In this document: piece by piece, positions 1 through 64,000 of the stretch | How positions within the stretch are numbered: the first letter of the stretch is position 1 | Layout: each line of letters begins with the position of its first letter | IMG/VR virus record: IMGVR_UViG_3300037200_000074 | Strand: one strand, 5' to 3' | Origin: an uncultured virus (IMG/VR IMGVR_UViG_3300037200_000074) | Lineage: Duplodnaviria > Heunggongvirae > Uroviricota > Caudoviricetes | DNA length: 64,000 nucleotides | Position numbers and translations under genes: made by a program | The notes under the pieces: model-generated | Database searches by the model: none | The model's input: only the letters and a program-made list of their open reading frames with translations | Told to the model about the DNA's origin: nothing

Positions 1-646
1 CACGTCTGGCACGGCACGATCATGCCGTCCGGTTGCCGCGCTTGTTCGAGCGTCATTGGGTGCGGATTAGGCGGCTCGCATCGTTTCCCCCAATGCTCCG
101 GCTGTCCGCAAAGCACGCATTTCACGGCAATGTCTTTGGGCTGCTCGACGGGCACGGGGATGCACGGCGTCATTAACCCGCAGTCGCTCAAACGCACGTG
201 AACTTCGCCGTGGACCATACCTCGGTACCTTTCGTTAGCCTGCATCATCTGCGGAGGCCGACAAGGCCCGTGATGAGCGTACTCGCCCTTGCCGCATCCC
301 GGCATCTCGCACCATCTTGGCGCTTGCGGTTCGGGTGCGGGCTCGGGCTGGCAATCGAACGTGCCGCACCAGGATGACCAACTGTGTCCGCCAGACCCGT
401 GTGGGTAGAAAGCGTGAGGCTGACGGCTCGCCTGCATCATCTGCACTTCCGGTTCGGCTGCGACGGGCTCGTCCTTGAGATACCCGCCCCATAACGGTTC
501 TTTTGCATCCCGCGCCGCAAACTCCTCGGCCACGATTGCGCGTACTTTCGCGTCGATGAGGGCTTCAATACGCCGCAAACTCATAGGACCGAACACATCA
601 TGCATCTCACCACGCGCCGCATCGACGGCGTTCTGGGTGTCGTCAC

Positions 647-922
647 TCATTTTTTAGCACTCGCATTTCGTGCCGTCGCCAAAATACCATCGAGGTCGTA
701 GACCGCCGATACTAATGGAGTAAACGCAGTCGGGCCAGCGTCGTCAAGCATGCCTATATATTGCTTTCGCAGCAATTCTATTGAATTAATAATCTCGACG
801 TAACGCTGACGGCATTCTTCCCGCGCAGCATACCATCCTCGACAAAACTCCACGCCCGGCAGTCCATTTACGCATGGGTCTACGGGGCGCAAATCGTCTA
901 ATGCGAAACAATCGTCACCCAT
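647..922 (-). CDS. hypothetical phage protein
   Basis: ORF track 647..982; ATG at 922 preceded by GGAGAG is the more plausible start; packed head-to-tail with neighbours. Confidence 0.55.
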   Translation of the reverse strand: MGDDCFALDDLRPVDPCVNGLPGVEFCRGWYAAREECRQRYVEIINSIELLRKQYIGMLDDAGPTAFTPLVSAVYDLDGILATARNASAKK

Positions 923-1160
923 TCGTCTCTCCTTTTTCGGCGGGGGTGGTCGCTTCTTTAATATACGCCTTTGCGTAAGCACTGTACGAAGCTCTAGTAT
1001 GAACTACACAAGCGATGCGTAGCGCGAGGGCGATGGTGTCGCAGTTATCGTACGCAAACTTGCCGAGCACCATAGCGTCGCCAACCGTCGTGGCCTCTCG
1101 CGCCATCGCTGCAAACTCATCCGCGAGCGCCGCATAGACGGCGTTCTGGTCGGGGTTCAT
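915..1160 (-). CDS. hypothetical phage protein
   Basis: 81 aa ORF; ATGA overlap with upstream gene and GGAGG RBS. Confidence 0.6.
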   Translation of the reverse strand: MNPDQNAVYAALADEFAAMAREATTVGDAMVLGKFAYDNCDTIALALRIACVVHTRASYSAYAKAYIKEATTPAEKGETNG

Positions 1161-1375
1161 TTCGGTACCTCCCGTTGCTGGATGTACGCAGTACTCTTGG
1201 CGAACGCCGCCATGTATTCTGCGCTTGGATTCTTATCGCGCTCTTGGCCTGGGCGGTACGTGCGCCAAATCTCGTCGCGCAGCACCTTCGGGAGCATGTA
1301 CCAATGGCGCTTGCACATGTGAAGTTTCGGCGGCACCTCTACTTCGCAATTCGGCGCGTGACAGTGATGCTTCAC
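1157..1375 (-). CDS. conserved phage Cys/His (Zn-binding) hypothetical protein
   Basis: HxCHAPxC...MCxxHWxxLPxxLRxxIWxxYRPGQE pattern typical of a widespread small phage protein. Confidence 0.7.
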   Translation of the reverse strand: MKHHCHAPNCEVEVPPKLHMCKRHWYMLPKVLRDEIWRTYRPGQERDKNPSAEYMAAFAKSTAYIQQREVPK

Positions 1376-1466
1376 TTCATCTCTCCCTTCTCGGCGAGCG
1401 CGAGCGTCAGCATGTTTTGCGCAGCCCGTCGTATCGGCGAATCCTCATCGTGTCCCGCGTAGGGCA

Positions 1467-1649
1467 TTACTTAGCTTCATAAGCCGCAGGCTCCCCACAT
1501 AGTCCGATACAAGTTGCTTGCTGACACGGCTTACCAAAGCGAGGGTCGGTTGTATTCAATCGCTTCGTCCAGGCGTTCATGTTCCACTGACACCCAGCAC
1601 ATACAATAAGGATGCGCTCGGGCGTAACTATCGACTGTCGCTCGCGCAT
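1467..1649 (-). CDS. small Cys-rich hypothetical protein
   Basis: 60 aa; strong RBS AAGGAG upstream of ATG; CxxC and CxxxxC. Confidence 0.6.
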   Translation of the reverse strand: MRERQSIVTPERILIVCAGCQWNMNAWTKRLNTTDPRFGKPCQQATCIGLCGEPAAYEAK

Positions 1650-1669
1650 GGCTTCTCCTTGTGTTCTAC

Positions 1670-1943
1670 AACTTATGTTCTATAAGACCAGAGCCTTAGA
1701 CTGTCATGCAACGAGTAGGACGCTGCGCGGCGTCGAGGGTAAAGGTTGCAATTGGTCTAAGACTCTGGCTTGTGCTGTTTGCCAGCGTAGCCTGCTATGG
1801 CCATGTACTCGCGTTCTAGTCGCCACAGCGACCTACGGTAATGGAGTCAGCCCGACTACCTGCTGCGAGGACGCACCAGCCCTCGCTAACCAGACTTCGC
1901 GCGACGCGAGTCGCCCCCTGCGTCTATTCCCCGTTCGTATTAC
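1670..1943 (-). ncRNA. candidate structured RNA / leader
   Basis: intergenic; long hairpin 1688-1768 with a G-U pair on the minus strand plus several short hairpins. Confidence 0.45.
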
Positions 1944-2105
1944 CTACCCGTGAAAGTCGTGCCAGCCGAGTAGGCCAATAAGTAGCAAGAGAATCGCGTA
2001 GCCGCTGCGCCGATACACTGTCTGCTGCGCCGCAGGCGCTTCATACACGACACTTACTGCCGCGAGTATAAAGACTACCAGGAAAATTATAGCTATAGGT
2101 GACAT
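1944..2105 (-). CDS. small two-TM membrane protein (53 aa, below ORF-track cutoff)
   Basis: MSPIAIIFLVVFILAAVSVVY...GYAILLLLIGLLGWHDFHG; GGAGG RBS. Confidence 0.65.
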   Translation of the reverse strand: MSPIAIIFLVVFILAAVSVVYEAPAAQQTVYRRSGYAILLLLIGLLGWHDFHG

Positions 2106-2165
2106 GTCTTACCTCCAAGAATTTAGTTAATACGTTATCTTATCCCCGTCGCGCGGCGTGGCAAA

Positions 2166-2384
2166 TCACCGCCGCTTATATAGCGGGAAAGCCCAGATTA
2201 TAGCCCCGCCCACTGCTGAGGCTATAGCCAGACCAATGGCAATAAAGAGCAGAAAGAATGGAAACCAGTCGTAGTCTTGCTTGACCACTATTTCCCAGAG
2301 CAGCCCGATGATCATGAGATCCGACATCGCCGCCGCGACGAACATGGGGACGAGTATCCAATGCCGCACCCGCCGGTCGCTCAT
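2166..2384 (-). CDS. two-TM membrane protein (holin-like topology)
   Basis: two hydrophobic segments and basic C-terminus YKRR. Confidence 0.6.
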   Translation of the reverse strand: MSDRRVRHWILVPMFVAAAMSDLMIIGLLWEIVVKQDYDWFPFFLLFIAIGLAIASAVGGAIIWAFPLYKRR

Positions 2385-2385
2385 G

Positions 2386-3339
2386 TTACAACAGCGCGGC
2401 TGTAACGTTAGCCCACAGTTGGGCTTTAGTCAGCGCGGTTGAGTATGTTGCTATGTTTTGCACCCGCATCGCAGTCGGATTAGCCCCAGTGGTGCCTGCG
2501 CCGATAGAAATAGCGCCATTGCCCGCCGCTGCGCTACCGTTCGCACCTTGAAGTACTGGGACACCGTTTAGGTATAGTGTACCGATGTTAGAGGAATTTA
2601 CTACCATCTGCACAAGACCCCGGAAGTATGTAGGGAGTGTACCATGGTAGTCAGACCCATCTCTGTCAACATAGATCCCGTAGCTAACATAATACGCAAC
2701 CAAAAGGTGGCTACTGGCTGTCGTATCCCCCAAAGCGCCCATAATACCTGGGGCTGTTCCTTGTGGAGTGCCCAAAAGCTCTACCAGGAACTCTAGGGTA
2801 TACGGTCCTATAGTGGCTGGGCCTGTACCTGGTGCGCCAAGTAGCATGTCGGTTGCGACGTTACCTGCTAGTGCTACGCCTGTCGCAGAATCGTTGAGTA
2901 GTCCAGGCGCACCTACTAAAGCTGTTGACCCAACACTCAGTGTGTTTGCTCCAACAGAATTAGCAAGTGCTGTAGCCGATGCCGCATCATTGCAACGCCA
3001 TTGATTAGTGATTGAAGAGATAGCACGCTGCGCGGCGTCGAGGGATGCAATAGTACCGCCGCCACCGCCACCGCCTGCTGCTTTGAGGTCGATATGCCCT
3101 GTAGTAGGAGTAATGGTTACGGAACTGTCACTACTACCCAGTGTAATAACGCCTGTCTCCCCGTCGAGCGACGTTACGCCCCCACCTCCCCCGCCACCAC
3201 CGCCTGCTGCAACAAGAGCAGCAATAGTTGCACTACTCGAAGTATATGGCCCACCCGAAGTCCCATGCTCAATCGGCACCAGGTCAGTTGAATTGGGAGT
3301 AGCTACCGATGGTAGCGATGGAATAGTCTCGTCAGCCAT
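2386..3339 (-). CDS. virion fibre/receptor-binding-like protein with C-terminal LamG/concanavalin-A-like domain
   Basis: poly-Gly linkers, VTSLDGETGVITL fibre repeat, LamG-like motifs (YTLEFLVE, TLYLNGV, ISIGA, QNIATYSTALT). Confidence 0.7.
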   Translation of the reverse strand: MADETIPSLPSVATPNSTDLVPIEHGTSGGPYTSSSATIAALVAAGGGGGGGGGVTSLDGETGVITLGSSDSSVTITPTTGHIDLKAAGGGGGGGTIASLDAAQRAISSITNQWRCNDAASATALANSVGANTLSVGSTALVGAPGLLNDSATGVALAGNVATDMLLGAPGTGPATIGPYTLEFLVELLGTPQGTAPGIMGALGDTTASSHLLVAYYVSYGIYVDRDGSDYHGTLPTYFRGLVQMVVNSSNIGTLYLNGVPVLQGANGSAAAGNGAISIGAGTTGANPTAMRVQNIATYSTALTKAQLWANVTAALL

Positions 3340-3481
3340 GGTAGCTCCTAGAGATGTAGTGGGTTGCCAGTTTGGGCACCCGACTCGACTGGCGCGGTCA
3401 CAGGTCGTTACTCCTGCTCTCTATAGGGTAAGCCCGACGTAGTAGGGTCTCAGTAGGTAGCTATCTCCCACATCGACGCCT

Positions 3482-3667
3482 TTAAGGTTGGGGACAAGGA
3501 CCTTCGAGGCCTGTGGGTGACGTATTCTTACACTTGTTTCGTTGACGTTTCTGGTACGCTCTATCTGCGATCTTCTTGCGCTGCGCGGCGCATTGGTGAC
3601 AGACGAATGCGCTACCTACTATGGAGGTGTTACAGTCGTAACAACGCTTGGTGGGTATGGAAAACAT
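3482..3667 (-). CDS. small basic Zn-ribbon protein
   Basis: CxxC...CxxC followed by K/R-rich helix. Confidence 0.55.
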   Translation of the reverse strand: MFSIPTKRCYDCNTSIVGSAFVCHQCAAQRKKIADRAYQKRQRNKCKNTSPTGLEGPCPQP

Positions 3668-3951
3668 GGAAGAGATGTGCGCCGCGCGAGGATCGTTTAC
3701 CTGCGTAGCGCCGCAGCATGGTATAAACTAGATTTTATAATTTTCTGCGGCACCTCCCGCGTCGTCGCGGTGTGCTGAGACCAGAGGCACCCCCCTTGGC
3801 CCGGCCCGGCCCGGTCCGGTCGTGGCCCATGGCGGGGCCGGAAGGGGGCGGCGCGGGCCGGTCCCGCAGGGGTCGCGGTGGCTGGAAGGGCGACCCCCCC
3901 CCTGCCCGAGTGTGATGCGCGTCACACGATGAATATGGACTCTGTACCCCC

Positions 3952-3980
3952 TATACACCCTCGCCGGGATGTGTTAACAT
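3952..3980 (+). promoter_or_regulatory. sigma70-like promoter candidate
   Basis: TATACA-N17-TAACAT with extended TG, upstream of the rightward 4162-4949 genes. Confidence 0.5.
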
Positions 3981-4161
3981 GGGGCATACCCCGCCGGAAG
4001 GAACAGGCACCCCTCGCTACATGGAATGGGCGACAGGGCGCTACGCAGGCAAGGACCTGTAGCACGACCCGCCACCTTGGCGCTAGTGAGCACCGACGAG
4101 CCGGGGAACAGCAACCGGGCGGAGGGTCGGACCCCTGCCCACACCCACAGGGAGAACACTA

Positions 4162-4545
4162 ATGCCGATGAATCAAGAAACCCTCGCAGCGTTCGCAACC
4201 GAGAAGGCGTCGAACCTGGATGCGAAGGTTAAGGCTGTCCTCGCGTTCGAGGGACCGGAGGTTTCGCGTATCGCGAAGCTAATCTCGAAAACGGGCCAAG
4301 GGGACTTCGGGAAAGTCCTCGGCCGGGAATTGAAGGCGGGAACGTCCTACCGGACCCTTGCCCTGGGGTACACCGTGGCGCGAGTGATTGAGTTCTCGCG
4401 CCGCCCCAAGTACGTGACGAAGGACGCGGGCCATTGCTGGTCGCAGGTCTATCGTCACGCCCAGAACCACCTCGCACAAGCGACGAACACCCTTGCCCGT
4501 GACGCACGGATGTTCGGAGCCCCGGATACCACCCAGGTCGCGTAG
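4162..4545 (+). CDS. hypothetical basic protein (possible immediate-early)
   Basis: 127 aa; GGAGA RBS; GC-rich codon usage. Confidence 0.7.
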   Translation: MPMNQETLAAFATEKASNLDAKVKAVLAFEGPEVSRIAKLISKTGQGDFGKVLGRELKAGTSYRTLALGYTVARVIEFSRRPKYVTKDAGHCWSQVYRHAQNHLAQATNTLARDARMFGAPDTTQVA

Positions 4546-4559
4546 GCGACCATCCCACC

Positions 4560-4587
4560 GGGCAGGGGTCAAGATTGACCCCTGCCC
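4560..4587 (+). promoter_or_regulatory. perfect 13-bp inverted repeat between genes
   Basis: GGGCAGGGGTCAA-ga-TTGACCCCTGCCC. Confidence 0.7.
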
Positions 4588-4614
4588 ACCCTGTTCTGAA
4601 AGGACACGGTGCCC

Positions 4615-4716
4615 ATGAAAACTCTGATCGTCGGAGCCGGATTACTGACGGTGTTCGCGATGGCCGCGAACACCCTTGGCGGGTTGTTGACTCACGTACT
4701 CGCGGGGTTGCCCTAG
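4615..4716 (+). CDS. 33-aa hydrophobic peptide
   Basis: MKTLIVGAGLLTVFAMAANTLGGLLTHVLAGLP; AAGGA RBS; TAG overlaps GTG of next ORF. Confidence 0.55.
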   Translation: MKTLIVGAGLLTVFAMAANTLGGLLTHVLAGLP

Positions 4717-4949
4717 TGCGGCCCGCCTGGAAAGACGCCGCCAGAGCCGCCGCCAGGGACGCCGCCTCGGCCGCCGCCTGGGATGCCGCCTGGGACGCCG
4801 CCTCGGCCGCCGCCTGGGACGCCGCCTGGGACGCCGCCAGGGACGCCGCCTCGGCCGCCTCGGCCGCCGCCTGGGATGCCGCCTGGGACGCCGCCTCGGC
4901 CGCCGCCTCGGCCGCCTCGGCCGCCGCCTGGGACGCCCGGCCGGGGTAA
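4716..4949 (+). CDS. Ala-rich AAWDAA-repeat protein
   Basis: tandem 9/12-bp repeats encoding AAWD/AARD/AAS units, a known phage low-complexity repeat; GTG at 4716 is in frame with ORF 4575..4949. Confidence 0.55.
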   Translation: MRPAWKDAARAAARDAASAAAWDAAWDAASAAAWDAAWDAARDAASAASAAAWDAAWDAASAAASAASAAAWDARPG

Positions 4950-4963
4950 GAGTTCGGCCGGGC

Positions 4964-4990
4964 GACCCTCCCCCTGCAAGGGGGAGGGTC
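4964..4990 (+). terminator. GC-rich hairpin after mini-operon
   Basis: GACCCTCCCCC-tgcaa-GGGGGAGGGTC; no clear U tract. Confidence 0.55.
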
Positions 4991-5033
4991 CTCCCTCCTG
5001 TGACGTGCGTCACACTTGAGCCACGTGTGACGC

Positions 5034-5400
5034 GCGGGGAATATTTATAATATTCCCCGCATATTCAAAAATATTTTGAATATTTCGGCGGCCCGAATGT
5101 GCCTTTTTGGTTGCATATTAGCGCTAGCGCTGTCTATGAGCGCTATATTCAGTGCACGTTGTTAATATTCACCATACTGCAGCCGGCAACGCAGGAGTGT
5201 TTCGAATATCAGCGCTATCTGCGGCCGGACGCGCAGGTATATTAGTTACAGTACAACATATAACTCCCCAATATTAATCATGGAGAGTCCGTTAATATTA
5301 ATAACACTACAGCGCTACGGCGAATATTCCCCGGCGTGGTGATATTCACCCGGCGTGACAATGTAGCCCCGGCGCGACATTCGCGACAGGGCTACATAGT
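5034..5400. repeat. palindrome-rich non-coding block A
   Basis: adjacent inverted repeats 5034-5060 and 5061-5083; many AATATT, AGCGCT and CCGGCG(C/T)G; hairpin ATGTAGCCC...GGGCTACAT 5361-5397. Confidence 0.8.
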
Positions 5401-5406
5401 CAGGGT

Positions 5407-5673
5407 CTAGACGGAAGGTTTCAGATAATTGATGATATAGTCCAACGCACAGTCAGCACACTGCCATTCAGACCATGCCTGAACATCACCAGGATCATTG
5501 CTATGAAGAATAGCAATAGTACCCGCAGGGATCGCATGTGGAGTATCGACACATACAGCATCGTCGTCCACCTCAACAGTCGCCACAACAGACTCATGCT
5601 CCATAGCCTCGCTAGAACCCACAGTGGCAATAAACAGAATCTTTAGAATCTTTTCAACTTGTTCAGTAGTCAT
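5407..5673 (-). CDS. hypothetical protein, paralogue of 5824..6120
   Basis: shared HxIPxGxxAxLxSNDPxDVQAWxxWxC motif; GGAGG RBS. Confidence 0.75.
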   Translation of the reverse strand: MTTEQVEKILKILFIATVGSSEAMEHESVVATVEVDDDAVCVDTPHAIPAGTIAILHSNDPGDVQAWSEWQCADCALDYIINYLKPSV

Positions 5674-5682
5674 TTATGTTCC

Positions 5683-5772
5683 TCCATAGTGAGAGTAGTC
5701 ACGGACCGGGGCTATTCCAACGCCCCGCGCCCGGCCCTTTTCCATTCCCCGGCGGGTTGCCCCGCGCCTGCC
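5683..5772 (-). promoter_or_regulatory. duplicated promoter/RBS cassette, copy 1
   Basis: 66 bp (5683-5748) identical to 6345-6410; TTGGAA-N17-TACTCT on minus strand followed by RBS. Confidence 0.75.
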
Positions 5773-5823
5773 CATATGACAGCTACGAAACGCGGGTGTG
5801 ATGAATACCACACCCGCGCACCG

Positions 5824-6120
5824 CTACATAGTACGGCTAGAAAGACGTTGGACCAATAAGTCCCGTACCTCAATAGCAGCAGCCCGCCAGCACACCCATT
5901 GAAACCATGCCTGAACATCGTCAGGATCGTTACTAATCAGAACAGCAAGCTCCCCAACAGGGATCATGTGCGACGGATGTTCTTCACTACCAGAGATACT
6001 TTGACATCCGATGCATTCGGCAAGCTCATGATCGACATCGGTGATCACCACCGTACCACTATTCATGTCGGATATTTGGAGCCATAGGGCGTAGAGTGTT
6101 TTGAGTAGATCTTCAGACAT
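5824..6120 (-). CDS. hypothetical protein, paralogue of 5407..5673
   Basis: SNDPDDVQAWFQWVC motif. Confidence 0.75.
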   Translation of the reverse strand: MSEDLLKTLYALWLQISDMNSGTVVITDVDHELAECIGCQSISGSEEHPSHMIPVGELAVLISNDPDDVQAWFQWVCWRAAAIEVRDLLVQRLSSRTM

Positions 6121-6335
6121 CAGACAACATACCCCATCAAGATATCGGCCATGTCTTCAACAGATTCAGCAACAGCCTCACCATGACCCCCAAAGGTCAC
6201 GTATGACCCATCCCTGAATACCAACAGCGGCGGATCATGTTTCGAAATGTGAACGCACCCATAGTCCTGAATGAGGGTGTCATACGAGACAAACCCCGCA
6301 TTAAGTGCATTACAGGCGATAGTAGCTAGATTCAT
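6120..6335 (-). CDS. hypothetical protein
   Basis: ATG at 6335 directly after cassette copy 2; in frame with ORF 6120..6446. Confidence 0.6.
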   Translation of the reverse strand: MNLATIACNALNAGFVSYDTLIQDYGCVHISKHDPPLLVFRDGSYVTFGGHGEAVAESVEDMADILMGYVV

Positions 6336-6344
6336 TAGTGTTCT

Positions 6345-6434
6345 TCCATAGTGAGAGTAGTCACGGACCGGGGCTATTCCAACGCCCCGCGCCCGGCCCT
6401 TTTCCATTCCGCGCCGGGTTGCCCCGCGCCTGCC
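6345..6434 (-). promoter_or_regulatory. duplicated promoter/RBS cassette, copy 2
   Basis: identical to 5683-5748, similarity extends to about 6434. Confidence 0.75.
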
Positions 6435-6459
6435 GACATTACCCATCCGAAACGCTGGT

Positions 6460-7000
6460 ATGCGTCTACAATATTAGAAGGTGAGGCTAATATTCACCGT
6501 GGTGCAACATATAACTCCCCAATATTCGTCATGCGTCGCGCTTGTGGCGTAACAGTAGCCAGATTCTGGATAGACGTGCGGCTTGGGCGGCGAATATTCA
6601 CGATGTGCGCGGCTTGCCGGCGAATATTCACGATGTGCGCGGCTTGCCGGCGTGTTCAGAATATTCTTTATATCTCGCGCGTGCTTTTTTGGTGGTATAT
6701 TAGCGCTAGCGCTGTCTATGAGCGCTGTAACGCATATTCAGTACGCTATGAATATTCTTAGCGTTGCTCTCTGTAGTCCCAACACGACGCCGACATCGCT
6801 GCTACGAGCGGCGTGCGTGGAATATGTGATCAGTCAGCGCTACTTCGCCGCGCGACGTGACAACGCCTGGTAATATTTCCGCTAAACGCTGTATGAGCAG
6901 CGCTATTTGTGGTAATTCCCCGGCGCGACATTCATGGCCGGCGCGACATGTTGGGATGGTCGCAAACATGCACGCCGCCCCGGCGCGACATGTGACTAAA
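6460..7000. repeat. palindrome-rich non-coding block B
   Basis: 30-bp tandem duplicate 6589-6648; CCGGCGCGACAT x3; shares ATATTAGCGCTAGCGCTGTCTATGAGCGCT and CAACATATAACTCCCCAATATT with block A. Confidence 0.8.
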
Positions 7001-8114
7001 ATTGCAGCTGTAGGTCCTTCGGGCCACACCCCGTCTATGCGCAACGCGTTTAGTAGGCTGGATGTCGCACGCAGCAGGCCTACTATGTAGGTTGTGCCTA
7101 GAGGAAATGTGGGTCTGGTACGCCGTTTTTAGAGGTAATTTCCTCGCGCGAGCGGCGCGATCCTTAGGCAGAGTGTTCGTTAAAGGAAAACAACTTGAAA
7201 AACTAGCAAGATTAAAACTGGGGAGGAGTGTAAAAGCAATAAGGAAGGAACCTCTTTATTCGAAATCTGATGAAAAGGTTAAGGGTTTTATAGAGGTCTT
7301 AGATTGTCTTAGGCTTATAATAAGTTTTAGTGTTGTTAGTTTTCATTGTGCTCGCGTTAATTGATTTTTCGTCCTTAACACACGCGAGGCGGCGCGGTAT
7401 CTAAACCCCGACACCACTCTCATCGATCGGCGCTCTACGAACAACGCCCCCACAACGGCTAGACGACACACCCTAAGCCAACGAGAGGCCCCCGCTATCG
7501 AACTCACGCTACAACCCCGTAACGATCTGCCAAACACGACCCACAACTCGCCCACCCTCACACCCTCACCGCCCTACCCTCGAAAACACAGACCCCAAGA
7601 TTAATAAACATAAATAATCCTGAACACAAAGATTATTAGCCCGATAACACTCTGGTCATCCGGCTTTGTATTGCTTATTCAGTTATTCTCGCTGCACACA
7701 CGGCTAGCCTTATGTGCAGTTTGTCTTGTCACTTACCATACAGGCGGCGCTTGGTCCAATGAAGTCCGCTACACTTGCCATCTGTGGAGCAATCTACTAC
7801 TCTTAACACCGAATCACAGTACTTCGGACTGATGCTAAGAAAGTAGCGCGATTCCCAGACAGCGCCCCTCAGGATTCCTAGTAGTTGATATGGGGCTAGA
7901 CCTGTACTCAGCTTACGATCATCGAGCAACCTACTTATTTACTCGACCCGCCTATCTTCGCGATGACCCACTCGGAACACCTTCTGGAGTCCGCCCTAGA
8001 GAGCGCATAGCAATACGAAACAAAGTCTCCTTAGATTCCCTATCTTCACCCTCAGCTATTGAACCTAGAAATTTAGCACACGCGGTTGTTACTAGCAACA
8101 GTAACAAAAATAGT

Positions 8115-8423
8115 TTAAACATTTACCTTCTCTCCATCAGTAGGGCGATCCCACCAGTACATAATCGCTTTGAACAATCCTTCCTTAGTAGCCGCTTCTT
8201 CAATAGAGACGCCTACAGCTTCACGCGATAGGCCACGTGCCCTTCCGAACCATTGGTCTTTCGCGTATTCGTGTGGTAAGAATTTCTTGATTACAAATAC
8301 GTCTGCAAAACAATCGTATTCAACCTGAAATGTGTACTTAAATTGATTATAGTAAATCAAGGGGAGACTAGTCGGAGTACTGTCTACAAATTCCCAGCAA
8401 CGAATATCTGCTCCATAAGCCAT
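8115..8423 (-). CDS. hypothetical protein
   Basis: 102 aa, operon packing. Confidence 0.6.
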   Translation of the reverse strand: MAYGADIRCWEFVDSTPTSLPLIYYNQFKYTFQVEYDCFADVFVIKKFLPHEYAKDQWFGRARGLSREAVGVSIEEAATKEGLFKAIMYWWDRPTDGEKVNV

Positions 8424-8424
8424 T

Positions 8425-8643
8425 CTATCCGCCTACTTTCACACTGACTAGCTTACTATCTAAACATGTGACCTTATATTTCTGACCCCTACCTAGTCCT
8501 AAGCCACGGCCGAAGCGGGTGTGGCAGCCTATGCACATGTTCGCCCAGTAGCCGTGTGGCTTAGTCACACCGTCTACGTAGTACTCGTCTTGAACTAGCA
8601 AGTTAATACCGCAGAAGTCACACTCTAGTAATACCTTATCCAT
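8425..8643 (-). CDS. conserved phage Zn-binding protein
   Basis: CDFC...YVDGxT...WANMCxxC...GxGLGLGRGQKY, a recognisable phage hypothetical family. Confidence 0.7.
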   Translation of the reverse strand: MDKVLLECDFCGINLLVQDEYYVDGVTKPHGYWANMCIGCHTRFGRGLGLGRGQKYKVTCLDSKLVSVKVGG

Positions 8644-9201
8644 CAGCGCGCGGCCCGGTGACTATGTGCGCGACGCCAAGCGTCATAGGCGCTGTTGGTA
8701 TTTCCATGGCCTTTGCGATAGGTGGCTTGTTTGTTACAGTGATAGCAGTAAAAAGTAACAGTGGTCGGGCCAGCAGTGAACTTAGTGTGTGTTGGAATAG
8801 CGAGCTCCTGTCTGGACATGTTGGTGGTTCTCTACAAATCTGAGGTATTGCCGGTCAGCGTCGCGCGGCGTGGCGGCGACCCCGCTCTTGCTACATTTGT
8901 CACAGACAAAGTAGGTGAAGCCATCTCGCTCGTAGCGGCGAACATGATCCACTTATTTGAGCTCCTTATGATATCGATTTCCTCTCCTAGTTTCCGTGTG
9001 GTCTGTTGGATAGACAGCACTGATACGCTGGACAGTAATCGGACTGATCGATTTCCTCTCCTAGTTTCTGTGTTTCGATATGTACCCAACCATCCGGCGC
9101 GGACTTATAGTACTCTTCTCCTGTAGCGGGATATTCAGCATCGCAGGGGTAGGCGTCACACTGAACATAATGTTGCCCCAAGCGGAGACGATATTGAAGA
9201 C

Positions 9202-9420
9202 TCATTCGAGGTACGCCTCTTCGCTGTGGTCGGGACAGTAGTCCCACCAATCGCCAGTCTCTTCGTTGATAGTAAAACGCCAGCCCGCGTCGAGAACATG
9301 CTGACAGTAAGTATCCTGAGCGTACATAGCGTAAGTACACTCAACTGTGGGTAGAGAGAAAGTATTGGGGCAGGCGTGAGCGTCGCACATGATAGCGGTA
9401 TCGTCTTGGCTGATAGCCAC
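9202..9420 (-). CDS. Zn-binding hypothetical protein
   Basis: CDxxxC...GW...DYCPxH; same pattern in the adjacent downstream ORF. Confidence 0.6.
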   Translation of the reverse strand: MAISQDDTAIMCDAHACPNTFSLPTVECTYAMYAQDTYCQHVLDAGWRFTINEETGDWWDYCPDHSEEAYLE

Positions 9421-9632
9421 TATAGATCTTCTCCCTCTATCTCGGGACAGGCGTCGTACTTACCATGCTCGGCACTGCAGTTAAGACAAGCGCCATCGAA
9501 ATCGTCGCAGTCTGTGAAATGCTGGTCGGTACCCTCATTCTCACAGTAGTCGCAGTAAGTGTGTTCCATTAATTTCCTCCTAGTTCCAGTAGGACCGGGG
9601 AAGTAGTCGTCTAGACCGCGCCCCGCTAAAAG

Positions 9633-9708
9633 ACTGTTTCGCCGCAGGCGCAGGCGAACCTGCCCCTACAGCTAATACGAAACGAGCGTAGGTTAGAAGT
9701 CGTACATG
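9633..9708. repeat. conserved bipartite intergenic element, copy 1
   Basis: ACTGTTTCGCCGC (9633) + 28 nt + AATACGAAACGAGCGTAGGTTAGAAGTYGTACATG (9674); second copy 10079-10154. Confidence 0.8.
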
Positions 9709-9709
9709 G

Positions 9710-10015
9710 CTATTTACCTGTAAGGAGAAGATTGAGCCGAGCGGCGGTATTGATGACGTCGCTCTTGAACTCTATCAGGTGTTCGACCATCTCATGAATG
9801 TAGCGAAGCTCGCAGGCTATGCAAAACAGCTGGCCGTATTCGCCGATAACGTAGTAGCCCGCACGTCCTTTACCTTCAGCATGTGCACCCTCACACGACT
9901 GGGGCATATCGTAGAGGGCGACGGCGACGGTGGGCCGAGAGTATTGGTTACCTGTCTCGGCGCATTCGATCAATTGCGAGATGTTGGCGATCGTCTGAGC
10001 ATCTTCTCTAGTCAT
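9710..10015 (-). CDS. hypothetical protein between the two conserved elements
   Basis: 101 aa; AAGGAG RBS; CxxxH...CxxC. Confidence 0.65.
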   Translation of the reverse strand: MTREDAQTIANISQLIECAETGNQYSRPTVAVALYDMPQSCEGAHAEGKGRAGYYVIGEYGQLFCIACELRYIHEMVEHLIEFKSDVINTAARLNLLLTGK

Positions 10016-10078
10016 TCAATGTACTCCTTAGCTAGCGTGTGCTACCGACCCAACACATGAGAGCGCGGGCCGCTCTAA

Positions 10079-10154
10079 ACTGTTTCGCCGCCAGCAGCGC
10101 CCGACCTGGTCATGATCGAAATACGAAACGAGCGTAGGTTAGAAGTTGTACATG
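10079..10154. repeat. conserved bipartite intergenic element, copy 2
   Basis: 34/35 identity of the long box and identical spacing to copy 1. Confidence 0.8.
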
Positions 10155-11772
10155 TTAGATACAGGCGGCAACGGGCGGTCAACGTCGTCAATACAGCTAC
10201 GTAGCTCGAAGGCTAGTATTTTTAATATTTCGCCTCTATAGCTACCATCATGTTGATGGGATAACTTTTCAAGATTGGCTTGAAATGCGTTGACACGTTC
10301 GAGAAGATCACTCATCTTTTATTTTGCTCCTAGCGTCCCAGCACTGTTTACACGCGGCTTTGCCACCTCCGGCTGCTATTGGCTCGCGGCCGGGGAGTTT
10401 AACATCTTCCCGGCAGGTCCATGCGAAACCACAGAAGCAACATTGGTCGGGACAAAGGATTCCCGTCTAACGCATTCGCGATAGCAAGCCACATAAGCTG
10501 TTCATGATTATCATCAGTAATTGGGATGATAATAGCTTCTACTTCATCACTCATTGTTATAAACTCTGTTCGGATTGGTTTTGTTAAGCAGCACGCAGAT
10601 CACAGCGTGGTACGCTCCTGATATCCAAGGAAAGTAGTACTTTAAGCCACGTGACCGTGTGAGAAGGCGCTTACGGTTATCATGTAGATATTGTGCTACC
10701 TCTTCATCACTCATTGTTCCCATCCAGTATAGACACCTGTACACCGGCCAGCGGTGAACTTTATGTCGTAATTCTCCCAGATGGTGAATGACTCGGTGAG
10801 TGGCTTACGGGTGGTGGGCTTACCTGTAACAAGATGAAGAGGGTCGCCGTCTACAGCCGGAAGGGATATTTCAGGCACACCAGCGTCTTCGTGTATTAGA
10901 TGCTGATAACGCGTGATGATACCCGGTAGTAGCACACGAGTACCATCAAGGCTTCCACCTACAAAGTGGACGTTATTGTAGCTGTACTTCCTGCCCGGTA
11001 GTGTCTTTAGAGTGAAGAATGCGCGCAACTTCTGCACGAATTGTTTTATTGCCAAGCTGTGCCTCCAGATATTCCAGGGCTCCGATCATATTTAGATGAT
11101 CTGTGATGTACTGAACGTCGATGATCTCACCGCAACGCTCTTTGATACGATGGATGTTATCGAGCATTAAACCTCCGCAACCGAGTGGGACTACTTTGTA
11201 ACCTTTGTGTGCTAAAATATACGCACAATCGTTGCATACTTCAGCTTGATAGAGAGGAGACAGGTATCCGCCCTGAGGTGCCTTGATTACGCGGCTGGTA
11301 GCTTCCTGAGTACGAAGGGTTGGACAGTTGCCACGTGTGCATGTCATAGTGTGCCTCCAGATAAGTGTAGAGCCAGACCGACCCGGCTCCTCTACTACTT
11401 CGGCGCGCGTCTCGCGACCGCCTGCGCATAGGCCAGCTGCGAAACTGGAGTATCCCGACGATTAAATTAACACCGCACCACAAAAATGACACACAGCAGT
11501 GCGAGCGTATTTACACTTGGGACAGTTGAAGCAGCGCCCGGCACCGTCAGTCACATGATCGAAGAGCGTGTAGCAGTCCTCACACTTGAATTGAGCAGGG
11601 AACTCATAATGAGTGAGCACTAGGCTATGATTTAAATATTCATAAGCCATTTAATCTTGCCTAAACACAGCCTTGAGGGTCGCTACAAGTGCTTGTAATC
11701 CCCAGCCTACGATCCAGCAGGTGAAGATAATAGCGATGCAACGTAGGTCGTAGTTGATAAGCCAGTAGTCGA

Positions 11773-12126
11773 TCATATAGATGGTACGCTGAGACAGGCG
11801 TGGGTAGTCTTTGATAGGGATTTTAGACTATCGCATGTTATGATTAGAATGTAGCGAGGGTATACTTTTGCCTGACCGTGTAAAGATTGCATACAAAGAT
11901 ATGCGGCGGCGCTCACTTCTCCGAACATGTCCGAGTTATTGTCTGGCGTGAGATTGTTGACAGATACGTAGTTCATTGCATCGGTGAGAATGACGCAAGT
12001 ATGAACAGCAGGACCCGCAGCCTGAAAAGCTTGAATCTGAGCGCTAGTGGGTTCAGTACCTGCATTGGCTACTATTGGTAGTGTAGCCATAATTCCTAGC
12101 ATGAGGAATTGAAAAAGTAATTTCAC
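11773..12126 (-). CDS. secreted/exported protein
   Basis: signal peptide MKLLFQFLMLGIMATLPIVANA (AxA cleavage site), 4 Cys. Confidence 0.65.
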   Translation of the reverse strand: MKLLFQFLMLGIMATLPIVANAGTEPTSAQIQAFQAAGPAVHTCVILTDAMNYVSVNNLTPDNNSDMFGEVSAAAYLCMQSLHGQAKVYPRYILIITCDSLKSLSKTTHACLSVPSI

Positions 12127-12915
12127 AAAGTCTCCTTAGTGTGAGTGGCTAGAAGTTGTAAGGTTTGTTGCCATGCGGGAATCCATCTCCTCCAATTCAG
12201 CAGTGAGCCGGGCGATGCAAGCGCGCTCTTTTTCGAGAGCCGCTTGCGCTCTGCGTAGCGTTTCCTCGCAGTAGGGAAGCGCAGCCACCGCAGACTGCAA
12301 CGCCTTCGTGTTCGCTTGCCGCCGGTCGTGTGTGTAGTTCCAGGGGGTCACGTATGAGCCGCTGTTGAATGGCGGCTCTCCGAAGGCGAGCATGCCCGTT
12401 TTCGAGACCCGCGCCACAACACGTTCGTCGCCGGTGCGATTGTGATAGACAATATCGCCGACCTCAAAAATTTCTTCGCTCATTAAGGCTCCTCTCTCCA
12501 CAGACACCGCGTCCACGTTCTGGTTTTACCGTTACGCCGGTACCTTCTACAACACTCAGTGTATCCTGGTATAGCATGGTGAAAACTACGTTGTGCTAGA
12601 GCCTGTTCTTTGGTTACCACTAGAAGTCCTCGCCTTTTCGCATAGGCGTTACCGTGAAACTAAACGGTTTTACGCTACCCCAGTCTAAACTGTCCATTGC
12701 AGTAATTTTCTGCGCTTCGCCGCTTAGATTGTAACCTTTGTCGTCTACCGATGCGTCGGCGAGATATGTTTCGACGTTTTGTGATGCAAACGCATCTTTA
12801 AGCGCCTGCGTGATAATACACCATCCACCAACACTGTACTTCTCCTGTGTGGTACTAGCTCTTATCGCAGCGTCTATGTGTTTCTGTGTGACCTCGACTA
12901 TCGTGTGTGTCATTC

Positions 12916-13176
12916 TTAGGTGCTCTCCTGTAGGATACACGTGCTGGGAGTATGAACGAGAGCCAGATCGTTATGCGTGATAGTACTGTAGTTCCTCAGC
13001 CCGCGTTTGACAGGAATGACAAACTCACCGGGGCGTGTCTTCCACGTTTTGGTAGCCCCATTGCGACGCCATAATTCTGTACTGACTGTGACTGCGCCTC
13101 TAGCACCTGTGCTGCGCATGCAGGTGCCCATGTGGAAGACGGTAGCGTTCATGATTTCGTCTTGTGTTAAACTCAT
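12916..13176 (-). CDS. conserved phage hypothetical protein
   Basis: WRRNGxTKTWKTRPGEFxIPVKxGL motif. Confidence 0.7.
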   Translation of the reverse strand: MSLTQDEIMNATVFHMGTCMRSTGARGAVTVSTELWRRNGATKTWKTRPGEFVIPVKRGLRNYSTITHNDLALVHTPSTCILQEST

Positions 13177-14131
13177 GATATCGTATGTCCAATCCGGAGG
13201 ATGTCTCCGAGTTAAGATAGTGGGCGGGTCCGACCCCGCTCTAGACTACTTCTTCGGCAGGCTCGAAGCCACCTGCTCATGTGCTAGCTACGAAACGCGC
13301 GTAATCATCATGCGGTGCGAGCCGTCCCAATACGCGTGGTACTGACCTAGTTGAAGCTGTCGAATGCGGGGTACAATAGTAGCTAATAGGTCAGGGTTAG
13401 CATTGCTGATGTATTCGGTCAACGACTGCTCTATCGTTTTGCCCATGTTGATCGTGTCAACGACAATTCTAATATCACTGTCGCCTTTACATCGTGCGGC
13501 GGCCCGTTGCGCACGCCAGCGTAGTTCATCCTCATACCAGTTACCCACTGCTATCAACTATTTCTACGCGACCACAGTTCTGACAGGTATACTGATTGAG
13601 GCAGTTACCTACATTTACCTGGGTCTTCATTTTATGTTCACACCCGATGCGGTAGTAGATGGGCTGGAACGTTGCTGCGCCATCCAGGTTGGGTGGATGA
13701 TTGTGCTTAACCTGAATAGCGTAGGCGCGGTCGTGATACCAGAACACGTGAATAGCTGTGATAGAGCGCACACCTTCTCCCGGTAGACCTATGACTTGAT
13801 GAAAGGAGGTAGATCTACCAGCGCTGTACATGCTAAACCAATGCCAGAATTCTTGGTCCGTTACTTGATAGATGGGGTGAGGGCTATCGTTAGCACTCTC
13901 AGGCGGTGAGATACCCTTAGGGAGCATTTCAGGCATCCCCTTTGTTTTGTACGTCATTATCCTCCTACTTGTCGGTCGCGCATTTTTATAGCTATGTCTA
14001 TAGCTTGTTTAGCTTTAGCCACGCTAGGCAAGTATGTGCCTGAGCTATGGAAGTACGGTCCATAGACGTACACGTCGAGAGTACTTTCACTCTCGCATAT
14101 AGTGTGTCCTTTGTACTCAAGGAGTACTTTT

Positions 14132-14521
14132 TCAACACCCATAGCGCATCTCAGCGAGCGACTCGGCGTTAGCATCCTCAATTTCGCGAAGATGTCTCTT
14201 CCACAGTTTTATCATATCCGGCTGCATCCGGTCGAGGTCGATGACCTTAATAACACGTAGACCTTTGCAGTCTTCGCATTTCGTGTCATACGCGCCGTTG
14301 AAGTAGTCTGACATGAACTCGTGGTCGTCGAGTGCGTCACCGGATATGCAAGCACCGCCGAGTGCTCGGGTACCCTCGCCGTTACAGTAATCGCACACTT
14401 CGTATTTGGTAGGGAGGGGGCCATGCTCTTCTATGAAGCTAGCGACTGCATCGGCCTCGCTAGTGTAAAAGTAGCCGCGCGTTGCGGACTGACGTTCGTA
14501 GATATCGTCGTGACTGTACAT
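14132..14521 (-). CDS. protein with DnaJ-like CxxCxGxG zinc motifs
   Basis: CDYCNGEG ... YDTKCEDCKG. Confidence 0.65.
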   Translation of the reverse strand: MYSHDDIYERQSATRGYFYTSEADAVASFIEEHGPLPTKYEVCDYCNGEGTRALGGACISGDALDDHEFMSDYFNGAYDTKCEDCKGLRVIKVIDLDRMQPDMIKLWKRHLREIEDANAESLAEMRYGC

Positions 14522-15378
14522 TAGCGGTCCAAGATTTCTGCGGTGACGCTATCCTGGACGTAGAGTACGTCGAAGCTGATATTGGGGAGATTTACGGCGA
14601 GCAGCGCATCTTTAACGATACGCGCTGCATCCGCGCCGGTCGGGTCGCCGAGTACCGTGACGGCTACGAATAAACCTTGTGCCATGCTATTTACCCTCCT
14701 CGGGAATCAGTTCACCGTTGCGATCGTGTTGTGAGTAATCGTCGTGTACGACGCTGCAGTGTTTGCAGTGGGCCACATCATTCTCCTCTTGATTTTGGAT
14801 CATACGCTGAAGGATAGCGTCCATGCGCTCTGTCAGAGTATTAAGCTCATCGAAGCATTTGATCACCTCAGGCTTGATGTCCTCGACCGCCTCGGTGGCC
14901 ATGGCGTCCATCAGAAGTAGCCGAAGGTCCCAAATGCGGTAGTCTCTGATACTGTAACGTGTGTAGATCTGCGTGGGAGTGAAAATGCTATATACTTTGT
15001 AGCTCATAAAGTGTTCTCCTTAGATAATAGTGTGCGGGACCGACCCCGCTGGTTGTTTCTTCCTTCTTTAAAGGCCCGTTGCCTGCGGCTGTGGGAATCC
15101 GAAACGAAACTACCAGCCCTGTACCGCACACTCAGTCCAAGTATCAGTGTGCGCAGTCCAATACCAGGCTTGTTGGATCTCTGCATCGTTACTACCGTCG
15201 CTACTGCAATAGAACCGCGCGACTACCCAGCGCATGTTGTGTTCATCCCAGCCTACGATCCATTCGCTCTCTTGTGGGTCGCGAGCGAACATGAGAGAAT
15301 CGGTTGCAGTGTTCATGCCGGGAACCATGCTGCTAATAGTCAGCATGATACAGATTTCGCGACAGAGCTCTTCTTCCA

Positions 15379-15903
15379 TCAGTCGTAGAACCCCGGACGT
15401 CTACTCTCGTCTACTGTCTTGCATATTTTCTCGTCACTGTCGTAGCAATCTGTACAGTAACAATCTCTGAAAACCTGGGCTTTCTTTTTGTGACGCGAGA
15501 CTACCGTCTTACAACTGCGACACCAGAAAGCTAAATCATCAGCTACAGGCTGGAGGCGTGCGTTGTACTCTTCGATGAGTTCTCTACGATTGGGTGAACG
15601 CGGTAGCTTAGCTACGAACGAACTGGGAAATGCGTACCCGTCCTCGGGTAGTCCCTGATCCCAAGGGTGCATTTCTCGATAGTATACGATTATGTCACCA
15701 TCTAGGTCTTCCCGCAGATAGACGTTGCCGAGTGTCGCAAAGCCTTTGATGTAGTCTTTGGGTATCATACCACGTTGGCTTACCACAAGCGTAATATTCC
15801 GAGCGAGTGGGTGCATGGTAATTTCTGCGTTGAGCGGAAAGTCCGCCTGAGTGTATGGGTGTCGATTCCGCATATCGAGAACGCGGTGAGTAGTTAAGAT
15901 CAT
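15379..15903 (-). CDS. hypothetical protein with C-terminal Zn finger
   Basis: 174 aa; CRSC...YCTDC. Confidence 0.6.
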   Translation of the reverse strand: MILTTHRVLDMRNRHPYTQADFPLNAEITMHPLARNITLVVSQRGMIPKDYIKGFATLGNVYLREDLDGDIIVYYREMHPWDQGLPEDGYAFPSSFVAKLPRSPNRRELIEEYNARLQPVADDLAFWCRSCKTVVSRHKKKAQVFRDCYCTDCYDSDEKICKTVDESRRPGFYD

Positions 15904-16349
15904 TCTAAACCTGCTTTTACTAGCCCGTAGCCTATGCCAAATAGCGCCCCCCAGCCAACTATCTGAACTACACAGAGCAGCGCCTGGGAAGCACTATAGT
16001 CATCTTTAGTGAAGATGTCGTATACTAGGTTCCAGATCCCGACTAGTGCTATCGCGAGAAATACAAATCCAAGAAAAGTTAGCAATGCTTTCTGAGCCTC
16101 ATGAGCGCGGCGTGAACATTGTCGGCGATCTCAGCACGTGCAAGCTGTTTCTCGAGATTGTATTCTTCAATCCCCTCAGTTACTAGGTGAACTTCTTTCT
16201 TGTCGTCTATAATTACTAGTTCCATTTCTACCTCCGAAAGTATCAAAGCAAGACGCTTCGTTAATTGCTTCGCGCGGCGCGCTGCGTCAACCTGCGCATA
16301 GCACGACATATTTGAAGGGCGTAGCGATTCGACCGTCAAACTTAAAGGG

Positions 16350-17120
16350 ATGAAACTTATAAAGGCATCAGTGTGTGCCTGCGGCGCGACGGCTGTAGGT
16401 ACTAAGCACCGCAAGATGATGGAACTTCATAAGAAGGAGTCTATGGGTTTTCAACTTTATAATGACGAGACTATGCTTATGAGGTCAGCTATTGGGTATA
16501 CATTCTTCGAAGGTAAGGCTAAAATTGCCGCTGAGATGGGTGGTCTTCATATTGACACCGTGTATCGTAGAGGCACTTCAGTTGACTATATTCCATTAGA
16601 CTACAGCACACTTGCGGCGGCAGATATAGCTAGCCGATGGCTTTACCCTATGGGAGAGTTTAAGCTAGTCCGCGATGCGCCTCACTTACTCGCTGATGTG
16701 GTTAAGACGTCGTCACCAGTTATCACCAAATGGGCTCAATGGGCTATTTGCATAGACTGTGACTGGAAGTATGAGGGACGAGGATCTAATAACCTAGGTT
16801 CGTGGCATGCGTGTGGCTCGCGACATAAAGTGGCCTACACTGGTTCTAAATTTAACGATAACATGATAACTCTTATACCCGTACCAGTGCGTCGAGCGAA
16901 CACATATAGAGCAAACTTTAAGCAGCAGATGCGCATGCCATGTGATATTGATCCTTACAAGCATCCAGTATTTCAGTATAGCCGGGTGCCTAAAGAAGTA
17001 GTTGCAGCTTACAAGGCTTATGTTCGGCAGCATACTAACGGAAGAGGTATGGTAGACCCACCGTGGGTAGATCCGTATCATGACAAATACAAGAGTCTGC
17101 TCATGATGGGTATTGGTTAA
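16350..17120 (+). CDS. hypothetical protein, first of a short rightward operon
   Basis: 256 aa ORF; TAATG overlap with next gene. Confidence 0.7.
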   Translation: MKLIKASVCACGATAVGTKHRKMMELHKKESMGFQLYNDETMLMRSAIGYTFFEGKAKIAAEMGGLHIDTVYRRGTSVDYIPLDYSTLAAADIASRWLYPMGEFKLVRDAPHLLADVVKTSSPVITKWAQWAICIDCDWKYEGRGSNNLGSWHACGSRHKVAYTGSKFNDNMITLIPVPVRRANTYRANFKQQMRMPCDIDPYKHPVFQYSRVPKEVVAAYKAYVRQHTNGRGMVDPPWVDPYHDKYKSLLMMGIG

Positions 17121-17572
17121 TGGCTTGGTATAATGTCCTGTTGCGTAGACAGCGTTATCCTTTTGAGCTAGCAACTTTACTTGAAGACTTTGAGTTAGCT
17201 AACATTCAAGGTAAATGGCTGGGCATATTTACCAAGAGTGTGGAAAATCGGCTAAGTGCGCATACGCACACACTGTGGTTTAATAATGGTCGTTGGGAGA
17301 CACTTACTCCTGGTTATGTGGACGTGCCGCAGCGATGGAAGGTAACTAAGATGGGTAACGTAGCTCTGGTTATGAATCGACAATTCGCGGGTAAGAACGA
17401 AATGCGACAGTTTGTTGAGGACATAGTGATGGAAGACATAGAATTTTACATAGTTAGCACGGACCTGAATGGTGAGTTTTCACAAGGCCATGCTTGGCAA
17501 GGAGTTGTATCTCGCGGCAACATCGAATTCGACGACTACGGACCTATACAACATCTAATACGAGAGGAATAA
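17120..17572 (+). CDS. hypothetical protein
   Basis: 150 aa, operon packing. Confidence 0.65.
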   Translation: MAWYNVLLRRQRYPFELATLLEDFELANIQGKWLGIFTKSVENRLSAHTHTLWFNNGRWETLTPGYVDVPQRWKVTKMGNVALVMNRQFAGKNEMRQFVEDIVMEDIEFYIVSTDLNGEFSQGHAWQGVVSRGNIEFDDYGPIQHLIREE

Positions 17573-17573
17573 A

Positions 17574-18101
17574 ATGGCTGTCGAGGGGCATTTAGTATTT
17601 AATGGACAGAGTCGGTTGCTCAAGTTAAACATTAAAGGAGCGCAAGACTATGGGAAACCGGATGGTCTACTTCACGTTATTCCTTGCCATGACGTTGGTG
17701 TCAACGACGCTCTGGTCGGTGAAGGCCAGGACGCATACGGCCACGCCTGCAAGTGTCCACCAGGTCTCGGCTACTCAGTCGGAACGCCTCAAGCATGTGC
17801 GACGCGTCTCCAGAACGGCAGTGTACACATCAACAACAGTGATGACCAAGCCTACGGCTGTTGGTTCACGCCTATCGGCGACGACGCTACAGGCGATATG
17901 GCGCAACATGATCGCGCAGGCATTGGCATCCACGGTGGTGGCTCGGATTTGCCCGACTCATTCGCAATGTACCAGGGTTGGGAGTACACGTTCGGCTGTC
18001 TGCGATTGCAGAATTATCATAATGAACAAGTCTTCGTACCGTATATGCAGTGGATTTTGAGCAAGGGCGGCGTCGTAGTGCTTGACGTAGTGTGGCCATA
18101 G
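17574..18101 (+). CDS. L,D-transpeptidase (YkuD)-like protein, possible endolysin
   Basis: GIGIHGG...TFGCLRL catalytic His/Cys motif; CPPG(L)GY upstream. Confidence 0.75.
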   Translation: MAVEGHLVFNGQSRLLKLNIKGAQDYGKPDGLLHVIPCHDVGVNDALVGEGQDAYGHACKCPPGLGYSVGTPQACATRLQNGSVHINNSDDQAYGCWFTPIGDDATGDMAQHDRAGIGIHGGGSDLPDSFAMYQGWEYTFGCLRLQNYHNEQVFVPYMQWILSKGGVVVLDVVWP

Positions 18102-18400
18102 GCACACAGCTACCTTCCATGCAAGGCCGCTTACGTGGCAAGCGTAGGCGGAATTGGCGGCTTGTTCTGTTCCCTGGCGACTACCAATTTCACAATCCGC
18201 ATGGCTATGTCGAGGCGCTCATTTACTCTTGCCCAGGCTGCGGCGCATTATTGTCTCTAACACTCAACATGTGGAAGTGGAATGGAGACTTTAATAAGCC
18301 TACTGTCACACCAAACATGAGACATGAAGACTGTGGTTGGCTTGGTCGTCTTACTAATGGGTTCTGGGTGACGCTCGTGGATGATGAGTTGCCAAGCTAA
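18092..18400 (+). CDS. DUF6527-like protein
   Basis: CPGCG...WxWNGDxxKPTxTP...CGWxGxLTNGxW. Confidence 0.6.
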   Translation: MAIGTQLPSMQGRLRGKRRRNWRLVLFPGDYQFHNPHGYVEALIYSCPGCGALLSLTLNMWKWNGDFNKPTVTPNMRHEDCGWLGRLTNGFWVTLVDDELPS

Positions 18401-18502
18401 CTTCAACACTAATTCGGCGTAATGCTTCTTCGGCCAGCAGCGCCCTATCCGCGAAATGAAATAGCGCTCTCATTAGAGCAAATACCTGGACGTCGTTCAA
18501 CA

Positions 18503-20590
18503 TTACCTAGCCTGCAGTGCGTTGAACAGCGCGCGGCGCGCGGCTAGGGTGAATTCCGTAGCTATCGCGTCTGGCGCTGGCTCGAGGTTAGGCACCATAG
18601 GGTCTAAGAAGTACTTCCACAGGTCGAGGTGCGAGTAGTAAACTATACAGTCACCGTCGGCGAAAAATACAAGCAGGGTAGGTTTGGAGCTAGCTCTGCT
18701 CGGCTTCTGGTATACCTTACCAGGTATGATTTCGTCGTCATCCGCCATTATAGCCTGCTTCCTTCAGTTTCTGTTTAACAGCAAACTGTACTTCAGGCGG
18801 TAGGGTAGATAAGGATACGAAGAGACCCTGAGGTGTGGGAATGATACCTAATTGTTCTATGTTCATCTGTGAGCGACGTGGTAGATCACCAGCAGCATCA
18901 AATAACATGGGGTCGCATTCATCGTATTGGTGCTGCATCACATGGAGTAGAGCCGCTTGACAATACTCACACACGTGAGGCTTGCCGTACTCTTTGTCGT
19001 GATATGACACTAATGCCTGCGACGTCCAAGCCATGCCGTTGCGGTTGTAAAACGTAACGCCGTCTCGCACCATAGCGTGAAGTACTTCGGCGTCTGGGGG
19101 TATAATTAGCATTTATGTGTTCCTCCCGTCTTTACTTGATTGGCTGACGACGGGCCGTCAACCTGCCAATAGCCTTAGAGATAGAATACTACCTCTACTG
19201 CGCCAGTCACACACACCACTTCTTCGATGTTGGAGTTTAGGATAAGACGCTCATGTGGCGCGATGGTTTGAACCATGCTCGTAGCACCTAGCCTGACTGT
19301 AGAGCCAGCACCAGACGTGTCGAGAATATCGACTCGTGAGAGAGCGTAATGCCCAGTAAATCCTAACTCTGCTGCAGGATAGGTAGCTGTAGCACCAGCA
19401 GCTGCAGCAATAACATGACACCCCGAAGTTCTAGTCACTGGACAATTCTCCCTATGTGATAAGTGCGCTTACAGTTGTAGCAGAATGCGTTCTCGTATTG
19501 AAATACGTCGTGCCCCCTCGAGAGACAGACGGACATAGCCAGGCGATCCCAGAAATGTCCGCCGCTGGAGACACGCGCAAGTGTATCTTCCAACCGACCT
19601 CGGGTATAGAGTACCCAGTCAGAGAGACGCTGCCACATCGATGGTGAACTCAGCGGCATCCGTGTACGTAACAGGCATCGTAGCTAGAACTATCTGTGGC
19701 ATGATAGTGTACGTGCCAGGGTAGGGAAAAGTATTAGCAGTCGTCGTAATGTACGCGTAGGTACCATCACTGCTGACCGTAGCGGTTATAACATACCGCA
19801 AACCATTCGGATTTACGATCACTGCCTGGACTGTCTCAGTCGATAGAGATAGGTCCGAGAGTAGCTTCAGCGTCTCGCCAACAGACCCTGCATGAAACTC
19901 TGATAGAAATGTAACGGATTGGTCGTGTTCTTCAGGAAACATTAGGCCTCCGGAGTAGCTGAGACTTCCTTAATTTCACATCCATGGCTGATCGCCCTGT
20001 AAAGTTTGTGAAATTTAGCTATGTCAAAAGAGTTTAGCGAATCTGGATGGCCTTTTTCGTATGCTACAACCACGAACTTACCATGAACGCTTAAGCGGGT
20101 AGGCTGAGTTGCCATTGGAGTGTAGAGTATACCCGTGTAGCTGATGCTCTTACGAGGGTCTACGAATGCTCCCAGGCGCGGAGTCAAAGGAACTAGCATA
20201 CTACGAACACCGATGAGGTGGTTTATGATACCATAGTCGGACTCTTGTTTGATTACACGCTCATCTCCCGGCGCGGAGACTAGAAGCATGGTAACGTAAC
20301 TAGAAAGGAGCGACACGTGCTAGACCCTCTTCATCTTGTTTGGCAATTTTATCTTGCCAACGTTGGGCCATCTCTTCGTATCGTTTAATGCCTTGGTCTA
20401 GCTTACTAACAGCTTGGCCCGCTTCGATTGCGGCGTCTTGAATAGCTCTTAGCTCAGGCGCTACACTACCAAGGAAAGGCGCTGATGTAACTGCTTCAAT
20501 CATACTATGAATCGTCAGTAGTGCGCTACGCGCTTTTGCGCCTTCCTCTTTTAAGGCGGTCGTCGAGAACTGAATAATACTATCTTGCAT
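18503..20590 (-). other. leftward operon of small hypothetical genes, including a BppU-like Ig-fold ORF (19619..19942)
   Basis: contiguous ORFs; 19619..19942 has a beta-rich YITT..TFPYPGTYTI pattern. Confidence 0.55.
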
Positions 20591-20618
20591 TGCTTCTCCT
20601 TGTGCTCAGAAATGGCGA

Positions 20619-20699
20619 CGCCTCCACCTCATGGGTCGGAACGTACACCAGCCGGGAACACACTTACCGGACGCTGATGCACTTCCATGAGGGGAGGCG
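20619..20699 (-). promoter_or_regulatory. long irregular hairpin in leader of 20590 operon
   Basis: CGCCTCC/CCTCATGG outer stem; inner stem with G-U pairs only on the minus strand. Confidence 0.6.
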
Positions 20700-20801
20700 A
20701 CGGTCAACTCTTTGGCCGCCGGGCCGGGCCGTCCCTGCCGATAAACTGAATATTAAATAATACGAAACTAGAGTGTTACTTAAATATGAGAAGGTGAGCC
20801 G

Positions 20802-21500
20802 TTGCTCCTGCCGAAAAGCAACTCCATGAGCATCAGAGTCCCCGCCCACCCATTCTTCTACCAGATCAAGATTGCTTCTGTAAAGAGAATCGATGAGTTG
20901 GTAAAAGACAAATTCCCCTGGGGCGCATTAAGACGCTTTGGCACCAGCCCCGAAGAGTTCATGATTGCCTTCTGGGCGATTTATGAAACGAACGACCCGC
21001 TACCCGAAGCTAAGTCGTACCTACTTCGAACAATCGCATACTACCTAGGGCAAAAGGCCCAAGTGATTGTAGAGGATGCTGGAAGGGACTGGCCAGTGCG
21101 TGACGAACTGACTGCTTCACAACCAATCACTCAACCAACTAGAGGAGAAGCTTACATGGCTACCAAGAAACCCGCCGCAGCTGCGGCAACTGCCACGGCT
21201 ACGAAGAAGCCGGTTACCACCGTCGATGCTAAGGTCGCACAAGCGGCGGCTGCAGCAGATGAGGCGTCTACACCCAAGGAACGTGGCGGCAAAGCGCCGG
21301 GCGGCGTTACGTGGGTGGAGTGGTTCAAGAAAGGCCACGCGGCCGGTAAGGAACCCAACGCAATGCGCGATGAGTACGTCGAGATCCGCAAGGCAGAGTA
21401 CGAGGGTCGCCACGACATTTTGAAACGGCATGCGTACCGTCACCTCCGGCTCGCACTGCCCGATGTGACGCTTCCCAAGGAAGCCGCAGCGGCCGGGTAA
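20802..21500 (+). CDS. putative DNA-binding protein with in-frame internal start at 21156
   Basis: Ala/Lys-rich linker; strong RBS GAGGAG before ATG 21156; terminator downstream. Confidence 0.65.
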   Translation: MLLPKSNSMSIRVPAHPFFYQIKIASVKRIDELVKDKFPWGALRRFGTSPEEFMIAFWAIYETNDPLPEAKSYLLRTIAYYLGQKAQVIVEDAGRDWPVRDELTASQPITQPTRGEAYMATKKPAAAAATATATKKPVTTVDAKVAQAAAAADEASTPKERGGKAPGGVTWVEWFKKGHAAGKEPNAMRDEYVEIRKAEYEGRHDILKRHAYRHLRLALPDVTLPKEAAAAG

Positions 21501-21530
21501 TACTCGGAGGTCCCGAACCGAGAAGCAAGG

Positions 21531-21558
21531 AACCGTCTCCACAAGGAGGCGGTTTCTT
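21531..21558 (+). terminator. rho-independent terminator candidate
   Basis: AACCGTCTCC-acaa-GGAGGCGGTT followed by TCTT. Confidence 0.6.
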
Positions 21559-22464
21559 ATGCTCTGCGAACACTGTAAAATTAAACTAGGGACGTTCCCC
21601 TACAAAGGACACCAGCTATGCCTAGACTGTCACAAAGTAATCAAAAAGATAGACAGTCAAAACCATAAGAAAGCTAAGCAATACTTATGTATACGTCGAG
21701 GTTGTAACAATGTTACGACCGAAACAGCATACTGTCAACCATGTAATGAAAGACGCAGTGCATTACGCCAAGGGTAAAGTATGCATGGACTGCGGATATA
21801 GCACTTCATATGAGCGCATTGTGTATAAAGTTGACGGGCGGCGGGTCTGTTACTGTTGCGCCTTCGGAGTAATACCGCCTTCCGATCCAGTAGCACGCGC
21901 TACTATAGAGCTTATTAGCAGGGCTCCGACAGAGGAACCGAGAAACTAACCAGTCGGGCGTGTGGCGAAAAGCCACCTTGTAGAACCTGTACGCTACACT
22001 GGTCCTACCTATTACTAGTGTAGTCGCGGATAAGGGACAAGTCAATACCAGGTAGGGTAAGTGGGCGCTCGATAAATTTAAGGAGAAGCATGCATGTACG
22101 ACGCGGACGTAGAGATCAACGTAGCTAACATGGACGACGCGGCGTTGATACGCTTCGCGGCGGACTGCATGAGACCTACCCCGGATGAACATAGTGTGGC
22201 GTCGAGTCGTCTGTACGACATTGCGACGCGCGTATCCATTGAAAACACAGCACAACGCCGAGCCTTACGTCGTAGTCGGTTTGGTGTGGTCGAAGGAGGT
22301 CTAAATGAATGAAGACGAACAACGTCAAGTCAAAGAAGTACAAGACAAAGTAAAAGGTATGGCGGCTACAATGCGCGCTGCGGCTCAAGGTAAGGTAGCT
22401 ATAACAGCTCAGTTTCTTCTCGAAGCGGCCGACATGCTCGACATCATAGTGGAGAGCACTGAAG

Positions 22465-22842
22465 ATGGCGATTGAGTCGTACTATCTCGAAGAGTTGACC
22501 AGCGAGCGACTGAGAGGTCTGTTGGAGGCTCTTGGCGGTTCCGCATCTCTAACATCCGGCAATTCCTCGCGCATGGCGGGTAGAGCAGTCGGTAAGATTA
22601 TAGGAGATAGCATTCGTAGTCGGGTGGCAGCAAAGCTGCTTGAGTTACAGGACAAGTACGGCGACATACTGTCTCCCAAGAACGCACTGTTACCCGGCCC
22701 CGCGCGGCAGGAATACGAGGACTGGTACATAACGCAACGCCAGCCGGACATCGACGCGGGCAAGAAAGATGAGAAGCACTACCGTATGTGGGCTCATGTT
22801 CATCTGTCGGACACGCTGAAATTTCGTAAAGAGTTAACTTGA
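22465..22842 (+). CDS. hypothetical protein, possibly related to 21156..21500
   Basis: YxxxR...AxxHLxxxL C-terminal helices. Confidence 0.6.
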   Translation: MAIESYYLEELTSERLRGLLEALGGSASLTSGNSSRMAGRAVGKIIGDSIRSRVAAKLLELQDKYGDILSPKNALLPGPARQEYEDWYITQRQPDIDAGKKDEKHYRMWAHVHLSDTLKFRKELT

Positions 22843-23366
22843 ACCCTTATGTCAATGCTAATTGGCATAAACTATCCGAGATCGATTCAGCGACCAATAG
22901 AGCTACATGTTCTAAGTGCGGTCCTGAGACGCGCGTAGCTCTCAAAAAGAATGGCTATGTATGTCGGAGGGGTATACCCGAACAAGTTCGATTGCATAAG
23001 CTTACTAATATCAACGAAGAGAACAGAACTGCAGATTGTGCTTATTGCGGTTTAGTAAAAATTCATGTTAAAAACTATAAGAAGACCGGAGCTAGTAGTT
23101 GGGGGTGTGGTCAAGCTGGTAAAGAAATTCGTCGTAGTCGTCTTAAAATTGCTCGCTCAGGTTATGATTACACTCAGCATAAGAAAGATTACTGTGAAAA
23201 ATGTAGCTTTATGGGTAAACCATGTCAACTTGACGTAGATCACATCGACGGAAACAAGTTTAATAATGAACAAACTAACCTTCAAACTCTTTGTGCAAAC
23301 TGTCACCGCCTTAAGACCTGGCTTGAATCTCAAGCCAAAGTACCTAAGCACAAATACGCGCCCTAG
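22839..23366 (+). CDS. HNH endonuclease with N-terminal Zn repeats
   Basis: CEKC...LDVDHIDGNKFNN...NLQTLCANCHRLKT. Confidence 0.9.
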   Translation: MNPYVNANWHKLSEIDSATNRATCSKCGPETRVALKKNGYVCRRGIPEQVRLHKLTNINEENRTADCAYCGLVKIHVKNYKKTGASSWGCGQAGKEIRRSRLKIARSGYDYTQHKKDYCEKCSFMGKPCQLDVDHIDGNKFNNEQTNLQTLCANCHRLKTWLESQAKVPKHKYAP

Positions 23367-23652
23367 CTGCGGTTGCTTACATCTCTCAAAGTATGATGTA
23401 GCCTGTATCAAGTACCGACCGTGCTTGTGCCCGTATCTCTTCCTAACTGAGCACTGTAGCATGTGTACGCATCAGGCGGGGTGCCACAAATAGTCGGAGG
23501 TCCCGCCCGCCGACTCCCGAATCTCTGATAGACAAGGCGCAGCGGGTCGCAGTTCTGGGTTATCTTGCGAACCCAGTACGCCATTCATCCGCAGCACAAA
23601 GCGCCTCCCTTACATTGGGGAGGCGTTTCGCGACCCATAGGAACACAACACT

Positions 23653-25218
23653 TTGAACACAGAGCAAACACGCCTTAACTGGGTACCATATACTTATCAG
23701 CGCGCGGCGCTGGACCGTATTACCCAAAGGCGTGCTGCTGGTATTAACTGGACACCTCTCTTCATGGGTACCGGAACAGGTAAGACTATTGTCGCGCTTG
23801 AGGACGTGATGCGCGTTGCAGAGCTAGGGGCTAGGAAATTTTTAATTGTAACTCCTATGAATGTAACTGGATCTTGGCTTGATCAGGCAGAGCTGTATAG
23901 TTTACCGATGCGTATTACGCGAGTCGTGTCTAGTATGACGCGGCATCAACGCATTCAGCATATCAGCAAACACCGCGACTACGACATCATGGTCGTGAAC
24001 TACGACACGGTGCGCATGCTCCCAGACTTGCTCTGCGCGGTTGAATTCGACTATGTGGTCTTTGATGAAATTCAGCGCTTGAAGAATGTCAAAGCGAAGC
24101 AAACAGAAAGCGCACGTCTTATAGCTCGTGATGTGAAGAGTCGAAAGGGAATGCGAATTGGCCTATCAGGTACACCAGCGCCAAAAGATACACTCGACTA
24201 CTGGTCTGAGTTCGACATACTTGATCCTTACAGCGATGTCAAGATAAAAGAGTATCATCCCCTTGGTTTAGGTAGCTACAGAGAGTACGAATATCTCATA
24301 GCGCGTAAAGAGCCGCACCCTCGTCTTAAAGGAGTGTTTACTTGGACATTCCCAGACATGATGTTAGACTTGGTCAAGCAACGTGTAGCAGTTCACGCCT
24401 ACCAGATTACTTCCGAGGAGGCACTACCCTGGCTACCGCCTAAGCGTCGCGAGAATATCTACGTAGACATGACAGATGTTCAGAGTAAACTTTATCGACT
24501 CATGAAGGAAGACGCAGTACTGGCTGTTACTGAACAGCGACCTAACGAGGCGTTGAAGGCAGAGAACGTTGAGACGCTACATGACTTTCTTCAGTCTGAA
24601 GCTTATCAGAAAGACCGCTCCCTCCTTAAAAGAGGCGTCGTGTCAGCTAAGATCGAGACCGTCGTAATGATGCGCCTCCACCAGATAACATGTGGCCACG
24701 TCGGACTAGCTGATGGGAGCATACGTACTTTCGACAATGGTAAGATAAACTACCTCGAAGAAGTATTACCTCAATGGTGTGACCCCTTCGAGGATAACAA
24801 GACGATTATTTTTACCGCCTACAGACCCAACGTACCGATGTTACTAAAATGTTCAGAGGGATTAAATGTCGGGGCGCTTACGCTTACAGGTAGTAACTCT
24901 GGCAAAGCTAGAGAGCTTGTCCAACAGTTCCAGACGGACCCCGGTGTACGCCTCTTTATTATCAATCTCGCTGCTGGGTCTTCGGGGATTACGCTCACAC
25001 GAGCGAATCGTGTATGCTATTATGCCAGTACGTATAACTGGGAACACCGCCGTCAGTCAGAAGACCGAGCCCACCGGATAGGGCAGACTCGCTCAGTCAT
25101 GTATTCAGATTTGATGATACGCAATAGCATTGAGCAGTACATCATCAAGAAGCTAGGATACAAGGAAGGGCTAGCCAGAGCTACTCGCACAACTAATGAA
25201 TTTGTAGGAATGCTGTAA
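23653..25218 (+). CDS. SNF2-family (SF2) helicase/ATPase
   Basis: MGTGTGKT, FDEIQ, LSGTP, QSEDRAHRIGQ motifs. Confidence 0.92.
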   Translation: MNTEQTRLNWVPYTYQRAALDRITQRRAAGINWTPLFMGTGTGKTIVALEDVMRVAELGARKFLIVTPMNVTGSWLDQAELYSLPMRITRVVSSMTRHQRIQHISKHRDYDIMVVNYDTVRMLPDLLCAVEFDYVVFDEIQRLKNVKAKQTESARLIARDVKSRKGMRIGLSGTPAPKDTLDYWSEFDILDPYSDVKIKEYHPLGLGSYREYEYLIARKEPHPRLKGVFTWTFPDMMLDLVKQRVAVHAYQITSEEALPWLPPKRRENIYVDMTDVQSKLYRLMKEDAVLAVTEQRPNEALKAENVETLHDFLQSEAYQKDRSLLKRGVVSAKIETVVMMRLHQITCGHVGLADGSIRTFDNGKINYLEEVLPQWCDPFEDNKTIIFTAYRPNVPMLLKCSEGLNVGALTLTGSNSGKARELVQQFQTDPGVRLFIINLAAGSSGITLTRANRVCYYASTYNWEHRRQSEDRAHRIGQTRSVMYSDLMIRNSIEQYIIKKLGYKEGLARATRTTNEFVGML

Positions 25219-25432
25219 TGTTTGAAGACTTATACAACGCTTTTATAGCTGGGATGCAAGAAGGTCAGGTTGAGTTAGGCGTGGACTATTCGCAGGGGCC
25301 GAGCGACCGTGGCCAGAATTCAGCTAGACGCTACGCACGAGAGCATGAGCTCATAAAGCGTACATACTTATCTCCTACAGATCAGATACGTTTCTACAAG
25401 CTGCTGCTGCAGAACAAAGAGCTGCCTAAGAT

Positions 25433-25534
25433 ATGATACCGCTGTACTGCGAGCATTGTCGCAGATTACTCGACCAAAGGACCGTTCCTGCTAGATGTTT
25501 TAGTTGTGGAACGGCCATAGGAGTATACAAATAG
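25433..25534 (+). CDS. 33-aa Zn-ribbon peptide
   Basis: MIPLYCEHCRRLLDQRTVPARCFSCGTAIGVYK; ATGA overlap with upstream ORF. Confidence 0.5.
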   Translation: MIPLYCEHCRRLLDQRTVPARCFSCGTAIGVYK

Positions 25535-25995
25535 AAGCTACAGACGAACTAGACTCTTTCTTTGAAGAGAGTGAAGAAGCACCCGCACAGCCGCTGGCCA
25601 CCGACTATGAGCTAGTTGAGACTATGCGCCTCATCGCTGAGAAGCGCCAATACAAAGCTGAACTTGAAGCTGAGGTAAAAGTCTTGAATAAAGACTTGAA
25701 GGACCTGAACGCTCAAGTACTGGCTACCTTCGACGCACGCGGCATTACGAAAATGTCCGTAACCGGCGCAGGTCTGTTTTATGTACAAAGCCGACCCTAC
25801 CCGTCAGTGAGTAATTTACCAGCATTCCTAAACTGGTTGGATTCCCATAACATGGGTGAAATCGCGCGGCGCACAGTCAACTTCCAGACTCTACGGTCAT
25901 GGTGGAAGGAACGCATGGAGTCCGGAGCCGAGCTACCCGACAACACACTCGTCAGTGTCTTTGACGATCGTCAAATTAGAGTACGCAAAAGCTAG
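25531..25995 (+). CDS. conserved phage replication-module coiled-coil protein
   Basis: acidic N-terminus, coiled coil, RTVNFQTLRSW motif; start uncertain (ATA 25531 vs TTG 25504). Confidence 0.7.
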   Translation: MEATDELDSFFEESEEAPAQPLATDYELVETMRLIAEKRQYKAELEAEVKVLNKDLKDLNAQVLATFDARGITKMSVTGAGLFYVQSRPYPSVSNLPAFLNWLDSHNMGEIARRTVNFQTLRSWWKERMESGAELPDNTLVSVFDDRQIRVRKS

Positions 25996-26502
25996 ATGGC
26001 TCACCGTAAGCGCATACATTTTGTAACTGTAACTGATTCAAAGTTGCGATTAGGTGTTTGCGCTAACTGCGGTTCAGTGAGCTTAATCCGGAAAGGCAAG
26101 AATTCTAAGGGAGAGGTAAAATTTGCTTGCGAAAACGCAACTACAATTAAAAGCACAGAGTTTAGTAATCAGTCTAAGCACGTATTAAATAACGTCAACT
26201 GGAATACTAAACAAGCTGAGTGCTCTGTGTGTGGTGTAACTAACATACACAACAACAGAGGTAATGCAGTGTGTAGCGGGTTAGCAAGAGCATACAACAA
26301 TACTCTAAGAAGCGGTTACAACTACAGCAAACACAAGAAAGAATTCTGCGAAGCTTGCGGCTTTATACCTCTTAATTTGTGTCAATTAGCTGTAGATCAC
26401 ATCGACAATGATCGGACAAATAATGACCTTGAAAATTTACAAACACTATGTCACAACTGTCACTCGATCAAGACGTGGCGGGCCACCTATGAAAGAAGTT
26501 AG
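25996..26502 (+). CDS. HNH endonuclease, paralogue of 22839..23366
   Basis: CEAC...LAVDHIDNDRTNN...NLQTLCHNCHSIKT. Confidence 0.9.
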   Translation: MAHRKRIHFVTVTDSKLRLGVCANCGSVSLIRKGKNSKGEVKFACENATTIKSTEFSNQSKHVLNNVNWNTKQAECSVCGVTNIHNNRGNAVCSGLARAYNNTLRSGYNYSKHKKEFCEACGFIPLNLCQLAVDHIDNDRTNNDLENLQTLCHNCHSIKTWRATYERS

Positions 26503-26505
26503 TTA

Positions 26506-27381
26506 ATGGCAAGTACGAAGAAGCCAGCGGCAACTGTTGCAGAGAGCACGGCTGTAGCTGTACCCGAGACCCTGTCCCAAGCAGAGCAAGATGAGCTCAA
26601 TGAATTTCTCGGTGTGTCGGGCAAAGATGGTAAGGAGCACATCTCACCTAACGACATCATCATGCCCCGCGTGGCGCTTCTCCAAGACCTGTCGCCGCAG
26701 GTGAAGGATAGGAATAATGAAGCTCGCGGCGGTGAGTTCTACAACATCATCACTGACTACAACTACGGTGATACTGTTGAGATCATCGCTCTCTTGTTCT
26801 ACACCTCCCGTATTAAGTGGGACAGTCCTACTCCGGGAGCGAACATCGAATGCATAGCTCGCGATGGTGAGAATGGTACAAAATATGGTAAGTGCGCTGA
26901 CTGCCGCTTCAAGGAATTTTCTACCGACGCGCAGGGTAAGAGCCAACAGCCTGCCTGCACAGAGTTCAAGAATCTTATTTGCCTACCGTTAGAAGAGGGT
27001 AAGTCTCTGTATGAGACCGCGCCTGCGTCGTTCAGCGGTAAGCGGAGTGCTTTGAATGTTATTCGGCAGCTCTTGACGCGCATGCATGCAATGCGGTACA
27101 ACAACAAGGAAGTACCGATGTACATGCATCGCTGGCAGATTAGCTCCGTCGAGGAGAAGAACGACCAGGGCACCTACTACATGCCGGTGTTCAAAGACTT
27201 GGGTATGATAACCGACATTCAAGCGTTGCGCTATCTGAAACAGCAGTATCAGGTAATGAAGGAATCTGCGGCCCGCTTTGTTATCCCTGAGGAGCACCCC
27301 GGTGAAGAATCCGCATCACGTCCTAACGCTTCGGAAGTCATAGATGCGGACTTCAAGCCAAAAGCAGAGTCCGACTACTAG
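26506..27381 (+). CDS. putative single-stranded DNA-binding protein
   Basis: IIMPRVALLQDLSPQV motif, acidic C-terminal tail, position before primase. Confidence 0.6.
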   Translation: MASTKKPAATVAESTAVAVPETLSQAEQDELNEFLGVSGKDGKEHISPNDIIMPRVALLQDLSPQVKDRNNEARGGEFYNIITDYNYGDTVEIIALLFYTSRIKWDSPTPGANIECIARDGENGTKYGKCADCRFKEFSTDAQGKSQQPACTEFKNLICLPLEEGKSLYETAPASFSGKRSALNVIRQLLTRMHAMRYNNKEVPMYMHRWQISSVEEKNDQGTYYMPVFKDLGMITDIQALRYLKQQYQVMKESAARFVIPEEHPGEESASRPNASEVIDADFKPKAESDY

Positions 27382-30265
27382 CCCCAAGGCTAGTCTGACG
27401 TCTCTGTATCCCTTCGAAGAATTGTTCACGGCGCTCCCAGGATGGGATGAACGTCAAGAGACGCCACACCCTGAACAGTTCAAGATACGCTGTCCATTCC
27501 ATAACGAGAAGACCCCTAGCTTCGCCGTCAACCTAGAGACTGGTCGGTGGCGTTGCTTCGGTCAATGTTCTCGAGGTGGCGGGGCAGCGGAGATTCAGCA
27601 ACATCTTGGTATAGGTGGGGCGCTACCCGTTAGTAAGGCTGCAGTTAAAACCGGCGAACGGGTAGAGTTACCACCTATACCAGAGTCAGAGGTCCTTAAG
27701 CTACATGAAGAGCTGCTTGCATCTGAAACTGCTCTCCGTAAACTTGACCGCATGGGCCTTAATCAGACGACGGTGGAAAGATTCAAGCTTGGCTGGAACG
27801 GTAACCGCTACGCTTGGCCAGTCTACGACAGCCAAGGCGTGGTTCGTAACATACGCCTATACAAACCGGGGGCTAGTGGCGATAAGGTTATCAGCTTTAC
27901 CATGGATGTTGACGGTACAAAGTATTCATATGGCTCGGGGAATAATAGATTGTTCCCCATCTCATCAATCTTAGAGAACCAGACCAACGTAGTCTTGCTT
28001 TGTGAAGGGGAGAAAGATGCACTTACAGCCAACCAATGGGGATATGCGGCAGTCTCAGTTACCGCCGGAGCCGGAGAATGGCAAAATGAATACTGCAACG
28101 CCCCCCTCAAAAACAAACACGTCATCATCTGCTACGATATTGATAATGCCGGACGGAAGGGAGCACGTAAAGTTAAACAGCTCCTGCGTTTCATTGCCGC
28201 TAGCGTTCACATCTACGACATACCACCTGAGGGTCTCCCAGATAATGGTGACTTCACAGACTTCTTTCAACATCACGGCTTAAATGCACAACAACTTCTC
28301 GATCGATTCATTACTACAGCAGTCGTCGGCGGTGCTAGCAGTAAAAGTTTCCAGCTATTGGGCCTCGCTGACACCAAAAGACCGAGTTACAATAATCGAA
28401 GGATTACGGTCGATGCTCATGTCGTTGGAAAACAGACAACTCCATTTATTGCTGAACGAGGCTACCGAATCACTTGCCCAGTATCACGTGGAAAGATCTG
28501 CAATTCATGTGGACTCGGTGGGGAAGCTTCAGGTGATACAGTCATTACAATACCGGCTGACTCAAAAGATGTTTTGTACACTATCGAACGCACTGACGCC
28601 CAGGTCAGACAGTTTATACAAGAATCAGCCAGCATCATTAGATGTCCCCTCTGGACCACCGAGGCAGTAGACGACTCGCGTAGCTCAGTAGAGAAAATAG
28701 TGCTCTCGACGACAGTAGATCAACGCAACTATGAGAGCAGTTCTGAATATGTTCAGCAGATAGCCTACGCAGTAGACATACCTATTGTGTCTAACAGCGT
28801 ATACAAGTTTGAGGGTAGGATGACATCTCACCCTAAAGACCAGTCGAGTGTGTTCATAGTCACGGGAGCGAGCACATCTAAGCTCTCTATTGATACGTTT
28901 GAGGCAGTACCTGAGGTACACGAAGAATTGATGTCGTGCCGCCCGGCGGACACTGTAGAGTCTATAATGGAGTACTTAAATGCTCGGTGGTCTGACCTTG
29001 AAGCTAACGTCACCAAAATTTATATGCGACGACCTATACATATCATTACAGATTTGGTGGCGCACAGCTTACTTAGGTTCTCTATGTTTGGTCGTGTCCC
29101 GGATCGTTGCTGGCTTGAAGGTTACGTGGGTGGTGATACACGGCAAGGCAAATCTGAGGTTAGCAAAAGGTTACATAACTTTTACCGTGGCGGAGAATTA
29201 ATTGTCGCAGAGAATACAAGCCTGGCTGGACTCCTGGGTGGTGCACAAAAGCTCGCTAATGGTGAGTGGATGGTGTCCTGGGGCAAATGCCCGCTTAACG
29301 ATCGTGGTTGGGTTACAATCGACGAGTGCCAAAACATCCCCTTATCAGCTATGGCGGCGTTGTCCGGAATGCGGTCGTCAGGCGTCGCTGAAATTGATAA
29401 AATTCGAGTTGAACGAGTCCAGGCACGAACTCGAATTTTATGGTTGTCAAACCCTCGCTCTGATAACCTTAATGTGGATCAACTCGCACAAGGTATCCAA
29501 TTGGTTCCTGACGTCTTTGGACGGCCAGAAGACATTGCTAGACTCGACCTGGTCTCAGTCGTCCGTAGCAGAGACGTAGATTTTAGTGTTCTACGCAACA
29601 ATCCCATAGTCAAGTCTACCTACTCTAGTGAGCTCTGTCACACGTTGTTAATGTTCGCCTGGTCGCGACTACCCAGTGACATAAAGTTTACTGCTGAAGC
29701 CGAAGACATGGCTATGATACACGCAGAGAAGATTAGCAAGAAGTACTTCTGCGACATCAAAATAGTTGAAGCTATGGAAGAGCGCATTAAGATAGCTAGG
29801 ATAGCCGGGTCAGTTGCTGCGCTGTGCTACGCTATCAACGAACAAGGAATCCTAGAGATTACCGCCACACACGTCGAGGTGGCTAGCGCCCTTCTCGATC
29901 GTCTGTTATCGGACCCGGCAGTTGCCTACGACGAGTACGCGGCTGGCTACCAGTCGGCGGAAACCGTGAAAAATAGGGAAGCTATACTGGAGTGGGCAAA
30001 TAGACAGAACGAGGAGCTACTGCGAATTATACTTACGCAGCGTGAGATGCGCATGTTTGACTTTCAAAATTACGCTGCGTGCGATAAGGATAGCGCTCAA
30101 AACATGATGAGCTTCCTCGTCATGCAGCGCGCGATGGTACTTCGCAATCAAGCCTACGCCAAGAGCGCGGGATTTGTGACCATACTTCGAGAATGCTTAG
30201 AGAAGGGGATTTATGCACGAGGACCAGCCAACGCCGCCTCGCCGCCCAAGGATGTCAGTTTCTAG
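27344..30265 (+). CDS. primase (CHC2 Zn finger + TOPRIM) fused to MCM-like AAA+ helicase
   Basis: CPFHNEKTPSF...WRCFGQC; LCEGEKDAL; YDIDNAG; GDTRQGKS; TSLAGLLGG; LNDRGWVTIDE; SNP; RLDL. Confidence 0.88.
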   Translation: MRTSSQKQSPTTSPKASLTSLYPFEELFTALPGWDERQETPHPEQFKIRCPFHNEKTPSFAVNLETGRWRCFGQCSRGGGAAEIQQHLGIGGALPVSKAAVKTGERVELPPIPESEVLKLHEELLASETALRKLDRMGLNQTTVERFKLGWNGNRYAWPVYDSQGVVRNIRLYKPGASGDKVISFTMDVDGTKYSYGSGNNRLFPISSILENQTNVVLLCEGEKDALTANQWGYAAVSVTAGAGEWQNEYCNAPLKNKHVIICYDIDNAGRKGARKVKQLLRFIAASVHIYDIPPEGLPDNGDFTDFFQHHGLNAQQLLDRFITTAVVGGASSKSFQLLGLADTKRPSYNNRRITVDAHVVGKQTTPFIAERGYRITCPVSRGKICNSCGLGGEASGDTVITIPADSKDVLYTIERTDAQVRQFIQESASIIRCPLWTTEAVDDSRSSVEKIVLSTTVDQRNYESSSEYVQQIAYAVDIPIVSNSVYKFEGRMTSHPKDQSSVFIVTGASTSKLSIDTFEAVPEVHEELMSCRPADTVESIMEYLNARWSDLEANVTKIYMRRPIHIITDLVAHSLLRFSMFGRVPDRCWLEGYVGGDTRQGKSEVSKRLHNFYRGGELIVAENTSLAGLLGGAQKLANGEWMVSWGKCPLNDRGWVTIDECQNIPLSAMAALSGMRSSGVAEIDKIRVERVQARTRILWLSNPRSDNLNVDQLAQGIQLVPDVFGRPEDIARLDLVSVVRSRDVDFSVLRNNPIVKSTYSSELCHTLLMFAWSRLPSDIKFTAEAEDMAMIHAEKISKKYFCDIKIVEAMEERIKIARIAGSVAALCYAINEQGILEITATHVEVASALLDRLLSDPAVAYDEYAAGYQSAETVKNREAILEWANRQNEELLRIILTQREMRMFDFQNYAACDKDSAQNMMSFLVMQRAMVLRNQAYAKSAGFVTILRECLEKGIYARGPANAASPPKDVSF

Positions 30266-30695
30266 TGTTGTAGAGTCAACTATTAATGGACTAATAGTTA
30301 ACTGGCCAACATTGGTTGCACAATTTCAAGAACAAATACTTAAGAACAAGTTCCCTAAAATGGGTAGTATGACGGTAACTGCAGAGCAGATACCTGATTT
30401 TCTTCATGAAGAAGTCAACGAGATCAAAGAAGCTTACGATGCAGACGACCTGTACGGCGTCATAGACGGGTTATGCGACCTTATATACTATGCTATAGGT
30501 ATGAGTCACCAGATGGGTGTTCACCTAGGCCCATACTTCTTTGAAGTGCACCTCGCCAATATGGAGAAGGAGCACGACCCCGACGCCGTGCCCGGTGTCA
30601 ATAAGCGAGTCATAAAACCCGAGGGCTGGCAAGAACCTCGAATTGCAGAAATCATGGCCTATATGGCTAAACGGAGGGTAAAGCCATCATTATAG
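30252..30695 (+). CDS. MazG-like / all-alpha NTP pyrophosphohydrolase
   Basis: EEVNE...DGLCDLIYYAIG...EVHLANMEK...KVIKPEGW-type ending (RVIKPEGW). Confidence 0.85.
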   Translation: MSVSSVVESTINGLIVNWPTLVAQFQEQILKNKFPKMGSMTVTAEQIPDFLHEEVNEIKEAYDADDLYGVIDGLCDLIYYAIGMSHQMGVHLGPYFFEVHLANMEKEHDPDAVPGVNKRVIKPEGWQEPRIAEIMAYMAKRRVKPSL

Positions 30696-31252
30696 TTGAA
30701 GGAACGGATCTCAGTGGTAAGTCAACTCTAGCGTTTCAGATTCAGCAGCAGTTCTCATCGCGGCTGATTCACCTAGGTCTACCACCTACCGGCCAGCGTC
30801 ACTGGGATGTTCTGAAGAAGGAACTCATGCTTGTGAATCGCAATACTGTATTCGACCGAGCATGTCTTGGCTCAATGGTGTATGGTCAGATTAAGAACGA
30901 CCCACCGAACAGCCAACCTGTGACTGAGATAGAGAAGGGAAAGTTCGATGATTACGTCTTCCAGACCCATAGCCTTCTCGTATACGCCTTCGCGCCCGAA
31001 GCTGTACTTAAACAACGCTTTAAGAAGAGAGGTGACAGCTATCTATCGATTCAGGAAATTATCAAGGCCGGGCATCTCTACCGAACGCTCTTCGACACTT
31101 ATCTCAATAGCTATGTTCGGGTATTAGAGTACGACAGCAGTCAGTATACAGCAGTTAGCTTTATTGAAGCTAACACGTCTAGTCTTGCAACGGCTCTGTG
31201 GCCTGCAACGGGACATGTAACGGACTACAAGGCTGCGCGGTTGCTCAAGTGA
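30686..31252 (+). CDS. P-loop dNMP (thymidylate-like) kinase
   Basis: IIVEGTDLSGKST Walker A upstream of the ORF-track start, FDR motif, RGD lid; no ATG/GTG/TTG before the P-loop. Confidence 0.85.
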   Translation: MIIVEGTDLSGKSTLAFQIQQQFSSRLIHLGLPPTGQRHWDVLKKELMLVNRNTVFDRACLGSMVYGQIKNDPPNSQPVTEIEKGKFDDYVFQTHSLLVYAFAPEAVLKQRFKKRGDSYLSIQEIIKAGHLYRTLFDTYLNSYVRVLEYDSSQYTAVSFIEANTSSLATALWPATGHVTDYKAARLLK

Positions 31253-32157
31253 AGATAGTTCATGGGGACATGGGCAGCCTCTATCGTGAGGTACTATCCC
31301 AGATGCTGGAAGCGCCAGTCATCGATGGTACCAAGGACACCTCTGCCGAAATACTGAACGCGCAGTTTGTACTCACTAACCCGCAGTACAACCTAATAGC
31401 TAGTAAGGAGCGCGCGTTTAACTATCGCTACATGGTAGCTGAGATGCTTTGGAACGCGCAGCCAATGGCAGATCTCAAGCCATTATCTGATGTATTCCCT
31501 GGCGTGCGTCGATTTGTTGAAGATCAAGATGAGTGGAACAGAGAGAAAGTAAGTTGGGCGTATGGCTTCTCGGTATGGCCAGGTTTGCTGTACTGCTACG
31601 ATGAACTGATTGATGACCCAGGGTCACGTCGCGCGGTGATACGTGTGGGTGTGAACCACCGATCGTCGCAACTGCTCTCTCGAATTACTAAAAAAGGCAC
31701 ACCGCCCTGTCTCGTAAGTCAGCAGTTTCTGATTCGAGGTGGAAGCCTTCACTCGATCGTGCAAATGCGGTCTAACGATGTCTGGCGCGGATTTCCGCTT
31801 GATGTGTATCAGTTCACCATGTGGCAACTCATCCTGGCTGCTAAGCTTGAGATACCAGTAGGTGATTACTATCACAACGCTAGTAGTTTTCATCTCTACG
31901 AGCGCGACCGCAAAGCAGCCCAGGCTATGGTAGAGGGGGAGTGTGCTGGGATTACAAGTAGCAAACCGAGCAGCTACTTCTTTGATGACTTAATGAAATG
32001 CAAACCTATGGGAGTACTAAGCGCAGCAGCACAGTACGCTAGGGATAAAACAGGCTCAGGACCTTGGCTTGGCGTTTACTCTGGCGAGCACACTGAATTG
32101 CTTACAGAATTCGGATACCTCAAGCTGTCAGGATACGGATCAGGTTGGAGCAACTAA
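31249..32157 (+). CDS. thymidylate synthase / dCMP hydroxymethylase superfamily enzyme
   Basis: DPGSRRAV, PPC catalytic Cys, MRSNDVWRGFPLD, SFHLYE; GTG start overlapping kinase stop. Confidence 0.9.
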   Translation: MKIVHGDMGSLYREVLSQMLEAPVIDGTKDTSAEILNAQFVLTNPQYNLIASKERAFNYRYMVAEMLWNAQPMADLKPLSDVFPGVRRFVEDQDEWNREKVSWAYGFSVWPGLLYCYDELIDDPGSRRAVIRVGVNHRSSQLLSRITKKGTPPCLVSQQFLIRGGSLHSIVQMRSNDVWRGFPLDVYQFTMWQLILAAKLEIPVGDYYHNASSFHLYERDRKAAQAMVEGECAGITSSKPSSYFFDDLMKCKPMGVLSAAAQYARDKTGSGPWLGVYSGEHTELLTEFGYLKLSGYGSGWSN

Positions 32158-34172
32158 CCTGGGAGAACGTGTTGGTGACTAAGGTAAGTCACTTGCGCCC
32201 ATTGCTGAAGTCTATGAAGTCGAGAGAACGTATTGCTATCGACACAGAAACTGATGGGCTGCAATGGGCACGCGGTAATAAGCCTTTTATGGCCACGTTC
32301 TGCGCTGACTATGATAAAGTCTACGCTACTTACGAGCCAGAATTTTTTGCTAAGGTATTCGAGGCTGCCCTACCTGTAACTCAAATCTATCACAATGCTA
32401 AGTTTGACTTACACATGATAGGTAACTGGTTAGGTAAGCGACCGGAGGACTACTTTGAATTAAAGCTTGCAGACACCATGCAAGCCTTCAGGATTCAATA
32501 CCCGCTTGACTCGGCCCGCCTGAAGGTAGCCGCTAATAGGTACCTAGAGGGTAAAGTAGATGTAGCTGGGCCGCAGGCAGCGGTGAAGAAGTGGATAAGT
32601 GAAAATAGCTCTCGTGAGCGTATAAACAAGAAGTGGATTACCACTAGCCCTAGCTACGACATGGTCCCACCTGAGATCATGTTACCATACGCAACGCAGG
32701 ACGTATGGATGACTCAATACTGTCACGACAGACTGGCTATTGAGCGTGGTTCAGGACCAGAGAAACGGGCGCAACTGTATTTACGTGAAGTTTTGCTCGT
32801 AAAGCTATTACTTCACTGCGAGTATCATGGCTGGCCAGTGAACTATGACTCGTTAATGTTAGCCTTAGAGAATTCTGCTACCCGCTTCGACGCGGCTATG
32901 GCGGTTTTAGAGGAAATGGCACCTGGTCTTAATATCGCTTCAACGCCTCAGCTACGCAAGTACCTATACGAGACGCTCGGTGAGCCTATAAAGCACAGGG
33001 TAAAAGTCAAGAAAAATCTGGTTGAGCCGGGTCCCTCGACTGATGAAACTACTCTTCTTGATCTTAACCATAAGGAGGAAGGAGGGGTTATACTTGATGT
33101 TCGACATTGGAAGCGTACCCGAGACAAGTATAACGAGTTGGCTCTCTACCTTACCCCCAACAGTACTGTACACTCTGACCTCAAACAAGAACGAGCTAAG
33201 ACTGGTAGGTTCGGTTCCTCTAAACCAGCTTTACAAAATTTGCCTAACGCTCACGGTAGCAAAGATGGGTATGACTTCTGTTCGTGTCATAAAGGACAGG
33301 ACTTATCATGGACACTAGTTCGTGATGTATTTCAGCCTCCGCCTGGGTATGAGTGGCTCTACGCTGACTACTCTCAAATTGAGATGCGCATCTTTGCGCA
33401 CTACTGTAGAGACCCCTATCTTGTAGAAGCCATCATTAAAGGAGACGACTTACATAAGCTAACCGCCGCGCGCATGTATGGCGTCTCGCTGGACGACGTT
33501 ACTAAAGCTATGCGTGCGTTCGGTAAAATTATGAACTTCACAATCATCTATGGAGGTGGCCGCAATAAAATTGCTACAGCACTACGTGAAGGATCAGCGC
33601 AGAACGATCCGCTTACTCTTGAGGAGGCTCAACGTGCGCTGCTAGCTCTCATGCCCGAAGCGCCTGCAGCATGGATGCCAGACCCCTACGAGCCGCTCGC
33701 CGCTACACTTCTCAAGATGTACTATAAGCAGTTTCCGGATATCAAATATTTCATGAATACTGTACAGAACACTATCAAGTGGCGCTGGCATAATGAGGGA
33801 GAGGGATATGTCAAAAATGTCTTTGGAAGAATTACCCCGGTTGATCCAGAACGCGCGTATGCTGGCGTCAACTACATCATTCAGGGAACAGCAGCAGATC
33901 TTCTCAAAGATGCAATGCTCAATTCCTGGTTTGCTTGCACTGAATACGCTATTGAACATAACCTCACACCCTGGGAAGATATAGCTGCTATTGGGACGAT
34001 TCACGACGAGCTCATATTCCAAGTACGGGCAGGTCACGCCGAAGCGTTGGCGAAGCACTTGAAACCGATCCTGGTGAACTGGCCTATGCTCTCACTGCCT
34101 ATCACCGTAGACTTTGCGCATGTTCCAGAGGGCGGGTCATGGGCACGTAAGAAGGAGCTATTAGTTGCCTGA
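32145..34172 (+). CDS. polA: DNA polymerase family A with 3'-5' exonuclease
   Basis: DTETDG, HNAKFD, YATQD exonuclease motifs; TGRFGS, ADYSQIEMR, RxxxKxxNFxxxYG, IHDE. Confidence 0.95.
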   Translation: MEQLTWENVLVTKVSHLRPLLKSMKSRERIAIDTETDGLQWARGNKPFMATFCADYDKVYATYEPEFFAKVFEAALPVTQIYHNAKFDLHMIGNWLGKRPEDYFELKLADTMQAFRIQYPLDSARLKVAANRYLEGKVDVAGPQAAVKKWISENSSRERINKKWITTSPSYDMVPPEIMLPYATQDVWMTQYCHDRLAIERGSGPEKRAQLYLREVLLVKLLLHCEYHGWPVNYDSLMLALENSATRFDAAMAVLEEMAPGLNIASTPQLRKYLYETLGEPIKHRVKVKKNLVEPGPSTDETTLLDLNHKEEGGVILDVRHWKRTRDKYNELALYLTPNSTVHSDLKQERAKTGRFGSSKPALQNLPNAHGSKDGYDFCSCHKGQDLSWTLVRDVFQPPPGYEWLYADYSQIEMRIFAHYCRDPYLVEAIIKGDDLHKLTAARMYGVSLDDVTKAMRAFGKIMNFTIIYGGGRNKIATALREGSAQNDPLTLEEAQRALLALMPEAPAAWMPDPYEPLAATLLKMYYKQFPDIKYFMNTVQNTIKWRWHNEGEGYVKNVFGRITPVDPERAYAGVNYIIQGTAADLLKDAMLNSWFACTEYAIEHNLTPWEDIAAIGTIHDELIFQVRAGHAEALAKHLKPILVNWPMLSLPITVDFAHVPEGGSWARKKELLVA

Positions 34173-34326
34173 TCGTTTATTTCAATGCCCTCAGTGCGGG
34201 GTGTACTGGGAGCGAGCGTCACACGTAGATGCTTGCCTAAACAAACACGACCAAGATGCGCTGAAGGAGATTATGGATGCCAGCGAACAAGATGACAGAA
34301 GCTATCACAATGGTATGGGCTGCTGA
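34165..34326 (+). CDS. 53-aa Zn-finger peptide
   Basis: FQCPQC...C..KH; AAGGAG RBS before TTG; TGATG overlap with methyltransferase. Confidence 0.5.
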   Translation: MPDRLFQCPQCGVYWERASHVDACLNKHDQDALKEIMDASEQDDRSYHNGMGC

Positions 34327-35273
34327 TGCCGGCAAATAGTAGGGCTGGTTACGCCCTCTTTCACCTCGACCCAAATGGCAACGCAGAACTATTGAAGATT
34401 CATCGTGATCTCTGGGCACACAATCAAAGGTATGATTACTTCAGCCATCAGTTTGGTCATACATGCGATGACTTCGATAAGCACCCTGAGCTTGACATGT
34501 GCGCCATGTGTCTCGAGAATGGTGGCTGGTTCGACTTCCCTGAACGCCTTGCGCGAGGCGACTATTCTGCAATGATGTTGAAGTACTCGTTCTTTGCGAA
34601 GTACTTTGTAGGAGAACGAATGGAGGGTACGGTTGTTGATCTTGGGTGCGGGCCGCTTGCTGCAGTTGGCCGCATGTTGTATACTAATCGTCGTAAGGTA
34701 GCCCACTATGTAGGCGTTGATTATCGCAACCCTAAGCCCGAGTACAAGCCACACTTCCCAGCCACCTTCATGCAAGGTGACGTCACAGATTGGGACGGAA
34801 CTTACACTAAGGTGCTCGACGCGTTAGAGGGCAAACCGCCTGACGTCATAGTGACACTCGAAGTTCTCGAACACATGAGCAAAGAGAAGGGGCTAATGTT
34901 CCTAGCGAACATCAAGCGACTCTGTGCTCCGGGTACGGTAGTGTTCTTGTCCACGCCGTGCCACGACAACATTCACCTACCGCACGATCATGTTTACGAG
35001 TGGGGCCATGCTGAACTAAAAGCGCAACTCGAACAGGACTTCATTATCGAAGACAACATGGGGACGTTCGCCAGTCAGCGTGAGATAGTTCCTGTCTTGA
35101 CACCCGACGAGCGGCTCGTGTATGAGAAGATGCAACGCTTCTATGATTCCTCACTCATCAGTGTACTGTTCGCGCCGATGCACCCAGCGGAGTCACGCAA
35201 TAGCATCTGGCGTCTACGGGCTCTGCCGACCAAGTCGAAGATTACTACAGGCGGTCGCGACAAGAAAAGGTGA
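34326..35273 (+). CDS. class I SAM-dependent methyltransferase
   Basis: VVDLGCG, YVGVD, EVLEH, FLSTP, HVYEW motifs; lacks DPPY/NPPY or PCQ DNA-MTase motifs. Confidence 0.85.
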   Translation: MPANSRAGYALFHLDPNGNAELLKIHRDLWAHNQRYDYFSHQFGHTCDDFDKHPELDMCAMCLENGGWFDFPERLARGDYSAMMLKYSFFAKYFVGERMEGTVVDLGCGPLAAVGRMLYTNRRKVAHYVGVDYRNPKPEYKPHFPATFMQGDVTDWDGTYTKVLDALEGKPPDVIVTLEVLEHMSKEKGLMFLANIKRLCAPGTVVFLSTPCHDNIHLPHDHVYEWGHAELKAQLEQDFIIEDNMGTFASQREIVPVLTPDERLVYEKMQRFYDSSLISVLFAPMHPAESRNSIWRLRALPTKSKITTGGRDKKR

Positions 35274-35710
35274 CCGAGTTTATTCTCATTCGCATAATCA
35301 ACCAGGAGAATCCTGAGCTACTCGTCGATGCGTTGCGCGTCGAGCTAGACGCTTACCTGAGGACTACCAACCTGCGACCGGGCCTTGACTACGAGATTCA
35401 GACGCCGGACGACGTCGATCCGTTACGAGGTCTGTCTGGTGAGTCGAATGGGATGTCTTCTAAGAAGCAAATGAACTTGCTTAAGTGGCGCATTGACCTG
35501 CTGCGAATAAAGCATAAGCTAATCATACCTGACCCGGAACTAGATGAACAGGCTTCGTTGGTGCTGTTCGTTTATGATACTGAGTGCCGCGAGGGGCCTA
35601 TCACGAGCAGTCGTGCCTCCAGCATGATAGACGCGACCAACGATTTACTAGAGGAGATTGAATGCACAGAATCTACATCGCAAGTGCTCTCAGCAACAAA
35701 AACAAAGTAG
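35270..35710 (+). CDS. hypothetical protein in modification cluster
   Basis: 146 aa, GTGA overlap. Confidence 0.6.
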   Translation: MTEFILIRIINQENPELLVDALRVELDAYLRTTNLRPGLDYEIQTPDDVDPLRGLSGESNGMSSKKQMNLLKWRIDLLRIKHKLIIPDPELDEQASLVLFVYDTECREGPITSSRASSMIDATNDLLEEIECTESTSQVLSATKTK

Positions 35711-36084
35711 ACCAACTATTCTCAGTCATAGAGGCACACCATCCGGTTGAGTTCACCTACAAATGGTACGAAGTAGGAAAAGTCCCGAAGGACGCATACC
35801 TAGACGTGGCGTCGAAGGAATTGCACGGCGTACTCAACGCCGATGTCTTCATTGCGCTATTGCCAGGGAAGAAAGGCACGCACACCGAACTTGGAATTGC
35901 AATCGCCACCTGTCCGAAAGTTATAGTGCTCGGTGAAGAGGATGACTTCGAGCCGGTAGACGAAGACAATTACCCTAGTATTTTCTACTTCCTCCCCATG
36001 GTAGAGCGAGTCGTCTATGACGGTACTCATGAGGGACTCTTCAAGACAGGATTGAAGGCATTTGAACAAGCGATTCGACGCTAG
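35662..36084 (+). CDS. nucleoside 2-deoxyribosyltransferase / nucleotide N-glycosidase-like protein
   Basis: IYIAS...ADVFIALLPG..GTHTELGIA. Confidence 0.8.
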   Translation: MHRIYIASALSNKNKVDQLFSVIEAHHPVEFTYKWYEVGKVPKDAYLDVASKELHGVLNADVFIALLPGKKGTHTELGIAIATCPKVIVLGEEDDFEPVDEDNYPSIFYFLPMVERVVYDGTHEGLFKTGLKAFEQAIRR

Positions 36085-36340
36085 CATCTCCTATGACATC
36101 GACATGGTAGTCGATGACGAGGCGCAAGACATTCTTGCCAAGAACCTTGAGTCGTTCGGCGCGCGTAACATCAAAGTAGTTCTGAAGCCATGGACGGGCG
36201 CAGGCGAACATGAATTCGTAGGTTCGAACATACCAGGACTTGAAGGTCGCGCGGTGTGTATCAAGTGTACCAAGACGCGCGACGACGCACCCGAGAAGTG
36301 CGCAGGTATACCAGTAACTTCTAAGGCGGTGCGGAAGTGA
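36062..36340 (+). CDS. hypothetical protein
   Basis: 92 aa; HxF...CxxC. Confidence 0.5.
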   Translation: MNKRFDASISYDIDMVVDDEAQDILAKNLESFGARNIKVVLKPWTGAGEHEFVGSNIPGLEGRAVCIKCTKTRDDAPEKCAGIPVTSKAVRK

Positions 36341-37272
36341 ACATCGCCGAGACGTACCAAGATCACAAATCAAGGTATTTTGCATGGATGTTCGAGCGCC
36401 AACACATCTGGTACAAGCGTTTCGTTGAACGCTCGAAGCCACCATTCTCGGACGATCCCATCATGGTGGAGAACCGATTCACCAATACCTACCGCGAGCT
36501 AGACCGTGGTACCAAATACGCTTTGGCTGAAGTGCTACCTTGTAGAGAATTAGACGACCAGTTTTGGAATGTGTTCATGAGGACGCTGGCGTATCGTCTC
36601 TTCAACAAGGTAAGCACCTACGATAAGGTGTTTCGACCCGCTGAATTCTTCACTTCATCTATCTGGGGTGCAGGCGATGATGAATGGGAGAATTTGGCTG
36701 ACGCGCTCTACGAGCTTCATGAAAATGAGCCTATCTTCACTCGTGCTCACGTCATTCCTACCTTTGGTGCGGTAGCCGCCAATGAGGAGCGTAAGAGCGA
36801 CGCTATCATCGCGTTCTTGCGCCAAGTAAACACAGAGTTCAAGCCGGTGCTACAAGAAATCCAGCATATGGGCTTCGAGGAGGCGCATCGTCTCTTGATG
36901 AAGATCAATCACATCGGTGACTTTCTTGCCTTCGAAATCCTATCGGACCTAGCCTATACCGGCTTCGTGCAGTTTGACGAGGATGAATGGGCCAACGCCG
37001 GACCAGGTGCTCGAGATGGTCTGAAGCTTATCTACCCTAATGATTCACGCATGCCAATAACGCTAATGAAAGAACTGCAGGACCAGCAGGACCTTATGTT
37101 CGCTTCGCTCGGTCTACCTATTTATCTCTATGTAGGTCCAAGCGTACACAACGCTCGCCTTACGCTGCGTAATATTGAAGGTGGGCTCTGCGAGTACTAC
37201 AAGTACAACAGCTGCGTCAACGGTAAAAAGCGGCTACCGTTTCAGATAGGTCAGGGGTACGTCTGGAAATAG
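36337..37272 (+). CDS. aGPT-Pplase1 / 5-hmU DNA kinase helical-domain family base-hypermodification protein
   Basis: ERQxIWxKR...PPFSDDPI...RFTNxYRELDRGT...YRxFN...GxFLAFExxxDL...GPGAxxGL...IExxLCEYYKY. Confidence 0.85.
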   Translation: MNIAETYQDHKSRYFAWMFERQHIWYKRFVERSKPPFSDDPIMVENRFTNTYRELDRGTKYALAEVLPCRELDDQFWNVFMRTLAYRLFNKVSTYDKVFRPAEFFTSSIWGAGDDEWENLADALYELHENEPIFTRAHVIPTFGAVAANEERKSDAIIAFLRQVNTEFKPVLQEIQHMGFEEAHRLLMKINHIGDFLAFEILSDLAYTGFVQFDEDEWANAGPGARDGLKLIYPNDSRMPITLMKELQDQQDLMFASLGLPIYLYVGPSVHNARLTLRNIEGGLCEYYKYNSCVNGKKRLPFQIGQGYVWK

Positions 37273-37620
37273 GTAGCCTAGTGCAAAAGGGAGTGACTGA
37301 TGCTGCGATTGGTATTGGTGCCTTAAGCAGTACTGCGTTACCCCTATTGTACTGTCGCGGTATTTCTTTAAGATAGCTGATATCCCTTCAGCGTCTGCAA
37401 CCTGCGCTAAAAATAGTTCCTGCCTGGGGTCCAACTTAGCGTCTACTTTTAGCTCAAGAGCTACGTACCGGCCAGCGGCGCATATTATTAGGTCAGGGAT
37501 GCCCGGTGCGTCGTCGTGGGTGCACCACCACTGAACGCGGTAGCCGATGGAGACTAGGTGCTCTAGCTCGCCAATGACCTGGTCTTTGAGAATGCCCTCA
37601 GGAGTTGCTCTTCCAGCCAT
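37234..37620 (-). CDS. VRR-NUC / PD-(D/E)xK nuclease (resolvase-like)
   Basis: E...GIPDL...LELK...Q motifs. Confidence 0.85.
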   Translation of the reverse strand: MAGRATPEGILKDQVIGELEHLVSIGYRVQWWCTHDDAPGIPDLIICAAGRYVALELKVDAKLDPRQELFLAQVADAEGISAILKKYRDSTIGVTQYCLRHQYQSQHQSLPFALGYLFPDVPLTYLKR

Positions 37621-38039
37621 TCAAATTTTTGCGCCGTTACACCGTAATGTCCCTGCATCACTTCGATAGTCTCTTCGCCAGGTTCACTGTCGTCAACCCA
37701 CCAGAACGTTTTGACATTGATCATTCGTAAGACGTGGTAGCAAGTGATGCACGGCGCGCAAGTAACTATCGCGGTCAGCGGTACCAGCTGCGTGATGAAA
37801 TCATAGTAGTACTTAGCAGCAGCAGCTACCTCAGCGTGAATACAGCCACACTGGCGTGGAATATTTTTGCACAGATGTGAATAGCCGGCGGTCTCTGAAT
37901 TGTGGCCGCGCGCGACTATGATTCCGTCAGGCAACGTTAATACAGCCCCTACCTTGCGGCGCTTACAAGTAGACTTACGCATCTCTTCACGCAGCGCGAC
38001 GTAAGCAGCGTGTAAGTGAGGGTCCAGATCCCGCTTTAT
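37563..38039 (-). CDS. dCMP deaminase-like protein
   Basis: STCxRRKVGAV, GHN, HAE, PCxxC; frame is open upstream of ATG 37982, start uncertain. Confidence 0.85.
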   Translation of the reverse strand: MKRDLDPHLHAAYVALREEMRKSTCKRRKVGAVLTLPDGIIVARGHNSETAGYSHLCKNIPRQCGCIHAEVAAAAKYYYDFITQLVPLTAIVTCAPCITCYHVLRMINVKTFWWVDDSEPGEETIEVMQGHYGVTAQKFEWLEEQLLRAFSKTRSLAS

Positions 38040-38284
38040 GACAGAGATGGTAACAATTCCTCTCGGTATAAAGCAGTTCGAAGAGCTGACGCTACCGCCC
38101 CGCGCGCCTCGCGCAGCGCGACGTAAGCAACGCTTTCCGTGGCTTCGGTAAGAACTTCAGACACCGGGCCGAGGTCTCGGGCAACGAGTCTCGTCTGGTC
38201 GCAAGTCTGAAGAAGCCATTCACCGCTCGGCAGAGCGATAAGGGTCTGTATGAAGGGCTGTTCAGACAACACGTAGACTTTCAT
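38036..38284 (-). CDS. hypothetical protein
   Basis: 82 aa ORF. Confidence 0.5.
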   Translation of the reverse strand: MKVYVLSEQPFIQTLIALPSGEWLLQTCDQTRLVARDLGPVSEVLTEATESVAYVALREARGAVASALRTALYREELLPSLS

Positions 38285-38327
38285 GAGCCTAGCGTTCGGT
38301 AGCTAGCTCTTGAAACCCTGCCTATAT

Positions 38328-38519
38328 CTACGGAGCGTCAGTAATTGAATTAGGCGGGGCTAACACAGTAGCTATCACCGCCCCTACAATTGGTAGACTG
38401 CTAGTTACCGTACTATCCAACGGATGATGCACTATAGCGAATCCCCAGCTAATCAGAGAACCCACGCCACTACCGCCAAGTGCGCCTATTGCTTTTGAAA
38501 ATCGAGCAAAGAATTTCAT
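38328..38519 (-). CDS. holin candidate
   Basis: 63 aa, two hydrophobic segments, KAI...xPN ending, at end of tail module. Confidence 0.6.
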   Translation of the reverse strand: MKFFARFSKAIGALGGSGVGSLISWGFAIVHHPLDSTVTSSLPIVGAVIATVLAPPNSITDAP

Positions 38520-38520
38520 A

Positions 38521-39999
38521 CTATGCTCCTGGGACCACTGCTGCTATTTTACTGAGGTCTACGCCGCCGTATGCGTTCTGAGGTACCCATGCCGACCAAA
38601 TACAGTTGATACCGCCAGAACCGGGGTCGTTAACGTGCAACACCAGAGAGTGAAACGTATTGTCGTCGGGGATGGAAGTTGACCATGTAAAGGTGCCTGT
38701 AGGTGAAGACTGAGAAGCTATCAACGCCCCGTCGAGGTACACACCTACAAACCCGCCGCTTTGATTGCACATACCGCTTACAGTTTGTGCACCCGCGCCC
38801 GGTTTTACCTTAACGGAGAAGACACCCTCTACAGTTGAAACAACACCTGTACTAACAAACTGATCTCCTAGGAGGGAGCCAACGGGTGAGATGCTAGAGC
38901 CACCTGACAGGAGACTGTTAGTTGACGTCCCGTACTCATACCGAAGGCGATACTGTATGTTCCCCGCAGCGTAACCGCCGGTGGCTGCGATAGACAGGTC
39001 TACCGTGCTGCCAGTGGTGTCCACTGTTACTGAATCGTCTGCAGAGGTGATAGCTGTAATGCCGCTTGACGTTACAGCCTCTAGGTGTATAGTTTGACCA
39101 GTCTTAGTGATGAGTATAGAGTCGTCGGGGCTATCAAGCAAGATAGCTCCGGCCAGTTCTTGAAGAGAAGTTACCTTACCGGACGTATCCGATAGTGAAA
39201 TGACAATTCGACCACCAGTAGTTTGAACTAATATACCATCCCCTTCTTGGATGATAACCGTACCACTCAGATCATTGACAGATTCTACTAAGCCAGTCAC
39301 CCCTATAACAATATTGTTACCCTCTACCGTAATATCTACATTGGCTCCTTCAGTTAGGAGTATGTTTCCAACGAGAGCCTGTAGTGAGGTGACAATGTCT
39401 CCAGAGAACAACTGCGACTTAGGAGTAGGGAACAGAATGGTAGGTACTGCTACGGTAGAATTCTGAGCTACTAATATCGAAGCGAAAGCTTCATAACCCG
39501 CAGGCGTGGCAGGTATAGAGCCACCTGGAGAACCAGCTATGTATGACCACGTCACGCCGAGGTAGTTATCCGGTACTGTTTCGACGGACTGACCGCCGCC
39601 ACTGTCTACAATAGTCTGGGACCGGCCGAAAGCCGGTGTTAGAGTGTACTGAACAAACAGTCCGTCGATACGGTCCGATGAAGTGCTTGCTGCTCCTGCA
39701 GTAAAGTTAACAGTAGGAATGTAATCTGCAAGACGACCTTGAACGAATAGCTTCAGACCCGTGCCACCTACTGTAAGATTCAGACCAGACACAAGCACAG
39801 GTACTGGGTAGTCAGCTACCTGACAGTTGTAGGTACCGAGAATGCCTGCAAGCACGTCTGCAATAGCATTACGCTGGCTCTCAAGATCACTGTTTAGATT
39901 ATCCTGGTCTACGACAAGACCGAGTTCATAGTCTGTAGTGAACTGAGTAGCAAGAGGAGAATTGGGACCGCCTGGCAGCGCGGGATTAGCAGTACTCAT
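38521..39999 (-). CDS. tail fibre protein
   Basis: RIDxxxVQ baseplate-anchor motif; repeated VTSL/VESVNxxxGxxxL units. Confidence 0.75.
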   Translation of the reverse strand: MSTANPALPGGPNSPLATQFTTDYELGLVVDQDNLNSDLESQRNAIADVLAGILGTYNCQVADYPVPVLVSGLNLTVGGTGLKLFVQGRLADYIPTVNFTAGAASTSSDRIDGLFVQYTLTPAFGRSQTIVDSGGGQSVETVPDNYLGVTWSYIAGSPGGSIPATPAGYEAFASILVAQNSTVAVPTILFPTPKSQLFSGDIVTSLQALVGNILLTEGANVDITVEGNNIVIGVTGLVESVNDLSGTVIIQEGDGILVQTTGGRIVISLSDTSGKVTSLQELAGAILLDSPDDSILITKTGQTIHLEAVTSSGITAITSADDSVTVDTTGSTVDLSIAATGGYAAGNIQYRLRYEYGTSTNSLLSGGSSISPVGSLLGDQFVSTGVVSTVEGVFSVKVKPGAGAQTVSGMCNQSGGFVGVYLDGALIASQSSPTGTFTWSTSIPDDNTFHSLVLHVNDPGSGGINCIWSAWVPQNAYGGVDLSKIAAVVPGA

Positions 40000-40006
40000 A
40001 TATCTC

Positions 40007-41254
40007 CTAGTAGTAAGCTATGCGGCCTAAGTATATTGGCATAGTGCCTTCGGCCTTGGTGTCCATTACTATTGCGACTAACCCAGGATCGAAGTACTCT
40101 GGGTTGAATGGTAGGTACTCTACTGTGTTCAGCAGTGTAGTGGTCCTACCCAGATTAGATTGCCCAAGAACCCAGCCCGAACCTGTTGGGAACGGATATG
40201 ACACTTCGATGACAAACTCAGGAGGATTAATATCGTATGTGGCCGCATCAGTAGGATCACTTTGTTTATCCCAAACGGTAACAGTAGGTCGATTGGCGTA
40301 GGTGGTCTCGAAGGTGTTAGCATAGTAATCGTTGAGCCGAGTCTGCATTGCTAGCAGCGTTACCTTAGCTGCGAGGATAGCTGCAAGTATAGCTGCTCTG
40401 AACTGTGTATCGCTACGACCACTCCGCAAGAAAGTAGGTCCAAGATAGTCGAGAGCTATGTTGTCTAGGTTCGCCCCACTAGCGCTGCGGATGCGGGTCT
40501 GATTCTTGACGTAGTCTAGCTGACCTTTGTGACCTGACAATGCAGCAGCAATAGCATATACATAGATGTACGCTATGCCGCCTGGCTGAAGTCCTTCACG
40601 CGACCACCACGGCTTAGGCAGCAAATTAAGTACTCGGTATACAAACTGCTGTACTGTGTACTGAGGAGGCGTTGCATCAATCAACACCTTCATAACAGCT
40701 TGTGTTACTCGTACATCAGACATACGCGTGATGAGAGTCTTAAGAACTGCTTGCGTTACTCTAACATTTGGAGGCACTGATTTGACAAGTGCCTCAAGCA
40801 TAATCTGGGTAGCGTACACATGAGCACGGCCAGCCGTCAATGCTTCTAGAGATACCTGAGTAACTTTAGCACTCGCGTCGCCTGATGCAAGAGCTTCGGC
40901 CATAACCTGAGTAGCTCTAACATAGTTTAATACAAAGCCTGCTACAGGTACAGTAGTCGTGGTACCTGTAGTTTGAACGAAGCGATTACTAGAGTCGTCA
41001 GTAAGTGTGTTACCTCCGCTAGTTAAGAAGTGACCTTGGTTCGAACCTCCTACAAAGTTCTGAGGGGACCCCGGCGCACCCGTCCCGCTGAAGCTAGCTG
41101 TGTACGATGTACCTTGAACTACGCTTATAGCAACAGTTCCAGAACTGTCGGTTACACCGCTTCCAATTGTAGTCATCCCCATAACTACCGTAACCGTTAT
41201 CCCAGCGGGTAATGGGTTAGGTGGTGTTGAAGAGTCTGTGAAAGTAATTGCCAC
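40007..41254 (-). CDS. baseplate wedge (gpI-like) with N-terminal extension
   Basis: QTRIxSASGxNLDxIAxDYLG...SDxxFRxxI motif; five VxxTQxxxxxL repeats. Confidence 0.7.
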   Translation of the reverse strand: MAITFTDSSTPPNPLPAGITVTVVMGMTTIGSGVTDSSGTVAISVVQGTSYTASFSGTGAPGSPQNFVGGSNQGHFLTSGGNTLTDDSSNRFVQTTGTTTTVPVAGFVLNYVRATQVMAEALASGDASAKVTQVSLEALTAGRAHVYATQIMLEALVKSVPPNVRVTQAVLKTLITRMSDVRVTQAVMKVLIDATPPQYTVQQFVYRVLNLLPKPWWSREGLQPGGIAYIYVYAIAAALSGHKGQLDYVKNQTRIRSASGANLDNIALDYLGPTFLRSGRSDTQFRAAILAAILAAKVTLLAMQTRLNDYYANTFETTYANRPTVTVWDKQSDPTDAATYDINPPEFVIEVSYPFPTGSGWVLGQSNLGRTTTLLNTVEYLPFNPEYFDPGLVAIVMDTKAEGTMPIYLGRIAYY

Positions 41255-41307
41255 TAGGTATGCAACTTATTTATGATTAGCAAGAGTGACTGTCATCACT
41301 ACGCTCA

Positions 41308-41910
41308 TCAGTGAGCAACCGGAACTATGGCATGGATGATTGAGAATATGACGGTGACCGCCGAAATGATAAAGCCGCCGAGTCCAACTGCGATCGCAAC
41401 GGTGAGCGTCGTGTTTTGGCGCGTATTATTGACGGTCTTATCGTTGTTGCGCGCTGCCCCTTGCTGCGAGAGTATATAATCACTGACAGGTTTAAGCTGC
41501 GCGGTGAACGCAAGTGTAACGGAAGCGAGGCCCGCATCCACCTTCTCTTGAAGCGCCCGATGGTCGGCTTGCGTAACGTAGTTTCCGCGCTCGCTCCCGA
41601 TTTGAGCGCGCAGATTGTTGGCCTGCTCATCCTTGTAGGTCTGGTATTGGCGTTGCAACGAGAGCGCAGCATCGTCCGCTTTCTCTTTGATCGCCAATGC
41701 TCGTTGGCGTTCCACGTTGAGTTCTTCGTAGCGCCTGTCGCGTTCTTGAAACCATCCAAGTCCGAGTCCGGCGATAGTGATGATGCCCGCGATCGTTAAG
41801 ATTCGATCTGACTCGGATTTGTTCTTTTGGTAGTTCGCCCATAGGCCCTCACCGATTATTACCGCCGGACTTGGTGCGTTTGTCCACGGCGACTCTTTCT
41901 GCTCGATCAC
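41308..41910 (-). CDS. membrane-anchored coiled-coil protein
   Basis: hydrophobic segments near both ends flanking a coiled coil; GGAGG RBS. Confidence 0.65.
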   Translation of the reverse strand: MIEQKESPWTNAPSPAVIIGEGLWANYQKNKSESDRILTIAGIITIAGLGLGWFQERDRRYEELNVERQRALAIKEKADDAALSLQRQYQTYKDEQANNLRAQIGSERGNYVTQADHRALQEKVDAGLASVTLAFTAQLKPVSDYILSQQGAARNNDKTVNNTRQNTTLTVAIAVGLGGFIISAVTVIFSIIHAIVPVAH

Positions 41911-41936
41911 ATACCTCCGCTTCTGTTCCTTTATAG

Positions 41937-43019
41937 TTAGCTGACCAACTCTATCCCAAATTGAGCAACCGCAAAGTCAGAATCAACCCAAGCCACGCCA
42001 GTTATAGGGTTAACTGGAAACTGTCTAACTATGTACTTGTAGTCAGACCCTACTGCAGCGCCTGCGTCAAAATGGTCTGTAGTACCATCACTAATTCCAA
42101 AAGAAACTACGCGAGCAGGCGAGTCATCTTTTCGAACTAGCGCATAACCTGATACACCGTATATCTCGGTTACGTCTGTAAGAGTGGAGGGCTGAGGGCC
42201 TTTGAATAGTTCCTTATTACCGGGCGTGTTGGAACTAACGGTGCTAGTGTCACCGTCAGGCGGTATGTCATTTACTGCTGTCCACGGCTCCCCACTAGTG
42301 CCGCCTGTCTGAATAAAGTCATCTTCATGACCTATCGCATTGGGTGCGATAGGTACAGCTTTCACGTCACCTAAGAAGGAATCTCCAAGAGTCATGCTAG
42401 AAGGGGCGCGAGTGTACGCATCGTCGAAATATTCATTAAAGTTTACGTAATTACTACCACCGTTGACAAAAGCAGATCCGTATATGTTTGGGGTTGAAGA
42501 AGTTGTCACTCCAGTTTCATGAAGCACAACTTGGCCATTCACCATAATTTGAACAGCACCTGCGCCCGAGGCATTCGCAATCAAGTCAACTTCTACGTAC
42601 ACCCACTGCTCAAATGTAAAGGCTAGCGGCGCACTAGCAAATGTAGGTGAACTAGGTGAGGAGTCAAAATTACCTACGTAGTAGCCGATCACACCAAGTG
42701 CGCTTAGAGTTACAGCACCTACAATTTTACCCATCGAATCTAAGAATGTATAGATAGGTGAATTGTTTGTGTAAAAACTATTGCTAGTAGTCTTGATTGC
42801 AAAACCAGCAACCAAACGAGTGTACGGTCCTGTTGGCCACACGTATCCTACATGAGATCCGCCTTCCCCCGCCTGTGCTAGGAAAGCGCATTGACCATAT
42901 CCAAAACGACCTGGACTCACCAGAGACGGAGGGTAGTCACCGTCAACGACGTAAAAGTAGTCACTGAGATTACCCAGTATGTCAAAACCAGTTTGGAAAA
43001 TAAGATCAGTGACAGACAT
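41937..43019 (-). CDS. virion lectin-like (concanavalin-fold) protein
   Basis: GFD..GRFG..WVYVEV..DDxY..FLGD..NP.TG.AW; paralogue of neighbour. Confidence 0.65.
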   Translation of the reverse strand: MSVTDLIFQTGFDILGNLSDYFYVVDGDYPPSLVSPGRFGYGQCAFLAQAGEGGSHVGYVWPTGPYTRLVAGFAIKTTSNSFYTNNSPIYTFLDSMGKIVGAVTLSALGVIGYYVGNFDSSPSSPTFASAPLAFTFEQWVYVEVDLIANASGAGAVQIMVNGQVVLHETGVTTSSTPNIYGSAFVNGGSNYVNFNEYFDDAYTRAPSSMTLGDSFLGDVKAVPIAPNAIGHEDDFIQTGGTSGEPWTAVNDIPPDGDTSTVSSNTPGNKELFKGPQPSTLTDVTEIYGVSGYALVRKDDSPARVVSFGISDGTTDHFDAGAAVGSDYKYIVRQFPVNPITGVAWVDSDFAVAQFGIELVS

Positions 43020-44026
43020 TAACCTGAACTCCCGTCGCTATTAGCATTCTGGACTACTATTTGTATGTTGTCAACATCACCCGGTGCCCAAGCTACACTG
43101 GTGAAAGGGTTCGTGTCTAACACATCAAAGCTGTACTTGTAGTTAGTGGCGGGAACTACACCAGTAGGTTCGAAGATATCAGTCGAGCCATTACTGACAC
43201 CAATGTAATACTTAGCTGGGTCAGTGTCATCTGCTCGCGCAAACACATCAATCTGAACTCCAAGTACACTGTCGGGGTCTTGTGACGGTGCCGCAACAGT
43301 AAACGCTGACTTAGCTCCTGGGGTACGAGTAGCTACATAAGTAGCGTCGTAATCAGGCGTGGGGTCATTAACGCAGTCAGCTCCTATAGACGCACCTACA
43401 GGTGCCCAAGTTGAGATGTGCCCAGCCGACTGAACGAATCGAGTGTCCACTCTCCGAACCCCGGCGAAAGTATTATTATCTCCGGAGGTATCGAACCAAT
43501 AATTATCGTCAATGGTGCCCGCTCCTGATTCCCACTCGTAGTTAAATACCAGAGGGCTGGATGGGTTGGGGATTCCAGTGTTACCCGTTCCACTACCCGC
43601 CGCTGCACCATCAATTTGAAAAGAAACTGTTTGAACACTACCCCACCCTGATACTTCCATTTCAATGTAAGCCCAGGTACCAACAGCTATCAAACCAGGA
43701 GTGCTGCTAGCAATCGGATTATGTGAACTGTCGAATGCTGTAAGTACGCCAGACGAATACTCAAGAGTCATGAGGAGTGTATTGCTTGTAAGTTTTAGGA
43801 TGACTCCGGTAGGATTAATGCAAGCGAAGCCTACAACCAGTCCAGCTGGAGAACTGCCAATAGCATTGACAGTAAGAGATCTCAGTGCCTGAGTAGGGGT
43901 GAAAGAGTTACCACCAAAGCGGCCTGCGTTGGAATTTACTACTCCAGGATTGCCACTAGCTTCGTAGTACAGCGGGTAGAGATCAGCAGTTGCTAGGTGG
44001 TCCCAGCCGTCTATGAAAAGTAACAT
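43019..44026 (-). CDS. virion lectin-like (concanavalin-fold) protein
   Basis: FIDGWD..GRFG..WAYIEM..DDxY..NPFTSVAW. Confidence 0.65.
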   Translation of the reverse strand: MLLFIDGWDHLATADLYPLYYEASGNPGVVNSNAGRFGGNSFTPTQALRSLTVNAIGSSPAGLVVGFACINPTGVILKLTSNTLLMTLEYSSGVLTAFDSSHNPIASSTPGLIAVGTWAYIEMEVSGWGSVQTVSFQIDGAAAGSGTGNTGIPNPSSPLVFNYEWESGAGTIDDNYWFDTSGDNNTFAGVRRVDTRFVQSAGHISTWAPVGASIGADCVNDPTPDYDATYVATRTPGAKSAFTVAAPSQDPDSVLGVQIDVFARADDTDPAKYYIGVSNGSTDIFEPTGVVPATNYKYSFDVLDTNPFTSVAWAPGDVDNIQIVVQNANSDGSSG

Positions 44027-45210
44027 TATGTAAGTGTCACCGTTCCTGCTTGAGCCAGCTGAGTAGGAAGAATATTAAAATCTGCAGTCTCACCGTTGAT
44101 CAGCAAACCAGTGTAAGCAAAGACACAGTTGATTCCATTAATCTGTGTGCTGCCTATTGCATTAGCCGCATCGACGAGCGATACAGGTACCCCGACGCCT
44201 AGCGTATTGGTGTAGCTTGTAAGCGAAGACGTAACGGCTGCAACTACCGCTGCTCGGGTATACCCAGGCGCAGGAGTTATCATAGCCGAGTAATTCACGA
44301 CTACGTTCGTAGGAGCGTGAACTTCAAAAGAAATGCCTAGTGCACGTACTGCATCTATCGCATTGTATATACTGTTACCCGCAACGCCGCGACTACCTAG
44401 TAAGGTAGGTGAGATAGCGCCTGAACCATCGTCTACTACTGCAGTGAAGCCAGCGAAGGGAGTACCATCAAACATCTGGTATTCAATAAGCTGATACGTC
44501 AAGCCTACCTGGACCGAGTCAATAGCTTCTTCAATAGCGGTCTTACAAGCTTTCGACAGCGAACTAATAAACAGTAAGAAGCGAGTCTTTAGTTCGTCAT
44601 CTGTCTCTTCGTCCGAGCCATTGTCGCACGCCGAAGGATTAGTAACAGTAGCTACTCCGACCAGACCACTTACTACTTTGTTTATAGCCCCTGCAGGTAC
44701 GTTACCTGAAGACCCGGCAATCAAAGCTTGAACTCTAACTATGATAGAGTTCTGACCTATGTTGAAGACGTAGTCTCCAGTAGCTATGTCATACGCCGAG
44801 AGTGAAGTATCGGCAACTAACTGAAACTGTACCGCGCCAATGGTAGTAGATACAAGCGCACCGAGGGGCTCATGCACTACGCTAGTGGTGAGATTACGCC
44901 CAAGAGTGACAAGAACTGTGCCGTAGGTAGCAGGGTCACGGCTGAGGCCAAAGTCACCCACAAAGCTATCAACGTCCGGCCCTTCGCTAGTACCTAGCCG
45001 AGCTACATTGTAAACGTAGTAAGCTATGTTCTGGAGAGCTATGTCGTTGCCGGCGGTGGCCTCAGCAAATGCAAGTTCTACAGAGCCTTCAGTAACATCT
45101 GTAATAGGTGAAGGGAAGCCAGGCGGACCAGACAGTAACTGATTGACAAAGTTAGCAACGTATTCGTCGAAGCTCAGTGCAGGAAAAGTATCGACGTACA
45201 TGTTGCTCAA
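44026..45210 (-). CDS. baseplate J-like protein
   Basis: GSVxxA, QAxxAGxxGNV, GSDEETDDELxxRF, VVDDG, AIDAVRxxG. Confidence 0.9.
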   Translation of the reverse strand: MSNMYVDTFPALSFDEYVANFVNQLLSGPPGFPSPITDVTEGSVELAFAEATAGNDIALQNIAYYVYNVARLGTSEGPDVDSFVGDFGLSRDPATYGTVLVTLGRNLTTSVVHEPLGALVSTTIGAVQFQLVADTSLSAYDIATGDYVFNIGQNSIIVRVQALIAGSSGNVPAGAINKVVSGLVGVATVTNPSACDNGSDEETDDELKTRFLLFISSLSKACKTAIEEAIDSVQVGLTYQLIEYQMFDGTPFAGFTAVVDDGSGAISPTLLGSRGVAGNSIYNAIDAVRALGISFEVHAPTNVVVNYSAMITPAPGYTRAAVVAAVTSSLTSYTNTLGVGVPVSLVDAANAIGSTQINGINCVFAYTGLLINGETADFNILPTQLAQAGTVTLT

Positions 45211-45635
45211 TTTGCAAGCCTCACATTACCGACGGTAGGTACAGTACTGTCCGCCAGATAGACAGTGGCGTTCATTGTAACATTAGCACTTAGCTGAGTA
45301 ATCTGTATAACTGAAGGCGGGTCTGCTGCCACACCATCTTCTGCCTGGGCCTGTGCTGCAAAGTTTTGCTGCATCTGACCTTGAATGTTTTTATCCGTTG
45401 GATTGTCTACGTACTGCCTTGCATTGCCGCCGTAGAACGGGTGAAACAAATAATCAGGAAGAGACGTGACTCGGCCAATAGTGTCAATTTTTTGACTGTT
45501 GGTAAGGAAGCGGCGAACTACCCGTTGAAGAACTTTGTCTCCATCAGATACAGTAGCTACGCCACCCTTGGCGTTGAGAACAAAGTCCCCATTCCAAGCA
45601 AGTCCAATACCTGTAGCCATATATATATCAGTCAT
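45207..45635 (-). CDS. baseplate wedge / sheath initiator (gp25-like)
   Basis: QRVxRRxLTN...YLFHPxYG. Confidence 0.75.
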   Translation of the reverse strand: MTDIYMATGIGLAWNGDFVLNAKGGVATVSDGDKVLQRVVRRFLTNSQKIDTIGRVTSLPDYLFHPFYGGNARQYVDNPTDKNIQGQMQQNFAAQAQAEDGVAADPPSVIQITQLSANVTMNATVYLADSTVPTVGNVRLAN

Positions 45636-46323
45636 TCGCCCCCACGGTTGTAGAAGCCTGTGCTTCAGTAATATCAGTGCCCAGAGTTGCACTAGGTGAT
45701 GTTGAAGATGCACCAGACACAACTCCGGGATGAACGTGAGCGTTAAATATACCTATAAACGTGTTCATCTGATCAACTACAGACTGTAAGTCTTCCTGGC
45801 GAACCACACCCTGGTCCGGAAACGTCAGGTCTTCCATGCCAAGCTCGATAAGAGGCGCTACCACAGACGCGTAGCTCGCTCCGATGGCTCGCGCGCCGCC
45901 TGCGCCGTCTCCAGAATCCTTGCCGTCTACGGTCGTCTTGAAAGTATTGCCCTGGGTATCCAGCCATCCCATGGACTTACCGTCCGGGAAGGGTGGAGTT
46001 TCCATGTCATTATTTAAGAAGATGGCTGCAATAGGTACTGAGCCGGCGTGGTCTAAGAAAAGTATAACTGCTTGATTTCCAACCGCCGGAGGGAACTGCA
46101 TGCCGTAGGCAACGCCAGTGAACAGTGTACCTATAGGTAAGAAGCCAGTCTCCTGTTCGGTATCCGTAGCGTCGCGCACCATAGGTAGTGTAAACTTACC
46201 TCGGTTCGTTGCTGGGTCATAGTCCGTCAGTTCTCCCAGTTCAAATTTCATCTGTACGTGCTGCAACGCACCAACTGCAATATGACGGATTAGCTCGGTG
46301 AGCTGACTACCTCCTCGACTCAT
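45628..46323 (-). CDS. baseplate central spike (gpV-like)
   Basis: YDP, TGFLP, PxVGxQ OB-fold motifs; C-terminal FNxHxHxGV metal-binding tip. Confidence 0.85.
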   Translation of the reverse strand: MSRGGSQLTELIRHIAVGALQHVQMKFELGELTDYDPATNRGKFTLPMVRDATDTEQETGFLPIGTLFTGVAYGMQFPPAVGNQAVILFLDHAGSVPIAAIFLNNDMETPPFPDGKSMGWLDTQGNTFKTTVDGKDSGDGAGGARAIGASYASVVAPLIELGMEDLTFPDQGVVRQEDLQSVVDQMNTFIGIFNAHVHPGVVSGASSTSPSATLGTDITEAQASTTVGAND

Positions 46324-47534
46324 TAATCACTGCTCTCAGCAGCGCCTACTGAAGGCTCGTTAGCGGTACCGCCCGTGGGTACTGGGAGTACGTGATTAAC
46401 CAATTCCACATCAAAAGTAAGACCGCTGCTTGAGGATACATCCCAATCCCAGTTAACATGGTGTGGAAAGTAAGTGCCATTATTACTGGGTTGATCACAC
46501 CCAGCGAGGTCAACTATAAAGTCTGGACTTACCTTCGCTATTTTACGTAGATCATCTGCGCCGAGAGTAAATACTCCTTGAGCAACAAACTCATGTAAAT
46601 TGATAAAAGCTTGTGTCTTTGCCGCCAGGTCAAGGCATGCTTGCTGATCCAAGTTGTGGATGGGTATGACATACTCTTCTACGTTGTCTCGTTCACCTAC
46701 ACTTGTTGTACCGTCTATAGGTCCAGCCTTAGTGCCAGCCGGGCTAGCAGTCTTGGAGACTGGTACTGGTAAGCCAAGAAGTGCTGCAACCGCACCTTGC
46801 GACCGAGCCAACCCTCTATGCTTAGTAGACTGACCGTATGACACAACTTTTACTTTAATGTTCTTGTTGTGTAACGCGTTATGAGTTATCTTTAATGACA
46901 ACCAATCGCCACCGGCAAAGTTAAGAGAAAATCTAGCATCTTCACTTGGATCGGGTGGGTCGCCTACTACAATCACACCATTACTTACTCGCACAGTCCA
47001 GCCCTGACTACGCGCTAGTAACTGAATGAAGTCTAATGCCTTCAAGTTTCGCGACATAGCTATGTAGTCGTCTTTGATAATCGTACCGGCTAGTACACTT
47101 GTAGATTGAATCTTAGGCGTCAACTGAGTATACTGTTTAATCAGCTGCGTGATTACGTTGGTGATAGTGGAATTCATATTAGGCTTTACCGAGATGCGCG
47201 CATCTACAAGGTTAGCCAGTATACCGCGACCCTTGAGAGTGATAATGTCTGTCTCATAATCGTTTTCAAGCTCGTCGAGCAAGCCATCTAATACAAGATG
47301 AGGCTCTATCTTGTTGTTAGGTAGGATGAAAGCAAAATAGACTGAGAACGGAGTAGGGTTAACTTTCTGAGACAGTGCGCCTAAGTCTTGAGGCTGAGTG
47401 CTGAGAGGTGTAGTAACTGTGATAGTATCTGCAACGCCATATGCAGTCTGTTCTACTTCAACAGACATACAGGGTATGTACGTACCGTTCAAGGTAGCGT
47501 ACATCATTACTGCGTAACTGCGTTCGTTGCTCAT
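46323..47534 (-). CDS. baseplate hub protein
   Basis: position between tube initiator and spike; GxLD...ITLxGR..A.LVD. Confidence 0.75.
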   Translation of the reverse strand: MSNERSYAVMMYATLNGTYIPCMSVEVEQTAYGVADTITVTTPLSTQPQDLGALSQKVNPTPFSVYFAFILPNNKIEPHLVLDGLLDELENDYETDIITLKGRGILANLVDARISVKPNMNSTITNVITQLIKQYTQLTPKIQSTSVLAGTIIKDDYIAMSRNLKALDFIQLLARSQGWTVRVSNGVIVVGDPPDPSEDARFSLNFAGGDWLSLKITHNALHNKNIKVKVVSYGQSTKHRGLARSQGAVAALLGLPVPVSKTASPAGTKAGPIDGTTSVGERDNVEEYVIPIHNLDQQACLDLAAKTQAFINLHEFVAQGVFTLGADDLRKIAKVSPDFIVDLAGCDQPSNNGTYFPHHVNWDWDVSSSSGLTFDVELVNHVLPVPTGGTANEPSVGAAESSD

Positions 47535-48457
47535 GAGGTAGGCGCAGGAATAGTGAGCATTACACGAGACGTAATAAAGTAGTCGGCTAACTTGTTGGCC
47601 TGGGCGATCATGTTAGCGCCACTGGCAGCATCCAGGTTAGGGTAGAACTGTTGTGCTATAGCAAACAGGTTAGTGTTCGCTTCAGCTACAATCTGTTGGT
47701 TCCCTATCTCGCCTCCGAGCAATGTTTGTAGATTCGAATAGTACTGAGAATAATTTGTATAAACTGTCAGAGCGTTGAGTAGCGCTGTATTACCAGTAGC
47801 ATCCAGCCGCTTCAATTCCTGAGCTGCGAGGTACGCATACATGGCCTGGTTAAAAACCTGCACAGCTTTAGCTAGCAGTACTAGAACTGGAAATGGGGCG
47901 TCTCGAAGTGGGGACGCCGCTGCTTGCTGTGCCTTCTGATTATTATATGCTTGTCCTAACGAGGCGGGAAGTGAAGGCGACGAACCCAATGCAGTCCACG
48001 CTGCGTCCCCATTATCAATAAATGTTTGTGTGCTGATGTCAAATGGTGGAGTGTTACTGGGAATCGCACCGTTTTCAGTTATCACTGACTTAACAGTGAT
48101 AGACAAATCATAGGCTATCTCTATGGGGGACTTTGGATGACCTGTGACCTTGGACACTTGAACATTATACTGTAGTGGCCCATAAATGAACATTACGTCT
48201 GCAGGCTGAGTAGCCAGGCGTTCTAGCTGCTGAAAATTATTAAGAGCATTGATTCCGTAGAAAGTACCACGCCACGTAGTAGGAATGGGATATATACCAA
48301 GTATATGTGTGTCAATTCTTGACACACCATTAGGTGTGAGCGTTTTATGCTCTACAAGTTGCTTTTCCCAGCCAATCTCAAATTCTTCAGGTGCAGAGAA
48401 CTTAGTGAGCTGTACACCACCAATGCTGAACTCCCAGAGTATAGGCTTAACTGCCAC
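47531..48457 (-). CDS. tail tube initiator with C-terminal LysM-like domain
   Basis: PExxxxG...WxGxF; C-terminal LFAIAxxxY...IAxANxL...LTIP. Confidence 0.7.
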   Translation of the reverse strand: MAVKPILWEFSIGGVQLTKFSAPEEFEIGWEKQLVEHKTLTPNGVSRIDTHILGIYPIPTTWRGTFYGINALNNFQQLERLATQPADVMFIYGPLQYNVQVSKVTGHPKSPIEIAYDLSITVKSVITENGAIPSNTPPFDISTQTFIDNGDAAWTALGSSPSLPASLGQAYNNQKAQQAAASPLRDAPFPVLVLLAKAVQVFNQAMYAYLAAQELKRLDATGNTALLNALTVYTNYSQYYSNLQTLLGGEIGNQQIVAEANTNLFAIAQQFYPNLDAASGANMIAQANKLADYFITSRVMLTIPAPTS

Positions 48458-50895
48458 TAGGTCGCTCCTACTGCAGCGTGTGGACGACCAGGTATGCCAG
48501 TGCCCCCGACTGTAGAGTAGCTAGCTGACTTGAGTGCCGCTACAACCGCTTTAGAAGTTACGCTAGCAATATGATTTGCATCTCTCTTGCTTGCGCCCTT
48601 AGCATCAACGTTGATAGAAACATGAGTTACCCCGCCCTTGCCATGAGGGTTAGGATGTCCGGCTGGACCTTGTTTAATAGTAGAGGGAGGGTCTTGCAAT
48701 CCTTGTTGCACACCAGCAACGAATGACTTTACCCAGTCAGTCATTTCAAGCGGATGAGTGAATAGATCAAGAAGTTTCATGAACTCCTGACCGATGTACA
48801 CTACTAACGTTTTGATGACGTTGATAACACCTGGTATAAGGGTGTCCTTCAAGAAACGAAGAATGTACCCAATCCACGTGCCGATGTCCTTGGGGTGCTT
48901 GCTAAACCAGGAGAGAGCGTCAACGGCAAGTAAAATCCAACCCACCCAGTTAAGCATACGCAAACCGAAGCCAAACACAAGCGGAACTATAATACCAAGT
49001 TTTGTACCAAGAAATCCAAGAGCGCCACCTAAGCCATTCATACCAAGTTTAGCAGCAATATCACCCATAAAGTTACCCATGCGTAGAGTAGCTGGGGCTC
49101 GGGGAAATGCGCCTGCTGCAAAGCTAGCATACTTACCTGAGCCACCGTAAGCCATGAAGAGTGCGTGATCTAACCAGTTAACTATGCCGCCTGTAGTGCT
49201 CATTGCTGCACCCGGCCCAAAAGCACCAAGCGCCCCGCCCATGCGCCCTAGACCTGCCTTCAGTACAGTTCCGCCGCCTACGCCTAAACCTGCTCGAGCT
49301 AACCCAAGTACTCCTAGACCCGTCATAGCTGCACCTGCAATAGTTGCAAGTAGGCCAATACCTCCGATGGCGGTACCTATCATACCTGCGGCCTGAGGAT
49401 GGGCAGCGTTGAACTTAATGACCTCAGCCATCACTTTGTTCAACTCTTTAAGGATCTTAATTACAGTGTCGAGCGGGCCACCTGCAATCGCCTTACCTGT
49501 TACCATATCTACACCGCCAAGCTGGAGCATGATAGCATTGAAGCGATTCTGTGAGGTAGCCTCCTGGCCGTGCAGCGTATTACGGGCCTGTGCAATAAGA
49601 ATGTCAATAGGCTGCTGTTGCATCACTTGACGCTGATATGCCATAAGCGCACTGTGCCCACCTAAGGTGGTGCGCTGGTCTTGACTCATATCTTGGGCAG
49701 AAAGAATGAAGCCGCCACGTGCGCCACGTAGATTCAGTAAGCGTGCAAGGTAGACGGCCATTTGGTCATCACCTTTTTGCTTACCGTATTCATGCTCCAG
49801 ATTCGAACGTGAATTATCTAGAAAATCAGACATACCTTGCAAACCGTTTTTACGATATGCAGCTATCATCTGATTAGGCATTGTAGACACTAGTGCCGAG
49901 CGAGCTATCTTTTCTTGCTGGGCTGCAGTCCACTTAGTAGGGTCCGCAGGCAAACCAAGCGCCTGCATTCTTTCAATATTTTCTTGAACAGCTCGACGTG
50001 CTTGAGCTACGTCAACATGACCAAGCATACCCAGTGCCATAGCAGCTTCGAAGCGTTTATTAGACTCGAAGTTGGATGCGCCCTTGGTAGGGTCAAGTGA
50101 TTGTAAGAACAAGTTGTTGAGCGCCGTTGCACCAGAAGTGGACGTAGCACCCATACGTGACATAAAACCAGACAAGATAATCATGTCGTCTGGCTTCATG
50201 TTAATAGTTCTAGCAAGATTACCAAAGTATTGTTCATAATACTTCATGTCTTGCGAACTAAAATGACCCGTTACAGTTTGTACCTTAGCGATTGTGTTAA
50301 TCGCATTGTAGGCTGCATCACCTGTGAGGCCATACGCCTTTAGAAATTGAGCAATGTTCTGCGCCGAGGCTGTAGGTGAAGTAGAGAGACCTCGTAGCTG
50401 TTCTTTCTCAGCGAGGTAAGCTACAACTCTACCCAGACTGTCGCCGCTGCTGCCTTTGCGAGTAATCTCCCCAGGAGTAAATCCAGTCTGTAGAAGCATG
50501 CGCTGAATGTCAGCAAGCTGATCAATGCCGAATAGTGTAGGGTTATCCCCCACCATCAAATCCATACGCTGCTGCGCTAGACCTTGTAGGCCTAAGTTAT
50601 AAGTGCGGTAGCCTACTTTTGCTGGATCACCCATGGCTTGTTGAATCATGACCATCTTCATCTGGAAGTCACCAGCTTTTTGGACAGCCATGTCAAATAC
50701 GTTCATTGCAGTACGCCCAAAGGACATGAGCGCCTCACCACCGGCTACTTGTAGTCCGGCGAGAGCTGCGTTAAGATTCTTAGTGCTATTGTGTGCACTG
50801 TTTACACTGTTGATAAGTGAAGCGAAGCCAGGTCCGGTCATGTTGTTCATGCCGAACTGAACCATTACTCGCCAGGTAGACGCACTACTAGCCAT
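48457..50895 (-). CDS. tape measure protein
   Basis: 812 aa Ala/Gly-rich helical protein with hydrophobic segments, downstream of tube and chaperones. Confidence 0.85.
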   Translation of the reverse strand: MASSASTWRVMVQFGMNNMTGPGFASLINSVNSAHNSTKNLNAALAGLQVAGGEALMSFGRTAMNVFDMAVQKAGDFQMKMVMIQQAMGDPAKVGYRTYNLGLQGLAQQRMDLMVGDNPTLFGIDQLADIQRMLLQTGFTPGEITRKGSSGDSLGRVVAYLAEKEQLRGLSTSPTASAQNIAQFLKAYGLTGDAAYNAINTIAKVQTVTGHFSSQDMKYYEQYFGNLARTINMKPDDMIILSGFMSRMGATSTSGATALNNLFLQSLDPTKGASNFESNKRFEAAMALGMLGHVDVAQARRAVQENIERMQALGLPADPTKWTAAQQEKIARSALVSTMPNQMIAAYRKNGLQGMSDFLDNSRSNLEHEYGKQKGDDQMAVYLARLLNLRGARGGFILSAQDMSQDQRTTLGGHSALMAYQRQVMQQQPIDILIAQARNTLHGQEATSQNRFNAIMLQLGGVDMVTGKAIAGGPLDTVIKILKELNKVMAEVIKFNAAHPQAAGMIGTAIGGIGLLATIAGAAMTGLGVLGLARAGLGVGGGTVLKAGLGRMGGALGAFGPGAAMSTTGGIVNWLDHALFMAYGGSGKYASFAAGAFPRAPATLRMGNFMGDIAAKLGMNGLGGALGFLGTKLGIIVPLVFGFGLRMLNWVGWILLAVDALSWFSKHPKDIGTWIGYILRFLKDTLIPGVINVIKTLVVYIGQEFMKLLDLFTHPLEMTDWVKSFVAGVQQGLQDPPSTIKQGPAGHPNPHGKGGVTHVSINVDAKGASKRDANHIASVTSKAVVAALKSASYSTVGGTGIPGRPHAAVGAT

Positions 50896-51472
50896 CGAAC
50901 ACGTCAGCTTCGTGAACTATACCACGCCCATAGCTCGGGGTTATGTTAGAATCCATAGCCGCGCGACTGGTCAATACTTTAATGCGCCGGCCATTAAGCA
51001 TAACATCTACAAATATGTTGCGGATGTGGTCAGCTACGCCTTTATCTGCAGCTTCGATAATAGCGGGGCCAAGCACCGGACGAGGCGGTATGCCATGATC
51101 CAAGCGTCCCTCACCGTATTCACCAGTTTCCTGAACCTGAGCGTAGGGAGACTCAGAACCAATCGACACCTTGCCTAAACCAGACCGAACGACCTCATAA
51201 GAGTCCTTGAGGTCGCCTGTTTCGTCTAGCGGTTCGTCGTTAGGATTTATTCCGCGCTGTTGCCGACGCCTAAGCGTACTCTCTTGTAGAGGTGCCCACG
51301 CAGGGAACGGTCCTACCTGAGGTTGATAAGTACCAAACTTACTTCTAGCTATGAACAGTACTTCTTCTGCAGCACCTTCAAGCGCGTCGCCAATAGCCTC
51401 TTTGGAATTGAGGCGCATGCGACCAAGAAAGGCACCCATGACAGCAAACGAAGTGAAGTTTATGTCTGCCAT
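50888..51472 (-). CDS. tail completion / virion morphogenesis protein (HK97 gp10-like)
   Basis: WAPLxESTxxR...PLxxTGxL...IGS..YA..QExG...IPPRPVLGPA. Confidence 0.8.
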   Translation of the reverse strand: MADINFTSFAVMGAFLGRMRLNSKEAIGDALEGAAEEVLFIARSKFGTYQPQVGPFPAWAPLQESTLRRRQQRGINPNDEPLDETGDLKDSYEVVRSGLGKVSIGSESPYAQVQETGEYGEGRLDHGIPPRPVLGPAIIEAADKGVADHIRNIFVDVMLNGRRIKVLTSRAAMDSNITPSYGRGIVHEADVFDG

Positions 51473-52029
51473 TTTAATGCCAGTCGTATGTGATCTCTAG
51501 CACTCTTAAGATTTTTACCTCGTAGTGTTACATACTTGGTACAAACCTCTTCGTAACTGTGGTTTTTCAGTTGTTCGCGAAGCCATGAAGCCCAACTCAT
51601 ACCATTAGGCGCATCACCTCTTTTAACTGTTCCTCGGAGTGACTCACTTAAACTAGCTCGATGCGCGGTAGTCTGTTTTTTACCAATTTTTGCCGCGCTC
51701 ATCTTAGCCCGAACTTCAAAAGTAAATCTTATAGGGTTTACTACAAACAAAGTCATGTTGTATTCAGGCTTAGTTAAGATCAAATAAACTTGTTCACGTT
51801 CTCGAACTACGCTTTCAGTACATCGTTCAATAACTCTACAAGAAAAATTATTGAGTCCGTACTTGTTTACAGCTCGCTGTAGTATAATGTTACTGTGTTT
51901 ATTATTTCGCAGTAATTTTTTGTGCGCTCTCCAGCGGAGATTCATAGTAATAGAAGAACCTATGTAACGTTTCCCATTGATTGTGTTAGTGATCTCATAG
52001 ACCCCACACCCATCCAGTACTTCGCTCAT
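51460..52029 (-). CDS. GIY-YIG homing endonuclease
   Basis: GVYEITNTINGKRYIGSS...RWxxH...E..YN, NUMOD3-like RAKMSAAKIG; AT-rich. Confidence 0.92.
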   Translation of the reverse strand: MSEVLDGCGVYEITNTINGKRYIGSSITMNLRWRAHKKLLRNNKHSNIILQRAVNKYGLNNFSCRVIERCTESVVREREQVYLILTKPEYNMTLFVVNPIRFTFEVRAKMSAAKIGKKQTTAHRASLSESLRGTVKRGDAPNGMSWASWLREQLKNHSYEEVCTKYVTLRGKNLKSARDHIRLALKWQT

Positions 52030-52051
52030 AGGCTCTTCCTATACTATCGTC

Positions 52052-52270
52052 TCATCTAGGTGGTAGAACCCTACCTTGGTTTTTATTGGCTCGCTCGTCG
52101 AGCGTGGACTTCCAGATACCGTATCTGGTGACCCCATCCTTATCGACTTCTGAGTAGTCAAATATAAAGGTGTCTCCAAACTGTTGTCCTTTAATTATAC
52201 CTATCGCCGTCAGGACTGCGTCATCCATGTCTTGCACCTCCGCCCATGTAGGCGAAGCTACACCTGCCAT
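52052..52270 (-). CDS. tail assembly chaperone, second ORF
   Basis: directly after chaperone, before tape measure region. Confidence 0.55.
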   Translation of the reverse strand: MAGVASPTWAEVQDMDDAVLTAIGIIKGQQFGDTFIFDYSEVDKDGVTRYGIWKSTLDERANKNQGRVLPPR

Positions 52271-52272
52271 GG

Positions 52273-52752
52273 TTACGAAGATGGGGTCACTGGTAAGTCC
52301 CGGACTTTGTTAAGCTTACTCTTAGCGTAAGGTAGGGTAGCGACAGTAATACGCTTGCGAGTTTCCTCCTGGTCGAGCCCCTCATCCATGCATTCCAGCA
52401 GAGTCTTCTTGACAATAGCGCTTAGCTCCGGCTGAGTAAGCTCTTGCCATTTCTCCATGAAGCTGTCGAGATCATCATCGTCTTCAAAACGACCGATCAT
52501 GGCATCAAAGTGAGTTGGATTCATGAGCGGTGACGGCGCACCGCCACTCCAGTTACGGATGGATAGGAACGCCGTGCCTATCGTCTTAAGTTCATCGTCC
52601 TTATAGTAGTGCTCTCCAAGAAGGTTACGCAGCTTAAGACGAATGACTCCTTTGGGCAGCCCTACCGTAACTCTGGTGTTGTCTTTTAATACGTGCGTAA
52701 ACGTTGCATCTTCAGACGACACCGGAGCTACGGATGTAGCTTCGTTGTTCAT
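52273..52752 (-). CDS. tail assembly chaperone
   Basis: directly downstream of tail tube; acidic. Confidence 0.65.
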   Translation of the reverse strand: MNNEATSVAPVSSEDATFTHVLKDNTRVTVGLPKGVIRLKLRNLLGEHYYKDDELKTIGTAFLSIRNWSGGAPSPLMNPTHFDAMIGRFEDDDDLDSFMEKWQELTQPELSAIVKKTLLECMDEGLDQEETRKRITVATLPYAKSKLNKVRDLPVTPSS

Positions 52753-52774
52753 TTGCTTCTCCCTAGGTTATTAG

Positions 52775-53266
52775 TTACGCCGCCCCCGCCAGCGTATTAC
52801 CACTGAACGTTGCGTCTGACGTGTCTCCCGTGAGTTGAATGCGACGCGGGAAGAACATTTTGTACGTTCCGGTGATATCTTCATTTCCCTTGTACGAGCC
52901 CGCGTCCGTTTGATAGATGATACCATCGACGTATTGGAACATATCGACAGAAGCATCATCGTTGCGAGTAGTTTGCTGCATGGTCACTTCGATGTCGGGA
53001 TTACCCGCGAAGTAGTTGTCCTGACAGAACTGACCGAGCGTGTCGGGGATACCGTCCTGACGGTAGTACTGGATGGTTACATCCCAACCATTGAAGACTG
53101 GTCGAGCTACGGTGACGCCACCGTTGTTGGTCGGAATGACTTTGCGCTCAGTCCAGAGTGGCTGAATGTGGGTGTCGGAGTAAAGACCAAACTCTTGAAT
53201 AACCTGTCCGTTCAACGTAATGCTGACGGTAAGGTCTCGGCCTATATTTTGTTTATGCTGTGACAC
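52775..53266 (-). CDS. tail tube protein
   Basis: 163 aa beta-rich ORF directly after sheath. Confidence 0.8.
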   Translation of the reverse strand: MSQHKQNIGRDLTVSITLNGQVIQEFGLYSDTHIQPLWTERKVIPTNNGGVTVARPVFNGWDVTIQYYRQDGIPDTLGQFCQDNYFAGNPDIEVTMQQTTRNDDASVDMFQYVDGIIYQTDAGSYKGNEDITGTYKMFFPRRIQLTGDTSDATFSGNTLAGAA

Positions 53267-53276
53267 TATTCGTCTC

Positions 53277-54821
53277 CTACGTCAACGCGGTGTTGGTTAC
53301 GACTTGTACGTCTACAGACTGACCGCCTGTGACATTGATAATGAAGCGGTTCACGTTAGCGAGGTACGCTACAACCGCGTCCGCCTGCATGATACCCATC
53401 TTGATTTGGGTAACTGGATTGTTCGTGAGATCACACGTAAACGTGTACGCGTCGATTGCGTTACCTATCTGAGGCGCAAAGTATCCGTTACCTGCAGCCC
53501 GTGCCGCTTCACGCAAAGGATCGTCAGCCTGGGTAGACTGAGGTTGATCAACGAACTGACCCATCGTAATACCGGATAGTGCTCGCACGATGTCGTTGGT
53601 CTTACGCGTATATGCGATTTCGTTCTGGGCGATGTTCGACGAGGAATTTTTACCATGTCGAATACCCAGTGCGTTTGCGCTCGGAATGCGGTCTGCGATG
53701 AAGTCAATGCCCGCCGCTTGCAGGGTAGCCTCGTCGGAGTCACTATAAGTCTGTGCCAGTGGCCCGTAGGTCTTGTCGGTACCGAGTAGACCGTAAACTT
53801 TCTTGTTGCCGGGTGAGACGTGTGGGAGTACCGAGCAGCACACACCTGCAAGAACACCCGCCGAAGGAATATAGATATTCAGACCCAGGTACGTGTCGAA
53901 GTAAACCGCGAATCCCAACATGAGGATGAGGTACGGATCGTCTGCCCCTGCACTAGCCTTCGTAGAAACTGCAGTGGCCACGCTAGTACCAAGTGGAAAG
54001 TTACCGATAGCTGCTGAAGCTTCAGTACGTGCGAATTGCAGCATGGTGGACCAAGTCGTGTTATCGGTGCAACCCGCTAGCCAAAACACATCCATACCCT
54101 GATTAGACAGCGCCTGCATACCTGTACGCATCGCGCCGCTGACAGTGCCAAGCAGTGTAGCTGATGTGATACCGGAGGTACCGTCTGTACCACCTGCAAG
54201 TGTTGCTGTCATACCCGCAGTAAGCTCGACCGTGCTAGAAGTACCGGCACTAGCAATGATATAGTTTGAAGGAGCGTTATATGCTCCGCCGGTGTTCATA
54301 GCTGCTATCAGCGCAGCTACCGAACCAGTAGCTGGAATGCGATCGTAAATTTCTGCCAAACTACCCGCTAGGTACACCGATGCCTTTAAGGTAGCGGGGA
54401 ACGTACCTGCACTGATGGTTACCATAAGGGTATCACCCATAATGCCGTTGTAAAGTCCCGTAAATATGATCTGCTTAGTACTACCACTAGCTCCGAGGTA
54501 ACCTGTAGCCGCCGTAGAGGTTCCATCATCAACTCGAACAGTTGAGAGGCCACCCTGTGGGCTTTGTTTCAAAAAGACTGCGCCCTCTTGAACCATAGGG
54601 GCTACATTACCTGCAATTGGCAGACCGTAGTTACTAGTGAGATCACTAGCGCTGCTGTTGTTGAGGACAACGTTCAGCGGACCCCAGCTACCCCCACCAA
54701 CTACCGCACCTTGCAGCGTAGAGCCACTAGTAGTAATCTGCGGCTGTGGCGGTAAGACATTTACGTAGACGTCATCTGCACCAACCGCGCCGCCTGCAGT
54801 GCCGTAGCTAACCTGACCCAT
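53277..54821 (-). CDS. contractile tail sheath protein
   Basis: DVYV..P, VGxxSWGP, LAGGTDG, SPGNK, CDLTNNP motifs. Confidence 0.92.
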   Translation of the reverse strand: MGQVSYGTAGGAVGADDVYVNVLPPQPQITTSGSTLQGAVVGGGSWGPLNVVLNNSSASDLTSNYGLPIAGNVAPMVQEGAVFLKQSPQGGLSTVRVDDGTSTAATGYLGASGSTKQIIFTGLYNGIMGDTLMVTISAGTFPATLKASVYLAGSLAEIYDRIPATGSVAALIAAMNTGGAYNAPSNYIIASAGTSSTVELTAGMTATLAGGTDGTSGITSATLLGTVSGAMRTGMQALSNQGMDVFWLAGCTDNTTWSTMLQFARTEASAAIGNFPLGTSVATAVSTKASAGADDPYLILMLGFAVYFDTYLGLNIYIPSAGVLAGVCCSVLPHVSPGNKKVYGLLGTDKTYGPLAQTYSDSDEATLQAAGIDFIADRIPSANALGIRHGKNSSSNIAQNEIAYTRKTNDIVRALSGITMGQFVDQPQSTQADDPLREAARAAGNGYFAPQIGNAIDAYTFTCDLTNNPVTQIKMGIMQADAVVAYLANVNRFIINVTGGQSVDVQVVTNTALT

Positions 54822-54982
54822 TACTTAGATTTCTCCTCTTGGTTGCTAGGCGCAGCTTTTTCCGCATCATCGTCGTTGTACCGAACGAACACCCCGGTAC
54901 CCTGCATCTCGGTGGGAATGGTGTCGTAGCTCTCCCCACGAGTGTATGGACCGAAGGTTTCACGACATCTATACTTAATCAT
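54821..54982 (-). CDS. small protein preceding sheath (53 aa)
   Basis: MIKYRCRETFGPYTRGE...; ATGA and TAATG overlaps on both sides. Confidence 0.6.
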   Translation of the reverse strand: MIKYRCRETFGPYTRGESYDTIPTEMQGTGVFVRYNDDDAEKAAPSNQEEKSK

Positions 54983-55620
54983 AATTGCCCCACTTGCAGC
55001 TTTTGTCTTGCCGGTGCTCCGACTACGACATTGGTTTCGATTGTGATGACCTGTGTTGCATCAACTTCTACCACTTCAGTAAAGTCTGATTCGTACATAA
55101 ACCTACGCACATACACAGAGTCTACCTGTTCCATATCTACAGTTTTGTTTACTTGATATTTGAACAGCGTGATGGTGCTGTCACCATTACGCAAGCGGTA
55201 TGCGTCCGTTAACAATATTCGAACTAATTTACATATAGCTTTCCGACTCTCTTCGCTATATGACCATACTTCAATTATTGCTTGCTTCTTCTCGCGGGCT
55301 ACCTCGATATATTCCGTTCCTGAAGCAGGAACCCCTGTTGACCCAGGGGTGGTGTAATTCACCTGCGCAGGCTTCCTATTAAGGAAAGGGAAGACCCCGC
55401 CCTTATCTCCTTCGTAGATTGCGACCTGAGCTAGTTTATTCTCCAGTCGCTTCATAACGTGATTCTGAATAGGGTGTCCATAGGCTATGAGCGTAGCCGG
55501 TATTTGTCCTGCTGTAGCCAATGGATTCGGGAAGCGCATAGGAACATTAGGCTGATAAGGAGCTAAGCCTTCAGCTATGAAGTACGCTAAATTATCTAAG
55601 ACCTCGTCAATGTCTGCCAT
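54979..55620 (-). CDS. tail terminator / neck protein
   Basis: MADIxxV...YP, EVxRExxQ, synteny before sheath. Confidence 0.7.
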   Translation of the reverse strand: MADIDEVLDNLAYFIAEGLAPYQPNVPMRFPNPLATAGQIPATLIAYGHPIQNHVMKRLENKLAQVAIYEGDKGGVFPFLNRKPAQVNYTTPGSTGVPASGTEYIEVAREKKQAIIEVWSYSEESRKAICKLVRILLTDAYRLRNGDSTITLFKYQVNKTVDMEQVDSVYVRRFMYESDFTEVVEVDATQVITIETNVVVGAPARQKLQVGQL

Positions 55621-57977
55621 TATGCTTGCTGTACAGCCTCAAGAATTACACCAGGATTAAATGTACTAGTAGTGGTGGTGGCCGCTGATTTATACGTAAC
55701 GCTCATTATGCCATTAAGCGTAGTGTTAAGAGTTGAAGTAGGTGTAAGAGCTTCAACGAATACCTGCGCTACCACTAAGCCAGTTATACCAGTAGTCGCA
55801 CTTGTACCGTTTAAAATACGCAGCCATCCTGAGACCGCTCCCGTCGATCCAATATTAGTAACCGTAAAGAAAATTTCGATGTCGAAGGGTACAGCGGTGC
55901 CTGTTGCAGCAGAAGTTACTGCTGCCGTCGCGATTGCAGCGTCGGCCGTGGTTCCGGTCGTGCCGTATCGCAGCGTAAACGTTGAAGCGTTCGCCGCCGT
56001 TGCGGTACACGTACCAGGCAACCGTGCGCGGTAGACGGTGCCCACAAGTAGCCCACCTGTGCCGACCGGGGCCGTGGCAATTACGGTCTCGGTCGTATTG
56101 AGCCCGGCCGTTGCCGCAGTCTTTGCCTGCCCACTAATAGCCATACCAACATTGTTGGTAATGTTCTTAGCTGTCGAGGACGTGCTGTTATCGGTGATCG
56201 CGGTCGTGTTGCCACGCAAGTTGTTGTTGTAAATCTCAAGCGCGCCGTATGCACCGGAGTTAATCGTAATGCCGGTAGTGTTTGCACCGATGCCACCAGT
56301 AGGCCCAATGCGATTACCTATGGCTTTGAGTTCAGTTACTGAGCCTGCAGAGGCGTTGAGTACGATGCCGATGCCGTTACCCGCGATACGGCACAACGAG
56401 ACGCCTATGTCCTGACAGCCATTTGCGACAACGCCGCTCGTGCCGTTGCTATAGATGTCGCAATTTACTACGTCGATACCCGTTGGTAACGTAGCAGCGG
56501 TAGAGGCTACTTGCAGACCGTTTAACGCTGCAGACGACATCCAAGAGTTGAGAATCTTGACTCGTTGTACATTACCCGTTCCAACAATCTGCACACCGTT
56601 CTGACCTGCAGTATCAAAGTATGTGTTTACTGCATAGACACCAAACACGCCATTTGGTGACGTAGGATTTAGGCGCATATTGTTGAGCGCACGAATCCAG
56701 TCGCAGTCTGATATGAGTAAAGAACCGCACTGATTTACTTCACAGTGCGATATAGCTGCCGGAGCCCCATCGCAAGTAATATTGTGAAGTATAGAATTGA
56801 CGTTAGCACCATTACACTGATTATCGAAGTTTATGGTACCTGAAAATTGTATGTTATAAGTTGCACAGAGAGTACCATTGTGAATGATGCCATTATAGAC
56901 GGCGGTGAAGGCGCAGTCTCGCGTGTTGATGTAGACGTTCGACCCACCATTGATGGCATAGCCGCCGGTCTTAAACTGTACCGCGCCAAGTGCTGTAGTA
57001 GTAGCTGCTACTGCAGTAGTACATCCTGTGAGAGACGTAGTAGTAGACCCGGTAAAGTTTACGAGGGTCCAAACGTTCTGACAGTTAACATAGCAAGAAC
57101 CAGCACCACCACCACCGGGTATAAACGAGTTCGCGGCAATCGTAAGTGTGACGCCGCCAGTGGTTGGGATTGCAACAGCCGCGCCGGTAAGCGTCGTAGC
57201 ATTGCCGTTAAACGTAATACCCTCGAAAGTCTGTTGCCAATCACCGCAGGTGATGAAGTCTGCAGATTGCGACGCACTCAAGAATATTGTCTTGAACTCA
57301 CCTGCACCAGCATGGTGGAAGTGCTTACCGGAAGGAATCGATGGGTTCGTACCGCTCGAAAGAACCATCGTACAAGGCGGCCACAGGAGCACACTGCCAG
57401 AAGGCGCGGCGGCGTAAAGAGCGTTTAGGTTCGCCGAGTCATCAGTAGCGCCGTCGCACGCAAGGTTCTGATACGAGTTTGCCGTGACTAAGACAACTGC
57501 TGCGTTAAATTTTGAGATGAAGAGTTTGTCTAGTGCGGCCAGAGCACCCTGCAAAGTTGTAGTTGCAGGATTCAGCATCGCAGTAACTTGAGCTGCGGTT
57601 AAGTCAAGCAGAGCTCCGAGGGCACCAGTGTTGTTACCCTTGATAGTGTTCGCAGGCGCATTAGCAAGATACGAGTTAGATACTGAGCTAGCAGCTAGTG
57701 ATAGATTGGGATTACGAGTATCGCCTAAGTTAGTGACTGGGCTAACAGTCGTAAGACTCTCAAGATATGAAAGAGACAGTGCAGTATCAGGTATGCTTCC
57801 TGCAGTGATATTAGCGCCGGAGATAGTCGGTGCACTACCTGTGAGGAATTGATGCGTACCGCCTGCGGAGTCCTCATAGTAAGGCAAAAACGTGGCGCTA
57901 TCCATGTAAATGGATATTTTACCAGTTGATGGCGGGGTAGGAGTAGCCTGTGATACTAAAGTAAGTACGGATGCCAT
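55620..57977 (-). CDS. pectin-lyase-like beta-helix virion appendage
   Basis: DGATDDSA motif, Asn/Gly/Thr-rich beta-helix repeats, ANTIKGNNTG fibre repeat. Confidence 0.75.
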   Translation of the reverse strand: MASVLTLVSQATPTPPSTGKISIYMDSATFLPYYEDSAGGTHQFLTGSAPTISGANITAGSIPDTALSLSYLESLTTVSPVTNLGDTRNPNLSLAASSVSNSYLANAPANTIKGNNTGALGALLDLTAAQVTAMLNPATTTLQGALAALDKLFISKFNAAVVLVTANSYQNLACDGATDDSANLNALYAAAPSGSVLLWPPCTMVLSSGTNPSIPSGKHFHHAGAGEFKTIFLSASQSADFITCGDWQQTFEGITFNGNATTLTGAAVAIPTTGGVTLTIAANSFIPGGGGAGSCYVNCQNVWTLVNFTGSTTTSLTGCTTAVAATTTALGAVQFKTGGYAINGGSNVYINTRDCAFTAVYNGIIHNGTLCATYNIQFSGTINFDNQCNGANVNSILHNITCDGAPAAISHCEVNQCGSLLISDCDWIRALNNMRLNPTSPNGVFGVYAVNTYFDTAGQNGVQIVGTGNVQRVKILNSWMSSAALNGLQVASTAATLPTGIDVVNCDIYSNGTSGVVANGCQDIGVSLCRIAGNGIGIVLNASAGSVTELKAIGNRIGPTGGIGANTTGITINSGAYGALEIYNNNLRGNTTAITDNSTSSTAKNITNNVGMAISGQAKTAATAGLNTTETVIATAPVGTGGLLVGTVYRARLPGTCTATAANASTFTLRYGTTGTTADAAIATAAVTSAATGTAVPFDIEIFFTVTNIGSTGAVSGWLRILNGTSATTGITGLVVAQVFVEALTPTSTLNTTLNGIMSVTYKSAATTTTSTFNPGVILEAVQQA

Positions 57978-58207
57978 TACAGAATCATCAACTCGCCTTC
58001 ACATGTTACGGTGCCATCAAGTTCTATAGGGCCTACCGCTACCTGGTAAGTCCCCGCTGGAATGTCAAACGTTGTTCCACCGGGGACTACCTGCGGTACC
58101 TGTGCAGAACCACTCGACGTTGGCAAAATCGAAGGATCAATCAAGTCCGGAGACGTGATCATCGATAGGATGCCGTTGATAATCGTGAGCGGTTTGCGGT
58201 TTGCCAT
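57977..58207 (-). CDS. small virion protein
   Basis: MAxRKPLxxxxG N-terminus; C-terminal IELDGTVTCEGELMIL. Confidence 0.55.
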   Translation of the reverse strand: MANRKPLTIINGILSMITSPDLIDPSILPTSSGSAQVPQVVPGGTTFDIPAGTYQVAVGPIELDGTVTCEGELMIL

Positions 58208-58716
58208 TACGCGAGGGTAATAGCGTACTGTGGATCGAAGTTGAGATTACCTGCTGCAGTAGCTTCACCAACTTGTTGACACACTGCACCAGCCGCAGTC
58301 GGAGCGACTGAAACGGTTGCGCCAACAGTACCTAAGTACTGGGTAGCTCCTGGGGTAAGACCAGTGACTGCATTGTTATTACCGTAAAAGTAAACTAGTG
58401 CAGTAGCTGCAGAAGAAAAAGCGGTCAGTACGAAGCCATGTGCTGGCTTACCCGCTGCAGAATTATCAGCGTTGCGCACGTTGACTACGCCTGCATTAGG
58501 CCACACGTTGACCAACGCCCCCGCCGACAATGCCTCACTAGCAACAATGCTAGCAGTGTCTGGTCCAACACCAGTCGGAAGCATGGTGATATCGATTTGA
58601 CCTTGAGAGTTTAGTGCAGGGATTGCACCTGCGCTGCCAACACCGGCAGAAACTTGAAGTCCTCGCACCATGGTAATTACACCATTTACGAGATTAAGAA
58701 ATGCGTTACCTGCCAT
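58207..58716 (-). CDS. capsid cement / head-fibre-like protein (DUF2190-like)
   Basis: ASEALSAGxxVN...RxAD...AHGFV...GLTPG..YL...P....Q.VG.A. Confidence 0.7.
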   Translation of the reverse strand: MAGNAFLNLVNGVITMVRGLQVSAGVGSAGAIPALNSQGQIDITMLPTGVGPDTASIVASEALSAGALVNVWPNAGVVNVRNADNSAAGKPAHGFVLTAFSSAATALVYFYGNNNAVTGLTPGATQYLGTVGATVSVAPTAAGAVCQQVGEATAAGNLNFDPQYAITLA

Positions 58717-58725
58717 GATGATCTC

Positions 58726-59625
58726 CTAAGTGGTTAGTATTATAGGGGAGCGAGGGTGCCACAGTATAGTCGTGGCGTTAACCGCAAGGCCAACTTGAGT
58801 ATTGTACAAGTCGCCGTTAGCTGGAGTTGGAACAACTTGAGTAATGAAGCCATTACGGCTAAGGTAAAGGGGTAATCCCGGTTGCCAATTCCAGGTTGGT
58901 TCTATAACATAACCAAACACAACTGAAGTTACTTCAGCAGCCGCTGCATATGCAGCAGTAATTATGCTTACCGGAAGATTGATTAAGTTAATGTTAGTCG
59001 AGTCAGCGTAAACAATGAAGCCTTGGTATTCTACAACTGCTCGGTCGCCTGATAAAGTGCCGCCTGCAGTACCGCTAGTAATAACTAGTTCACTAGGGTT
59101 TGCATTAGGCGGTGGCTCATAGATTTGGCCGGCCCCAACATTAACATATATTGAAGGCTTAGGCGTTGCTACGCTAAACTCAGGTATCTCAGGTGGGCGG
59201 TAAGGAAATACTGGGCGCGTTTCGGGATGTTCGATACCTTCAGGAACAGGCTCGTCTTTGATTACCTCAAGAATAGCTGTAAGGAACCACTCATCAGGAA
59301 ATGGTTTAATCAACAGATAGTCGGCACCTACCCTCTTATGATCAGAAACTGACTTCTGACCCATAGAAGTGACTAATACTATCTTACCAAGGTAGCCGCT
59401 CTTCCGCAGGGTCAGAGCTACCTCAACGCCTGTCATACCTCGCATGATTATGTCAAGTAGAATGACTACAGGCTTAAGACCCTTAGTAATTGCCTGTATA
59501 AGAGACTCACCGTTGTCGAATACGCCAATTACGTTCATCCCATACTTAACACACACAGCTTTGTTACGTTGAAGTTGCTGTGTTGAGTCATCGGCCATAG
59601 CTACTGTGACGCCTTTTAGGTACAT
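58726..59625 (-). CDS. CheY-like receiver domain fused to DUF2190-like decoration domain
   Basis: ADD, LLDIIM, TSMGQ, GADYLLIKPF; Pro-rich linker; C-terminal LSGDRAV...WNWQPGxPLYL..NG..TQ..P. Confidence 0.8.
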   Translation of the reverse strand: MYLKGVTVAMADDSTQQLQRNKAVCVKYGMNVIGVFDNGESLIQAITKGLKPVVILLDIIMRGMTGVEVALTLRKSGYLGKIVLVTSMGQKSVSDHKRVGADYLLIKPFPDEWFLTAILEVIKDEPVPEGIEHPETRPVFPYRPPEIPEFSVATPKPSIYVNVGAGQIYEPPPNANPSELVITSGTAGGTLSGDRAVVEYQGFIVYADSTNINLINLPVSIITAAYAAAAEVTSVVFGYVIEPTWNWQPGLPLYLSRNGFITQVVPTPANGDLYNTQVGLAVNATTILWHPRSPIILTT

Positions 59626-59966
59626 GTGCCTAACCGCGCGTCAATTTTAGCCTGATACTTTTGAATGATCGGACTGACCTTATCGTTGTACTCTTCTTGC
59701 AAGCTGTCAACTTTAAGGTCTAGCTGTTTTTGATAATCTTCTTCATGCCACCTATACAAGTAACTCAGTAAAAGATCGCCATTACGACCTCCAAGAGCCC
59801 TTGCTTTGTCCGCAAATTTAACCGGGCCAAGCCGTATTGTATTATAAGCTTCTTCTGCCTGCAGTATAGCTGCACGAAGCCACTCTTGGATAGACTGAAT
59901 CTCTGCATCTCGCTCTGCCAACAAGTCCTTCACAGCTTCCAGATACTCGCGTCCACTCAAACTCAT
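59616..59966 (-). CDS. coiled-coil hypothetical protein
   Basis: 116 aa helical, charged. Confidence 0.6.
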   Translation of the reverse strand: MSLSGREYLEAVKDLLAERDAEIQSIQEWLRAAILQAEEAYNTIRLGPVKFADKARALGGRNGDLLLSYLYRWHEEDYQKQLDLKVDSLQEEYNDKVSPIIQKYQAKIDARLGTCT

Positions 59967-60736
59967 ACGAATAGGCTCTCGGCGATAAGTTGATATCCTT
60001 GGAGACCGACTGTGAATGAAGTTACGTTCTGAATTTGGTATCTATTACCATTCTGGTCGGATATAATATATCCAGGTTCGAGGTACAGCCCGTTGAGGAT
60101 AGGAACGTAAATGAACAGTTCAGAACGATGAGTAGTAGTAGGTTGCTTGATCTCGGGAGTAGGACCGAGTCGTTTGTATGGTTGGATGCCTAGTGGAACA
60201 ACAGCAGGACTAAAATCAGCATCATCAGGATCGCCAATATAGTAATAGCCATCTCTAAGTATGATGGCCCGTTCATTTTGCTTACCCGCTCCCTGATACT
60301 TAACATACCCTAGCAGCTGCTCCGAGTCGCCACTACCCCATGAGACTGACAAGCTAGCCTGTATCTCAGTGCGCACAAACACATTGTACGATAATGGACG
60401 TAAGTCAGCTACAGTGAACATTTCATAGTCATTGCGGTAAGGGTGGATGCGACAAGCAACGTCACCTACTTTGAGGACGCCTGCATCACACATGCCCGCA
60501 AAGATCATGTCATAGATGTTGGTGTTCTCTTCAGCAATAGCAGCATTACTACGCATCATGCGAATACGAAGATCAGAGTATATCTTGTTTTCAGTATTGA
60601 TTATAGACCCAGATGACGGTGTGCGACCATCGCTGCCATCAGATAGTCGGTATATATCGTAAGGCTCTCCAATGATATCAGCAGCTACGCCTCTACCGTA
60701 TTGAACAATAGAGTCTAATTCTTCAAAATCTATCAT
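59963..60736 (-). CDS. head closure / head-tail joining protein
   Basis: GRGxAAxxIGxxYxxYR N-terminus; synteny. Confidence 0.6.
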   Translation of the reverse strand: MIDFEELDSIVQYGRGVAADIIGEPYDIYRLSDGSDGRTPSSGSIINTENKIYSDLRIRMMRSNAAIAEENTNIYDMIFAGMCDAGVLKVGDVACRIHPYRNDYEMFTVADLRPLSYNVFVRTEIQASLSVSWGSGDSEQLLGYVKYQGAGKQNERAIILRDGYYYIGDPDDADFSPAVVPLGIQPYKRLGPTPEIKQPTTTHRSELFIYVPILNGLYLEPGYIISDQNGNRYQIQNVTSFTVGLQGYQLIAESLFV

Positions 60737-61542
60737 ACACGCACTCGACCGCCTGAAGCAGAGCCTAGTCTACCTGAAGGGTCAGGACCAGCGTATAGTG
60801 CATTACCTAACATGTTCACGTAGTAACGAAACAGTTGAACACGCTGGAACAGTTGATCAGGTCTAAATTGTGCACCACCTTGGTCGCCTTTAGCACCTGC
60901 TGAAGTAAGAGCTAGTGTAGTGCGTGCGGATAAGATGTCTTTGCGCAGTTGCAAACAGACGGGGATGTACCCATAGAGAGTCTTGATAGTACCATCACTT
61001 TGCTTAAGGTCAAGAGATGGTTCCGGGTAAGTATTTCCCGGATTAGTGACGTTAAGTGCGATCCCATTGTTATCACTTACCGATACTGTCAAAGTAAAAG
61101 CAGTTGCGCGTGTGATTAATAGCTGACCGAACACTGGTGAAGTAGTTAAAGGCTGTCCTGCATCCGGAGGTTGAAAGTTAACTCTTCCCGCGACACAACC
61201 ATTACCCGAGTTGTTGATAGCGTTCACTAATCCTGCCATTACAGCGCCACGTGGATCAGTAGCCAGGAGGTCAGACATCTGAGTAGTGTACAATATTTGT
61301 TGGCCGTCGATGCCTACAGTTAGTACTTGACTCAGTTCAGGTGTGCCTGTAGCAACTATGAGACCGATAGGCCGACCAGTAATGATCGACTCTTCTTCAA
61401 TCCCTAAATTGTTCATATAAAATTCAAGCTGACCGACACGTGACAAGTATCGATAGCCAGCGACATGACCGCCCGTCGGTACACCAGACATTGGTACCGT
61501 CAGTAAATCTCTGATGTACGCTTTTTCGATGAGTGTCAGCAT
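60733..61542 (-). CDS. head-tail adaptor
   Basis: LTxxEKxxIR...GxLEFYMNNL...R..L....L pattern; synteny. Confidence 0.6.
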   Translation of the reverse strand: MLTLIEKAYIRDLLTVPMSGVPTGGHVAGYRYLSRVGQLEFYMNNLGIEEESIITGRPIGLIVATGTPELSQVLTVGIDGQQILYTTQMSDLLATDPRGAVMAGLVNAINNSGNGCVAGRVNFQPPDAGQPLTTSPVFGQLLITRATAFTLTVSVSDNNGIALNVTNPGNTYPEPSLDLKQSDGTIKTLYGYIPVCLQLRKDILSARTTLALTSAGAKGDQGGAQFRPDQLFQRVQLFRYYVNMLGNALYAGPDPSGRLGSASGGRVRV

Positions 61543-61561
61543 GACATATCCTTACCGACGA

Positions 61562-61596
61562 CATAGCCACCTGGGAGAAGCGGCCAGGTGGCTATG
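61562..61596 (-). terminator. hairpin after head genes
   Basis: CATAGCCACCTGG-N9-CCAGGTGGCTATG perfect 13-bp stem. Confidence 0.65.
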
Positions 61597-61633
61597 AACG
61601 TTATGGCTCCGCGCCTATGCTTCACCACAGTGT

Positions 61634-61891
61634 TTAGGCAGTAGCCGCAATCTTGACGCCTGCGTCACGAAGTATCGTGACTTCAATAGGGTCCGTCAGC
61701 TTCTGACCTACAGTGTATCGGCAATATGATCCATTGACCGCAGCTCCCGTGGTTTCGAGTACCGTCCATTCCTTAGGCTTTTTGATAGGCTTCATCGGCA
61801 CAGTGACTTCGATTGGATTGAGGACTTGCTGTTGCATGTCGCGCAGTGCAACCGCTACTGCCATCCTCTGAACTGCTGGGTACTTAATCAT
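61634..61891 (-). CDS. small head-associated protein
   Basis: 85 aa after capsid genes. Confidence 0.55.
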   Translation of the reverse strand: MIKYPAVQRMAVAVALRDMQQQVLNPIEVTVPMKPIKKPKEWTVLETTGAAVNGSYCRYTVGQKLTDPIEVTILRDAGVKIAATA

Positions 61892-62463
61892 TCTGCGAGC
61901 CCCTGTGAAATCATGTCCTGAGCCGTAGCATTGTCAACTAGAATGCGTTGATTTTTGTAGGCTCGAAACACTCCGGTAGGTCCTGCATAGCCGAATGATT
62001 TGAGAGCGGTCACTTCAGTAGATGAGGTAGACACGTTCTCGGGATAGTGAACCGGAAGGATATCCAGTAAACTGCCGGGGTAGGTTTTAACCGCAATTGT
62101 AGCGAGGGTGATGTCCACGCCACCGTTCAGCACTGCTGTTGCCTTCGCGCCTGTGGCTGACGCACTTGCAAAGTCCGTAGCCCAAGGGTTGCTGCCTGCG
62201 GTAATGGCTGCTTGAATAGCAGCTGCAATGTTTGTTGCTACTGTGCTAAGGCTGTCGGTACCCCCGACGCTAACACTCAACGTGTCCGGTTGGACAGAAG
62301 TTGCGTCAGTACCCACCGTAAGCTGAATGACTTCATTCGGAGTAGGTTGACCTTGAACAGTAATTGGAATGATGGTCGAACCGGCTTGCACATCGGGTTG
62401 CACACCCTGAAAGGATTTAAATGCAGGTGAGCCGGGAACTGGACCGCCGCGAATAGAGCCCAT
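61888..62463 (-). CDS. head-associated structural protein
   Basis: Ala/Thr-rich beta pattern directly after capsid gene. Confidence 0.55.
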   Translation of the reverse strand: MGSIRGGPVPGSPAFKSFQGVQPDVQAGSTIIPITVQGQPTPNEVIQLTVGTDATSVQPDTLSVSVGGTDSLSTVATNIAAAIQAAITAGSNPWATDFASASATGAKATAVLNGGVDITLATIAVKTYPGSLLDILPVHYPENVSTSSTEVTALKSFGYAGPTGVFRAYKNQRILVDNATAQDMISQGLAE

Positions 62464-62483
62464 GAAATTCTCCCTAGTTGTGA

Positions 62484-62511
62484 AGGAGGGCCGGAGTTAC
62501 CCGACCCTCCT
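62484..62511 (-). terminator. hairpin after major capsid gene
   Basis: AGGAGGGTCGG-gtaact-CCGGCCCTCCT on minus strand. Confidence 0.55.
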
Positions 62512-62516
62512 CAGCA

Positions 62517-63962
62517 TTAGACCTGCGAACCAACTTCGAATACTGCTGCGCGTTTGTAGCGAGCAGGCGTAGCGGAGGGAATCACTGCCGGAGTGATGGT
62601 CGCGTCGGTTGGCACCGTGAAGCCACCGATGTAAAACCAGCCCTGAGACATGATCTGACCCATGCGGTCGATTGGGAGACGGTGCACCATGGCGATGTCT
62701 TTCACCATCCGGATATCCGAGATACCTCGACCTGTGAGTTCAGCCGCAACAGTCGCCACACCTGCAAACGGCGCTTCCTGCACAAACCTGTCAGCGCATA
62801 CTACTGCACGCCGAGCGAACAACGTCTTGCCGGCAGTGTTAGTGAAGGTAAAGATCGGCATGTTTGTCGTAGGTACGAACGTCATACCGAAGTTCTTGAG
62901 TACCCGAGCGTTAGCATACGACGAAGATTTTTCCGCACCTTGGGTAAGGATTTGGAATGCCGGGTCGGAGAACATCTGCGCGTCGAGAATGGGATCGATG
63001 AAGCACGGGAACGTACCATCCGGGAGCGGCGGGCGCACCTGGTTGAGACGGAAGCCTGCTACGATGTTGATAAACGTCTGCAACGTCGTGGTAGACGCAG
63101 CTGAGAGTTCAACACGCGACCGTGCAGTACCTGGACGGTAGTATGCCGGAGCGTCAGCAGCATAGATGATGTCGTTTGCAGCTGCGGTGATGCCAGTGCC
63201 CTGAATGGTCAGAGTGCCCGAGAAACCGACCTGGAACAACGGCGCTGCCATAGTCGAGGTGTTGCTACCATCCGGCACCGCTGCCAAGATGGTGATGGCC
63301 GTCTTCGCGCCGGTAGTCGCATTGACGTAATACGCCGGGAGCGGGTAGACCGACGAGGTAGCTTGCGGTAGACCGTAAGGGAATTGATATCCCTGAATGG
63401 TCGCCGTAGCGAACGCAGTGTCGAAGCCGTAGATGTTATCCACGTGAACGGTAGTATTAGCGCCAGAGGTAGCCGAAGCTGCCGTAGCGTAGGTACGCCC
63501 GCCTTCATACGCACGAAGAAGAACGTTGATAGCCTTGAGGTCGAGTGACAGACCTGCCTGGCGACCGAGGTTCTCGATGTTCTGTTTGAAGCCATCGGCG
63601 ACAAGCTCGCGCTCTTGATAGAGGTTGAGGTCGAGCGCATACGGCGTCATACCGATGATGACTTTGTACTGCTCCACACCGTAGGTGGGATTCGCTGCAC
63701 CGATACCGCCGACGTTGGTCAGGCCGTTGTCGATGTTAACGTTGGTGGTCGGGTCGATGTCGTCAACGACCGGAACCAGTTCACCAGCACGAGAGTAGAT
63801 CGTAACTTCACCGGAACGCACTGGCTGCGGTTTGCGATACACAGCGGTACGAACGACGCAGTTGGGTTCGAGTTGGTCTTGAAACTCCCGGTCCAGCATG
63901 TTCTGTTGGAAAGCAGGCTGTAGAACAAGGGGGAAATTTTCATACCCCGCGCCAGTTATCAT
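62517..63962 (-). CDS. major capsid protein
   Basis: QQNxLxREF, GETxT-like/GxL.P motifs, LGxQAxxSLD, C-terminal PxDR.xQ...xWxxxGGF..PTD; position at head of structural module. Confidence 0.82.
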   Translation of the reverse strand: MITGAGYENFPLVLQPAFQQNMLDREFQDQLEPNCVVRTAVYRKPQPVRSGEVTIYSRAGELVPVVDDIDPTTNVNIDNGLTNVGGIGAANPTYGVEQYKVIIGMTPYALDLNLYQERELVADGFKQNIENLGRQAGLSLDLKAINVLLRAYEGGRTYATAASATSGANTTVHVDNIYGFDTAFATATIQGYQFPYGLPQATSSVYPLPAYYVNATTGAKTAITILAAVPDGSNTSTMAAPLFQVGFSGTLTIQGTGITAAANDIIYAADAPAYYRPGTARSRVELSAASTTTLQTFINIVAGFRLNQVRPPLPDGTFPCFIDPILDAQMFSDPAFQILTQGAEKSSSYANARVLKNFGMTFVPTTNMPIFTFTNTAGKTLFARRAVVCADRFVQEAPFAGVATVAAELTGRGISDIRMVKDIAMVHRLPIDRMGQIMSQGWFYIGGFTVPTDATITPAVIPSATPARYKRAAVFEVGSQV

Positions 63963-64000
63963 AAGGTGGCTCCACTGTTACTTGTAACAGGAGCGCCTCA

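Follow-up and report, generated by a model that had tools for sequence, protein, structure and literature searches.

We describe a phage protein in which a phospho-receiver (REC) domain of the two-component type is joined in one open reading frame to a beta-rich bead domain, of the kind that builds the neck fibre of the Anabaena myophage A-1(L). It is encoded within the head-neck module of an uncultured contractile-tailed peat phage, in a stretch of 64,000 nucleotides referred to below as the window (Table 1). On balance, it appears probable that this 299-aa protein is an A-1(L)-type fibre initiator, that its receiver mounts the fibre on the particle, and that the phospho-acceptor pocket modulates the mounting. 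We infer its location in the virion, the role of the receiver as an anchor and any phosphorylation of it; the ORF, its domains, their homologies, the synteny and the contact modelled between bead and hairpin come directly from the analyses.

Table 1. Coordinates of the features discussed in the text, in the numbering of the window
Feature	Coordinates	Strand	Remarks
Whole fusion ORF	58726..59625	(-)	299 aa, ATG start; receiver, linker and bead read in a single frame
Receiver (REC) domain, residues 1-125	59251..59625	(-)	Pfam, AlphaFold2, Foldseek; D12, D13, D58, T86, K107
Pro-rich disordered linker, residues 126-174	59104..59250	(-)	AlphaFold2 pLDDT <50 at residues 131-168
Beta-rich bead domain, gp82C type, residues 175-299	58729..59103	(-)	Assigned from cement/decoration fold and sequence
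116-aa helical protein directly upstream of the REC ORF	59616..59966	(-)	No Pfam or PHROG family match
169-aa orthologue of A-1(L) gp81, repeating bead	58207..58716	(-)	Residues 2-18, predicted docking hairpin
76-aa protein, probable distal adaptor	57977..58207	(-)	N-terminal docking motif
785-aa distal protein, probable right-handed beta-helix (tailspike-like)	55620..57977	(-)	ESM Atlas leads
213-aa protein (phrog_13532), just before the sheath gene	54979..55620	(-)	PHROG match
Sheath	53277..54821		Contractile tail
Major head protein	62517..63962		

Judged by sequence and predicted structure, the N-terminal domain is a genuine receiver with an intact active site, which may be phosphorylated. 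An earlier note on this DNA had recognised the receiver hallmarks in approximately the first 125 residues, and all of them are present: the acidic pair in A11-D12-D13, the phospho-acceptor in L56-L57-D58-I59-I60-M61, the T86-S87-M88-G89-Q90 segment and K107-P108-F109. The profile search and structure prediction proposed there both point to a receiver. Response_reg (PF00072), the sole Pfam domain of the protein, scores 51 bits over residues 8-117 (E 1.9e-13), above its cut-off of 30.2 bits. An AlphaFold2 model of the 299-aa protein, built on a 73-row alignment, has a mean pLDDT of 84.9, with values above 90 at residues 1-125, below 50 at 131-168 and again above 90 at 180-299. Its N-terminal part is predicted to consist of five strand-helix units in a (beta/alpha)5 fold, which Foldseek aligns to Thermotoga maritima CheY (6c40_B; TM by target 0.92, rmsd 1.4 A) and to the Spo0A receiver (5wq0; TM by target 0.85). 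All nine aligned sequences of the phage REC family share D58, T86, K107 and P108, the eight that cover positions 12 and 13 all have D12 and D13, and the stretch KPFPDEWFL at the start of helix 5 is conserved and specific to the family. No NCBIfam equivalog cut-off is reached by the domain. The Spo0A model (50.5 bits, cut-off 200) leads the ranking together with NarL, and CheY_Halo (32.7 bits, cut-off 200) scores below both, so the domain is not a CheY equivalog. The suggestion in the earlier note that it is a CheY mimic altering host chemotaxis gained no specific support from this ranking.

The receiver is followed by the Pro-rich linker that the earlier note had described, disordered in the AlphaFold2 model except for short predicted strands at 162-163 and 167-168; on this model, residues ~158-170 may form a short hairpin-like element. 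The domain beyond the linker belongs, on the combined evidence of sequence and modelled structure, to the gp82C/gp81 family of fibre beads and has the fold of capsid cement or decoration proteins. A phmmer search matches it to 8keg_a ('neck fiber gp82N', Anabaena myophage A-1(L)) over residues 115-239 of 241 with E 1.3e-5, and this is the one solved entry, besides receivers, that the sequence of the 299-aa protein matches. A profile of 93 relatives matches residues 131-241 of 8keg_a at E 1.5e-22. By BLASTP, residues 174-297 align with residues 121-241 of gp82 at 26% identity over 126 residues, with nothing further N-terminal, and the match of the bead profile to the ORF does not begin until near residue 160, with position 25 of the 161 in the profile. 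A word-based search with the C-terminal domain alone returned only the 299-aa protein itself.

The earlier note had called this domain DUF2190/cement-like, which holds for the fold and not for the sequence family. A model of the C-terminal domain alone reached a pLDDT of 94.5. The fold matches are led by an entry of phage Adjutor (8saj; Z 11.6, rmsd 2.6, 112 residues aligned) and include the HFTV1 portal-capsid interface (Z 10.3), a phage Patience entry (Z 10.0), chain 8hdt_G of the Pam3 capsid (Z 9.3), the TW1 entry with capsid and capsid-stabilising protein (Z 7.4), the E217 vertex with capsid and decorating proteins (Z 7.3) and the base of the phi29 head-fibre gp8.5 (Z 6.6). The top 13 rows are all capsid, procapsid or portal-vertex entries of phages or archaeal viruses, and two of their titles name a decorating or capsid-stabilising protein. 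A DUF2190 protein in BFVD gives a TM by target of 0.63. At the sequence level, PF09956 (DUF2190/Phage_cement_2) has no match in the 299-aa protein at E up to 1, and ten of the 73 sequences in alignment A1 match it weakly (best E 1.6e-4). The resemblance to the neighbouring 58207..58716 protein, also proposed before, is borne out by phrog_4368, which is matched by both the C-terminal domain (E 1.9e-12) and the neighbour (E 1.7e-16); the direct BLASTP alignment is weak (35% over 49 aa, E 0.003). The bead profile finds only two bead domains across the 64-kb window.

The genes downstream of the fusion form the rest of a fibre operon, in which adjacent genes abut or overlap by one base. The product of the first aligns with A1L_81 ('neck fiber protein') along its entire length at 49% identity, and the gene order 299/169/76/785 mirrors gp82/gp81/gp80 of A-1(L). 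Sixty-four phage records contain a gene similar to gp81, and at E 1e-5 or better there are 142 matching database proteins. Five phages were compared in the region upstream of the gp81-like gene: the bead domain is found in the upstream gene of A-1(L), ACP17, KPP25 and DS-1410Ws-06 and was not matched there in AP1. The part ahead of the bead in the four positive phages spans 57-120 aa and differs from phage to phage; elsewhere, the N-terminal parts fused to bead domains are of fibre or tail kinds, namely collagen, Mtd_N, DUF5907 and phrog_1718 ('tail protein'). On the other side of the gp81-like genes, the proteins encoded just downstream share the gp81 N-terminal motif MA-x4-L-x3-NG. The 76-aa protein is among them: its N-terminus aligns with the corresponding proteins of ACP17, KPP25, AP1 and DS-1410Ws-06 (E 0.02 by BLASTP against the N-terminus of ACP17_71), and KPP25 has a 68-aa ORF at the same position. 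In the 299-aa protein, the receiver stands at the N-terminus in place of this docking motif. For the 785-aa protein, searches of Pfam, PHROG and PDB sequences gave no match, nor did tblastn against the phage collection. The ESM Atlas leads point to pectate-lyase superfamily phage clusters at 0.88 and, by structure, to Beta_helix, so that a right-handed beta-helix of the phage tailspike kind is offered as a lead only.

The architecture of the A-1(L) fibre gives these genes a framework. According to the A-1(L) report (PMC10966104), gp82N (residues 1-125) binds the neck protein gp5, anchoring the fibre, gp82C (126-241) is a flexible bead, about 14 gp81 trimers follow gp82C head to tail through their N-terminal beta-hairpins, gp80 forms the distal end of the roughly 100-nm fibre, and the gp82-gp81-gp80 complex self-assembles on co-expression. 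We modelled the corresponding contact in the window phage as a complex of three copies of residues 165-299 and three copies of the 169-aa protein, with a separate alignment for each; this construct left out the start of the candidate hairpin segment at ~158-170. The hexamer scored 0.93 (0.93, 0.92 and 0.93 in the individual runs), compared with 0.01 for the best of three controls. In the calibration set, which unlike our model did not consist of hexamers with custom alignments, 116 of the 157 solved complexes attained that mark, as did 2 of the 215 mismatched pairs. The contacts agree at 100% between runs, and the partner pLDDT is 91. In the modelled interface, residues 2-18 of the 169-aa protein lie against the C-terminal strand of the bead (293-299) and neighbouring loops, in agreement with the A-1(L) model of that report (PMC10966104). 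Since a low-resolution map of the recombinant A-1(L) fibre exists (PMC10966104), some memory effect on the model score is possible. With this qualification, the model supports the view that the bead of the 299-aa protein accepts the N-terminal hairpins of the 169-aa protein.

Taken together with the A-1(L) framework, these observations suggest the following scheme. The 299-aa protein would be the virion-proximal initiator subunit of a bead-chain fibre, as gp82 is, and its C-terminal domain would trimerise into a bead. The hairpins of the 169-aa gp81 orthologue would dock on this fused bead, further copies would polymerise head to tail, and the 76-aa adaptor and the 785-aa beta-helix-like protein would finish the chain. 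The receiver, on its flexible linker of ~45 residues, would take the place of the neck-hooking N-terminal domain of gp82; if the initiator is like gp82, the receiver should lie at the virion-proximal end, and by this analogy it most likely mediates the mounting of the fibre. Its conserved alpha4-beta5-alpha5 face would bind a neck or head-completion protein, and the intact phospho-acceptor pocket would modulate this contact while particles are assembled in the cell; the phosphate would come from a host kinase or from acetyl phosphate. The earlier idea of a signalling domain in a virion appendage gains support: the membership of the C-terminal domain in the gp82C/gp81 family and the modelled docking of the gp81-like neighbour speak for an appendage, one in which the protein would be the initiator of a fibre and not a capsid cement. 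Phosphorylation-gated assembly, likewise raised before, is a possibility, since members of the phage REC family keep their catalytic residues.

On our reading, the receiver is an earlier occupant of the head-neck module of these phages. An exhaustive protein search gave 5190 proteins at E 0.001 or better, and domain layouts were sorted for the 150 listed. Among these, 124 match the C-terminal domain only, 24 match the receiver only, one (P0002) matches both and one (P0003) carries the receiver with another C-terminal module; a receiver is thus present on one of the 125 listed bead-bearing representatives. The close relatives of the receiver, at 42-66% identity, are P0002-P0007, P0010 and the loci L002 and L008. 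Stand-alone single-domain receivers account for 6 of the 10 family members seen (P0004-P0007, P0010 and L002), of which P0004-P0007 and P0010 are 116-148 aa long. Three kinds of C-terminal end are found on this receiver: a bead (window and P0002), a 60-aa module (P0003) and none. The extra 60 residues of P0003 also occur at the C-terminal ends of four PHROGs whose function is not annotated. Such a layout, with a conserved N-terminal and a variable C-terminal part, is typical of phage fibres. A tree of the REC domains, built to count fusion events, has no starred branches and 8 of 11 open ones, and it shows only that the nearest relative is the stand-alone P0004 (66% identity).

Across these phages, the receiver gene belongs to the conserved content of the head-neck module. 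In the 62.5-kb contig L002 and in L008, a homologue of the 257-aa protein, a protein of ~116 aa and the receiver follow one another as in the window, and the ~116-aa protein lies upstream of the receiver in all three syntenic loci. The receivers of the window and L002 are 52% identical, and the ten other module proteins compared are 34-75% identical. In L002 the receiver is followed directly by the 213-aa gene and then by the sheath gene, with no fibre genes between. The bead profile finds nothing in the whole L002 record (85% complete by CheckV), while a positive control returns both bead domains; since the L002 receiver stands alone and no bead was found, the receiver would have a role that does not need the fibre. 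In L008 the receiver continues into a linker where the contig stops. For L002, a -1 frameshift that would fuse the 115-aa gene with the receiver was considered and set aside, as no recognisable slippery site is present. The ~116-aa protein was also considered as an HPt or kinase-like partner; it has no family match, its ESM Atlas matches are generic helical ones, and no conserved His is apparent by eye across the window, L002 and L008. PDB sequence searches with the 213-, 257- and 269-aa proteins gave no match.

Further relatives are few. A search of IMG/VR returned only a second assembly of the same phage (L001) and the 62.5-kb contig, and a metagenome scan with the REC family found a single true relative, L008; the remaining 79 loci are ordinary receivers (best E 5e-11). 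In the phage collection, tblastn gave seven matches, none of them covering both the receiver and the bead, and there is no near-identical DNA to the window; the major capsid protein is 32% identical to that of Ralstonia phages. The gp24 protein of A-1(L), annotated as a 'response regulator transcription factor', shows no similarity to the receiver. Besides the major head protein, the sheath and tube-region proteins, the window encodes a tape-measure-like protein, baseplate J, a family A DNA polymerase, a primase-helicase, a 5-hmdU DNA kinase and proteins similar to Pam3 gp33 and gp34. In agreement with the earlier observation that no histidine kinase is encoded, the HisKA, HATPase_c, Hpt and che families gave no match among its 109 ORFs, and the L002 record has no HATPase_c or HisKA match. 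Genome scans for a prophage or host with an alignment of the 257-aa protein gave nothing, and the scan with the REC alignment returned only cellular receivers of mixed phyla at 27-45% identity over partial stretches, and hence no host signal.

The main rival to the fibre-mounting reading is a soluble signalling role. The receiver would then act late in the cytoplasm, either drawing off phosphate as a sink or imitating one of the host's response regulators, the bead would serve to trimerise or tether it, and its presence in the virion would be incidental. We consider this unlikely, although several observations argue for it. All five catalytic residues are kept, and such complete conservation is what would be expected of a working signalling receiver and not of a mere hook. 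The many stand-alone family members, the retention of the receiver in L002 where bead genes were not found, and the presence of REC-bearing proteins in other viruses point the same way, as does the lack of a phage kinase in the window and in L002, which would leave host kinases as the donors. However, the fixed head-neck slot and the two virion-type C-terminal modules are not predicted by a soluble role, and the fusion lacks an internal start that would allow the bead to be produced on its own. Neither is there an obvious model for mimicry: the receiver is no CheY equivalog, and its best cellular matches, at 34-40% identity and from mixed phyla, include no close homologue.

Another version would make phosphorylation decisive. 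Here the receiver would be a true structural component of the virion, as the neck-proximal module of the fibre, and in relatives it would be a free-standing protein of the neck module. Whether the fibre is mounted would depend on its phosphorylation state at assembly, as set by host kinases or acetyl phosphate. We regard this full scheme as decidedly unlikely.

It is also conceivable, and in our estimate quite improbable, that the receiver is displayed cargo. Residues ~158-170 could, on the AlphaFold2 model, be a docking or anchor hairpin, which would make the receiver an add-on and not the anchor; otherwise, the bead itself would attach as a capsid cement, and in either case the three receivers would hang outside and act extracellularly, for instance as divalent-metal-dependent sensors or binders. 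The cement/decoration fold of the bead and the long disordered linker would suit such an arrangement. Moreover, some other initiators have only 57-61 residues before the bead, about the length of the linker, and HMMER alignments to several small bead proteins reach back to residues 134-150. On the other hand, the first 24 profile positions of the small bead proteins are unmatched in the 299-aa protein, nothing ties the receiver to an extracellular ligand, and phospho-Asp chemistry would have no donor outside the cell.

All these readings presuppose that the fusion is real, and the single ORF noticed earlier stands up to each comparison made. No stop codon lies between the domains, and the ATG of the ORF overlaps the stop of the upstream 116-aa ORF by 10 nt. 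The second assembly of the same phage, an IMG/VR contig (L001/P0001), has the same ORF with one residue different. Peat-metagenome contigs from three other runs are at least 99% identical to the ORF without indels, and they cross the junction (~59250-59100), where a stop or frameshift had been named as the point to look for, without gaps: X4 record 12 (58959-59429) bridges the end of the receiver, the linker and the start of the C-terminal domain with no differences and no gaps, and X3 record 8 (59103-59361) and X2 record 5 (59130-59478) likewise bridge the domain junction. Residues 106-235 contain no in-frame ATG, GTG or TTG, so no separate C-terminal product is expected from a canonical internal start. 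The search for the same fusion in related phages, also proposed in the earlier note, yielded P0002 (286 aa), which has the layout of receiver, linker and C-terminal domain at 41-44% identity over 99% of the query. In one RNA-library run, two 151-nt contigs at 58689-58963 give a weak sign of transcription. In view of the second assembly, the divergent protein of the same architecture, the gap-free contigs and the uninterrupted frame, it is scarcely credible that the fusion is an artefact of assembly or gene calling and that the phage really carries two separate genes.

Bead-chain neck fibres and phage-encoded receivers are each known on their own. A receiver at the putative anchor position of a fibre initiator, with its catalytic residues kept and within a structural module, is a new combination that we did not find in the literature; our searches turned up neither a fusion of a receiver domain with a phage fibre nor a report of such a domain in a virion, in line with the earlier statement that no example had been described. 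What makes the case unusual is that the receiver occupies the position at which such fibres are usually hooked on, in a clade for which neither the 64-kb window nor the 62.5-kb relative showed a kinase. If the receiver is in the virion or gates the mounting of the fibre, this would be a new use of two-component chemistry, linking the state of the host to the make-up of the virion; and if phosphorylation-gated mounting were true, the physiological state of the dying host would be imprinted on the released particles. One may ask, then, whether the construction of a virus particle makes use of phosphorylation chemistry. Independently of the receiver, the number of phage records with gp81-like genes and the predominance of bead-only proteins among the 150 listed matches present the A-1(L) bead-chain fibre as a widespread portable module, whose initiator accepts very different N-terminal domains. 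The fibre proteins are small and easy to express, and the question of the receiver is directly testable.

Several known systems share one part or another of this design. Receiver domains are known as phospho-switches that work inside cells. The two-component receivers of PF00072 (CheY, Spo0F, the N-terminal domains of Spo0A and NarL) have the same fold, acidic pocket, phospho-acceptor Asp and Thr/Lys switch as the phage domain; in contrast to them, the phage receiver sits inside a structural operon, its output is a virion-type beta domain instead of a DNA-binding or enzymatic one, and no kinase accompanies it in the window or in the 62.5-kb relative. The NAD-linked receiver variant described in a paper on jumbo phages (PMC7824862) is different from the one in the window. 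The capsid cement proteins (PF09956; PF22758 Phage_cement, named for E217 gp24 and Pam3 gp6; the base of phi29 gp8.5) have the predicted fold of the C-terminal domain in common, whereas its nearest sequence relatives are fibre beads, and binding to the capsid lattice is not indicated. The fibritin whiskers of T4 are also neck-mounted fibres and, as cited in the A-1(L) report (PMC10966104), have been proposed to help or regulate the long tail fibres when conditions are unfavourable; this parallel is conceptual only, and no relation in sequence or fold is expected.

The closest counterpart is the neck fibre of A-1(L) (PDB 8KEG; Nat Commun 2024), with a C-terminal domain homologous to gp82C in the 299-aa protein and an orthologue of gp81 encoded by the next gene. 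The two fibres differ at both ends. The distal part consists of the 76-aa and the 785-aa beta-helix-like proteins in the window phage and of the 201-aa gp80 in A-1(L). At the proximal end, a homologue of gp5 was not found among the 14 module ORFs of the window. The fibre operon lies within the head-neck module here and far from it in A-1(L), and the rest of the window phage is unrelated to A-1(L). Against this background of a shared bead chain in otherwise unrelated phages, the receiver and its linker stand in the 299-aa protein where gp82N would be.

Residue 96 of the receiver domain (REC) in the 299-aa fusion protein (codon 59338-59340) is His in the window. Its near-identical counterpart in IMG/VR, P0001, has Pro there, within an SDP-K motif, as do most members of the family. 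The contigs of three other peat-metagenome runs (X2-X4) are identical to the window at this codon.

The start of the stand-alone REC gene in the related phage contig L002 may be unusual. In the region L002:9960-10060, codons for the first beta-strand, YLKGVTVI, are present in frame, and no ATG, GTG or TTG occurs upstream of the Met in 'MADDS'. The upstream 115-aa ORF stops 18 nt before this Met in a different frame; a slippery site between the two genes was looked for, and none was seen. This REC may have a non-canonical start, be produced by re-initiation, or be an N-terminally truncated protein. Elsewhere in L002, an additional 100-aa ORF (8594-8896), absent from the window, lies between the 278-aa and 260-aa genes; it has no PHROG match.

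Endonuclease and nucleotide-metabolism genes of the window are listed in the table. The cluster at 30213-37982 suggests, from its gene content, metabolism of modified thymidine or of nucleotides. Beside baseplate J, neighbouring paralogues of 360 and 335 aa (41937-44026), each matching phrog_2448, may have arisen by duplication of a gene for a fibre protein or for a protein of the baseplate periphery. The G+C content is 56-59% at positions 1-6000, whereas it is 46-51% over most of the remaining window; ORFs at this G+C-rich end have no family matches except a weak one to Laminin_G_3 (ORF 2386..3339).

Endonuclease and nucleotide-metabolism genes in the window
Feature	Position	Remark
GIY-YIG homing endonuclease	51460-52029	flanked by tail genes
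HNH endonuclease ORF	22839-23366	replication region
HNH endonuclease ORF	25996-26502	replication region
MazG-like PRA-PH	within 30213-37982	
Thymidylate-synthase-like protein	within 30213-37982	
Methyltransferase	within 30213-37982	
Nucleoside 2-deoxyribosyltransferase-like protein	within 30213-37982	weak match
5-hmdU DNA kinase	within 30213-37982	PF18723, E 1.8e-50
dCMP deaminase	within 30213-37982	

The bead domain, of the A-1(L) gp82C/gp81 neck-fibre type, is also joined in database proteins to N-terminal parts other than REC, for example to a 107-aa domain with no family match in P0008 and to a phrog_1718 'tail protein' N-terminus in P0025. Two or three beads stand in tandem in each of the relatives P0013, P0015, P0028 and P0033.
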